Shown: positions 1-32,000 of the stretch, in pieces
Position numbering within the stretch: the first letter of the stretch is position 1
How the letters are laid out: each line of letters begins with the position of its first letter
Assembly (NCBI GenBank): GCA_944383545.1
Contig: CALWPY010000001.1
Location: 11,980-43,979 of the forward strand
Origin: an uncultured Lachnospiraceae bacterium
Lineage (GTDB): Bacteria; Bacillota; Clostridia; Lachnospirales; Lachnospiraceae
Length of the DNA stretch: 32,000 nucleotides
Reading direction: 5' to 3'
Translations under genes and position numbers: made by a program
Notes under the pieces: generated by a model
Database searches by the model: none
Told to the model about the DNA's origin: nothing
The model's input: the letters and a program-made list of their open reading frames with translations, nothing else

Positions 1-98
1 ATTTAATCCGGCATTTTTTTAATAACTTCTGCTGAACTAATTTTATCACAGGTGGTTTTAGTTGTCATCAGCTTTCTTTAAGAAAAGCTGTTTAATTA

Positions 99-2039
99 TT
101 AATAATATGAAGAGCCCGAACCAAGTTCCAGATTTACGATAAATTCATCTAAATTCTGAGAAAATGTCATTATATTATTATAATTATCCATTATAAGCTC
201 TTCAAACTCTTCTTCGGAAATCTCAAATAAGTTAACAGCTTCTGCTGTACCATCCATTCCGGAAGGAGTCTCCTGAATTACTCCCTCTGATACGTTCATA
301 GATAATGAAACATATTCTGTTCCCAAATAATATACGGAAATATTATCATATACCAGCTCAAAGTATGAGCCCTTAACAATATTTGTATATCTTCCTTCAC
401 AAACTATATCAATCATCTCATCCATGCCGTCAACAGTTAAGGATAACTCACGATTTACACTATTGTCAGAAGCTTTATAAGTTAAAATATCGCTGGCTTC
501 AACCACTGCCTCATCATTTCCAACAACCTGTATAAGTAATGTCTGTACAAATCCTTCAGATGTTTCATCTGTACTGTTATTAAGAGTTAAGCCAAATTCT
601 TCTCCGTCTGCAGAAAGAATAAAGCCTGCTTCATAATCACTTAAAATATTTTCTTCACCCGTAAATCTGATATAACCCTCATAGCTGAACTCTAAACCAA
701 GGAGTGCATTTTCTACATCATCTTCCGTATGAATACATACAACCTGACCGTCTTTTAAGTAAATACTTACATTAAGGTCCCCTGTTATAAGTGAAGGAAC
801 AAATGACTTCAGCATTTCCATGTTCTGTTCCATCTCTTCCGGTGACACATCAGAGTCGGCATAAAACTCAGCTAAATCGTTACTTGAAAGCATTTCTCCA
901 TAGCTGTCAAGCATTGACTGTAAGGCTTTTTCTAAAGCTTCTTCAGTAAATACCACATTATATTTCTTACACTTTACACTTTTGTCCCCGAGCTGTATAG
1001 TCTCTTTTCCGTCAGAATCAACCGTGGCATCCTCCCAGAGAGTATCAAATACATCTCCCACGCCCGCATAAAAGGCTCCGTATACATCTGAATATTCTTC
1101 CTGTATATCCTTTCCGTCTTTAAAATAATCAATATCAAAATCTTCCGTATCCTCTATCGGTCCCATATATTCATCGGACGCAAGGAAGGAATTATTAAAG
1201 GACGTCACAAAATTTTTATTATTAAATGATATATATTCATCTAAAATTTCAGGAATGGAAATGTATGTATAATCCTCATCGGCATAAATATCAAAGGTTA
1301 AAAGGTTTTTTCCGTTATTTCCCAAAAAGCATCCTATATTAAACAGCTTTGCTTCCTTATCCATGGCATAATTCAAACCGGCACTGAGACCTGAAAGCTG
1401 AGGATTTCCCGCAACACTTTCAAGCGTAAAGTCAAAGGATAACTCGCCGCCTTTTTCATCAATCTCCTTTGACATGTCGCTTAGCCCGAGAATATCATTT
1501 AAAGGAGAGGCCGCAATAATATTTTCCTCAGAAAAAGTCTCCTTAAATGCCTCTACAACCCTGTCCTTATCAGACTTTAAAAGTCCCGGAAGGAATATAA
1601 TACCACATAAAATAAGCACAAGTGCCGCAACTCCCCCGCATATTATACCTATCTTTTTTCCCTTTGTAAGAGGCTTCTTTTCCTTCTTTTTTCCTGTATT
1701 TTCAGGCTGAGGCTGTGGATTTCCCTGATAAGGATATCCCTGATTAGGCTGATTATTATAGTAATCTGTATATGCATTCTGCTGATAATATCCTGTCTGC
1801 GGGTCGTACCCGTTCTGCTGATAATAACTATTTCCCTGTGCATATACGGTCTGGTCATATCCGCTCTGATTATCTGACTGCTGACCTGCCACATTCTGCT
1901 CAGAAACAGTATTCATATTTTCTGCCTGTGATGCCGAGCCTGCATCAGGCTGCATAACTGAATTTGCATCAGGCTGTGGTACAGGATTTACATCAGGCTG
2001 TGGATTGTTCCCCTCAAAATTTCCATTATTACTTTCCAT
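99..2039 (-). CDS. Single-pass membrane protein with an N-terminal Q/N/Y/P-rich low-complexity region; function unknown
   Basis: 646-aa ORF. The first ~115 aa are dominated by Q, N, Y, P and G (NNPQPDVNPVPQPD, YYQQNGYDPQTGYYQQNAY). A KKKEKK stretch follows, then one hydrophobic helix (IGIICGGVAALVLILCGIIFLPGLL) and a ~480-aa acidic domain. It starts 24 bp downstream of buk. I recognise no family. Confidence 0.6.
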   Translation of the reverse strand: MESNNGNFEGNNPQPDVNPVPQPDANSVMQPDAGSASQAENMNTVSEQNVAGQQSDNQSGYDQTVYAQGNSYYQQNGYDPQTGYYQQNAYTDYYNNQPNQGYPYQGNPQPQPENTGKKKEKKPLTKGKKIGIICGGVAALVLILCGIIFLPGLLKSDKDRVVEAFKETFSEENIIAASPLNDILGLSDMSKEIDEKGGELSFDFTLESVAGNPQLSGLSAGLNYAMDKEAKLFNIGCFLGNNGKNLLTFDIYADEDYTYISIPEILDEYISFNNKNFVTSFNNSFLASDEYMGPIEDTEDFDIDYFKDGKDIQEEYSDVYGAFYAGVGDVFDTLWEDATVDSDGKETIQLGDKSVKCKKYNVVFTEEALEKALQSMLDSYGEMLSSNDLAEFYADSDVSPEEMEQNMEMLKSFVPSLITGDLNVSIYLKDGQVVCIHTEDDVENALLGLEFSYEGYIRFTGEENILSDYEAGFILSADGEEFGLTLNNSTDETSEGFVQTLLIQVVGNDEAVVEASDILTYKASDNSVNRELSLTVDGMDEMIDIVCEGRYTNIVKGSYFELVYDNISVYYLGTEYVSLSMNVSEGVIQETPSGMDGTAEAVNLFEISEEEFEELIMDNYNNIMTFSQNLDEFIVNLELGSGSSYY

Positions 2040-2063
2040 AGTCCCTCCTCATAAATAAACCTT

Positions 2064-3128
2064 TTAATATTTCTTTGCTTCTTCCTCTTTATTAAGCACT
2101 CTCAAAGCTCCCTGTGCAAGTGCGAGAAGCTCATCTTCACCCGGATATATGGTTACTCCTGCTATGAAGCCTACCCTCTTTATGATTTCCTCTGTAACAT
2201 ATTTTCCGTATGAAATTCCGCCTGTAAGGATAATCTGGTCAACCTTTCCTGAAAGTACTGCTGCCTGTGCTCCGATATCCTTGCTTACCTGATAGATAAA
2301 TGCATCAAATACATTCTTTGCATACTCATCTGTCTCTGCCATCTTAGCCACGTCTCTTGCATCATTAGTATTTAAGTATGCATTGAAACCGCCGCCGCCG
2401 ACAAGCTTCTTCATCATTTCTTTTTCTGTATATTTACCTGAATAGCAGAGCTTAACAAGTGCTCCCGGAGGAACACAGCCTGCTCTTTCAGGTGAAAATG
2501 CACCGTCACCGTCAAGTGCGTTAAATACATCTATAACTTTTCCACCTGTATGTGCACCGACTGATACACCGCCGCCCATATGCACAACGATAAGGTTTAA
2601 GCTTTCATAAGGAACTCCCTTTTCCTTTGCATATCTTCTTGCAACAGCCTTCTGATTTAAAGCATGGAAAATACTTATTCTCGGAAGCTCAGGTACTCCT
2701 GAAAATCTAGCAATTTCCTGAAGCTCGTCAACAACAACAGGGTCAACGATATAAGAAGGTGCGCCTATCTCATCACCGATTTCTCTTGCAAGAATACCGC
2801 CGAGATTTGATGCATGCTCACCGCCCTTTGCCTGTACAAGGTCTTCTAAAAGTTCGTCACTTACTTCATATGTACCGCTTGGAATAGGCTTAAGAAGTCC
2901 GCCTCTTCCTACGATAACGTCGAAGCTCTTTATGTCAATGTCCTTTTCCTTAAGCATATCTAAAATAACATTCTTACGGAAGTCCTTCTGACTGTAAATA
3001 GTATCGTACTGCTTTATTTCCTCTGTTGAATGTCTTAAGGTTTCATCAAAACTAAGATTTTCATCTTCAAAAACACCAATCTTTGTAGACGTTGAGCCCG
3101 GATTGATTATAAGCATTTTATAAGCCAT
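2064..3128 (-). CDS. buk: Butyrate kinase
   Basis: 354 aa. The N-terminus [18 protein letters not shown], and [42 protein letters not shown] and ILTGGI, are collinear with clostridial Buk (ASKHA fold). It sits directly downstream of ptb. Confidence 0.92.
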
Positions 3129-3141
3129 TTTTCTATCTCCT

Positions 3142-4056
3142 TTATTTATTTAACTCTTCTGCAACAACTGCCGCAAATGCAATGGAATTTACCTTTGTCT
3201 CAAATGTATCTGAACGTGAGGTAAGAATAACAGGTGCCTTTGTACCTGTAAGAATACAACCGTTTCTTACCTTTGCCGTATGTACAAGCGCCTTATATAC
3301 AAGGTTTCCTGCATGAATGTCAGGGAAAAGAATAATATCAGCATCTCCTACAATCTTACGTCCTGTAGCTCCTTTATGAATAGCCGCTTCAGGGTCTATT
3401 GCAAGGTCTAATGAGAGAGGTCCGTCAACTATACAGCCTGTAATCTTACCTTCTTCATTCATCTTTGTAAGCTCTGCTGCCTCAACCGTAACAGGCATCT
3501 TAGGGTTTACTACTTCTACTGCCGCAACAGGTGCAACCTTAGGACACTCAATTCCGCATGCATGAACTACTTCTACTGTATTATTTATAATTCCTACTTT
3601 ATCTTCAAGTGTCGGATAAGGAATAAATGCAACATCAGTTAAGAACAACAGCTTGTCATGTCCTTCTATATCAAATACACATACATGTGAAAGAGGATTT
3701 CCCGTTCTAAGTCCTACTTCTTTATCCAGTACGCTCTTAAGGAAGCCTTTTGTATCAATAAGCCCCTTCATATACATGTCAGCCTTTCCGTCATGTACCA
3801 AAGAAACCGCAGTTCTTGCCGCCTCATATATATCCTTTACGTCAATTACTTCATACTCATCAAGGTTCATACCGATTTTATCAGCAATTTCCTTAATCTT
3901 GTCTGCATCTCCTACAAGAATTGCGTCTGCAATTCCCTGCTCCTTGGCAGCCATAACAGATTCCAGTATCGGCTCATCCTGCGCAACTGCAACAGAAACT
4001 ACTTTTCTGCTACACTGTGACACCTTGTGCAACAAATCATCAAAACCCATATTCAT
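3142..4056 (-). CDS. ptb: Phosphate butyryltransferase
   Basis: 304 aa of the phosphate acetyl/butyryltransferase family ([43 protein letters not shown]). Pairing with buk 13 bp downstream supports butyryl specificity. Confidence 0.85.
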
Positions 4057-4166
4057 TTTCTCATATCACCTTTCATATGTAATTTTTTGCCCTCATCAGG
4101 GCACAGTTATTATATATAATATCACCACAATATAAAATAATCAAGAAATCTTAAAGCTGACATGTA

Positions 4167-4439
4167 CTAAATCCAGTCATAATTTCCGCCTGTAATTGCA
4201 AGGCTTAAAAGAGTGTCCATTTTTTCCACTTCTTCTGCACCCTCACATATGGAAATAAGCTCTGCTGTAGGCTTATTTTCTTCCATTACTTCATCAGGTC
4301 CTATTTCCGGGTCAAACTCACTCTCACAGTCAGGACACTCTGTAAGCTTTTCGGTTGTCAGTTTTAAAAATCTCGTTCCGCACTTTCTACATTCATAAAA
4401 TCCGCATTTTTCAGTGCCGTCGGGTACATAGTACATCAA
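4167..4439 (-). CDS. Small zinc-ribbon protein
   Basis: 90 aa with two CxxC pairs (CRKCGTRF ... CPDCESEF). Its start overlaps the upstream ORF stop by 4 bp. Confidence 0.5.
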   Translation of the reverse strand: MMYYVPDGTEKCGFYECRKCGTRFLKLTTEKLTECPDCESEFDPEIGPDEVMEENKPTAELISICEGAEEVEKMDTLLSLAITGGNYDWI

Positions 4440-4738
4440 CTCTCACTCCTTAGTTTTTTTCTTTTAATTAATTCATCAAGAAGTTTTGAAACAGCGCATA
4501 ATACTATTGCCAGAACGCAGACTATGGTATTTTGCTTTTTCTCTATCTTCTTTCTTCTTTTATTTAAATCCTTTGCTATTCTCTCGGCTTCCTTTATGTC
4601 TGCCTTCATTATTTTTTTCATTTTTCTGCGTTCCCCAAAGCTGTCAGTATTTATGGCTCTTGCCTTTTTAGGCAGCTTAGGTGCCTTAGCTTTTTTTGCG
4701 TCCTTTGCACTTCTTCTCAAAACTATACCTCCTGACAC
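4436..4738 (-). CDS. Lysine-rich small protein with one hydrophobic helix; hypothetical
   Basis: 100 aa, highly basic (KKAKAPKLPKKA, KRRKKIEKK), with the helix IVCVLAIVLCAV. It overlaps the neighbouring ORF on both sides. The true start is uncertain. Confidence 0.35.
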   Translation of the reverse strand: MSGGIVLRRSAKDAKKAKAPKLPKKARAINTDSFGERRKMKKIMKADIKEAERIAKDLNKRRKKIEKKQNTIVCVLAIVLCAVSKLLDELIKRKKLRSES

Positions 4739-5031
4739 TCGTAATCCACACAGCTTCTTTCCGAAACCATAGACCTTACATATCCGGCAACTTCCAGATG
4801 CTTAGGATTTGTCTGATATCCTTTTAAAGCATCTTCATCCTTAAATGTACTGTCCAACATGATATCTCCTGTTGATGAGGAAAGAAACTCTGTCTTTACG
4901 CTTATTTCTTCAAGTCCCGGAATTACACCTTTAAGTCCTTCAAGACCTGCTTTTATTTTGGCTTTTGCCTCACCTTTTTCTTCTTCAGATAATTCCGGTT
5001 TTAATTTCCATATTATTATGTGCTTAACCAT
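4723..5031 (-). CDS. Dabb (stress-responsive alpha-beta barrel) domain protein
   Basis: 102 aa. MVKHIIIWKLKPE, LEGLKGVIPGL, DSTFKDEDALKGYQTNPKHLEV follow the typical Dabb/ferredoxin-like dimeric barrel pattern. Confidence 0.75.
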   Translation of the reverse strand: MVKHIIIWKLKPELSEEEKGEAKAKIKAGLEGLKGVIPGLEEISVKTEFLSSSTGDIMLDSTFKDEDALKGYQTNPKHLEVAGYVRSMVSERSCVDYECQEV

Positions 5032-5154
5032 TGCTTTTATTCCTCCTGTTATAATATTTTCTCAGTCATTCATTACCTTATATTAATTTCACTTTAATTA
5101 TTTATTATACGGATACGTTACTTATTTTTCAAGATTTTATATGGATTCATACAT

Positions 5155-5192
5155 TAAAAAAAGGATTTATCAATCTGATAAATCCCTTTTTA
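5155..5192 (-). terminator. Intrinsic terminator downstream of the cell-wall hydrolase gene (bidirectional shape)
   Basis: Hairpin ggatttatca-atc-tgataaatcc at 5163-5185, flanked by an A-run on the left and a T-rich run on the right. On the minus strand the hairpin is followed by TTTTTTTT, 3-10 nt after the stop at 5195. Confidence 0.6.
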
Positions 5193-5194
5193 TT

Positions 5195-8062
5195 TTAATA
5201 GCTTAAAAGCCTATTTATCTGAGTTTTAAGCTCATATCCGTAGTTCTTTGCTGAAGCCCAGCCCACACCATACGGATTTTCCTGAATTCCCAACCATTCC
5301 ACATATGGTGCACTGCCTCTTGTTACATACTGGAATCTCGGGTCGACACAGGCATTGTTTAATTCCTCAGTTGACGCATATGCCTTCAGGTGCTGAATAT
5401 GTGCACGAATTCCCTCTCTTACACTGGAAAAGGAATTTCCCTTAACACCGTTTCCCGTTGCTCCCAGTCCTGCAAAATTATACTGCTCTATTGATACATC
5501 GCCCGTAAATTTTAAAAAATTCGTTTCCTTCATAGCCTGCGCAAAAGCAACCTCTGCCTTTACTCCCTCTGCCTTTGCTTCTTCTATATACATCTGACAA
5601 AAGGTCTGCAAATCCGGTGCATCTGAATTCGCATAAAAGGACGGGTACGTCGCATATACATTATAATATGCCATAAGCTGACTTACCGTAGTGCCTGAGT
5701 TTCCCATTATACTTGTATATAAGAGTTTATTGGCTATACGCCCCTCACTCTTACCGTAATTAATATAATGCGTATAATATCTTGAAAGATTATCTCCGTA
5801 TGCCAGTCTTAAATCTGCATAGTTGTTTCTGTAATAGCCTACAATAAAATCAGAGTTTCCCTGACGGCCTTCTGCTATTCCGTAGACAACAAAATGTCTT
5901 AATACCGCTGTATCATTTAAGCCGTATTTATTCTTTACATCACTGTATTTATTTACATAATAGCTGAAATTATATACTGATGAATAATCCACTCCGTCAT
6001 AAACATGAGCTATATTCTGCATACTTGTAACGCCGGTTGCCTTTCTGCCCTCGCTTTTTCCGTAATTCATATAATGCAGGTAATAGGATTTTAAGTCACT
6101 TCCATATTTACTCCTAAGGTCTGAGTATGTATACAGGTATGACATTACATCAAAATCTGATTTTGCCTGACGGCCTTCTGCCATTCCGTATAACACAAAG
6201 TGCCTTAACGCAGCCACGTCATTATTTCCGTATGCATTTTTTACATCGCTGTATTTACTTATATAATAATTGTAATCATAAACTGCCGAATAATCCACTC
6301 CGTCGTATTTTGTAACATATCCTGTAAGAGAAGTGCTTCCCGCACCGCTTCTTCCCTCAGCTTTGCCATATTTAATATAGTGCAGATAATAGGATTTTAA
6401 ATCATCTCCGTAGGCAGCTCTTAAATCAGCATATCTGTTTTTATATGTTATAACATTAAATTCAGCATTTCCCTGACGGCCTTCTGCGATTCCGTATACA
6501 ACAAACTGTCTCAAAGCCGCTGCTACATTACTTCCGTAGGTATTTGCCACGTCACTGTATTTTCCTATATAGTAATCAAAGTCAAATACAGCAGAATAAT
6601 CTATTCCTTCATATATATATCCGTCAGACTTTACAAGTCCGTAGTACTCCGCTATTGCTTCTGCGTCGGCAACACCCAGTGCCTTAAGCTTTTCATCAGT
6701 GCTCAGAAAATTTTCTGTATCACTTACATTACTTATGAATGCATGCTCAATCAGTACAGCCGGAATCCCTGCCTTCTTGCATTCCCTTATTACTGCAAGA
6801 TAATCCGCCAGTGAGCCGTCAGGATAGGTAGTATTATTTTCCGAATTATGAATAAGAGTTCCTCCTGCCCACGAATTAAGACCGAGAGCATTCAGATTAT
6901 CAAATATTTTCTGCGCAAGTTCCTTTCCTTCCTGACCCAAATCAGGCCTGTAATTACTGTTAGGATAGTAAACACCTGCTCCGTTTGCAGAGCTGCTCGT
7001 ACTTGAATTTAAATGCAGGCTTACAAACACATCTGCATTCTTTGCTGCCGCAAAATCAGTCCTGTAAGTAAGACAGTCCGAGCCGCTTACCCCGCTTCCT
7101 CCCGCAGGACACTCGCTTCCTGTTCTGGTCATGTATACGGTTACTCCGAAATACTTTTCCAGCTCCTCTTTACAGTATTGAGCTATCTTAAGAACAAGTT
7201 CTTCTTCGTAATATCCGTTCTGATTTGCACCTGCATGTGTACTGTCATGTCCCGGGTCCAGAACAACTATCAAATTCTGATTTGACGAATATAAGGTGTT
7301 TGAAGACTCCTCCAGACTGAATGTCGATACTTCAGGTACTGAGCTTTCATTCTCCTGAAGAACATCTCCGATATTCTGATTAGAAATTACATTTCCCGAT
7401 TCGTCTGTATATACTATATTTTCTCCTGCTTCACCCGACTCCTCCGGGGATATAATAATGTCATCAGGAGTTACGTCCGCTTCCTTATTTACGCCGTAAA
7501 GTATATCCATACCTGCAGAAGCAAAATCTATTGAATATTCTTTTCCTAAGATTATATATGTCATTCCTGAAAGCTTGTAAACAGCCTTCTCACCATCTGC
7601 ATGATTTACGGAAAAGAGCACTGTATTTCCCGATACTTTATTTGCAGAGACCGTAAATTCTTCTCCTGTTTCGGAATTTATATATTGAAGGACCGCTCCC
7701 TCAATTACTGTATTCTGAGTTCCTATCTCCGCCATTATATTCTGACTGTCAGGAGTTGTTATATATGGCTTCTCTACAAATATATAATTAAGAAGTGTTT
7801 CTTCTGCCGGTATCTCATCCGAGCCTTCTTCCGTATTCTCCTTCGTAATTTCTTCTTCTGAGGTATTCTCAATATTATTTTCTGAAGAACTGCTTTCTAT
7901 ATCTGCATCGGAAGGTGTACCTTTTTCTTCAGACGTATCTTGTATACCGGTATTATCCTCGTAGACGGCTTCGGCAGCAAATACCTGATTTACAGGAAGC
8001 TGAGTAAATGCAATAATTACTGCCATCATTACCGCAAGGACTTTACTATAAAACTTTTTCAT
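5195..8062 (-). CDS. Secreted bifunctional peptidoglycan hydrolase: MurNAc-L-alanine amidase, repeat region and C-terminal glucosaminidase
   Basis: 955 aa. Signal peptide MKKFYSKVLAVMMAVIIAFTQLPVNQVFA, then an acidic linker. Amidase_3-like core (VVLDPGHDSTHAGA ... VSLHLNS ... IEHAFISN). Three ~97-aa Y/G-rich repeats. The C-terminal domain carries FAQAMKETNFLKF ... NFAGLGA, typical of LytD-type endo-beta-N-acetylglucosaminidases. Confidence 0.85.
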   Translation of the reverse strand: MKKFYSKVLAVMMAVIIAFTQLPVNQVFAAEAVYEDNTGIQDTSEEKGTPSDADIESSSSENNIENTSEEEITKENTEEGSDEIPAEETLLNYIFVEKPYITTPDSQNIMAEIGTQNTVIEGAVLQYINSETGEEFTVSANKVSGNTVLFSVNHADGEKAVYKLSGMTYIILGKEYSIDFASAGMDILYGVNKEADVTPDDIIISPEESGEAGENIVYTDESGNVISNQNIGDVLQENESSVPEVSTFSLEESSNTLYSSNQNLIVVLDPGHDSTHAGANQNGYYEEELVLKIAQYCKEELEKYFGVTVYMTRTGSECPAGGSGVSGSDCLTYRTDFAAAKNADVFVSLHLNSSTSSSANGAGVYYPNSNYRPDLGQEGKELAQKIFDNLNALGLNSWAGGTLIHNSENNTTYPDGSLADYLAVIRECKKAGIPAVLIEHAFISNVSDTENFLSTDEKLKALGVADAEAIAEYYGLVKSDGYIYEGIDYSAVFDFDYYIGKYSDVANTYGSNVAAALRQFVVYGIAEGRQGNAEFNVITYKNRYADLRAAYGDDLKSYYLHYIKYGKAEGRSGAGSTSLTGYVTKYDGVDYSAVYDYNYYISKYSDVKNAYGNNDVAALRHFVLYGMAEGRQAKSDFDVMSYLYTYSDLRSKYGSDLKSYYLHYMNYGKSEGRKATGVTSMQNIAHVYDGVDYSSVYNFSYYVNKYSDVKNKYGLNDTAVLRHFVVYGIAEGRQGNSDFIVGYYRNNYADLRLAYGDNLSRYYTHYINYGKSEGRIANKLLYTSIMGNSGTTVSQLMAYYNVYATYPSFYANSDAPDLQTFCQMYIEEAKAEGVKAEVAFAQAMKETNFLKFTGDVSIEQYNFAGLGATGNGVKGNSFSSVREGIRAHIQHLKAYASTEELNNACVDPRFQYVTRGSAPYVEWLGIQENPYGVGWASAKNYGYELKTQINRLLSY
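5738..6610 (-). repeat. Three tandem ~290-bp in-frame coding repeats inside the hydrolase gene
   Basis: The protein repeat YDGVDYSxVYxFxYYxxKYSDVxNxYGxNxxAxLRHFVxYGxAEGRQ...YxDLRxxYGxxLxxYYxHYxxYGKxEGR occurs three times. Each unit is made of two related ~40-aa halves. Confidence 0.8.
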
Positions 8063-8295
8063 AATATCACCCTTTTTAATAATTAATCTTCATTTCACTT
8101 TCTACATTTTATTATCTGTTTTTACAATATTCAAGCTTTTTCATCAAAATAATTGCTCTTTAGATTAAATTTCACACTTTCTTCGCTCTTTTGTATTTTT
8201 ATTCCATATACCGTCTGTTTTTATTTTTTTAATTTCTACTTTGGGAATTTTCTTTATAACTCAGATAAATCAAAGAAGTTTAAAAAATTAAAGTA

Positions 8296-8346
8296 GGGGC
8301 TGTCGCTTTAACGAATAAAAATTCGTGAAGCGACAGCTTCCTTTTT
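8296..8346 (+). repeat. IS end distal to the transposase start: terminal inverted repeat forming a hairpin plus T-run
   Basis: ggggctgtcgcttt-aacgaataaaaattcgt-gaagcgacagc followed by ttccttttt. The first 11 nt equal the reverse complement of 10172-10182. Confidence 0.6.
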
Positions 8347-8464
8347 GCTATTTTTACGATTGATTTTAAGAAGAAATTCAATCCTTATCTGCTTTTCTAT
8401 AAAAAAAGCGTACTTTAATAAGCCATTTTCCATGGCTTAAAAGTTTATTTTAATAAGTTAAAAA

Positions 8465-10084
8465 TCAAGCACTTTTTAGAGGAAATAAATGAGTTCCGGT
8501 CTTACCTTTTTGAATCTTGTTATGTAGTTTATTTATATTCCTTGCCATCGCCAGCAATGTACTTTCTGCAAGAACATTAGTTGTTCCTTTGCTTAAGTAT
8601 CTTCTAAACTGCATATCCTGTTTTAAATCTCCAAAGGAACCTTCTGCCTGAATGCTTCGGTTTGTTCGAAAAAGAATTCCTTCTTCTGAAAAAATCCGTT
8701 CCAAATCTTTCTGTCTGTATTTCAGAAATGTTTTGGCAACCTGAATCGTTTTTGTTCTTTCATCCAAAGGTGTCTTACAGTTATTGCTTTTGATACATTC
8801 CTTTTTGTAAGGGCATCCATCGCAGTTCTCACATTTATAAATAGTCTTTTCACTCACATACCCGGTTTTGCTTTTGGATTGTCTGACATGAACGACTGTC
8901 AGCCTTTTATCATTTCTGCAGGTATAAATATCCGCTTCTTCATCATATTCCATGTTTTCGATTTTTCCTATGTTGTTTCTGTATTTACGTTTTTTTGAAA
9001 TTTCATAGTTGGCTGGTTTTATATAAGAAATCTGTCCATTGCTTTCAAGAAATAGATAGTTTTCCTCACTTTCATACCCCGCATCCGCAGTGATATTTTT
9101 GTACTTGAATTTAAGATGATTTTCTGCATCTTTTAAAAATGGTATCAGGGTTGTTGTATCAGTGGGCTGCGGCCCGATGGTAAGCCATGTGATATATTCA
9201 GAATCTACACCATGCTGGAGATTGTACGCCGGTTTTAACTGCCCATTTCCCATAGCATCTTCTTTCATTCTCATAAATGTAGCATCATGGTCGGTTTTGG
9301 AATAGCTGTTCCGTTCTCCACAGATATGAATTTGCTGATTGTATTCTTTGAGTCTGGACAAATATCCCTCAAGGGTTTCAATGCTCTTTTGAAGTAGCGT
9401 TTTTCTTTTGCCTATACCATGGACAAAAACTACATTTTCGCTTTCTTTCAGAGTATAAAGTTTTTTACGAAGTTTCTTTACGTGCTTCATTTTTATAATA
9501 CTGTCATAAACAATCTTTATGTCATAAAGTTGTTCGCACTCAGCGACAAAATCAGCAAGTTTTATGAGGAGTTTTTCCTGATTCTTAGTTACTGCTTTCT
9601 TCCAGACAAAAGTATATTTGTTTGCGTTGGCTTCAATTTTTGTACCGTCAATAAAAATGGTCTCTCCCGAAATTTCACCAAGGTCAAAAAGTGTATTGGA
9701 CATTTCTGCAAGAATTCGCTTAGAACATAGAGCAAAATGAATACTTCGAAATCGTGCAAATATCGAATGGTCTGGAGCAGGCGCACCTTCCAAAAGGAAC
9801 ATGAAATTGATGTCCCTCTTGCAGTTTAACTCCATGGAACGTGATAAATAATCCCCATTCATGTAAGAATAGAGAACAATCTTAAGAAGCGTTCTTGGCG
9901 ATACTGAATTTATTCTTTCATAAGTAGAATACAGGTCAGTCAAATCCATAGCCTCCACAAATTGACTTAGTAAACGCACAGAATCATCTTCAGGAATAAT
10001 TGTTTCAAGATTTAGCGGAAGTTTTAGTTGATATCCTTCTGCATTTTGGGTATAATCTTTTTGTAATTTAATAGGTAATAGCAT
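8465..10084 (-). CDS. IS1182-family (IS5-like DDE) transposase
   Basis: 539 aa. The N-terminal DUF772-like region reads DDSVRLLSQFVEAMDLTDLYSTY ... LLKIVLYSYMNGDYLSRSMELNCKRDINFMFL. The DDE core has IFIDGTKIEANANKY and ITADAGYESEENY. A Cys cluster (CENCDGCPYKKEC) and the C-terminal IQAEGSFGDLKQ ... LLAMARNINKL match the family. Confidence 0.85.
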   Translation of the reverse strand: MLLPIKLQKDYTQNAEGYQLKLPLNLETIIPEDDSVRLLSQFVEAMDLTDLYSTYERINSVSPRTLLKIVLYSYMNGDYLSRSMELNCKRDINFMFLLEGAPAPDHSIFARFRSIHFALCSKRILAEMSNTLFDLGEISGETIFIDGTKIEANANKYTFVWKKAVTKNQEKLLIKLADFVAECEQLYDIKIVYDSIIKMKHVKKLRKKLYTLKESENVVFVHGIGKRKTLLQKSIETLEGYLSRLKEYNQQIHICGERNSYSKTDHDATFMRMKEDAMGNGQLKPAYNLQHGVDSEYITWLTIGPQPTDTTTLIPFLKDAENHLKFKYKNITADAGYESEENYLFLESNGQISYIKPANYEISKKRKYRNNIGKIENMEYDEEADIYTCRNDKRLTVVHVRQSKSKTGYVSEKTIYKCENCDGCPYKKECIKSNNCKTPLDERTKTIQVAKTFLKYRQKDLERIFSEEGILFRTNRSIQAEGSFGDLKQDMQFRRYLSKGTTNVLAESTLLAMARNINKLHNKIQKGKTGTHLFPLKSA

Positions 10085-10142
10085 ACTTATATTTTACACC
10101 AACTGCCAGAAACTTTCGAGGTCTGGCAGTTATTTTTTCACA

Positions 10143-10184
10143 AAAAAAGGAGCTGCGCACTAATTCTTAGTGCGACAGCCCCTT
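10143..10184 (-). repeat. IS end proximal to the transposase start (42 bp), copy A; also an intrinsic terminator for the cassette
   Basis: aaaaaaggagctgcgcactaattcttagtgcgacagcccctt. On the minus strand this is a ~13-bp stem with one bulge, followed by 7 T. It lies 19 bp downstream of the stop of the 257-aa ORF. It is identical to 14751-14792. Confidence 0.7.
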
Positions 10185-10202
10185 AATAACTGAGATGTTA
10201 AT

Positions 10203-10976
10203 TTACAGCATTTTCTTTAAAATGTCCGCCAATACATAATAAGCATACTTATAAACTTCAGCGGAATTGTTGTCTGGCGTAACCTCACCATGCATCAAAG
10301 AACAACGCAATAAATATAAAACCTCAATGATGCCTCTGCTAACTTTAGATCTTTCATTAATAAAAATAATGTTATTGTCACGGTCTTTTCTTAGTACACT
10401 TTCAATAACATAAGGACAAACTTCTTTATAAAACGCTTTGCATTGACCTTGCTGTTCTATACCTAAACGAAGAAAATCGGCATGCACATCCAATTCTGTT
10501 TCATCATATCGATCCTGCTCAAATTGAAAATACACATAAGCGGGATTGTTTTTTCGATGAACTAATGTAGTGACCTTTTGTCTTGTCCTCTGAATTTTAT
10601 AGTGCGTTACTCTGTAATCTCCTTCTGCTATGCTTTTAGGATTATTTATCGCAATTTCAGAAAACGAAATTTGCTGACTCATTCCCCCTCTTTCCTGAGT
10701 AACAATGGCAGCACTGACTAGAGCAGATTGTAAATTGTTAAGATTCTTCTTGAAAGAAATTGCCCCATCAGTATTGTTATTTATATCGAGTAATGTTTCT
10801 ATGTACCCTTTGAATCGATTGTTTTCAGATTTTAATCGCTCTATTATTTCTCGATCTGTTCGTTCCTTATACTCACTACGATACCAAGAATTGAATGCTA
10901 TCCAAACTTTGATAAAGGCCGAATAATAATCGACTTTTATATCTATTTGTTGGATCCAATCTCTATAACTTGGCAT
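10203..10976 (-). CDS. Hypothetical 257-aa protein with a C-terminal Rx4H (HEPN-like) motif, translationally coupled to the S subunit
   Basis: Its start shares a TAATG overlap with the S-gene stop at 10976. The only recognisable motif is LYLLRCSLMHGE (R-x4-H followed by G) about 35 aa from the C-terminus. Both the N-terminal (YYSAFIKVWIAFNSWY) and C-terminal parts look helical. No TM segment or signal peptide. Confidence 0.55.
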   Translation of the reverse strand: MPSYRDWIQQIDIKVDYYSAFIKVWIAFNSWYRSEYKERTDREIIERLKSENNRFKGYIETLLDINNNTDGAISFKKNLNNLQSALVSAAIVTQERGGMSQQISFSEIAINNPKSIAEGDYRVTHYKIQRTRQKVTTLVHRKNNPAYVYFQFEQDRYDETELDVHADFLRLGIEQQGQCKAFYKEVCPYVIESVLRKDRDNNIIFINERSKVSRGIIEVLYLLRCSLMHGEVTPDNNSAEVYKYAYYVLADILKKML

Positions 10977-12415
10977 TAGCTCTCAACCCCCTTTTCATTA
11001 AGCCAACTTAACGCAACATCTTCGCCTTGTTCAATCGCTAAGCTAACAGCATCTGTTGCTAATCGTAGCATTGACAATCCTTTTGTCTTTTCTTCATAAG
11101 CTTCAATAATATGTTTTTCTATTTCTTTTTGAAGACTTTCTTCAACGAAGGGTATAACAATTTTATCAATATCTTTTGGATATAGTTCCTGTTGTGCAGA
11201 ACCAGCACTTAGGCGTTCAACTTGCATTCTTCCAATTTGAGAATTCATAACCAAAGCCACATATAGACAATTGTATCCTTGAGTTAATCTAAGAATGTTA
11301 ACATGGTTACTAGCGATTGCCCGTTCTTTTGACAAATATGGAGATGTTCTTCCGATATTTGCTCCTGTTGTATAAGTCAGGATGTCATTCAGATGTATTT
11401 GTGCTTTTGGTTTTGAGTCCCATATAGAACAATGTGTTTTTTCGAAATTATTATAATCCAAAGTGGTATCTAAGATGTGTTTACTATTAACTACATTTAA
11501 TTCCCCATCGCTAGAATAAATCGGTTGCACGCCTCGTGCATTATACGCTTGAATTTCTCCGATCTTTTTCGTGAAAAGCGAATTGTTCTGCAACAAAGAA
11601 AATAGATACTCATATTTAGGATGATAAAATTCAGCATCTATCCTAAGTTCATTATTAAGAACACTTTTATAATATTTAATTGCACAGTTATTATGGGCGA
11701 CATGTTCTGTATCGAATTTCAAGTTTTCATAAAGAATGCTGGTTGCCAACTTATACTTATTATCTGAACTCGATATTGTTTTGTTGCCTTTTTTTATGGT
11801 TTGAGCAATTATTGTTTGAAAAGAAGAACTTAATAGCGGTATAGGAATAGTACGAATACGGCTCATTGCCACGGTGGGTTGTGCAGACAAGGTCTTTTCC
11901 TTATCTAGAATAGCTTGACCACAACTCGAATTCAAAAAAGCAGATACGTAATACGGATTTAGCACGGCGTCTTTAGGTGTAAGTCTGCAAACATTTGGCC
12001 CTAATTGCAAGTTTTCCTGCTCTAACGTTAATGCTCTTCTATATTCTCCTGTATATGACATAATGATGTCACCGATTTTTAGTTTAGAGCGCTTTAAAAA
12101 CTCATCGGCTACGGATTTGTCAATTCTAAGTGTATCATCCAATAACAAATGCTCACTTTGAACATTTTTGCTTGTAATTGCTAAATAGTAATCATCTGTA
12201 GTCGTGTTTTCCTCTGTGAAATATTTGGTATATTCAAATCCCGCCAATTTTGATACATCAAAATGTTCTCCAAGTATGCAATGGTTCTTTGCCTTTATAT
12301 GATTTATAAGGTTCAAAGCGGATTTTTTATAATATTCAGAATCAATTCTAAATACTCCATTGCATTCTTTAGTAAAACTATAATTTATTTCTATACACTC
12401 AAGCCCATCCATCAA
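10976..12415 (-). CDS. Restriction-modification specificity subunit (HsdS-like, two target-recognition domains)
   Basis: 479 aa with the duplicated Methylase_S layout. The two variable halves each open with a similar motif (FRIDSEYY and LRIDAEFY). A central spacer helix and a C-terminal conserved helix (LQKEIEKHIIEAYEEKTKGLSMLRLATDAV) are present. Confidence 0.8.
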   Translation of the reverse strand: MMDGLECIEINYSFTKECNGVFRIDSEYYKKSALNLINHIKAKNHCILGEHFDVSKLAGFEYTKYFTEENTTTDDYYLAITSKNVQSEHLLLDDTLRIDKSVADEFLKRSKLKIGDIIMSYTGEYRRALTLEQENLQLGPNVCRLTPKDAVLNPYYVSAFLNSSCGQAILDKEKTLSAQPTVAMSRIRTIPIPLLSSSFQTIIAQTIKKGNKTISSSDNKYKLATSILYENLKFDTEHVAHNNCAIKYYKSVLNNELRIDAEFYHPKYEYLFSLLQNNSLFTKKIGEIQAYNARGVQPIYSSDGELNVVNSKHILDTTLDYNNFEKTHCSIWDSKPKAQIHLNDILTYTTGANIGRTSPYLSKERAIASNHVNILRLTQGYNCLYVALVMNSQIGRMQVERLSAGSAQQELYPKDIDKIVIPFVEESLQKEIEKHIIEAYEEKTKGLSMLRLATDAVSLAIEQGEDVALSWLNEKGVES

Positions 12416-12456
12416 GGCCTTATATTTAGCTTCATTGAAAGGTTCAACAGATGGGC

Positions 12457-14442
12457 TTATCGAAAAAAACTTAAACCTTCCTTCTTTGCAAATTCAATAA
12501 AAGCTTCTGCAATACCTTCTTGAGTCATACCATCGTGATTATAAAGATCATGATCTACGATAAAGTGACTATGGCTGTCGAGTTTGATTTCCCCATTTTC
12601 ATCCTTTACATAAATTTTCTCTCCAGAATTGTCCTTGCTTGGTTTCTGCATCGTTGCAAAGAAAATCGGATAATCGTCTTTTTTGGGGCACAACTCATCA
12701 TCCCACTTTTGCACAAACAAAACTGAGGTTTTCGTTCCAGTATGAGGTTTGAAAACATTGCCGTGTAAGCCGACAACTGCAAGTATACGACAACGCTCAG
12801 CAATAAAGTCACGAATATACTTGTCGCTCGAATTATTAAAACGCCCTTGAGGAAGGACTACGGCCATTCTGCCGCCCGGCTTTAAGAAATTAAGATTACG
12901 CTCGATAAACAAAATATCTCTGCCGACCTTTTTCTGCCACTTACCTTTTTCGCTTTTAGCAAGCTCATAATGAGAAAGAATGGTCTGCTCTTTAATATCT
13001 CCGGCGAACGGAGGATTCGCCATAACAAGATCAAAATTAAATTTGCTAAAATCATTGCTTCCTTTTGGTTGTAGCTTTTTCAGTTTTTTAAAGCCTTCGT
13101 TATAAGTATCATTCCAATCTTCCTGTTTGGTAATTTCGTTCCAACGAGAATAATCAAGTGTATTAAGGTGCAGTACATTGGTTTGCCCATCACCGGCAAT
13201 CAAATTAAGAGTTCGAGCAACACGAACGGTTTTCTCGTCAAAATCAATTGCAAAGACATTATCCCGAACAAAGTTTCTTTCATCAGGGGTTCTTTCCGAT
13301 GCTGTAAAGTCTTCACCGGGTTCCAGCCCCTTTGATAAACGAATTTCTTTCCATACTTTGAAAATGCTATGTACAGTAAAGCCCGAACTACCGCATGCAG
13401 TATCAATAATTTTATCATTAACTGTTGGATTCATCATTTTTACGCACATATCAATAACATAACGAGGCGTAAAATACTGACCTTTTTCGCCCTTTTGCGC
13501 TTTACTCATCAAATATTCAAACGCATCATCAACAACATCAAGATTGTTATTAAAAAGTTTAATATCCTGTAATGTAGAAACACAAACAGCAAGGTGCGAA
13601 GGGGATAACAGGATTTTGCTTTCCTCAGGGAATACACCTTCCCATTTCTTTTTTGCATCGTCAAATAGACCTTGAATTTTCTCTTTTAATTCAAAGTCTG
13701 TATCACCACTATTGCGGAACTGCAAATATGCTGTTTTGTCGTTAGCACAGATAAGCTCATCATAAAGTTTTGCGAAAATAAGCTTAAAGATTTCCTCGAA
13801 AGAATCCACACCGGCACTTGCAAGGACTTCATCTTCCATTTCCTTTATAAGATTTCTTAGAGAGCGTTTTTCCTTGCTAATCTTATCACGAGTTCTTAAA
13901 TCATCGTAGGTATATCTTTCGTTTAAGATATCTGAAAGTTTTTGTGTAGCCTTTGGAATGTCGCTAATCATCTCAAAGAAATTAGGATCTTTGCGATTAT
14001 AACAAGAAATTTGCTCACCGTTTGTCCAGACGCCAATAGGCGCACCTGTAGCGTTACAATAAGATTTTAATTGTTCTTTTCCGTCAGTGAGCTTAGGTTT
14101 TTTCAGTTCTACAATGATATAAGGAACAGTCGGACGATCCTTATCCATAATCGTTATATCAGCTCGCTTAACTTCACGACCAAAATGAATGGGAGTTTCG
14201 AGTTGAATACGATCTGTCGGATAACCATATTCGTGAATCAGCTTGTAAATATACAATTGGCGTACCGCTTCTTCCGGTGTAAGCTTAATTTCCTTACCTC
14301 TAATAAGACACTTGATATAAGGAACTTCCACACCTTTTATGGGTTTCATAAATACTGCAGTTTCAATAGATGCAATCGTATCCGTTGAAAACAGTGTATC
14401 ATCATAAGAGGTATTCTTGAAAAGCTCATTTAAATTCATCAT
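12457..14442 (-). CDS. Fused N-terminal PD-(D/E)xK (HSDR_N-type) domain plus gamma-class N6-adenine DNA methyltransferase; BcgI-A-like Type IIB/IIG RM subunit
   Basis: 661 aa. The N-terminal 150 aa match the Type I R-protein N-terminus pattern (PEEAVRQLYIYKLIHEYGYP ... RADITIMDKD ... PYIIVELKKP ... GVWTNGEQ), giving a D...E-x-K nuclease signature. The MTase part has GQYFTPRYVIDMCV, motif I IIDTACGSSGF and motif IV VMANPPFAG. Confidence 0.8.
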   Translation of the reverse strand: MMNLNELFKNTSYDDTLFSTDTIASIETAVFMKPIKGVEVPYIKCLIRGKEIKLTPEEAVRQLYIYKLIHEYGYPTDRIQLETPIHFGREVKRADITIMDKDRPTVPYIIVELKKPKLTDGKEQLKSYCNATGAPIGVWTNGEQISCYNRKDPNFFEMISDIPKATQKLSDILNERYTYDDLRTRDKISKEKRSLRNLIKEMEDEVLASAGVDSFEEIFKLIFAKLYDELICANDKTAYLQFRNSGDTDFELKEKIQGLFDDAKKKWEGVFPEESKILLSPSHLAVCVSTLQDIKLFNNNLDVVDDAFEYLMSKAQKGEKGQYFTPRYVIDMCVKMMNPTVNDKIIDTACGSSGFTVHSIFKVWKEIRLSKGLEPGEDFTASERTPDERNFVRDNVFAIDFDEKTVRVARTLNLIAGDGQTNVLHLNTLDYSRWNEITKQEDWNDTYNEGFKKLKKLQPKGSNDFSKFNFDLVMANPPFAGDIKEQTILSHYELAKSEKGKWQKKVGRDILFIERNLNFLKPGGRMAVVLPQGRFNNSSDKYIRDFIAERCRILAVVGLHGNVFKPHTGTKTSVLFVQKWDDELCPKKDDYPIFFATMQKPSKDNSGEKIYVKDENGEIKLDSHSHFIVDHDLYNHDGMTQEGIAEAFIEFAKKEGLSFFR

Positions 14443-14633
14443 ATATCCGCTCCTTCATCAACAAGTCTTTTATATCTTTCATAGGAAATAATTACATTTT
14501 GAGGTTTGTTTTGCTTTTGAACAATTAAAACCTTGTCTTTAGTGGCAACATCTTTAAATATTTTTGATGCTTGACCTTTTAAAAAGGGGGTAACCGACTC
14601 ATAATCGGGTATAATCTTCTTTTTTTGTGACAA
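14439..14633 (-). CDS. Phd/YefM-family antitoxin-like small DNA-binding protein
   Basis: 64 aa. KVLIVQKQNKPQNVIISYERYKRLVDEG matches the Phd/YefM core pattern (vvItrnGkpvaVllsyeeYerL). TTG start with a strong AAGGAGG Shine-Dalgarno 9 nt upstream. Its stop overlaps the start of the RM gene by 4 bp. Confidence 0.65.
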   Translation of the reverse strand: MSQKKKIIPDYESVTPFLKGQASKIFKDVATKDKVLIVQKQNKPQNVIISYERYKRLVDEGADI

Positions 14634-14670
14634 TCAGTTACGCCTCCTTATCATATAATAATGCGAATAC

Positions 14671-14700
14671 AGTATACCTCAAAATCATTACTTATGTCAA
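14671..14700 (-). promoter_or_regulatory. Sigma-70-type promoter of the cassette operon
   Basis: The minus strand reads TTGACA (14700-14695), an 18-nt spacer, then TATACT (14676-14671), about 35 nt upstream of the TTG start. Confidence 0.5.
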
Positions 14701-14720
14701 GTTTATTATTATAATAAATG

Positions 14721-14738
14721 TAATGACTTTAATCATTA
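14721..14738. promoter_or_regulatory. Candidate operator: inverted repeat TAATGA-N6-TCATTA, with a third half-site inside the promoter spacer
   Basis: taatgactttaatcatta at 14721-14738. Another TCATTA at 14685-14690 lies between the -35 and -10 hexamers. Confidence 0.35.
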
Positions 14739-14750
14739 TTTATTGGCAAT

Positions 14751-14792
14751 AAAAAAGGAGCTGCGCACTAATTCTTAGTGCGACAGCCCCTT
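14751..14792 (-). repeat. Solo 42-bp copy B of the IS end; intrinsic terminator of the CarD-like gene
   Basis: Exact 42/42 match to 10143-10184 in direct orientation. It lies 32 bp downstream of the stop at 14824. On the minus strand the hairpin is followed by TTTTTT. Confidence 0.7.
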
Positions 14793-14823
14793 TTAAAAAG
14801 GGTTTATATTGTTAAAATAATTC

Positions 14824-15321
14824 TTACATTCTTTCCAGAATAAAAGGAACGACATCTTCTCTGTTAATATTTAAAACTAATGAAAACTCATCATATATAA
14901 GCTTTTCAGCATCCTTTAAAAATCTTTCATCCATTATATGAAGCTTCTTTCCGTTTTTTACCAGGTCCTCCTGATGAAGATATATGGTCCTTATAAGAAT
15001 CATAAGTTCTTCCCTGTCGCCGTTATATATAATATTTTTGAATTTTTCTTTTCTCTTGTTTTCATTGTCAATCCATTCAATTTCTTTGCCCTTAAGCGAT
15101 TTTATAAGTTCATTTATTTCTTCTTCGGAGATAATTCTTTTCATTTTTGAAATAAGCTTTTCATTATCAAACGGAATATAAACTGTAGCGTTTTCATCAA
15201 ATACCGGCTTTAAAACATAATATTTATGCGTTTCATAATTAAACTTTTCTTCCGTGATATCAGTTATTTTACACACCCCGTTCGTTCCATATAAAATAGT
15301 ATCACCTACACTGAAATTCAT
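14824..15321 (-). CDS. CarD/CdnL-family RNA-polymerase-binding transcription regulator
   Basis: 165 aa. The N-terminus FSVGDTILYGTNGVCKITDI ... YYVLKPVFDENATVYIPFDN matches the CarD_CdnL_TRCF Tudor-like domain. The C-terminal half is helical. Confidence 0.8.
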   Translation of the reverse strand: MNFSVGDTILYGTNGVCKITDITEEKFNYETHKYYVLKPVFDENATVYIPFDNEKLISKMKRIISEEEINELIKSLKGKEIEWIDNENKRKEKFKNIIYNGDREELMILIRTIYLHQEDLVKNGKKLHIMDERFLKDAEKLIYDEFSLVLNINREDVVPFILERM

Positions 15322-15340
15322 TAAAAAAACTCCTTTCTAA

Positions 15341-15602
15341 TGCCGCCGACCTGCTTCACCAATTTGCGAAGCAAATTGATGAACTACTCATGCGCCATCG
15401 CACAAAGTGCGATTTTCCATGCGCATGATACCCTTTCAGGGAGGGGGCCATCCGCAGTGCCATTGCAAAGCAATTTCATTGCACTGCGTCCACTGCCGCC
15501 GACCTGCTTCACCAATTTGCGAAGCAAATTGATGAACTACTCATGCGCCATCGTACGAAGTGCGATTTTCCATGCGCATGATACCCTTTCAGGGAGGGGG
15601 CC
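15341..15602. repeat. Tandem direct repeat of a 109-bp GC-rich, hairpin-rich unit (period 153 bp) in the leader of the CarD-like gene
   Basis: Copy 1 (15341-15449) and copy 2 (15494-15602) are identical at 107/109 positions. A 44-nt palindromic spacer separates them. Each unit has three stem-loops: ttcaccaatttgc-gaa-gcaaattgatgaa; catgcgc...tcgcac-aaa-gtgcga...gcgcatg; and ccct-ttc-aggg. Confidence 0.85.
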
Positions 15603-15742
15603 TTGAAACAACGCAGCTTCACTGCAACAAAAAATTTTACTAATATTATGTTAACATATTTTAATAAATTTTGTCATAGGCATTTTTAACGATTTTTCAT
15701 TAAGTAAAAGTGCATAAATACAATAATATATTTATAAAAATT

Positions 15743-17254
15743 TTAATTTAGTCTGATACCTTGGGGTATTTTCCCTGCTTTTAGATAGTCAGTAATTTCA
15801 GCTGTATGCTCAGCTGTAATTATTTCTCCTTCTCTTATAATCGGTATACCCGGAGGGTAAACAAAAATATCTTCTGCCGCTGTCTTTCCTACTGCTTTAC
15901 ATAAACAGAGTTCGCCTGCACCAGTATTTATCATGGCATTTAAAACCGTCTCGTCCGACATTATGTTCTTAATACTTAAAAATTCAGTTTGCCCGCCATT
16001 TTTATCATAATTGTATATCAATCTCTTATCTAATGAAGAAAGTGCAAAATAAAGTTCATTAAAACCACAAATTTCATCACATACACTTGATATTGCCACT
16101 ACATAATCCTTTCCTGACATTTCTATGACAATACCATAGTCCCTTTCTAATATTTCTGATACTGTTTCTCCTGTTGCAGGAACTGCTTCCCGTGATTTTT
16201 CATCTTTCATTACAAACATGTTTTTAAAAGAAAATACCAGCCTTGTTTCATCATAAGAAAATGGTTTGTTTTTACAATCCATAAAATTTATAAGTCTTAT
16301 GTTTTTTAATTCTTCTGCCTTTTTTCTGAAGTCTTTTACTCTTTCCTCATATTTCCGAAATTCTCCGTCATATTCTCCTTTTGCATCTTTTTCTGTTCTG
16401 TTTTCATCACACCATGCCACGCATTTTTCCATAGCCTGTAAAAAAATATAAGAGGGCGACGAAGTCTGAAAAACTGAAAGATATTTTCTTATATTATTTC
16501 CTATTTTTTTCCTTTTTATTCCCTCTTTATCCCAGAAAAAATCAGACATATGTAAAACCGCAGTCTGGGTAAGAGAAGGCAGGGTCTTATGAAGGCTCTG
16601 GACTACTATGTCCGCTCCTAAATATAGAGAACTTTTGGGAAGAAAGGAGCAAAAAGGAAGATGTGCGCCGTGTGCCTCGTCAACTATCAGAATAATTTTT
16701 CTTTTATGCAGAATTTCACTTATTTTTTCTATATCGGAAATAATACCTTCATACGTCGGTGATGTTATGACACATGCTTTAATGTCATATTCTTTCTCTG
16801 CTTCTTCAACAATTTTCTCCAGCTTTTCAGCCTTTATGTCCCCTGAGATTCCGTATTCTTTTATAATATCCGGCTCTATGTATATTGGCGAAATGCCTGC
16901 AAGTCTTACTGCATTATGTACGGATTTATGACAGTTTGAAGCCACAATGATTCCCTTTTTCTCTTTTTTTATACAACCGTCAGTACATACGGAAAAAACG
17001 GCAGTAAGTATTCCTGCCGTGCTTCCGTTTACAAGATACCAGCTCTTATAACTTCCGTATACCTTAGAAAGCTCTTCCTGAGATTTTTTTATAATTCCTT
17101 CGGGGTGATGATAGTCATCAAGTCCGGGAACTTCCGTAAAATCCTTTTTAAATAAAGGATTTAACTCCTCTTTTCTCTTATGTCCCGGCATATGCCAGGG
17201 CTTTTTATTTTCATATATGTAGCTTTCAATATAATCCGAAATATACTTTTTCAA
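15743..17254 (-). CDS. Orn/Lys/Arg decarboxylase-family PLP-dependent enzyme
   Basis: 503 aa. PWHMPGHKRK, ITSPTYEGI, VDEAHGAH and the PLP-lysine context VQSLHKTLPSLTQTA match the SpeA/YaaO-type decarboxylase major domain. Confidence 0.8.
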   Translation of the reverse strand: MKKYISDYIESYIYENKKPWHMPGHKRKEELNPLFKKDFTEVPGLDDYHHPEGIIKKSQEELSKVYGSYKSWYLVNGSTAGILTAVFSVCTDGCIKKEKKGIIVASNCHKSVHNAVRLAGISPIYIEPDIIKEYGISGDIKAEKLEKIVEEAEKEYDIKACVITSPTYEGIISDIEKISEILHKRKIILIVDEAHGAHLPFCSFLPKSSLYLGADIVVQSLHKTLPSLTQTAVLHMSDFFWDKEGIKRKKIGNNIRKYLSVFQTSSPSYIFLQAMEKCVAWCDENRTEKDAKGEYDGEFRKYEERVKDFRKKAEELKNIRLINFMDCKNKPFSYDETRLVFSFKNMFVMKDEKSREAVPATGETVSEILERDYGIVIEMSGKDYVVAISSVCDEICGFNELYFALSSLDKRLIYNYDKNGGQTEFLSIKNIMSDETVLNAMINTGAGELCLCKAVGKTAAEDIFVYPPGIPIIREGEIITAEHTAEITDYLKAGKIPQGIRLN

Positions 17255-17290
17255 GGATTTTCCTCCTGACAGGTTTTCTCATTTTATTTT

Positions 17291-18142
17291 TTAATAAGTA
17301 TCCAGAAAACTGTGTCTTTCCCCATTTTTCTTATATTCAATTACAGTATCTAAATTTACGTTTTCCACGCTCTTAAAAATATTTCCTTCCACAAAGGGAT
17401 TTGTCTTTTTTAATTCCCTTATAAGATTTTTTATTTCAAGCCTTTTAGATAAGGTTTCTTCGTTTTCGACATTACTGCATGCCTCCGTAAATCTGCAGGC
17501 ACACTGCAGAAATTTAAGTCCGTTATAGTCCTTCCAAGCCTTTATGTCATCCTCTCTGATAAGATACATGGGACGGATAAGCTCCATTCCCTCAAAGTTC
17601 GTACTGTGAAGCTTTGGCATCATGGTCTGTATCTGTGCGCCGTAAAGCATTCCCATAAGTATTGTTTCTATTACATCATCATAATGGTGTCCCAGAGCTA
17701 TTTTATTACAGCCCATTTCCTTTGCATGACTGTACAGATAACCCCTTCTCATTCTTGCACAGAGGTAGCATGGTGATTTTTCAATATTATAAACTGAATC
17801 AAAAATGTCAGACTCAAATATGGTAATGGGAATATCAAGATTTCCTGCATTTTCTTCTATTAACTCCCTGTTTTTTTTGCTGTAACCCGGGTCCATGACA
17901 AGAAATTTTATTTCAAACGGAAATTTATTGTGAAGTTTAAGCTCCTGAAAAAGCTTTGCCATAAGCATGGAATCTTTTCCGCCCGATATGCATACTGCTA
18001 TCCTGTCACCTTCCTTAACAAGTTCATATTTATTTATAGCCTTTGTAAATTTACACCAGATATTTTTTCTGAATTTTTTTCTGATGCTTAATTCTACATC
18101 TTTACTTTTTGAATTTTCTTTATTTACTGATTCCTGATTCAT
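17291..18142 (-). CDS. ttcA: TtcA-family PP-loop ATPase (tRNA 2-thiocytidine synthase-like)
   Basis: 283 aa. PP-loop CISGGKDS, then PCYLCARMRRGYLY ... IALGHHYDDVIETILM and a C-terminal Cys pair (CACRF). Confidence 0.8.
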   Translation of the reverse strand: MNQESVNKENSKSKDVELSIRKKFRKNIWCKFTKAINKYELVKEGDRIAVCISGGKDSMLMAKLFQELKLHNKFPFEIKFLVMDPGYSKKNRELIEENAGNLDIPITIFESDIFDSVYNIEKSPCYLCARMRRGYLYSHAKEMGCNKIALGHHYDDVIETILMGMLYGAQIQTMMPKLHSTNFEGMELIRPMYLIREDDIKAWKDYNGLKFLQCACRFTEACSNVENEETLSKRLEIKNLIRELKKTNPFVEGNIFKSVENVNLDTVIEYKKNGERHSFLDTY

Positions 18143-18256
18143 ATTAATTTCTCCAAATTTTTTATGCCTGTATTTAATCTAAAATCATACTTATTGTTTT
18201 GTCAAGTATATATAAAAAAAGCTTCAATCCATTACTTTGGTTTGAAGCTTTTAGAG

Positions 18257-18327
18257 AGGCGCCAACCAGATTTGAACTGGTGATAGAGGTGTTGCAGACC
18301 TTTGCCTTACCACTTGGCCATGGCGCC
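18257..18327 (-). tRNA. tRNA-Cys (GCA)
   Basis: The reverse complement is GGCGCCATGGCCAAGTGGTAAGGCAAAGGTCTGCAACACCTCTATCACCAGTTCAAATCTGGTTGGCGCCT. 7-bp acceptor stem, anticodon loop CTGCAAC, T-loop GTTCAAATC. No CCA is encoded. Confidence 0.9.
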
Positions 18328-18371
18328 ATATTTACATATATGACCGTTAAACGGTTTTTATTTTATGTAAG

Positions 18372-18443
18372 CTCCCCGAGTAGGGCTCGAACCTACAACC
18401 CCACGGTTAACAGCCGTGTGCTCTACCATTGAGCTATCGAGGA
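18372..18443 (-). tRNA. tRNA-Asn (GTT)
   Basis: The reverse complement is TCCTCGATAGCTCAATGGTAGAGCACACGGCTGTTAACCGTGGGGTTGTAGGTTCGAGCCCTACTCGGGGAG. Anticodon stem cacgg/ccgtg, loop CTGTTAA, T-loop GGTTCGAGC. Confidence 0.9.
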
Positions 18444-18547
18444 ATATAACAACATGATAGATTATATGCAAAAAATATATATAAGTCAATACTTTTCGTA
18501 AGTCATTTTCCCTTAAGTAATCCATAATATCGACCTAAATTTTTTAA

Positions 18548-18635
18548 CGGAGATGGAGGGATTTGAACCCTCGCGCCGCGCGAACGACCTACACCCTTAG
18601 CAGGGGCGCCTCTTCAGCCACTTGAGTACATCTCC
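18548..18635 (-). tRNA. tRNA-Ser (GCT), class II with long variable arm
   Basis: The reverse complement is GGAGATGTACTCAAGTGGCTGAAGAGGCGCCCCTGCTAAGGGTGTAGGTCGTTCGCGCGGCGCGAGGGTTCAAATCCCTCCATCTCCG. Anticodon loop CTGCTAA, with a long GC-rich variable arm. Confidence 0.9.
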
Positions 18636-18720
18636 AGTGCCTAAACTTTATTATTTTTTAGTTTTAAGCTTATTTTGCGATTAACGCGCTTTTACATGAT
18701 AACAAATAAGGATATCATTG

Positions 18721-19281
18721 TCAAGATTTAAATTTCTTTAAATAGTCCTCTACCGCAGTTTCATATAAATTATTGCCTTTGCTGTCAATAACAACTATTA
18801 CGGGGAAATTTTCCACCTTTAATTTTCTTATTGCTTCCGTTCCCAAGTCATCATAAGCTATTACTTCTGATTCCTTTATACATTTGGAAAGAAGCGCTCC
18901 TGCGCCGCCTACGGCAGCAAAATAAACGGCCTTATTTTTTACAATGGAATTTATAACCTCTTTACTTCTCTTTCCCTTGCCTATCATTCCGTTTAAACCT
19001 TTATCAAGCAGAAGCGGAGCATATTTATCCATTCGGCTGCTTGTGGTAGGTCCTGCAGAGCCAATTACCTGACCTTCTCTTGCAGGGGTAGGTCCGAGAT
19101 AATATATCACATTATCCTTAAGATCTATTGGTATTTCCTTTCCTGAAAGCAATGTTTCATACATTCTTTTATGGGCTGCATCTCTTGCAGTATATATTGT
19201 ACCTGTTATGTAAACATAATCTCCTGATTTTAAATCTTTAAGCTTATCTTTTGTAACAGGTGTGTTTATATATTTATCCAT
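18721..19281 (-). CDS. Class I (Fe-S) fumarate hydratase/tartrate dehydratase, beta subunit
   Basis: 186 aa. GTIYTARDAAHKR, GPTTSSRMD and AVGGAGAL are typical of the Fe-S hydro-lyase beta/C-terminal domain. It starts 2 bp after the alpha subunit ends. Confidence 0.85.
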   Translation of the reverse strand: MDKYINTPVTKDKLKDLKSGDYVYITGTIYTARDAAHKRMYETLLSGKEIPIDLKDNVIYYLGPTPAREGQVIGSAGPTTSSRMDKYAPLLLDKGLNGMIGKGKRSKEVINSIVKNKAVYFAAVGGAGALLSKCIKESEVIAYDDLGTEAIRKLKVENFPVIVVIDSKGNNLYETAVEDYLKKFKS

Positions 19282-19282
19282 T

Positions 19283-20134
19283 TTACAATACCTTTCTTAC
19301 ATGCCTGTTTACATGACAGCACATATTTACGGCAAGAGGCATTCCTGCAATATGTGTTGCATAGGTTTCAATATTAACCGCCAGTGCCGTTGTACTTCCG
19401 CCAAATCCCCCGGGACCTATTCCCAGTGAATTTATCTCCTGTAAAAGCTCTTCTTCAAGCTTCGCAATATGAGGAAGCTCTGAACTCTTATTAATATTTC
19501 TTGTAAGGGCCTTTTTGGCAAGTATTGCCGAAAGCTCAAAATCTCCGCCTATTCCGACTCCCACAACCACCGGCGGACAGGCGTTAGGACCTGCATCCTT
19601 CACAGCCTGTATTACGGAAGATTTAATTCCTTCCACTCCGTCCGCAGGTTTAAGCATAAATACCCGGCTCATGTTTTCGCTTCCAAAACCTTTAGGTGCA
19701 ATTAAAATATCAAGCTTATCACCGGGAACAATATCATAGTGTATTATTGCAGGGGTATTATCCTTTGTATTAACTCTTAAAATAGGGTCATTTACAACTG
19801 ATTTTCTTAAATATCCCTCTTTATAACCTCTGCGGACACCTTCATTTATTGCTTCCGTAAGATTTCCATTAATATGCAAATCCTGTCCGACACTTACAAA
19901 AAACACAGCCATGCCGGTATCCTGACATATAGGAATTTTTTCCTCACCTGCAATTTTTAAATTGTCCTCGAGCTGACCGAGTATTTGTGCAGCAAGCTCA
20001 CCCTTCTCACTGTCTTTTGCAGATTTTAATGCACCTTCCATATCAGAAGACAGATAAAGATTTGCCTCTATACACATATCCCTCACGGTATCAATTATTA
20101 AATCAGTACTAATTTCTCTCATGCCTTTTACCAC
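19283..20134 (-). CDS. Class I (Fe-S) fumarate hydratase/tartrate dehydratase, alpha subunit
   Basis: 283 aa. The cluster-ligand context is PICQDTGMAVFFV, and the C-terminal part has CPPVVVGVGIGG ... MCCH. Confidence 0.85.
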   Translation of the reverse strand: MVKGMREISTDLIIDTVRDMCIEANLYLSSDMEGALKSAKDSEKGELAAQILGQLEDNLKIAGEEKIPICQDTGMAVFFVSVGQDLHINGNLTEAINEGVRRGYKEGYLRKSVVNDPILRVNTKDNTPAIIHYDIVPGDKLDILIAPKGFGSENMSRVFMLKPADGVEGIKSSVIQAVKDAGPNACPPVVVGVGIGGDFELSAILAKKALTRNINKSSELPHIAKLEEELLQEINSLGIGPGGFGGSTTALAVNIETYATHIAGMPLAVNMCCHVNRHVRKVL

Positions 20135-20147
20135 TTTTTACGATTTT

Positions 20148-20351
20148 TTATTCGAGAAAATCATCCTCGTCTTCGTCCGATTTTCCTTCTCTCTTTTTTT
20201 TCAAATATGCGGATATCTTAAAACATATATAAACCACAATGAGTATTACTACTATTACTGCAGCCCAATACATTACGGCAAGTAAAATATCAGTAATTCC
20301 CTGTGTATCATTTACACTGTCAAGAGTATCCCTTACCTTACCCAAATCCAT
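20148..20351 (-). CDS. Small single-pass membrane protein with an acidic C-terminal tail; hypothetical
   Basis: 67 aa. TM helix ILLAVMYWAAVIVVILIVVYICF, then KKKREGKSDEDEDDFLE. It sits between gyrA and the fumarase genes. Confidence 0.4.
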   Translation of the reverse strand: MDLGKVRDTLDSVNDTQGITDILLAVMYWAAVIVVILIVVYICFKISAYLKKKREGKSDEDEDDFLE

Positions 20352-20406
20352 ATATTATCCTCCCCAATGCGTAGTTCGTAAGGTCATCCTTATGACGAAA
20401 AATGGA

Positions 20407-22914
20407 TTAGTTACTGCCTTTTTCTTTATTTTCTTCCTCCAGACGTTTTAAGGCATCTTCAGTTTCACTTTCTCTTACCTTTGCAATGCTTGCAACCGTG
20501 ATGTCATTTGCAACATCCACATTAATAAGCTTAACTCCGGATGTTACCCTTCCGAGTTCTGAAATGTCACTGCAGTTAAGGCGTATTACTATTCCCTGAG
20601 TGGATATGAGCATTATTTCATGATTGTCATTAACTGCCTTAACTCCGACAACATTTCCGGTCTTTTCGTTAATCTTATAACATTTAACACCCTTACCGCC
20701 TCTGTTCTGAGGTGTGAATTCATCTATTGCCGTCCTCTTACCCATTCCGTTTTCGGAAACAATGAGAAGTGTTCTTCCCTGGGTATTCATCTGCATTCCA
20801 ATTACCTCATCATCAGGTGAAAGCTTCATTCCTATTACACCCATTGAAGTTCTTCCGGTGCTTCTTACATCGGTTTCACTAAATCTTATGCACATACCGA
20901 GCTTTGTAACCATAATAATATCCCTGGTATCGTCGGTAGTTTTAACCTCTATGAGTTCGTCTCCCTCTCTAAGTGTAATGGCAGCCAGACCGTTCTTCCT
21001 GATATTCTGGTATTCAGTTACAGGAGTTTTCTTAACTAAACCATGTTTAGTAACCATAAAGAGGAACTTTCCTTCTTTATATTCCTTGATAGGAATTATT
21101 GCAGTTATTTTTTCTTCAGGGTCTAATTGAAGAAGGTTAACTATTGCAGTACCTCTTGCAGTTCTTCCCGATTCAGGAATTTCATAGGTCTTAAGTCTGT
21201 AAACCTTTCCCTTGTTGGTAAAGAACATTATATAATGGTGGGTTGTAGTCATAAGGAGTTCTTCAATAAAATCGTCCTCTATGGTCTGCATGCCCTTTAT
21301 TCCTTTACCGCCTCTGTTCTGGGCTTTGAAGTTATTTACGGTCATTCTCTTGATATAACCGAGCTTTGTCATGGTTATAACCGTATTTTCCTTCTTTATA
21401 AGGTCTTCTATTGTTAAATCGTCATCATCAAAACCTATCTGTGTTCTTCTGTCATCGCCGTACTTCATGGAAACTATCATAATTTCCTCTTTTATTACCC
21501 CAAGCAGCTTCTTTTCGTCTGCCAGAATTGCACGGAGTTCAGCGATTTTTTCCATGAGCTCACGATATTCGTTCTCAAGCTTTTCTCTTTCCAAGCCTGT
21601 TAACGCACGGAGTCTCATATCTACAATAGCCTGAGACTGTGCATCCGTAAGACCGAATCTTTCCATGAGAGAAAGCTTTGCTTCCTGAACACTCTTTGAG
21701 CCTCTTATTATCTTAATAACTTCATCAATGTTATCAAGTGCTATAAGCAGACCTTCCAAAATGTGGGCTCTTTCTTCGGCCTTATTTAAATCGTATTTTG
21801 TACGTCTGGTTACAACATCCTCCTGATGCTTTATGTAATATTCAAGCATTTCAAGAAGATTTAAAACTTTAGGCTCGTTGTTTACAAGAGCAAGCATGTT
21901 TACGCCAAAAGTATCCTGCATCTGGGTATGCTTATATAAATTATTTAGAAGCACATTAGCATTGCAGTCTTTTTTAAGCTCTATTACTATTCTCATTCCT
22001 TCTCTTGAAGACTCATCACGAAGGTCGGTAATTCCTTCAACCTTTTTATCCTTAACGAGTTCTGCAATTTTCTGTATGAGATTAGCCTTATTAACCATAT
22101 ATGGAAGCTCTGTTACAATTATTCTCTGCTTTCCATTTGGCATAGGCTCAATTTCGGTAATGGCTCTTACCTTTATTTTTCCCTTACCTGTTCTATATGC
22201 TTCTTCAAAACCTGCCTTACCTAAAACTAAAGCACCTGTAGGAAAATCAGGACCCTTTACAATATCAAGAACTTCTTCAATGCTTGTTTCCCTGTCTTCC
22301 AATACACGGTTATCTATTATTTTTACTACCGCATCTATTATTTCTCTTAAATTATGAGGCGGTATGTTTGTTGCCATACCTACGGCAATACCTGATGTAC
22401 CGTTTACAAGAAGATTTGGAAAACGGCTTGGTAAAACAACAGGCTCTTTTTCTGTTTCATCGAAGTTAGGTATAAAATCAACCGTATCTTTATTTATATC
22501 TGCAAGCATTTCCATGGATATTTTTGAAAGTCTTGCTTCGGTATATCTCATGGCAGCCGCACTGTCACCATCCATTGAGCCGAAATTTCCGTGTCCGTCT
22601 ACAAGAGGATATCTGGTGTTCCAGTCCTGTGCTAACTTTACAAGTGCTTCGTAAATAGAACTGTCCCCGTGTGGGTGATATTTACCCATTGTATCACCTA
22701 CGATACGGGCACACTTTCTATGAGGTTTATCAGGCCCGTTATTAAGCTCTATCATTGAAAAAAGTATTCTTCTCTGTACAGGCTTAAGACCGTCCCTTAC
22801 ATCAGGGAGGGCTCTGGCAGCAATAACGCTCATTGCATAGTCAATATATGACCTTTCCATGGTCTTTTTTAAATCCACCTCATGGATACTGTCAAATATC
22901 TTATCGTCGTCCAT
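20407..22914 (-). CDS. gyrA: DNA gyrase subunit A
   Basis: 835 aa. [26 protein letters not shown], the QRDR context [14 protein letters not shown], the active-site region AAMRYTE, and C-terminal beta-pinwheel repeats. Confidence 0.97.
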
Positions 22915-22928
22915 TTTTTATCCTCCCA

Positions 22929-24845
22929 TTAAATGTCAAGATTCTTAACGAATTTTGCATTTTCTTCAATAAACTTTCTACGCGGCTCTACCTTATCTCC
23001 CATAAGAGTATTGAATGTTAAGTCTATTTCAGACTCATCTTCATTATCTATTGCAACCTTAAGAAGAATACGGTTTTCAGGGTCCATTGTAGTATCCCAG
23101 AGCTGGCTGGCATCCATTTCTCCAAGTCCCTTATAACGCTGAATCTTATTACTTGAATCTCTTCCTACTTCCTCTAAAATTGAAGCAAGCTCGTCATCAC
23201 TGTATGCATACCATACCTTTTTATTTTTTTCCAGCTTGTAAAGCGGTGGCTGAGCCAGATATACATGTCCTTCTCTTATCAAATCCGGCATAAATCTGTA
23301 AAAGAATGTAAGAAGAAGTGTAGCTATATGTGCTCCGTCCACATCGGCATCAGTCATGATAATAATTTTATCATAACGAAGCTTATCTATATTAAAATTA
23401 TCATGTATACCCGTACCAAAAGCAGTAATCATTGCCTTTATTTCTTCATTTCCGAGTATTCTGTCAATTCTTGCCTTTTCAACATTAAGAATTTTTCCTC
23501 TTAAAGGAAGTATCGCCTGAGTTGCCCTGTTTCTTGCGGATTTTGCAGAGCCTCCCGCAGAATCTCCCTCAACTATATATATCTCACAATTCTTAGGGTC
23601 TTTATCTGAGCAGTCAGCCAGCTTTCCCGGAAGAGCCATTGTATCTGCAAGAGTAGTCTTACGTGCCACGTCTCTTGCTTTTCTTGCTGCAATTCTTGCT
23701 CTCTGTGCAAGCAGGGCTTTATTTATTATTGTTTTTGCAATTTGAGGATTCTGCTCCAGAAAATAAGTAAGCTGCTCGCTCATTATGCTTTCTACGGCAC
23801 TTCTTGCTTCTGCATTTCCCAGCTTCTGCTTTGTCTGGCCTTCAAACTGAGGCTCACTTATTTTTATACTTATAATTGCAGTAAGTCCTTCTCTTAAGTC
23901 ATCACCTGAAAGGTTATCTTCTTTTTCTTTTAATAACTTAAACTCTCTGGCATAATCATTAAATACCTTTGTTATGGCAGACCTGAATCCCGTGAGGTGC
24001 ATACCACCCTCAGGAGTTATAATATTATTTACAAAGCTGTATACGGATTCATTAAAAGAGTCATTATGCTGCATGGCAACCTCAACATAGATGTCATCCT
24101 TAACACCTTCACAATAAATAACCTTATTGTAAAGAGGGTCCTTGTGTCTGTTTATATATTCAACAAATTCTTTAATACCTCCCTCATAGTGGAAAGTTCT
24201 CTCAAGAACAGGGTCTTCTCTTAAATCAGTAAGAGTAATCTTTAAATTTTTAGTAAGAAATGCTGTTTCCCTTAATCTTGTTTTTAATGTATTAAAATCA
24301 TATATAACATCATCAAAAATTGTATCATCAGGTAAAAATGTAACCTTAGTACCTGTTTTTTCTGATTTTCCAACTACCTTAAGGTCATACATTACCTTAC
24401 CATATTCATATCTCTGCTTATATACCTTTCCGTCTATTGAAATTTCAACTTCAAGCCACTTAGAAAGAGCATTAACAACAGATGCACCAACTCCGTGAAG
24501 TCCGCCTGATACCTTATATCCCCCACCACCGAACTTTCCGCCGGCATGAAGTATGGTAAATACAACTTCTACTGCAGGTCTCTGTGCTTTTTCCTGAATA
24601 TCTACAGGTATACCTCTTCCGTTATCAATTACCGTTATGGAATTATCCTCATTTATGAATACCTGAATCTCAGAGCAGTAACCTGCAAGTGCTTCATCAA
24701 CTGAATTATCAACTATTTCATATACAAGATGATGTAGACCTCTGGTTGATGTACTTCCTATATACATTCCCGGTCTTTTTCTTACAGCCTCTAGTCCTTC
24801 GAGTATCTGAATCTGATCGGCACCATAATTTTTACTTTCTTCCAT
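22929..24845 (-). CDS. gyrB: DNA gyrase subunit B
   Basis: 638 aa. [39 protein letters not shown], Toprim [15 protein letters not shown], and [12 protein letters not shown]. Confidence 0.97.
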
Positions 24846-24854
24846 TTTATCCTC

Positions 24855-25940
24855 CTAATTTTTAACCTCTACATGTCCGTTTTTCACTTTGTATATATTA
24901 TCTATTGTAAGTCTTTCTTTTATAAAATCATCATAGCCCGTACAGGTTATAATTGTCTGTATGTCTTTTATACCTTCAATAAGTGCATTTCTTCTTGATT
25001 TATCAAGCTCAGACATTACATCATCCAGTAAAAGAATCGGATTGTCATTTATAATCTGTTTAACAAGCTCAATTTCAGCAAGTTTAAGCGATAATGTCGC
25101 AGTCCTCTGCTGTCCCTGGGAGCCAAACATCTTGACATCCATATCATTTATAATAAAAGCCATATCATCTCTGTGAGGTCCGTACTGTGTACTCTGATAT
25201 TTTAAATCTGTTTCTCTCTTTTTTTCAAGAATACTTAAAAACTCATCTTCCTCTACACTTTTATTATATTTAAGAACAAGTTTTTCTTTTCCCAAAGTAA
25301 GTCTGTCATGTATACCGGAAATAATTTCATTTATCATGTTAATGAAATTATTCCTCTCTTTTATGATTTTTATACCATAATTTGCCAGTTGATTATCCCA
25401 GATATCGAGAGTATCAATAAGACTTCTGTTAAAAGCTATCTGCTTTAAAAGATTATTTCTCTGATTAAGAATTTTATTGTAATTTGCCAGATTTCCGTAA
25501 TATATCCTGCTTAGCTGGCATAATTCCATATCTATAAAACGTCTTCTTTCCACAGGACTGCTTTTTATAATGTTTAAATCCTCGGGTGAAAAAATTATTA
25601 TATTTATAACTCCGAATATTTCAGCAGAACGTCTTATGGAAATTCCATCTATGGCAACACCTTTACTTTTATTTTTACGGATATGCATATCAATCCTGTG
25701 GCTTACATCACGTTTTTTTAAATCAACTCTTATATGGGATTCTTCTTCTCCGAATCTTATTATATCTTTATCCCTGCTTCCCCTATGGGATTTAGTGGTT
25801 GCCGACATATAGATTGATTCTAAAATATTGGTTTTTCCCTGAGCATTGTCACCATATAATATATTAGTTCCCTTACTGAAACTTATATTAAGATTTTCAT
25901 AATTTCTAAAATTGCTAAGAGCTAAATTATTTATATACAT
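24855..25940 (-). CDS. recF: DNA replication and repair protein RecF
   Basis: 361 aa. Walker A YGDNAQGKTNILE, the SMC-like signature FGSQGQQRT, and Walker B ILLLDDVMSELD. Confidence 0.93.
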   Translation of the reverse strand: MYINNLALSNFRNYENLNISFSKGTNILYGDNAQGKTNILESIYMSATTKSHRGSRDKDIIRFGEEESHIRVDLKKRDVSHRIDMHIRKNKSKGVAIDGISIRRSAEIFGVINIIIFSPEDLNIIKSSPVERRRFIDMELCQLSRIYYGNLANYNKILNQRNNLLKQIAFNRSLIDTLDIWDNQLANYGIKIIKERNNFINMINEIISGIHDRLTLGKEKLVLKYNKSVEEDEFLSILEKKRETDLKYQSTQYGPHRDDMAFIINDMDVKMFGSQGQQRTATLSLKLAEIELVKQIINDNPILLLDDVMSELDKSRRNALIEGIKDIQTIITCTGYDDFIKERLTIDNIYKVKNGHVEVKN

Positions 25941-25941
25941 A

Positions 25942-26151
25942 TCATTTCCTGATGCTTATTTTTTTGCCGTCAAAAATAATTTCATCTCCGTCATATAATT
26001 TACGTCCTCTTCTGGTTTCAATTTCTCCGTTTACCAAAACAAGACCTTCTGTTATTACATCTTTTGCCATGGCGCCTGTTTCTATAAGCCCTGCAGCTTT
26101 AAGTGCCTGCCCCAGCTTTATGTATTCATCTCTTAATTTTATTATTTCCAT
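25942..26151 (-). CDS. yaaA: S4-domain RNA-binding protein (YaaA-like)
   Basis: 69 aa. LGQALKAAGLIETGAMAKDVI ... VLVNGEIETRRGRKLYDGDEI. It occupies the conserved position between dnaN and recF. Confidence 0.85.
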   Translation of the reverse strand: MEIIKLRDEYIKLGQALKAAGLIETGAMAKDVITEGLVLVNGEIETRRGRKLYDGDEIIFDGKKISIRK

Positions 26152-26176
26152 AGTTTTATCCTGACTTAAATATTTT

Positions 26177-27292
26177 TTAATAAGCAGCAGTATTAATGTT
26201 CATAGGAAGTATTACATAAATATAGCTTTCTTCTTCATTCTTAATAATGCAAGGATTTCTGAAATCATTCATGTAAATATTCACTTCTTCATCATCTATT
26301 ACACGAAGTGCATCCATTATAAATTTAGGATTAAATCCAATTACAATTTCTCCGCTGTCTTTTCTTATACTTATTTCTTCATTCATGGAGCCCATATTGG
26401 AATCTACGTGAAGATACATATTGTTGTCATTTTTAATACTAATAATGATAGGTTTTTTATCAGACTCCTTTATAAGAAGAGATGCTCTGTCAATACAATC
26501 CAAAAGTTCTTTTTTATTAACATTAACCCTCATCTTATAATCGATTGAAAGCATCTGTGAAATTTTAAAATATTCACCCTCCAGAAGTCTGGAAACAACT
26601 CTTGTCTCATCAAACTCAAAAAGTATATGTCTGTCAGTAAAATAAATATTTACCTCATCCTCTGCTCCTCCGTTTATAATCTTACTTAAATCCATAAGAG
26701 TTTTTCCCGGAACTACAACTTTTACATTTTCATTTTCTCCCTTAAGAGGAATTTTGCGCAGAGAAATACGATGACCGTCAAGAGATACAACAATTAAAGT
26801 ATTATCCTTTACTTCAAAAGACTCTCCGGTCATAAGCTTTGTATTTTCATTATATGATATTGAAAAAATGGTTTGTCTTACTACTTCTCTCAAATCAAAC
26901 TGGGAAAGAGTTATGCTTTTTTCTTTCTCTATATCAGGAAGATAAGAAAAATCCTCACCTGATTTACTTGCTATTACGAATTTTGATTTTTCACACCTTA
27001 TTGTAGTCTTATAATCTTCACTTGTTTCTATATCTATTTCACTTTCAGGAAGCTTTCTTACTATGTCAGAAAAAATCTTTGCCTCTATGGCTATTTTTCC
27101 TTCTTCCAGAATAGTACCGTCTATAAAAGTTTCAATTCCAATCTCTAAATCATTTGCAGTAAGTTTTATTCTGTCATTTACTGCTTCGATAAGTATACAT
27201 TCAAGTATTGGCATTGTAGTTTTAGTTGAAACAGCTTTTGAAACAATATTTATACCTGCTGCCAGATTATTTTTACTGCATTTTATTCTCAT
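26177..27292 (-). CDS. dnaN: DNA polymerase III beta sliding clamp
   Basis: 371 aa with the three-domain clamp pattern (ILECILIEA ... LTANDLEIGI ... SLDGHRIS ... FNPKFIMDAL). It lies downstream of dnaA. Confidence 0.93.
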   Translation of the reverse strand: MRIKCSKNNLAAGINIVSKAVSTKTTMPILECILIEAVNDRIKLTANDLEIGIETFIDGTILEEGKIAIEAKIFSDIVRKLPESEIDIETSEDYKTTIRCEKSKFVIASKSGEDFSYLPDIEKEKSITLSQFDLREVVRQTIFSISYNENTKLMTGESFEVKDNTLIVVSLDGHRISLRKIPLKGENENVKVVVPGKTLMDLSKIINGGAEDEVNIYFTDRHILFEFDETRVVSRLLEGEYFKISQMLSIDYKMRVNVNKKELLDCIDRASLLIKESDKKPIIISIKNDNNMYLHVDSNMGSMNEEISIRKDSGEIVIGFNPKFIMDALRVIDDEEVNIYMNDFRNPCIIKNEEESYIYVILPMNINTAAY

Positions 27293-27312
27293 CTTGGTTA
27301 ATAACTCCTTTC

Positions 27313-27378
27313 AGGTTTGGTAAAATATTAAATATAATAATATAATTTAGTAGTAATAGTAGTAGTAAGTGTGGATTT
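27313..27378 (-). promoter_or_regulatory. oriC unwinding module: AT-rich DUE, seven DnaA-trios and an abutting DnaA-box-like site
   Basis: Plus strand: an AT-only stretch at 27313-27347, then TAG TAG TAA TAG TAG TAG TAA at 27348-27368, one G, then tgtggattt at 27370-27378. The reverse complement of the last site is AAATCCACA, 7/9 to TTATCCACA. Reading from dnaA towards dnaN, the order box, trios, DUE matches the Bacillus subtilis incC layout. Confidence 0.6.
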
Positions 27379-27562
27379 GTTGATATCGCTGAAATCCCTT
27401 GTCTTTGTTAAAAAAAATGATGTTATTTACGATGTTGGTTTCAGGTAAAAAGTGTTTGATAAAATGTTAATATAAAAAATGAATTTAAAAATTATTAAGT
27501 ATATAATTTTTTATTAATATGTTATGAACATCAATTAAAGTTTAATTAACATGTTATTAACA

Positions 27563-28954
27563 CTATTTATCCTGAGGATTTATCTTTTTTATGATAATCT
27601 GTATCATTGCGTTAAATTCCTCATCCTCTTCCATTTTTTTCTTAACATTTTTTATTCCGCTCATAACTGTGGCATGATTTTTTCCACCTACAATGTCTCC
27701 TATTGAATGAAGAGTTTTAGCCGTATAGTTACGGCAGAGATACATAACTATCTGTCTTGCTATTGCTATGTCCTGACTTCTCTTTTTGGAGCATATGTCT
27801 TCTGTGGATATATTTAAGTGTTCAGCAACAGTATTTAATATGAGCTCACCGGTTATGGAAGTGTTTGAATCCTTCGAGATAAGGTCCTTTAAAGTATCTT
27901 TTGCCAGGTCAACCGTAATATCAACATTTATAAGCTTTGAATATACACTTATCTTGTTTAAGGCTCCCTCAAGCTCACGCACGTTTGATACAATGTTTTC
28001 TGCAATATATTTAAATACATCATCAGAAATGTTTGTAAGGTTATCCATTTCGGCCTTATTTTTAAGGATGGCCATACGTGTTTCATAATCAGGGGCATGA
28101 ATATCAATAGGAACTCCCCATTCAAAACGTGAACGGATTCTTTCTTCAAGTGATTTTATTTCCTTTGGAGGTTTATCCGAGGAAAGAATTATCTGTTTTT
28201 TAGCTTCATATAAGAAATTAAAGGTATTGAAAAATTCCTGCTGTGTTCTTTCACGGCCTATGATTTCCTGAATATCATCAATTAAAAGTACATCTACCTG
28301 TCTGTATTTAGCTCTGAATTCTTCAGTTTTATTCTTTTGTATGGCATCAATAATTTCATTAGTAAAAGTTTCTGAAGAAACATACAGGACGTTTGCTTCA
28401 TCGTCATGCTGAAGTATGTAATGTGCTATTGACTGCATAAGGTGAGTTTTTCCAAGTCCTGAGCCTCCGTAAATAAAAAGAGGGTTAAAATTATCCTGTG
28501 AAGGAAGGTCAGCTACTGCAAGACATGTAGCATAGGCATGTCTGTTACTGTCACCTACAATAAAATTATCGAATGTATATTTAGGATTTAAATTACTTCT
28601 TCTTATTGCATCACGATAAGCCTTGCTGTAAGAAGCATCCTCGTTTTCCTGAGAATCTTCTTTATTAAAAGTCTTGGCAAGGTTTGATTTTTCATCTATA
28701 ACTATTTCAATATCAGCATTGTTTAGAATTTCTCTAATGGAAGAAAGAAGAAATATATCATAACCCTTCTTGTGGAGATAATCTACTCCGAATTTACCTC
28801 TCTGTTCATCAACAAAAAAGTATATGGTATTATTTCTTACTTCATAAACTTTAATAGAACGTATCCATGTATCTATAATAATTTTTGATACGTCATATTG
28901 AGTTTCCAGAAGGTAGAGAATATCTTCCCATTTGCTTTCAATCAGTTTCTTCAT
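27563..28954 (-). CDS. dnaA: Chromosomal replication initiator protein DnaA
   Basis: 463 aa. NPKYTFDNFIVGDSNRHAYA, Walker A GGSGLGKTHLMQ, Walker B LLIDDIQ, sensor SSDKPP, and the domain IV motif IARQIVMYLCR ... IGDIVGGKNHATVMSG. Confidence 0.97.
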   Translation of the reverse strand: MKKLIESKWEDILYLLETQYDVSKIIIDTWIRSIKVYEVRNNTIYFFVDEQRGKFGVDYLHKKGYDIFLLSSIREILNNADIEIVIDEKSNLAKTFNKEDSQENEDASYSKAYRDAIRRSNLNPKYTFDNFIVGDSNRHAYATCLAVADLPSQDNFNPLFIYGGSGLGKTHLMQSIAHYILQHDDEANVLYVSSETFTNEIIDAIQKNKTEEFRAKYRQVDVLLIDDIQEIIGRERTQQEFFNTFNFLYEAKKQIILSSDKPPKEIKSLEERIRSRFEWGVPIDIHAPDYETRMAILKNKAEMDNLTNISDDVFKYIAENIVSNVRELEGALNKISVYSKLINVDITVDLAKDTLKDLISKDSNTSITGELILNTVAEHLNISTEDICSKKRSQDIAIARQIVMYLCRNYTAKTLHSIGDIVGGKNHATVMSGIKNVKKKMEEDEEFNAMIQIIIKKINPQDK

Positions 28955-29040
28955 TTTATATAAAGCCTTTCAAAACAGTAAAAATTTAAGTGTGCATAAT
29001 TACTTATATAATACATCAAAAATTAAAAAGAAACAAGATT

Positions 29041-29340
29041 AATTGTGGATTATTGGATATGTTTTATTTGTATAAAGAGATATAAAATAAAGGGTGATAA
29101 TGTATATTTAAATTCAAGCTAAAATCTGTCGAAGGTCTGATAAAAATAACATATCTTTATAAACAATTACTTCCTGCGGAACTCGTGCTTTGCACTCAAA
29201 CAGTCCTCGGAAGTAATTATAAAGATATATTATTTTTAAGACCCTCTGACAGATTACGCAAATGAATTATAAATATACATTTTCACCTTTATTTTTGTAT
29301 TCTTTAAAATCAAATAAAACATAACCTATAATCTACAATT
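29041..29340. repeat. Long imperfect palindrome E1 (~300 bp, arms ~130 bp) with a GC-rich apex
   Basis: The left arm 29041-29173 aligns with the reverse complement of 29210-29340 over its full length, with small indels. Examples are aattgtggattattggatatgttttatttg vs aattgtagattataggttatgttttatttg, and aatctgtcgaaggtct vs aatctgtcagagggtct. Apex at 29174-29209. Confidence 0.85.
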
Positions 29341-29404
29341 AATAAATACTGCTTTATTACTACAGTTTTTTAAGGTGATATTAAGATGAGTTTTTATTTT
29401 TTGT

Positions 29405-29640
29405 TGAAACAATATAAAAATAAAGTATATATGTTATGTTTATAATTTATTTGTGATATCTGCTATAAACTCTTAAAATATGATTTTAGCTAATAAATAT
29501 GCACGAGGACTGTCTGACGGCGAAGCCGGAGTTCCGCAGTGCATATTTTATGAGCAAAATCATGTTTTTTAGAGTTTAAGCAGATGTTAACACGAATTAT
29601 AAACATAATATATATACCTTATTTTATATATTTCATAAAA
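29405..29640. repeat. Long imperfect palindrome E2 (core ~235 bp, weaker pairing out to about 29375-29665), apex inverted relative to E1
   Basis: The left arm (ataaaaataaagtatatatgttatgtttataattt ... tgattttagctaataaatatgcac) pairs with the right arm (gtgcatattttatgagcaaaatca ... aattataaacataatatatatacctta ttttat). Apex at 29504-29539. Confidence 0.8.
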
Positions 29641-29953
29641 AATAAATAATTATGTTAAGTAAATTTTATGTTTTGTGGATTAAATAAAATGTGAAAAATA
29701 TCGAAAAATAAACATTTAGTAAAATAACTAACAATAATACACACAGTTATTAACAAGTTTTAAACAAATTGTTGATAACATTACGTAAACCAAGTGATTA
29801 TTTTTAAATTTATTGTAGGAAATTTTATTATAAATATTGTGATAATTTTGCTGTTTAGCTTGACTTTTAATACTGTATCAAATAAAATAAGTTCGGTCTG
29901 TTTTCTTAACGGACGGAAATTTATATCTAAATAGGAAAGAGAGGTGTATTGAG

Positions 29954-30088
29954 ATGAAGATGACATTCCAGCCAAAGAAGAGGTCCAGGTCTAAAGTTCA
30001 TGGTTTCAGAAAGAGAATGAGTACTGCTAACGGCAGAAAGGTATTAGCTGCAAGAAGAGCTAAAGGCAGAAAAGTATTATCAGCCTAG
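29954..30088 (+). CDS. rpmH: 50S ribosomal protein L34
   Basis: 44-aa ORF, too short to appear in the supplied track: [50 protein letters not shown] lies 9 nt upstream of the start codon. It sits in the canonical position upstream of rnpA. Confidence 0.95.
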
Positions 30089-30115
30089 GTCACAATGCAT
30101 GTGGCCTTTTATTTT
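30087..30115 (+). terminator. Hairpin plus T-run between rpmH and rnpA (partial terminator or attenuator)
   Basis: aggtcaca-atgca-tgtggcct followed by tttatttt. It overlaps the rpmH stop codon. Confidence 0.45.
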
Positions 30116-30142
30116 CCCTGATGTTTGTTTAAGGAGAATAAT

Positions 30143-30484
30143 ATGAGAAATATAAATTCACTTAAAAATGACAGAGAGTTCGGCATGGTTTATAACCACA
30201 AAGAATCGTATGCCAATAAATATTTAGTGATGTATCTCAGAGCCAACGATATGGGATGCAGTAGAATCGGAATTTCTGTCAGCAAAAAAGTTGGCAACAG
30301 TGTGGTTAGGCACCGCATTGTAAGATTGATTAGGGAAAGTTACAGATTGAACAAGGGTAATTTGAAAGATGGCTATGACATGGTTGTTGTAGCCAGGGTG
30401 AATTCAAAAGGAAAAGGTTTTAAAGAAATAGAAAGTGCTTTTCTTCATTTGTGTTCACTTCATCGGATTCTTAAAAATCAGTAA
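30143..30484 (+). CDS. rnpA: Ribonuclease P protein component
   Basis: LKNDREFGMVYNHKESYANKYLVMY ... RIGISVSKKVGNSVVRHRIVRLIRESYR contains the RNR motif region. I prefer the ATG at 30143, with AAGGAG 6 nt upstream, over the TTG at 30125 used by the track. Confidence 0.9.
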   Translation: MRNINSLKNDREFGMVYNHKESYANKYLVMYLRANDMGCSRIGISVSKKVGNSVVRHRIVRLIRESYRLNKGNLKDGYDMVVVARVNSKGKGFKEIESAFLHLCSLHRILKNQ

Positions 30485-30496
30485 GAAGAAGTTTAT

Positions 30497-30709
30497 ATGA
30501 AAAAAATTTGTATTTGTTTAATTAAGATGTATAGGAAATATATATCACCTTTAAAAAGGCATGGCACCTGTATTTTTTATCCTACATGCTCGGAATATGC
30601 CATACAGGCATATGAAAAATATGGTTTTTTAAAAGGTACCGGGCTTACGATATGGAGAATTTTAAGATGCAATCCATTTTCAGAAGGTGGATATGATCCT
30701 GTTCCTTAA
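30497..30709 (+). CDS. yidD: Membrane protein insertion efficiency factor YidD
   Basis: 70 aa. [36 protein letters not shown] ... [17 protein letters not shown] is the canonical YidD signature. Confidence 0.93.
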
Positions 30710-30721
30710 AGAGGAGGAAAT

Positions 30722-31993
30722 ATGTTTTTAACACAGGAAGACGGAATAATAATGGGACCATTGTCCAGACTTCTTGGATGGATAATGAATGCCATTTATA
30801 ATGTCTTGGATTCGATTGGAATTCCTAATATCGCAATCTGTATTATAGTATTTACATTATTTGTAAGACTTTGTCTTTATCCTTTAAATTTAAAACAGAC
30901 AAAATCATCAAGAATACAGAGATATTTACAACCGCAATTTAATAAGATAACAAAAAAATACAGAAATAAAAAAGACCAGGAATCTATGCTTAAGCAGAAT
31001 CAGGAAATTAGGGAGCTGCAGTCTGAATACGGAATTAAGATGACTTCAGGATGTCTTACTTCCATTATCCAGCTTCCTATATTCTTTGCACTTTATAATG
31101 TAATAAGAAATATTCCTGCTTATGTAGATAAAGTCAAAAGTCTTTATACTCCTATCGCAGAAAAAATTAATGATGTTTTAGTAGGAGGTACTTCTACAGA
31201 AGTATTAAATAATTTTGCAAGTGAAAATGGTATTGTCGGAGTAAGTGATGTTACAGTAGGAAATACAAATCAGATTATTGACATACTTGATAAATGCGAT
31301 TCAAGTGCATGGAGTTCATTAAAAGAGGTTTTCACTTCACATCAGGGTGTTATAAATGCAATAAATGAATATCTTCCCAAAATACAGGATGTAAATGATT
31401 TTATTTTTGGTATAGATATGACCGAAGCTCCGGGATTCAGACTTTCATGGGCATTGATAATACCTATATTATCAATGGTATTCCAGTATCTTAGTTTAAC
31501 AATTATGCCAATGCAGGATTCATCAGACCCTCAACAGCAGCAGTCGATGGCTATGATGAAAATTATGACAAAGATTATGCCTATATTTTCATTTGTAGTA
31601 TGTATCGGAGTTCCTGCCGGTGTAGGTTTATACTGGGCAACAGGTTCTTTGATAAGCTTTTTAATGACATTAATCACAAATAAATACTATGACCATTGTG
31701 ATATGGAAAAACTTGTTGAAAAGCAGAAAGAGAAAGCAGCTAAAAAGAATGCCCGCAAAAAGAAAAAAGGAAAGAAGTCATTCATGGAAAAACTTACGGA
31801 AGCAGCTTACGGTAGCGGAGAAAGTTCACAGACTTCTTCTAAATACATGGAAAATATAAATTCTACAAAATTAAAGAATTATACATCAAATACATCCGCT
31901 GAAACGAATAAGGATGTAAAGTACAGAGCCGGAAGTATTGCTTCTAAGGCAAATGCATTGAAGCAGTATAATGAAAAAGGAGGCAAAGAGTAA
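30722..31993 (+). CDS. yidC: YidC/Oxa1-family membrane insertase
   Basis: 423 aa. YidC core helices (IAICIIVFTLFVRLCLYPLNLKQTKS ... QLPIFFALYNVI ... PAGVGLYWATGSLISF). About 100 aa are inserted between core helices. The C-terminal tail is long and basic (KKNARKKKKGKK). Confidence 0.88.
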   Translation: MFLTQEDGIIMGPLSRLLGWIMNAIYNVLDSIGIPNIAICIIVFTLFVRLCLYPLNLKQTKSSRIQRYLQPQFNKITKKYRNKKDQESMLKQNQEIRELQSEYGIKMTSGCLTSIIQLPIFFALYNVIRNIPAYVDKVKSLYTPIAEKINDVLVGGTSTEVLNNFASENGIVGVSDVTVGNTNQIIDILDKCDSSAWSSLKEVFTSHQGVINAINEYLPKIQDVNDFIFGIDMTEAPGFRLSWALIIPILSMVFQYLSLTIMPMQDSSDPQQQQSMAMMKIMTKIMPIFSFVVCIGVPAGVGLYWATGSLISFLMTLITNKYYDHCDMEKLVEKQKEKAAKKNARKKKKGKKSFMEKLTEAAYGSGESSQTSSKYMENINSTKLKNYTSNTSAETNKDVKYRAGSIASKANALKQYNEKGGKE

Positions 31994-32000
31994 TGGAATT

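Follow-up and report, generated by a model that had tools for sequence, protein, structure and literature searches.

The region considered here raises the question of how a four-gene restriction-modification-like operon came to lie between two host genes and beside an insertion sequence (IS), one end of which is repeated on the far side of the operon. An earlier reading, based solely on the window, i.e., the whole 32,000-nucleotide stretch analyzed, had described the neighbors as an autolysin-type gene and a CarD-like gene, and had placed the locus near the replication origin. Pfam domains confirmed the identity of both flanking genes (Table 1), while dnaA, dnaN, recF, gyrB, and gyrA, together with the turn in GC-skew, place oriC near 29-30 kb, some 14 kb from the element.

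A repeat search of the window recovered the direct repeat described in that sequence-only reading, with positions 10143-10184 and 14751-14792 being 100% identical over 42 bp (AAAAAAGGAGCTGCGCACTAATTCTTAGTGCGACAGCCCCTT) at a spacing of 4608 bp. The terminal motif GGGGCTGTCGC was found exactly three times in the window, namely at 8296-8306 (+), 10172-10182 (-), and 14780-14790 (-), as compared to 0.06 matches expected by chance, with none of 100 shuffles reaching three. As had been proposed, the transposase ORF lies between the first two, inverted copies of this motif, and four ORFs (together spanning 10203-14633, -) lie between the two 42-bp copies, while the strands of the motif confirm that the outer pair of ends (8296 and 14790) is inverted, as transposition would need. 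The extremely improbable suggestion that the repeat joined unrelated contigs into a chimeric assembly could draw on the repeat being longer than common k-mers and on Logan unitigs breaking there (L002, L101), but each of the two junctions, CarD/solo-end/cassette and cassette/IS, was recovered by independent assembly of several samples (L083, L084, L085, L102, L002, and L101), and several assemblies made independently from different samples, scaffolds of 366 and 392 kb among them, run across both.

Table 1. Features of the element and its surroundings (positions in the window).
Feature	Position	Strand	Basis
Host amidase/glucosaminidase gene, outside the element	5195..8062	-	Pfam Amidase_3, Glucosaminidase
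Complete IS1182-family insertion sequence, 1887 bp	8296..10182	-	Similarity limits of relatives; 11-bp perfect terminal inverted repeat GGGGCTGTCGC
Transposase-distal (3') terminal hairpin module, GGGGCTGTCGC..loop..GCGACAGCTTCC, then T-run inward	8296..8341	.	Fold; kept in relatives
Transposase, 539 aa, apparently intact	8465..10084	-	NF033551; Pfam DUF772, DDE_Tnp_1, DDE_Tnp_1_6
Second small hairpin, between 5' end module and transposase start, CTGCCAGA..TCTGGCAG	10103..10129	-	Read from sequence
Inner 42-bp copy: transposase-proximal end module (34-bp hairpin and T-run, 10143-10182) and 2 bp of flank	10143..10184	-	Repeat, relatives, fold
Passenger cassette, 4566 bp, between the two 42-bp copies; single operon with own promoter	10185..14750	-	Homology limits against integrative mobilizable elements
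257-aa conserved protein, no assigned family, last cassette gene	10203..10976	-	Context of homologues
Type I-like specificity (S) subunit, 479 aa	10976..12415	-	Pfam Methylase_S; PADLOC Specificity_I 1e-39
N6-adenine methyltransferase, 661 aa, N-terminal HSDR_N_2 domain	12457..14442	-	Pfam N6_Mtase, HSDR_N_2, Eco57I; PADLOC MTase_I PDLC03034, 1088 bits
Phd/YefM-like small protein, 64 aa, first cassette gene	14439..14633	-	TIGR01552, 22.5 bits against a cut-off of 20.8; Pfam below threshold
Cassette promoter candidate, TTGACA-18-TATACT (11/12)	14671..14700	-	Inside a stretch 98.5% identical to other cassette loci
Outer 42-bp copy: solo transposase-proximal end module, IS-interior side towards cassette	14751..14792	-	Repeat, GGGGCTGTCGC, fold
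Host CarD-like gene, outside the element	14824..15321	-	Pfam CarD_TRCF_RID, CarD_C

Assignment of the transposase to the IS1182 family, also part of the sequence-only reading, was borne out by a score of 320.3 bits against NCBIfam model NF033551 (cut-off 270). The protein aligns with relatives across residues 1-539 at up to 94% identity, and is only ~30% identical to staphylococcal IS1182-family elements, such as ISSau3 and an IS1272-like copy (L114). Members of this family are ~1.3-2 kb long (ISfinder), and the present IS shows the layout of the family, with a single transposase ORF within terminal inverted repeats over 1887 bp. The proposed termini proved real, given that blastn alignments with more than 40 relatives from other genomes break off at 8296 and 10182, within 2 nt. 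Stand-alone contigs of several IS relatives measure 1871-1904 bp, and an ordinary 1887-bp copy elsewhere (L099) carries the identical 34-mer. Because each IS end combines a stable hairpin with an inward T-run (-29.1 kcal/mol, z -6.9, for the 3' terminal hairpin; -25.6 kcal/mol, z -6.2, for the RNA fold of the inner copy), transcription that enters the IS would meet what resembles an intrinsic terminator. Equivalents of the second small hairpin were seen in L064, L070, and L099.

Comparison with these relatives allows the repeat to be identified as the IS's own transposase-proximal end module, comprising the 34-bp hairpin, the T-run, and 2 bp of usual flank. Indeed, 40 of the 42 bp (10143-10182) belong to the IS, with the last two (TT on the + strand, AA in transposase orientation) being flank; next to copies of this IS clade, A is found at -1 in 20 of 39 cases and at -2 in 33. 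The outer copy, which lies 31 nt past the CarD-like stop codon, is likewise terminator-like on the - strand (-27.4 kcal/mol, z -6.4). The sequence-only reading had offered as an alternative that the 42-bp unit was a native terminator, duplicated when the cassette inserted, with the IS landing later beside one copy. While the unit has both the appearance and the fold of an intrinsic terminator on the - strand, this idea is refuted by the same sequence being a conserved IS end in dozens of unrelated genomes (the consensus GGGGCTGTCGCACTAAGtAATTAGTGCGCAGCTCCTTTT heads the transposase-proximal end of more than 40 IS copies from different genomes), by the same 11-mer standing inverted at the left IS end, and by cassettes elsewhere having different terminators and lacking the 42-bp unit, such that it is now virtually inconceivable. 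The third copy is thus identified as an IS end, because the same hairpin heads IS copies in dozens of unrelated genomes, and not as a native terminator, because the cassette at 20 or more other loci has different, native terminators at both positions.

Judged by its predicted products, the cassette is a restriction-modification-like operon encoding a Phd-like protein, a methylase with an HSDR_N domain, an S subunit, and the 257-aa protein. Modification and specificity subunits are hence present, and no helicase-nuclease HsdR was found in the cassette. The target-recognition regions of the S subunit vary between loci. For the 257-aa protein, no match was obtained in Pfam, NCBIfam, or PADLOC, and its structural model (pLDDT 90) had no significant match in the PDB; its 183 homologues are always encoded within the cassette operon where context was examined. 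The exact 64-aa Phd/YefM-like protein occurs in 201 blocks of the collection. The cassette is foreign to its host, because the methyltransferase has 92-100% identical counterparts in many contigs and taxa, including Blautia hydrogenotrophica, while the nearest relatives of the host CarD-like protein are at most 54% identical.

Copies of the cassette, 90-100% identical, are carried by integrative mobilizable elements of many gut Firmicutes, its usual homes being guaA-linked or Tn4451-like mobilizable elements that have TnpV, a relaxase, and a recombinase of the serine or tyrosine type. If the IS delivered the cassette, homology to these usual carriers would be expected to stop at the IS-end copies, as is seen: it covers 14758-12396 and 11040-10182 and stops at both copies, with host DNA beginning just outside the outer ends. 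In donor-type loci, the cassette has native terminators on its two sides, precisely where IS-end hairpins stand here. Upstream, these loci read AAAA-GGGCGAAGTTAAATACTTTGCCC-TTTTTT-ATTGCC, and the solo end holds the exact place of the native hairpin GGGCGAAGTTAAATACTTTGCCC, between AAAA and TTTTTT-ATTGCC. Downstream, they read CAGTTATTAA-GAGCATTGcctaagCAATGCTC; at the 3' junction of the cassette, CAGTTATTAA is followed by GAGCATTG in the donors as opposed to GGGGCTGTCGC in the window, placing the IS at the foot of the cargo terminator hairpin. The window hence has an IS hairpin in both terminator places, while sharing with the donors the six T and the final 32 nt of the cassette. No donor-derived sequence was detectable outside the solo end (207 of 2000 shuffles scored as well).

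The replacement of both native cassette terminators by IS ends matches the habit of IS1272, an element that takes the place of stem-loops and makes no duplication (Wan et al., 2017, PMC5678879). The flanks of the present clade, on which these statistics were gathered directly, indicate that it too inserts at stem-loops without target duplication: among 39 insertions, position -2 is A in 33 and position +2 is T in 35, the flanks are mutually complementary over at least 3 nt in 19 (permuting the partners gave 6.6 +/- 1.9, with 0 of 2000 permutations as high as 19), and no consistent target duplication was seen, nor was any present at the outer flanks of the window element. Other behavior ascribed here to the IS is carried over from a distant cousin sharing ~30% protein identity. 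The present outer flanks show no recognizable remnant of a target hairpin, and the 3' flank is TA, unlike the usual TT.

The span from 8296 to 14790 can accordingly be described, by its sequence, as an IS-end-bounded compound element in which the intact 1887-bp IS and a solo end bracket the 4.6-kb operon, in the layout of TnSha1. The IS probably brought the cassette here through this element, be it by movement of the unit or via a cointegrate. In the preferred scheme, a copy of the IS would have inserted at the base of the operon's native terminator at a time when an integrative mobilizable element still carried the operon, and an IS end would also have replaced the terminator just upstream; the operon would thereby have been clipped from promoter to terminator, and the IS would then have placed it between the host CarD-like and amidase genes. 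The solo end may have arisen when a full upstream IS copy collapsed by deletion from CAGCTCC-TTTTTT (inner arm of the 5' hairpin) to CAGCCCC-TTTTTT (3' terminus and T-rich flank). Given its fold and T-run, the solo module would terminate CarD transcription, while the inner module, a terminator-like stop on the - strand, would close off the cassette transcript and insulate the transposase gene. Use of the outer pair of ends to mobilize the full 6.5 kb, in the past or potentially still, is given a chance a little below even. The sequence-only reading had suggested looking for this 6.5-kb unit at other loci, as well as for strains with empty, IS-only, or cassette-only sites. Neither was encountered: in every sample carrying it, the unit is at the CarD/amidase locus only, no second insertion site being returned by exact-protein look-ups and one exact-pattern scan of metagenome contigs, and no empty-site, IS-only, or cassette-only allele was found, the host having no close relative and its distant relatives no synteny.

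A cointegrate followed by a microhomology deletion would give the same product and fits equally well. By this route, the IS would have inserted only at the downstream cassette terminator of a circular mobilizable element, and the 6.5 kb would never have moved as a unit. Replicative transposition, or recombination with an IS copy beside CarD, would have left the whole element in the chromosome between two direct IS copies, and a later deletion from the T-run of the upstream IS 5' hairpin (CTCC-TTTTTT) to the terminator T-run upstream of the cassette (GCCC-TTTTTT) would have removed the IS body and the element backbone. The junction so predicted, GCAGCTCC-TTTTTT-ATTGCC, is exactly that observed, donor-type loci L122, L123, and L131 share the same six T, the donors are circularizing elements with recombinases, and the TnSha2 plasmid, which integrates flanked by two IS1272 copies, provides a precedent in the family (PMC4923244). 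This route nonetheless appears somewhat less likely than movement of the whole unit, as ~8-10 kb would have to be deleted between stretches sharing just 8 nt, with the deletion ending by luck at the operon's upstream terminator, a boundary explained directly by hairpin-targeted insertion. Moreover, circular IS1272 molecules were not detected by Wan et al., who proposed a cut-and-paste-like model (PMC5678879), and a cargo-bearing unit bounded by IS ends exists elsewhere (L070).

The solo copy could also be a self-standing mini-element, a 34-bp hairpin that was moved by the transposase, replaced the upstream terminator, and so made a spare end. The arms of the end hairpin do resemble IS termini on both sides (GGGGCTGTCGC and GGAGCTG-CGC), the native hairpin core was replaced exactly, between AAAA and TTTTTT, and further solo hairpins occur in L077 (a solo 3' hairpin identical to the resident IS), L070, and L062. 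Yet a search of plasmids for the end hairpin gave 13 records and 15 places, equal to the totals of the IS search and with no excess of solo copies (a Clostridium sporogenes plasmid match being left aside), and only three or four solo copies were seen in ~1 Mb of IS flanks, with no sign of multiplication. As a 34-bp substrate is also hard to reconcile with a paired-end complex, and deletion between near-identical 12-mers accounts for solo copies of both end types, a mini-element is very improbable.

In a classical compound transposon, such as that of Enterococcus faecalis pTW9 (L115), direct-oriented IS ends likewise bracket the cargo; there, two full IS copies (69% identical to the present IS and of the same end architecture) flank a hydrolase gene. 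By contrast, the window has one transposase gene, the second copy comprising only the terminal 40 bp, such that two complete IS copies are lacking and this class was rejected. Transporter IS (tIS) and mobile insertion cassettes, in ISfinder/TnPedia terms, hold passenger genes within IS ends, as here, but a tIS has a single end pair, whereas the window retains an intact internal end, which leaves the IS free to move by itself as well. Closer to a true tIS is L070, where a low-GC unit of 6.6 kb holds three cargo genes between a 5' hairpin and the transposase. ISEcp1 skips its normal end in favor of a more distant one, carrying adjacent genes along, a likeness to the present case; its surrogate ends are weak and variable in position, and it generates 5-bp duplications. 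One-ended transposition of this type was rejected, the third end being identical to the real end at 40 of 40 positions and fixed in its location, and the outer flanks showing no duplication.

The nearest precedent is TnSha1 (Furi et al., 2016, PMC4923244), whose parts run IRL'-fabI-IRL-tnp-IRR and whose IS1272 lies at the base of the fabI terminator. The earlier proposal that an IS may carry passenger genes by an alternative end is supported by the evidence on end, cargo, and boundaries, with TnSha1 a closer parallel than the ISEcp1 end-skipping to which it was likened. TnSha1 (IS1272, sh-fabI, and the alternative IRL', in Staphylococcus) and the window element share an IS1182-family IS, the order extra end, cargo, and end-transposase-end, the position of the IS at the foot of a cargo terminator hairpin, and insertion at hairpins or terminators without target duplication; in the window, the extra end beyond the cargo is oriented like the cargo-proximal end of the full IS. 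The two differ in the extra end, which in TnSha1 is a chromosomal sequence that by chance resembles the IR (69% similarity) and here is an exact 40-bp copy of the whole end module; in cargo, one metabolic gene as against a four-gene restriction-modification-like operon from a mobilizable element; in target sites, ~19 documented as against one; and in their transposases, which are only ~30% identical. IS1272 and its variant IS1272L, in which an end is duplicated in tandem (Wan et al., 2017, PMC5678879), resemble the window element in that inverted-repeat targets are lost on insertion without duplication and in that duplication of an end segment gives three ends. The duplicated ends are, however, adjacent in IS1272L (25 bp, tandem) and 4.6 kb apart in the window, with the cargo between them, and the terminal repeats of the window clade are part of subterminal hairpins, unlike those of the IS1272-like copy in L114. 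The element is hence a clear new example of a layout already known from staphylococci, rather than one new in kind.

In a more speculative vein, and with the odds clearly against it, the hairpin-plus-T-run end modules of this IS clade could serve as portable terminator substitutes that persist or move without the rest of the IS. In taking the place of native terminators, they would plant transposase-recognizable ends where transcription units begin and end, allowing any operon with a terminator on either side to be clipped out promoter-to-terminator and, in time, to be fixed as cargo, with a path leading from a compound element (pTW9), through an IS with a solo end (the window), to a transporter IS without an inner end (L070). 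The collapse of one IS to its end hairpin would in itself be a simple possible route from a compound transposon to an IS with passenger genes. The donor sequences show how a defense operon of recombinase-based mobilizable elements can be cut exactly at both terminators, and a hairpin-targeting IS can re-plant such an operon in a chromosome without a recombinase site for that operon. Gene capture of the TnSha1/IS1272 kind, described for resistance genes of staphylococci, is extended to restriction-modification-like cargo in uncultured members of the gut Firmicutes, and the end motif GGGGCTGTCGC together with its hairpin offers a usable marker for such units in metagenomes.

The 539-aa transposase scored 320 bits on NCBIfam model NF033551 (cut-off 270) and also contains DUF772 and DDE_Tnp_1/DDE_Tnp_1_6 domains; all features tested were those of the IS1182 family, to which the sequence-only reading had assigned it. 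A scan of species-representative genomes identified 80 loci containing relatives of this protein (59-94% protein identity), against which the window IS with 150-nt flanks was compared by blastn. For most full-length copies, the match began at query positions 149-151 and ended at 2037-2038, corresponding to window positions 10182 and 8296. Several relatives stand alone as contigs of 1871-1904 bp. The termini proposed in the earlier reading are therefore the true ends of the IS, which is 1887 bp long.

Each IS end comprises a hairpin, with the terminal repeat forming the outer arm and a near copy the inner arm, followed by an inward T-run. The predicted folds are -25.6, -27.4, and -29.1 kcal/mol (z near -6), and each end has the appearance of an intrinsic terminator for transcription running into the IS. 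A second small hairpin, shared by the relatives inspected, is located between the end module and the start codon of the transposase gene and may have a role in regulating transposase expression. A search of Rfam returned no match in the region.

A repeat search recovered the exact 42-bp direct repeat; the three copies of the terminus (0.06 expected by chance) and the placement of the cassette between the two repeat copies are likewise as earlier described. GGGGCTGTCGCACTAAG(t)AATTAGTGCGCAGCTCCTTTT is the sequence of the transposase-proximal end in more than 40 IS copies from many genera, and the identical 34-mer is found in an ordinary IS copy on an unrelated metagenome contig (L099), the single match of a metagenome scan for the exact 34-nt hairpin. 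The end module accounts for 40 of the 42 repeated bases, with the remaining two (AA in the transposase orientation) being flank. Because A is favored at these positions across 39 independent insertions (33/39 at -2 and 20/39 at -1), the AA shared by both 42-bp copies is unremarkable. By these sequence comparisons, the third copy is an IS end. The possibility that the hairpin is a multiplying mini-element was rejected, as plasmids hold no more hairpins than IS copies.

Features of the window and of other loci considered
Feature	Position	Strand	Description
Three 306-bp repeats	5737-6614		Within amidase/glucosaminidase gene
Terminus GGGGCTGTCGC	8296	+	
Terminus GGGGCTGTCGC	10172-10182	-	
Terminus GGGGCTGTCGC	14780-14790	-	
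Transposase ORF	8465-10084	-	Between first two termini
Small hairpin	10103-10129		CTGCCAGA..TCTGGCAG
42-bp direct repeat	10143-10184; 14751-14792		100% identity; spacing 4608 bp
Cassette ORFs (four)	10203-14633		
Cassette gene			Phd-like protein, 64 aa
Cassette gene			N6-methyltransferase with HSDR_N_2 domain, 661 aa; PADLOC MTase_I, 1088 bits
Cassette gene			Type I-like S subunit
Cassette gene, last	10203-10976	-	257-aa protein; no family match in Pfam, NCBIfam, or PADLOC
Cassette stretch compared with L086, L103, and L122	10976-14750		Mosaic
Solo end/cassette junction			GCAGCTCCTTTTTTATTGCCAATAAATAATG
Cassette/IS junction			CAGTTATTAAGGGGCTGTCGC
Tandem repeat	15336-15602		Upstream of CarD-like gene; 114-nt core, period 153 bp, 96% identity
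Three clustered tRNA genes	18257-18635	-	
dnaA	27563-28954	-	
AT-rich stretch	29000-29700		24-26% GC; likely oriC
L026, palindrome around IS copy	6876-6897 / 8778-8799		44 nt, perfect
L070, Lachnospiraceae MAG	2200-8804		6.6-kb unit
L077, solo and resident 3' hairpins	2308-2358 / 8729-8779		51 nt identical, including TTTT flank
L115, pTW9, two IS copies	1154-3036; 3904-5785		Direct copies

Every gene across window positions 5195-18142 is carried on the minus strand, and host DNA starts immediately beyond both outer IS termini. The 306-bp repeats are probably cell-wall-binding repeat domains, ordinary in appearance. The copy number of the tandem repeat varies between samples of this same locus, being two in L083 and L084 and one in L085. 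The AT-rich stretch, containing an inverted-repeat cluster at the turn of the GC skew and lying between dnaA and rnpA/yidC (plus strand), is likely oriC.

Turning to the cassette, the 257-aa protein was modeled confidently, with a pLDDT of 90, showed no significant neighbor in a search of PDB structures, and has 183 homologues, with 48 residues being invariant among 38 aligned sequences. It is a candidate for the missing effector of this HsdR-less methylase/S system. Very many contigs, among them one named Blautia hydrogenotrophica, encode methylase relatives of 92-100% identity, whereas no relative of the host CarD-like protein exceeded 54% identity. This difference in sequence conservation identifies the cassette as a recent import. 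The operon is carried by integrative mobilizable elements at more than 20 other loci. These are guaA-linked islands, which encode a tyrosine integrase along with NikA-like, Mob_Pre, and TnpV proteins, or elements in which DUF6809 and TnpV occur together with a relaxase and a large serine recombinase. The IS was absent from all of these more than 20 donor-type loci. The cassette is a mosaic, with the promoter, Phd-like gene, and methylase being 98.5% identical to L086-type loci and the 257-aa gene sharing 75% identity with those loci and 90-94% with two others (L122, L103); the window, L086, L103, and L122 all differ from one another in the recognition regions of the S gene.

Similarity between the window and the donors runs from 14758 to 12396 at 91-98.5%, breaks off within the variable S gene, and resumes at 11040-11005 to continue to 10182 at 75-94%. 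At the upstream boundary, donors read ..AAAA-GGGCGAAGTTAAATACTTTGCCC-TTTTT(T)-ATTGCCAATAAATAATG and the window ..AAAA-GGGGCTGTCGCACTAAGAATTAGTGCGCAGCTCC-TTTTTT-ATTGCCAATAAATAATG; at the downstream boundary, donors read ..CATCTCAGTTATTAA-GAGCATTGcctaagCAATGCTC-TTAG.. and the window ..CATCTCAGTTATTAA-GGGGCTGTCGC.. Folds were computed for both native terminators as well. Comparison of these junctions indicates that both native cassette terminators have been replaced, with the same IS end module standing in the place of each. Donor backbone flanks the cassette on both sides at every other locus and is missing in the window; an apparent 17/23 match to donor DNA in the 60 nt outside the solo end was rejected as no better than shuffled sequences (207/2000).

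Two routes to these junctions were considered. In the first, to which we give somewhat less than an even chance, a compound transposon would have formed within a donor element when the IS inserted twice, once at each terminator of the operon, a stage comparable to the IS pair around a hydrolase gene in pTW9. A deletion between CAGCTCC-TTTTTT and CAGCCCC-TTTTTT would then have collapsed the upstream IS, and the outer end pair would have transferred the unit to the region of the CarD terminator. The same junctions would also arise were the IS to have inserted at the downstream terminator only, with a cointegrate or IS-IS recombination placing the whole element beside CarD and a later deletion between two CC-TTTTTT runs stripping away the IS body and backbone; this second course is rated only a little less probable than the first.

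On paper, the 1.9-kb IS would be competent, as would the 6.5-kb unit, since the transposase is full length and the three ends are intact. No evidence for movement was obtained, with all samples containing these exact proteins showing the same locus, and the IS appears to be single-copy in this genome. Exact look-up of the transposase, CarD, 257-aa, and Phd-like proteins returned the same locus or cassette copies within other elements, and no empty, IS-only, or cassette-only allele. An empty site is predicted to read ..AACCCTTTTTAAAA, possibly a lost hairpin, and TACTTTAATTTTTT.., yet could not be reconstructed because the host has no close relative: synteny was absent in two sampled host relatives and CarD homologues were at most 54% identical. 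Scans of viral contigs found neither the hairpin nor the start of the cassette nor the junction between cassette and IS.

Other loci present related arrangements. In the plasmid collection, the sole IS relative (72% nt) was from Enterococcus; the phage collection gave no match. In pTW9 (E. faecalis, NC_014726.1), two direct copies of a 69%-identical IS with the same hairpin ends bracket an MBL-fold hydrolase gene in a compound-transposon-like manner, with IS30 and the ionophore resistance genes narAB alongside. In L077, a goat-rumen Lachnospiraceae MAG, a solo 3' hairpin occurs 4.5 kb upstream of the resident IS and is identical to the 3' hairpin of that IS, an arrangement that a mirror-image deletion would explain. 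In the L070 unit, a complete IS 5' hairpin extends over the stop codon of a gene for 4-alpha-glucanotransferase. Next come 4.7 kb of MatE, GT2/DUF218, and ATP-grasp genes, then a transposase module that is without its own 5' hairpin and matches relatives only from ~45-58 nt inside the IS onward; its 3' hairpin is normal and lies 14 nt away from a convergently oriented gene. GC content is 40-46% throughout, as compared to 49-55% in the flanks. This unit resembles a transporter IS belonging to the same clade, and shows a further stage. A distant end at L062, considered as a second example, was instead an IS3-family insertion into an IS end together with an unrelated hairpin.

Among the 39 insertions, no consistent target duplication was seen, and flanks were mutually complementary over at least 3 nt in 19, as compared to 6.6 +/- 1.9 with permuted partners (0/2000). 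At L026, the IS copy sits at the exact center of the palindrome, such that its flanks are complementary over 22 nt and end CTGCAG|IS|CTGCAG, with palindrome arms (GCGACA..TGTCGC) similar to the IS termini. The flank pattern of the clade agrees with the published behavior of IS1272, also of the IS1182 family, which targets and removes stem-loops without duplication (PMC5678879) and of which a form with an end duplicated in tandem, IS1272L, has been described (PMC5678879). In TnSha1, the order is IRL'-sh-fabI-IRL-transposase-IRR, with IS1272 positioned at the base of the fabI terminator, and many hairpin targets are occupied by this unit; the TnSha2 plasmid integrates between two IS1272 copies (PMC4923244). 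The window has the same order of parts and, as in TnSha1, an IS at the cargo terminator; presence at several target sites, the decisive feature, was not found. It differs from TnSha1 in that the third end is an exact copy rather than a chance look-alike, the cargo is a restriction-modification-like operon from a mobilizable element, and an uncultured low-GC Firmicute serves as host. The window unit differs also from ISEcp1, in having neither a surrogate end nor a duplication, and from a classical compound transposon, in having only one full IS. The value of the window unit lies in the donor-side sequences, which document operon capture precisely at the terminators.

Follow-up and report, generated by a model that had tools for sequence, protein, structure and literature searches.

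A mobile restriction-modification operon with two accessory genes, one encoding a probable divergent HEPN protein

The window analyzed here, a 32,000-nucleotide stretch of DNA from an uncultured Lachnospiraceae bacterium (GCA_944383545.1 CALWPY010000001.1:11980-43979), carries on its minus strand four co-directional, tightly coupled open reading frames behind one promoter. They encode a small protein of probable Phd/YefM fold, a nuclease-methyltransferase fusion (RM), an HsdS-like specificity subunit (S), and a 257-aa protein that we call X. The locus raises the question of whether these genes form a restriction-modification (R-M) system of a known type, and what role the first and last of them play. 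An original prediction from the sequence described the cassette as a composite defense module that combines DNA restriction with a possible RNase or abortive-infection arm under antitoxin-like control, and that does not correspond to a described system. The layout of RM and S, the presence of a controller slot, the linkage of X, and the mobility of the cassette hold up in our analysis, while the antitoxin-like control and the claim of a wholly undescribed system do not. On balance, we favor a reading of the cassette as a mobile operon of an HsdR_N-HsdM fusion and HsdS with two accessory genes, in which X would be a divergent HEPN protein acting as a PrrC-like latent RNase.

Operon layout and the nuclease-methyltransferase fusion

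The operon contains the following features, with positions counted from the first nucleotide of the window.

14721..14738, minus strand: box 1, inverted repeat TAATGATTAAAGTCATTA, upstream of the -35 hexamer; candidate operator
14700..14671, minus strand: operon promoter TTGACA-18-TATACT, sigma-70-type
14682..14693, minus strand: box 2, a second AAGTAATGATTT box within the promoter spacer; candidate autorepression site
14633..14439, minus strand: Phd-like gene (gene 1), 64 aa, TTG start
14442..12457, minus strand: RM fusion gene (gene 2), 661 aa
13954..14277, minus strand: nuclease domain of RM, residues 56-163, PD-(D/E)xK with E82, D95, E112, and K114
12577..13542, minus strand: methyltransferase domain of RM, residues 301-622, motif I DTACGSSG at 347 and motif IV NPPF at 476
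12415..10976, minus strand: gene for the HsdS-like specificity subunit (gene 3), 479 aa (TTG start) or 478 aa (ATG start at 12412), with two target-recognition regions
10976..10203, minus strand: X gene (gene 4), 257 aa
10290..10307, minus strand: Rx4H motif of X, R224-C-S-L-M-H229 (RCSLMH), residues 224-229

The four genes lie on one strand as predicted, and each of the predicted couplings is present: an ATGA overlap joins the Phd-like and RM genes, a gap of 41-44 nt separates the RM stop from the S start, and a TAATG overlap joins S to X, with a G-rich, ribosome-binding-like stretch upstream of it. The single promoter matches the consensus at 11/12 positions, bearing out its description as a good one. 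Its hexamers and spacing are kept in loci L001, L002, L005, L006, and L042-L049, and it is retained across cassettes that have diverged to 60-90% identity. At the position of box 1, an AAAGT(A/C)ATTA box is retained in diverged cassettes, and in most of the cassettes compared an AAGTAAT(G/T)A box directly follows TTGACA. Boxes 1 and 2 are candidate operator or autorepression sites of the operon. An Rfam search of the cassette returned no matches.

The 661-aa RM protein matches the Pfam families HSDR_N_2 (E=4e-30), N6_Mtase (E=3e-34), and Eco57I (E=1e-13), and the PADLOC model MTase_I (PDLC03034) aligns across its full length with 1088 bits. Its best match among PDB sequences is the Type IIB enzyme RM.BsaXI (8w0p, E=2e-24), which spans only residues 215-583, corresponding to the methyltransferase region; the N-terminal 215 aa gave no match to PDB sequences. 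The nuclease residues E82, D95, E112, and K114 are invariant in 33/33 RM homologs (about 30-100% identity) and follow the pattern of the BsaXI catalytic residues E73, D90, E105, and K107 (PMC11997821), and the methyltransferase residues D347, G351, G354, and N476-F479 are invariant in the same 33/33 homologs. The PD-(D/E)xK domain proposed for the N terminus of the methyltransferase is thus intact, with an invariant catalytic tetrad. An AlphaFold2 (AF2) model of the RM protein reached a pLDDT of only 37 and was left out of the fold search; the alignment behind it was shallow because the homologs retrieved for it were all 92-100% identical. In the word index the RM protein has at least 8000 relatives. 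The best 120 of these share 92-100% identity with the protein of the window, and Blautia hydrogenotrophica, a gut bacterium, is the only organism that a source names among them.

The S protein matches Methylase_S in two stretches and PADLOC Specificity_I with E=1e-39. After the same Phd-like gene and RM-region DNA that is 90-98% identical, the S genes vary (460-483 aa), as expected from shuffling of target-recognition domains (TRDs). S would supply a bipartite specificity that is swapped freely between cassettes, the RM protein would methylate adenine within the site read by S, and on unmodified DNA it would cut with its own N-terminal PD-(D/E)xK domain.

The domain matches, the invariant tetrad, and the match to BsaXI agree with the BcgI-like Type IIB layout of an RM protein and a separate S subunit that the original prediction put forward. 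Like BcgI and BsaXI, the cassette encodes an N-terminal PD-(D/E)xK nuclease fused to an N6-adenine methyltransferase, the same E...D...ExK catalytic pattern, and a separate HsdS-like subunit with two TRDs, and it has no translocase. An HsdR_N-HsdM fusion with HsdS would be expected to work like the Type IIB enzymes, with no need for ATP. The likeness has limits, in that the BsaXI match is restricted to the methyltransferase region, two-sided cutting by the cassette enzyme is only putative, and the known Type IIB enzymes have neither a third, HEPN-like gene nor a dedicated upstream regulator. By domain layout, the pair can also be likened to HsdMSc of Zymomonas mobilis (ZMO1934/ZMO1933), an HsdR_N-HsdM fusion that together with HsdS restricts incoming plasmids without any HsdR (PMC8432527). 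The motifs expected of an active enzyme are present in the RM protein, and its activity may be presumed by analogy with BsaXI, BcgI, and HsdMSc.

No HsdR or helicase gene lies beside the system in the related loci inspected, a search confined to these loci, and the predicted absence of a linked hsdR holds to that extent. The 10 largest neighbors in the 41 genome loci scanned include KAP NTPase, NACHT, Lhr, transporters, and similar proteins, none of them HsdR-like, and a recurrent large neighbor was sought in these 41 loci and not found. Against the hsdM model TIGR00497, the RM protein scores 46.9 bits where the cutoff of the equivalog is 242.75. With this score and no HsdR in the loci inspected, we rejected assignment to the classical Type I systems (HsdRMS). 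A looser form of the same idea is that the locus encodes no more than the M and S subunits of a Type I system, working as an orphan methylase or with an hsdR located elsewhere, in which the HSDR_N domain is a non-catalytic relic and X a hitchhiker. The best PADLOC model is indeed labeled a Type I methyltransferase, and in sources the relatives of RM go by the name 'DNA methylase-type I restriction-modification system'. We nonetheless consider this reading highly improbable, given that the nuclease tetrad shows no substitution even among deeply diverged homologs, the hsdM score lies far under its cutoff, the four genes travel between species together and without hsdR, the Z. mobilis type restricts without HsdR (PMC8432527), and the linkage of X in 37/37 loci, described below, does not resemble hitchhiking.

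A probable Phd/YefM-fold protein in the controller slot

The product of gene 1 scores 22.5 bits against NCBIfam TIGR01552, over the cutoff of 20.8. Against Pfam PhdYeFM_antitox it reaches 23.6 bits (E=4.5e-5), short of the gathering score of 29.8, and covers only profile positions 9-50 of 74. Because the protein has just 64 aa and is limited to these profile positions, it is without a toxin-binding tail; as judged from this match, it has the N-terminal DNA-binding part only. The Phd-like gene stands immediately 5' of the gene for the HSDR_N_2-methyltransferase fusion in 10/10 distinct contexts. A Doc, YoeB, or RelE partner for it is absent, the downstream gene being the RM fusion in all 10 contexts. 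In other triads of RM, S, and X, the same slot is filled by HTH_3, HTH_26, wHTH, or ParG-like (RHH) proteins, and in the majority of triads with X the position is taken by an HTH, wHTH, or RHH protein or is empty.

Two models can be set against these observations. In the model of the original prediction, X would be a toxin or abortive-infection effector restrained by the Phd/YefM-like antitoxin, with RM as a separate arm. The family match above the NCBIfam cutoff and the one promoter common to all four genes are consistent with such an arrangement. However, the missing toxin-binding tail, the position of the Phd-like gene against RM and not X in 10/10 contexts, the lack of a Doc, YoeB, or RelE partner, and the replacement of the Phd-like protein by HTH, wHTH, or RHH proteins, or by nothing, in most X triads all argue against antitoxin-like control, and we regard this model as very unlikely. 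Because other small DNA-binding proteins occupy the slot in related systems, gene 1 probably encodes an analog of a controller (C) protein, that is, a transcription regulator, rather than an antitoxin. The part of the earlier claim that placed a Phd-fold protein where a C protein would be is accordingly borne out.

As a C-protein analog, the 64-aa protein would be a DNA-binding autoregulator acting at the operon promoter. It resembles the C proteins of R-M systems in being encoded by a small gene just 5' of, and overlapping, the restriction gene, in the repeated boxes around the promoter, and in that HTH_3 proteins hold the same slot in sister systems of the cassette; it differs in its probable fold, which is Phd/YefM in place of HTH. 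Small DNA-binding proteins of unrelated folds, a truncated Phd/YefM fold among them, can stand in for one another at the controller position of R-M operons.

Protein X and its linkage to the RM and S genes

Searches of Pfam, NCBIfam, PADLOC, and PHROGs found no family for X, in keeping with its earlier description as a protein of no recognizable family. X founds a large family of its own, with 520 representative clusters at 50% identity that match it. The RCSLMH motif singled out in the original prediction carries residues conserved throughout this family: R224 and H229 are invariant in an alignment of 90 sequences (A2, 24-79% identity), and in a larger set of 123 sequences the arginine is conserved in 98% and the histidine in 99%. 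The family consensus of the motif is Y-x-L-R-[CN]-x-L-F-H-G. The residue after the arginine is cysteine in X, compared with the usual N/D/H, and asparagine is common at this position within the family.

In an AF2 model of X (pLDDT 88), the motif lies where a helix (residues 209-228) ends and the loop to another helix (236-256) begins, and a beta-rich insert of ~115 residues occupies positions from about 90 to 208. HEPN domains carry an Rx4-6H motif at the end of the penultimate helix, and the position of Rx4H in the model agrees with this definition (PMC3710099). DUF4209, the C6orf70-type HEPN, is the only Pfam family matched by more than two of the 90 X members (6/90, best E=0.014). Single C-terminal segments of X matched DUF4209 with E values of 0.014-0.05 and HEPN_Swt1 with E=0.013, under the gathering scores and with the motif in register. 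When C-terminal segments were concatenated, DUF4209 ranked first in 8/10 sets; because joining homologs inflates the E values of such sets, only the single-segment values are relied on. The structure search proposed for this protein was run with Foldseek against PDB and BFVD and returned nothing at E<=0.001, a profile of X gave only noise against PDB sequences, and across the Pfam, Foldseek, and PDB-sequence searches there was no significant match of X to a known HEPN family. The insert of 115 residues is probably what makes whole-chain structure comparison fail. The model and the motif together suggest that X is probably a divergent HEPN domain divided in two by its beta-rich insert, with a helical core that would hold the invariant R-x4-H pair.

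The co-occurrence of X with RM-S pairs, proposed as a check on the original prediction, proved complete: X adjoins an RM-S pair in 37/37 informative genome loci, spanning Bacillota, Bacteroidota, Verrucomicrobiota, Desulfobacterota, Poribacteria, and Aquificota. Gene order varies among these loci to include M-X-S and X-M, and the distant members P0240 and P0265 are also found within triads. In nearly all loci, S and X overlap at their stop and start codons or are separated by no more than about 16 nt. Nearly identical copies of the triad occur on a Klebsiella plasmid and on E. coli chromosomes; RM is WP_086812921 and S is WP_086812922 in these copies, and X is WP_257191616 in E. coli and WP_114502763 in Klebsiella. 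At one locus (L043), a paralogous family of 459 aa with the same LRNALFH motif takes the place of X (hhalign probability 96%). The distant member P0253 stands alone between metabolic genes, which means that X does not strictly require RM, and RM homologs at 30-65% identity are found without X (the RMS fusion on PCC 7002 pAQ6, and homologs in Trichormus, Chondrinema, and Skermanella). This distribution suggests that X is accessory rather than core.

An alternative is that X is an integral, non-RNase subunit of the enzyme, serving as an assembly or bridging factor for cleavage in trans or as a sensor of DNA or its modification. Such a role would fit the close coupling of S to X in nearly all loci, the near absence of X away from RM-S, the retention of the slot even where the 459-aa paralog stands in, the usual dimerization of HEPN domains, and the need of Type IIB enzymes such as BcgI for higher-order assemblies (PMC11997821). 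We consider it unlikely, however, since RM homologs at 30-65% identity do without X, among them a single-chain RMS fusion, RM and S suffice for the characterized Type IIB enzymes (PMC11997821), and strict invariance of an R-x4-H pair points to catalysis more often than to scaffolding.

By analogy with PrrC, X is instead most likely an accessory HEPN-type effector. Its translation is coupled to that of S, and the protein probably binds the (RM)2S complex. It would serve the operon as a latent RNase, much as PrrC does in Type Ic systems, and a block or overload of the RM complex would release it to shut down translation.

Relation to known systems and mobility

The claim that the module is not a described system is too strong, as HsdR_N-HsdM fusions with HsdS are known (PMC8432527) and the linkage of HEPN genes to R-M operons was set out in 2013, when DUF4209/C6orf70-type HEPNs were among those placed in R-M operons (PMC3710099). 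What is new is the X family and its fixed pairing with a translocase-less RM type; an RNase or abortive-infection role for X is putative. X shares with PrrC of EcoprrI (Type Ic) and with the R-M-linked HEPN clades an Rx4-6H gene fixed inside an R-M operon (PMC3710099), and the logic proposed for it, a latent RNase guarded by the R-M complex, is that of PrrC. In contrast to PrrC and RloC, which fuse an N-terminal ABC-ATPase to a C-terminal HEPN, the 257-aa X has no ATPase domain by Pfam search or in its AF2 model. It also has a different, beta-rich insert, its partner is a translocase-less RM fusion and not HsdMSR, and it falls outside every existing HEPN Pfam model.

A bolder form of our reading, which we put forward as possible yet doubtful, is that the X proteins constitute a new HEPN-type family devoted to translocase-less (Type IIB-like) RM enzymes as their third component, forming a PrrC-like guard circuit that evolved independently. 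In such a circuit, (RM)2S would hold X inactive, and phage anti-restriction proteins or overload would unleash its RNase activity and abort infection, all without an ATPase sensor. The circuit would occur widely in the human gut microbiome, and Klebsiella and E. coli would have it as well.

Among named defense systems, MADS is the one whose NCBIfam models come nearest to the RM and S proteins (MAD2 and MAD5), and in a homolog on a Chondrinema plasmid S is followed by a kinase gene, a feature that PADLOC flags for MADS. Membership in MADS was rejected, since the scores are 318 bits against a cutoff of 720 for MAD2 and 99 against 400 for MAD5 and no other mad genes are present; the cassette is without MAD6-8, which the model of the MADS authors makes mandatory, and X matches no MADS model.

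Annotations usually present systems of an HsdR_N-HsdM fusion and HsdS as Type I systems with parts missing or as mere methylases, and a large subset of them carries a fixed third gene that databases leave unnamed. If X is an RNase arm, two-layer DNA/RNA defenses would be very common, with at least 8000 relatives of RM and 520 clusters of X. The near-identical Klebsiella and E. coli copy lends itself to direct testing as a model.

The cassette is carried by integrative mobilizable elements and moves between species as a unit, in line with its predicted mobility; because it rides on such elements, the system bears on phage therapy and on gene transfer in the gut. Copies of an insertion sequence (IS) end were also predicted around it, and the corresponding features are as follows.

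14751..14792, minus strand: solo 42-nt copy of the IS left end, a hairpin followed by a T-run; also the likely terminator of a carD-like gene
10143..10184, minus strand: the same 42-nt hairpin, which forms the left end of the neighboring IS and probably terminates transcription of the operon
about 8295..10183, minus strand: IS1182-family element, transposase at 10084..8465 (539 aa), with GGGGCTGTCGC terminal inverted repeats

The transposase matches the Pfam families DDE_Tnp_1_6, DDE_Tnp_1, and DUF772, and the terminal inverted repeats of the element correspond to I9/I10. Its right end was set by alignment with an unrelated contig (L054). The exact 42-nt direct repeats that flank the cassette are as the original prediction had proposed, and two such matches appeared in 0/100 shuffles. 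We considered whether the repeat is a native carD terminator that was duplicated on insertion and ruled this out, as the same hairpin heads another copy of the IS in L054, which identifies it as the IS left end.

The operon and its Phd-like gene

The four ORFs of the cassette, whose limits were obtained by ORF reading, lie on the minus strand of the window where the original prediction had placed them, and chance ORFs are not at issue because homologues of the four number in the thousands:

14633..14439, minus, Phd-like ORF, 64 aa
14442..12457, minus, RM ORF (nuclease-methyltransferase fusion), 661 aa
12415..10976, minus, S ORF (specificity subunit), 478/479 aa
10976..10203, minus, X ORF, 257 aa

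The tight coupling and good promoter claimed for these genes were both borne out. The sequence reads as an ATGA overlap between the Phd-like and RM genes, a gap of 41-44 nt between the RM and S genes, and a TAATG overlap between the S and X genes, with a G-rich ribosome-binding-like stretch ahead of the X start. The promoter, TTGACA-18-TATACT at 14700..14671, matches at 11 of 12 positions, is among the two best promoter matches in the region, and persists in diverged cassettes whose proteins share 60-90% identity. Sequence conservation picks out two related candidate operator boxes, and most of the diverged cassettes in the comparison have them at the same positions:

upstream of the operon -35 hexamer, inverted repeat TAATGATTAAAGTCATTA
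within the promoter spacer, AAGTAATGA box

The 64-aa Phd-like protein matches Pfam Phd/YefM weakly (E=4.5e-5, under the gathering score) and scores slightly over the cutoff of TIGR01552. The match is confined to positions 9-50 of the 74 in the profile, which correspond to the N-terminal dimerisation and DNA-binding part, and the toxin-binding tail is missing. The identical protein is present on many contigs, with an HSDR_N_2-methyltransferase gene immediately downstream in 10 of 10 distinct contexts, and in other loci with RM, S, and X the same slot holds an HTH_3, HTH_26 (Cro/C1), winged-helix, or ParG-like protein. These features argue against the antitoxin-like control proposed originally. 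From its position and conservation, the Phd-like protein is best read as the functional counterpart of a controller protein rather than as an antitoxin.

The nuclease-methyltransferase enzyme

RM contains an HSDR_N_2 domain (residues 56-163, E=4e-30) followed C-terminally by an N6_Mtase/Eco57I methyltransferase region (residues 301-622), and the third gene of the cassette encodes an HsdS-type subunit. We aligned RM from the window with 32 homologues from the fetched loci (~30-100% identity). The nuclease residues E82, D95, E112, and K114, the motif I residues D347, G351, and G354, and the motif IV sequence NPPF (476-479) are invariant in all 33 proteins. The closest solved protein is the Type IIB enzyme RM.BsaXI (8w0p, E=2e-24), with EcoKI-type M subunits scoring much lower. 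In BsaXI, E73, D90, E105, and K107 form a catalytic set that is conserved across Type IIB enzymes (PMC11997821). The two proteins thus have the E...D...ExK nuclease pattern in common, although the sequence match stops short of the RM nuclease domain. No HsdR/ResIII-type helicase was found among the ten largest neighboring ORFs of 41 genome loci, and no large neighbor recurs across them. A fusion with the same layout, HsdMSc of Zymomonas mobilis, restricts plasmids independently of that cell's only HsdR (PMC8432527).

RM is very unlikely to be a plain HsdM whose N-terminal domain lacks catalytic residues, given the invariant E82/D95/E112/K114 set, the lack of an HsdR among the neighbors scanned, the BsaXI match, the mobility of the cassette as a unit, and the Z. 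mobilis precedent. The Type IIB BcgI layout proposed for the cassette is therefore retained as regards an intact nuclease domain, a separate S subunit, and no linked HsdR. Class membership is less clear, with PADLOC placing the nearest RM relatives among Type I methyltransferases. RM and S would work like a Type IIB/HsdR_N-HsdM enzyme, but because the BsaXI match misses the nuclease domain, formal Type IIB membership is not established. By extension from characterized relatives, an (RM)2S complex would methylate its own bipartite site and cut unmodified DNA without ATP.

Membership in MADS was rejected, with MAD2 at 318 bits against 720, MAD5 at 99 against 400, and MAD6-8 absent. A MADS-like arrangement without X does occur on a Chondrinema litorale plasmid, where an HSDR_N-methyltransferase gene and an S gene precede the gene for a 1383-aa protein kinase, with a DUF6577 gene upstream.

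X genes are linked to RM and S genes

A scan for X in one genome per species yielded 41 loci, from hosts that include Clostridia, Akkermansia, Desulfovibrionaceae, Lentisphaeria, Bacteroidales, Flagellimonas, Poribacteria, and Aquificota. The RM gene adjoins X in 37 of them by tblastn, and in the other four the contig ends within 1.2 kb of X, so that the predicted co-occurrence of the 257-aa gene with RM and S was upheld. ORF clustering over the loci recovered S in 39, X in 39, and RM in 36. The usual order is RM-S-X, with RM-X-S in Poribacteria and X-RM on an Aquificota contig. Two distant X members (~24% identity) also sit in such triads, and one is solitary, with metabolic genes on both sides. 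The gene following X varies (Fic, DUF4268, NucS_C/DUF5655, Mrr_cat, and GIY-YIG/DUF4357 at loci L005, L009, L018, L033, and L036); these kinds are frequent in defense settings, consistent with a defense-island context.

A 99.9% identical triad is found on a Klebsiella IncF plasmid and three E. coli chromosomes, where complete RM, S, and X genes are followed by two DUF262 genes (NZ_LR890357.1 from Klebsiella and NZ_CP076272.1 from E. coli). A ptaRNA1 toxin gene lies upstream of the triad on the Klebsiella plasmid. The other 462 matching plasmid records, nearly all from Klebsiella, match X only in short and partial form, and the one inspected carries an X remnant adjoining an IS1 transposase gene. 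Among 21 plasmid records with RM homologues, X is present only in the Klebsiella one. The closest plasmid homologue of RM, on pAQ6 of Picosynechococcus sp. PCC 7002 (64.5% identity), is 1179 aa long, a size that suggests a single-chain RM-S fusion. The X gene is absent at this locus, and a profile search did not find it at the Trichormus, Chondrinema, and Skermanella loci. Genes for a RelE/ParE toxin and a strawberry-notch-like protein lie downstream on pAQ6. The link is thus not obligatory from the RM side: X is linked to RM and S, yet RM homologues occur without it, which makes X an accessory particular to this type of RM enzyme instead of a universal subunit.

As predicted, X belongs to no named family in any library searched, and sources label it 'hypothetical protein'. 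A word-indexed search found 188 relatives, and an exhaustive profile search gave 520 clusters (50% identity), almost every one of 250-290 aa. In a 90-sequence alignment with identity down to 24%, only N29, L86, R224, and H229 are invariant, and the family motif is Y-x-L-R-[C/N]-x-L-F-H-G. The structure prediction proposed for X yielded a confident AF2 model (pLDDT 88) of N-terminal helices, a beta-rich insert (~108-205), a helix (209-228) that ends in the R-x4-H, a loop, and a further helix (236-256), but Foldseek found no structural relatives in PDB or BFVD; the X profile had no match among PDB sequences. Of the Pfam families, DUF4209 alone is matched by at least three of the 90 members (six members, best E=0.014, sub-threshold); it has been identified as the C6orf70-type HEPN family, which 'occurs in R-M related operons' (PMC3710099). 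With the motif in register, single C-terminal segments of X align to positions 60-88 of the 89 in the DUF4209 profile (E 0.014-0.05) and to positions 47-112 of the 115 in HEPN_Swt1 (E 0.013), all sub-threshold. With moderate confidence, we favor X being a divergent HEPN domain.

Gene content, motifs, linkage, and mobility are shown directly by the analysis; by analogy with PrrC/EcoprrI, and following a general proposal (PMC3710099), X may be a latent RNase that is kept by the RM-S complex and freed once restriction is blocked. The leading alternative would make X a structural or regulatory subunit of the nuclease. That reading suits its translational coupling to S and is harder to square with the RM homologues that occur without X. 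The components are of known kinds: an RM fusion with S, a regulator in the controller slot, and an R-M-linked HEPN gene. To that extent the original view of the module as not a described system is too strong; what is new, and not described in the libraries and literature searched, is the X family, its long paralogue, and their fixed pairing with translocase-less RM enzymes.

The paralogue occupies the X slot at one fetched locus:

L043 9615-10994, 459-aa protein

It stands behind the same Phd gene and RM-region DNA that is 91% identical, and is one of 432 proteins in another large unannotated family. It has the N-terminal helix region in common with X (hhalign probability 96%, E=2.5e-9), carries YALRNALFH (family motif LRNALFH), and has a C-terminal extension.

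The cassette is mobile

In other metagenomes, DNA homologous to window positions 14758..10182 is carried by an integrative mobilizable element, with genes in the order HTH_3, tyrosine integrase, NikA-like, AAA_25, Mob_Pre relaxase, and TnpV, then the four cassette genes. The cassette thus moves among genomes as a four-gene unit, and on several such contigs guaA adjoins it. Locus L045 matches the window at 100% identity along 7.5 kb, and in both a carD-like gene lies on one side of the cassette and an IS1182-family element on the other:

8295-10183, IS1182-family element, 539-aa DDE transposase, GGGGCTGTCGC hairpins at both ends
14751-14792, solo truncated 42-nt IS left end, flush with the upstream edge of the cassette

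The 42-nt direct repeat on both sides of the cassette is the IS left end, because in a different context, at L054, the same hairpin precedes a second, related IS copy; the right end was defined by the same comparison. The original view of the cassette as mobile cargo between IS-end copies agrees with both this repeat and the integrative element.

Just upstream of the carD-like gene are two direct copies of a GC-rich 114-nt element (15336-15449 and 15489-15602; 96% identical, 153 nt apart), one of which folds on the minus strand to -45.9 kcal/mol (z = -3.56). It matches no Rfam family, occurs among the fetched loci only at L045, and could be a structured leader or small repeat element. Farther along is a tRNA cluster:

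18256-18636, minus, tRNA-Cys(gca), tRNA-Asn(gtt), tRNA-Ser(gct)

A gyrA-type ORF lies at 22914..20407 (Pfam, via L045), the neighboring minus-strand ORFs, as far as 28954, would fit gyrB, recF, dnaN, and dnaA in size and order, and GC skew changes sign near 29 kb; the region of about 20400-29500 is probably a chromosomal replication-origin neighborhood.

Follow-up and report, generated by a model that had tools for sequence, protein, structure and literature searches.

In the spacer between dnaA and rpmH of an uncultured Lachnospiraceae bacterium, two long palindromes (E1 and E2) follow each other, and the question they raise is whether they form part of the replication origin or have come to this place from elsewhere. 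The spacer comprises 999 bp in the window (the whole stretch of 32,000 nucleotides analysed here) and is genuinely origin-proximal, as follows from its gene setting and from the GC skew, the sign of which changes near position 29000. We regard the two palindromes, with a probability of roughly 0.6, as a non-autonomous hairpin element, similar to REPs, BIMEs and MITEs, that inserted into the upstream spacer of dnaA. The features concerned are the following (positions refer to the window):

26177-27292, minus strand: dnaN
27563-28954, minus strand: dnaA
29038-29343, plus strand: E1, a near-perfect palindrome of 306 bp and '+' hairpin module (covariance model R1, 68.7 bits)
29039-29636, no strand: the whole insertion (E1, the 61-bp linker and E2), about 598 bp, non-coding and lineage-specific, delimited by spacer alignment with the related loci L268, L269, L271 and L274
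29071-29310, plus strand: inner module of E1, about 240 bp, with a diverged yet palindromic allele in haplotype B
29174-29209, plus strand: apex motif of E1, CTGCGGAACTC-GTGCTTTGCAC-TCAAACAGTCCTCG, aligned with 112 other copies
29185-29195, plus strand: variable tip hairpin P2 of E1, GTGC TTT GCAC
29344-29404, no strand: AT-rich linker of 61 bp between the modules
29405-29640, minus strand: core of E2, a palindrome of 236 bp and '-' hairpin module (covariance model R1, 59.4 bits)
29480-29560, no strand: centre of E2, 81 bp, i.e. the apex and about 20 bp of each arm, missing in haplotype B
29504-29539, minus strand: apex motif of E2, CTGCGGAACTC-CGGCTTCGCCG-TCAGACAGTCCTCG in the minus-strand reading
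29674-29682, minus strand: DnaA-box-like site TAATCCACA, context only and outside the element, aligning with TTATCCACA of the relative L268 and ancestral
29770-29778, minus strand: DnaA box TTATCAACA, context only, kept in all relatives compared
29954-30088, plus strand: rpmH, followed by rnpA, yidD and yidC

When folded, the segment containing E1 (29030-29350) gives one hairpin with an energy of -122.3 kcal/mol (shuffled sequences: -43.9 +/- 3.9; z = -19.9), and the segment containing E2 (29375-29670) likewise yields one hairpin, of -106.8 kcal/mol (z = -14.7). Folded as single-stranded DNA, the entire stretch from 29030 to 29670 forms two separate hairpins (-141.8 kcal/mol, z = -19.8). The inverted-repeat arms consist of blocks that are 91-95% complementary, and in E2 weaker pairing reaches out to 29381-29658. 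The folds and the complementary arms bear out the two long palindromes described in the sequence-only reading, and the extreme z-scores, together with stems that are kept through sequence change, agree with its claim that the symmetry goes beyond chance. Since the palindromes recur in several independent assemblies from one species, an assembly artefact is ruled out. The interior of E1 and E2 holds no ORF of more than 38 aa, the copies in the window were searched for an intrinsic-terminator signature and possess none, and the roughly 42 kb visible of this species contain no copies beyond these two.

Concerning the apex, the motif of 36 nt is asymmetric and lies in opposite orientation in E1 and E2. 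The pattern CTGCGGAACTC-N11-TCARACAGTCCTCG occurs exactly twice in the 32 kb, at 29174-29209 on the plus strand and at 29504-29539 on the minus strand, at a chance expectation of 0.00, in line with the homology of the two apices that had been proposed. The two compensated base pairs reported for the tip hairpin are likewise present (GTGC-TTT-GCAC in E1, CGGC-TTC-GCCG in E2). The arms, however, had been said to share little identity, whereas the plus strand of E1 can be aligned end to end with the minus strand of E2, albeit at modest identity. Because this alignment spans the whole length, E1 and E2 are considered to be two diverged, mirror-oriented copies of one kind of element.

For comparison, the closest retrievable dnaA loci were used, with DnaA proteins 81, 79, 75 and 74% identical to that of the window (L268, L269, L271 and L274). 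The DnaA homologues carry the labels Eubacterium or Lachnospiraceae, and the related contigs are of bovine or rumen metagenome origin. The rpmH-dnaA spacers of the four relatives measure 411, 444, 429 and 429 nt. They match the window on the rpmH side, including the rpmH promoter situated there and the boxes at 29770 and 29674, and they match it again over the final 90 nt or so before dnaA. The sequence from about 29039 to about 29636 is entirely missing in all four, and the length of their spacers plus 598 bp gives about the length of the spacer in the window; the boundaries, which lie in AT-rich sequence, are accurate to about +/-10 bp. With filters switched off, the covariance model of the family found E1 and E2 and nothing in the loci of the relatives. 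The four relatives contradict a reading of the palindromes as a conserved origin element, as they lack E1 and E2 yet retain the flanking DnaA-box and dnaA promoter regions. Given close relatives that do without the element there, the palindromes are dispensable at the dnaA spacer.

Four near-consensus DnaA boxes occur within 1 kb, and DnaA-box-like sites had been placed at the outer edges of both palindromes. At 29044 this holds, with eight of nine positions matching inside the outer arm of E1, whereas the site at 29329 is box-like only if two mismatches are allowed. The site at 29674, also with eight of nine matches, does not mark an edge of E2: according to the alignment with the relatives it is ancestral spacer sequence beyond the insertion. 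A direct repeat of TTGTGGATTA (29043 and 29673) was considered as a target-site duplication and rejected, since the copies do not abut the boundaries and the right one is ancestral and lies 37 bp outside the insertion. The nearest insertion-free genome is diverged by about 20% at DnaA, and the spacers are too diverged to define junctions; at this distance, neither a clean target-site duplication nor a precise empty site could be defined, which counts against a mobile repeat.

Within the species, ten contigs with identical DnaA fall into two spacer haplotypes. Haplotype A is that of the window, to which L122 is 100% identical. Haplotype B lacks the 81-bp centre of E2 (29480-29560, apex and inner stem), deleted between 5-nt ATTTT microhomologies, and carries another near-perfect hairpin, of -112.7 kcal/mol, in place of about 240 bp in the interior of E1, the outer arms of E1 (about 33 bp) being nearly alike in both haplotypes. 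The E1 alleles are only 69% identical (31% diverged), whereas outside E1 the same strains are about 0.3% apart. Between these alleles, both partners have changed and still pair in 22 base pairs, and one-sided changes number only 2. The apex of haplotype B reads CTGCGGAAGTC-GCTTCGC-TCCAACAGTCCTCG, from which it follows that the apex itself can vary slightly. A second case of replacement limited to one module between near-identical loci is that of L182 and L192.

The apex is found far beyond this species. With exact patterns, at least 119 loci were recovered from a collection in which each species is represented by one genome, and at least 120 further loci from metagenome contigs, the latter scan being biased to AT-rich flanks. 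The hosts among the matches listed belong to the beta- and gamma-Proteobacteria, the Spirochaetota, the Patescibacteria and, with the genome of the window, the Lachnospiraceae, i.e., to at least four phyla. Those named are Gallionellaceae, Rhodocyclaceae/Zoogloeaceae, Sulfuricellaceae, Methylophilaceae, several gamma-proteobacteria, a Spirochaetes MAG and a Leptospirales MAG. Patescibacteria are the commonest low-GC metagenome type among the matches listed, an assignment based on an adjoining PBP2 that is 93% identical to a protein of a 'Patescibacteria group bacterium'. Several contigs of one genome may carry the motif (e.g., at least 4 loci in Rhodocyclaceae 5N065 and at least 3 in Ferribacterium), so that it is multi-copy per genome. 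As the scans demanded exact apex boxes, the apparent invariance of the apex is partly built in, and the frequency of apex variation cannot be read from them.

The motif invariably sits at the tip of a local hairpin, the stem sequence of which follows the base composition of the host; within one lineage, stems and flanks belong to the repeated unit. In low-GC genomes, the copies are mostly singletons with arms of 20-35 bp. The arms in the window (100-135 bp) are the longest among 266 copies measured and exceed those of other low-GC copies by a factor of 4-5, and these AT-rich long arms exhibit no homology to other family members. Their length counts against the reading as a mobile repeat.

An origin-specific role of the apex is contradicted by its distribution, since the motif is multi-copy in many genomes and never linked to dnaA, dnaN or rpmH; tblastn with DnaA, DnaN, RpmH, RnpA and YidC gave no match in 257 motif loci. 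BLAST searches of plasmid and phage collections with E1-E2 and with the Thauera-type module returned nothing but one short chance match. In Rfam 15, no match at E<=10 was obtained for the window region, nine family loci, the Rhodocyclales unit or a copy of the Patescibacteria type, apart from generic miRNA-precursor hairpins far below threshold; the earlier statement that no described RNA family fits is thereby upheld for window and family copies alike. A literature search with the two apex boxes as text led only to unrelated primers, and publications on MITEs and REPs in the host genera and on hairpin-flanked cassettes do not describe the element. The apex-motif family is thus absent from Rfam, and no account of it was found in the literature searched.

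Neighbouring copies show a pronounced polarity. Pairs of the '+-' type outnumber those of the '-+' type by 35:1 with the exact pattern, by 45:2 with a relaxed pattern and by 47:2 with the covariance model, and direct pairs are rare (a single '++' by the covariance model). E1 and E2 form a '+-' pair as well and match the polarity of the family. In Rhodocyclales, the two copies together make up one repeat unit of about 620 bp, which has inverted ends of its own as well as distinct left and right module types and is present on several contigs of one genome. The beta-proteobacterial pairs enclose nothing, an IS, or low-GC, defence-like genes: where the copies are spaced 0.9-3.6 kb apart, the enclosed genes have a GC content of 0.37-0.46, compared with 0.45-0.60 for the locus. 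The cargo genes, which may point either way, encode McrBC-like, DUF3800, Schlafen/AlbA_2, Mrr_N, DUF4357 and DUF2971 proteins. Orthologous Gallionellaceae loci, flanked by an AAA-ATPase gene and mutT/thiE, contain different cargo inside the same kind of pair.

Concerning the genes around the copies, 2144 ORFs within 2.5 kb were clustered all against all, and no family was present in more than 8 loci, with the sole exception of a spurious ORF that crosses the repeat itself. Among 148 immediate neighbours in low-GC loci, Pfam revealed housekeeping families, with no mobility gene in the 25 commonest, and among ten cargo proteins it revealed assorted accessory genes and no shared mobility gene. 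Neither a transposase nor any other conserved gene recurs within 2.5 kb of the copies, which again counts against a mobile repeat; RAYT genes are absent from the same distance, and integrase families from the neighbours. An IS4-type (DDE) transposase in locus L011 was examined as an autonomous parent and discarded, as it belongs to a separate IS that lies inside the pair and has its own, different TIRs.

The hairpin is maintained throughout the family. The tip hairpin P2 exists in 135 distinct sequences of 2-8 bp, with about 85% Watson-Crick pairing. In an alignment of 113 copies, 76.6% of the cells are paired, compared with 58.6% in shuffled alignments and 25-50% in slid controls, and 178 cells are doubly changed, compared with 84.5 in the shuffles (in both respects, none of 500 shuffles reaches the observed value). 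The apex helix itself is irregular, with a 3x2 internal loop, GGA/TCC, a bulged A, CT/AG and a 1x6 loop (C against TCARAC) below P2; in one subfamily, C replaces G6, and in 7 of 8 cases G replaces C10' as well. The covariation expected from a larger alignment is thus found in both stems family-wide, as well as in the form of a G:C to C:G swap within the apex. Since a change need not be matched 30-60 nt away in duplex DNA, the element must on some occasions be read in the form of a folded single strand. The compensatory changes mirror a family-wide need for the hairpin, and probably also exchange between copies and quasipalindrome template switching. Template switching within quasipalindromes is an established mutational mechanism.

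That a folded form is under selection, as had been claimed, holds with respect to the hairpin shape, which is kept family-wide, whereas a strand-specific RNA signature is missing. No evidence singles out one RNA strand: mismatches in P2 are balanced (27 G:T, 31 A:C), gene orientation is a weak guide, and the pairs are mirror-image. This bears on the unlikely alternative that the modules are structured RNAs (3'-end stabilisers, terminator-like structures, sRNAs or ribozymes) with a functional apical internal loop, which spread through their usefulness as RNA. Covariation of both stems around loop nucleotides that are conserved is what structured RNAs classically show, and the gene upstream points the same way as the motif strand in 104 cases and the other way in 59, a mild bias (83 and 74 for the downstream gene). 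On the opposite strand, the sequence beside P2 would read UGA[P2]GAG and, judged by eye, may resemble tandem G.A pairs. Against an RNA stand the lack of Rfam matches at E<=10 and the equal frequency of G:T and A:C mismatches, which is unlike known RNAs. In mirror-image pairs, moreover, any one transcript would contain opposite strands of the motif; the orientation of the cargo is mixed, the window copies have no intrinsic-terminator signature, and a near-perfect duplex of 100-135 bp would be a substrate of RNase III. Judged informally, none of the known motif classes considered for the apex (ribozyme, k-turn, SRP-like, dif-like and IHF-like) fitted well enough.

Just as improbable, in our estimation, is that the hairpins are DNA sites serving the host through a universal replication or repair factor, either as opposite-strand priming sites or as recombination landing pads. 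Each strand of a '+-' pair does carry one copy of the motif, the orthologous Gallionellaceae loci have the same kind of pair around different cargo, and an identical apex in four phyla, including the tiny genomes of Patescibacteria, would fit a universally conserved partner. By eye, however, the apex is unlike dif/XerCD sites or DnaA boxes, many copies are singletons, plasmid and phage collections yielded no match, and close relatives without the element at the dnaA locus argue that it is dispensable there.

It is very improbable that mobility is confined to the apex (about 45 nt), which would invade the loops of existing hairpins, with covarying stems being host sequence. Stems that match host GC around a constant apex are in favour of it, as is the symmetric position of the variable E1 module inside conserved outer arms, but within a lineage the repeated unit includes stems and flanks, all 598 bp, arms included, are missing in the relatives, and the E2 deletion in haplotype B exhibits slippage microhomology rather than a clean excision. 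Weakest of all, and already largely refuted, is the view of E1 and E2 as cis-acting oriC or dnaA-control cruciforms flanked by DnaA boxes, which can appeal to the position in the rpmH-dnaA spacer where GC skew switches sign, to the 8/9 box at 29044 in the outer arm of E1 and to four near-consensus boxes within 1 kb, but founders on relatives that keep the flanking boxes without the elements, on same-species strains that tolerate the loss of the E2 apex and the replacement of E1, and on the other motif loci, none of which (0/257) is situated at an origin.

Under the preferred reading, i.e., a hairpin element that landed upstream of dnaA, one non-coding insertion of about 600 bp with two mirror-image hairpin modules would have been gained by this species at a site that has the ancestral cluster of DnaA boxes on one side and the promoter of dnaA on the other. 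Both modules, with their unusually long arms, would belong to a widespread family of hairpin repeats in intergenic regions, which is defined by an apical motif with irregular pairing, C-TGCGGAACTC-(variable hairpin)-TCARACAGTCCTC-G. The element probably works as DNA, in the form of an extruded or single-stranded hairpin, and its apex may be recognised by an enzyme that acts in trans and has its gene elsewhere, by analogy an HUH/Y1 (RAYT-like) transposase acting on folded single-stranded DNA. The need for recognition, together with exchange between copies and template switching in quasipalindromes, might keep the arms complementary, and the location in the dnaA-rpmH spacer would be a tolerated accident without origin function. 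The mobilising enzyme is pure inference, and exactly the same apex in four phyla is hard to explain by a lineage-specific transposase, a further point against a mobile repeat.

Among known systems, REPs, BIMEs and REPINs are similar in being intergenic imperfect palindromes, multi-copy per genome, with stems that differ by lineage. Like REPs, the family forms dimers of preferred polarity (here 47 '+-', 2 '-+' and 1 '++'), and head-to-tail dimers of REPs are rare as well (PMC3733652). Distinct left and right unit types recall the y and z REPs of BIMEs. Most copies have no adjoining transposase, as in REPs, whose enzyme is a single-copy gene elsewhere, and irregular DNA hairpins are recognised by HUH/Y1 enzymes, e.g., by RAYTs acting on REPs (PMC3733652). 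REPs, however, are lineage-specific, measure 20-40 bp and bear a GTAG/CGTC tag at the base of the stem, whereas the family described here has modules of 90-300 bp (236-306 bp in the window) and its conserved part of about 25 nt at the tip, the same in four phyla; GTAG-like strings, judged by eye, flank only the beta-proteobacterial modules.

With MITEs (Correia/NEMIS, ERIC, RUP) and MICs, the elements share a non-coding length of 100-600 bp, long hairpins, presence or absence that differs between relatives, and versions with passenger genes between the ends. They are non-coding and have inverted ends, as MITEs do. The ends of MITEs match the TIRs of a known IS, whereas no recurrent transposase occurs near the 257 loci and no parent IS was found; furthermore, each end is not a simple TIR but forms a hairpin whose apex is conserved. 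Integron attC sites, plasmid sso/ssi and HUH nick-site hairpins are comparable in that their function depends on a hairpin in which certain unpaired or bulged bases are conserved while the terminal stem-loop varies, and folded single-stranded DNA sites in general have covarying stems with little sequence conservation. In contrast to attC, there are neither R/L boxes nor an integrase, the cassettes are not co-oriented, and the sites are inverted instead of direct; in contrast to plasmid and HUH sites, there is no plasmid or phage match and no Rep or relaxase gene nearby.

The TwoAYGGAY RNA motif (RF01731) is likewise a long hairpin with short conserved tip hairpins, has no assigned function and occurs in gut Clostridia and other phyla. 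It co-occurs with the apex motif in the Spirochaetes and Leptospirales loci, but it has a different apex sequence and a different architecture, and E1 and E2 give no match with its model. Having failed the tests for oriC, classical REPs, MITEs with a known parent, attC and Rfam families, the element is placed among the palindromic repeats, but outside the named families.

More tentatively, the family may constitute a cross-phylum class of hairpin-ended mobile or recombinogenic DNA, the tip of which would be read as folded single-stranded DNA by a widely conserved factor and the '+/-' pairs of which would serve as portable brackets that shuttle defence genes and other accessory genes, with the long-armed pair at dnaA as one such unit. 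We consider this possible, though rather doubtful. Compared with REPs and MITEs, it is unusual that the same tip of about 25 nt is found in Proteobacteria, Spirochaetota, Patescibacteria and Firmicutes, that the polarity of the pairs is strict, and that variable, low-GC, defence-like cargo is situated at conserved chromosomal sites.

For the palindromes of the window, the tempting annotation as part of the origin is removed, and origin prediction in this lineage should rely on the DnaA boxes that are conserved at 29670-29790, together with the spacer between dnaA and dnaN. As replacement among near-identical strains is limited to single modules, such loci are useful strain markers. For the family as a whole, naming the factor that reads the tip could uncover a new mechanism of mobilisation or recombination.

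At the edges of the roughly 598-bp insertion that holds E1 and E2, the two long palindromes of the dnaA-rpmH spacer, the window contains a 10-nt direct repeat, TTGTGGATTA, with a DnaA-box-like core. The copy at 29043-29052 belongs to the insertion, very close to its left boundary, whereas the copy at 29673-29682 is situated 37 bp beyond the right boundary. Both copies could be DnaA boxes, or the repeat could be a remnant left when the element inserted. Further along the spacer, the block GCTTGACTTTT at the likely rpmH promoter is kept in all four relatives without E1 and E2.

Window 29860-29888: likely rpmH promoter, TTGACT-17-TAAAAT

Past the right end of the window, L121:93-3776 was compared with L122:1-4600. 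About 5 kb beyond yidC/jag, strains of haplotype B (E1 inner part replaced, E2 apex deleted) possess an HTH/integrase island, whereas haplotype A, the window type, has parA-parB-serS at the same place, and the haplotypes therefore differ by a nearby island as well.

Concerning loci of other genomes, apex modules (hairpins with the conserved tip motif) also occur in pairs of opposite strand. The composite repeat of Rhodocyclales has inverted ends (CTTGGGGTTCCGCC...), with an additional short hairpin close to each of them. Its two apex modules, a + and a -, belong to different subtypes, and its conserved AT-rich centre includes ACGGTCAACCGGAAAA. At a conserved Gallionellaceae site, the interval between an AAA-ATPase gene and mutT/thiE, a + module and, after it, a - module enclose low-GC cargo that varies: McrBC-like genes in L019, an unrelated 317-aa ORF in L090.

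L028:6870-7420: Rhodocyclales composite repeat, palindromic, about 620 bp; further in L029, L039, L079, L089 and L098
L019:1798-5404 and L090:4969-6372: Gallionellaceae module-cargo-module site; also in L003, L015 and L023

GC-rich modules of the Thauera/Gallionella type are also found on two short contigs, L006 from a Bdellovibrionales MAG and L066 from an Akkermansia isolate. Contamination during binning or assembly may explain both, and neither should be added to the phylum count.

Spirochaetes and Leptospirales loci with an apex module also contain matches to the TwoAYGGAY RNA motif (RF01731), likewise a long hairpin with conserved tips.

L004:2997-3132, + strand: TwoAYGGAY, score above the gathering cut-off
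L105:7772-7909, - strand: TwoAYGGAY, score above the gathering cut-off

L182:4736-4815 and L192:2356-2435 are one locus, recovered from two metagenomes, with nearly identical flanks. Between them the tip hairpin is exchanged wholesale (GCTTTAAAAAGC versus GGGAAGTTTCCC) and the arms are altered too; the hypervariability is confined to the module and is of the same kind as that of E1 in the window species.
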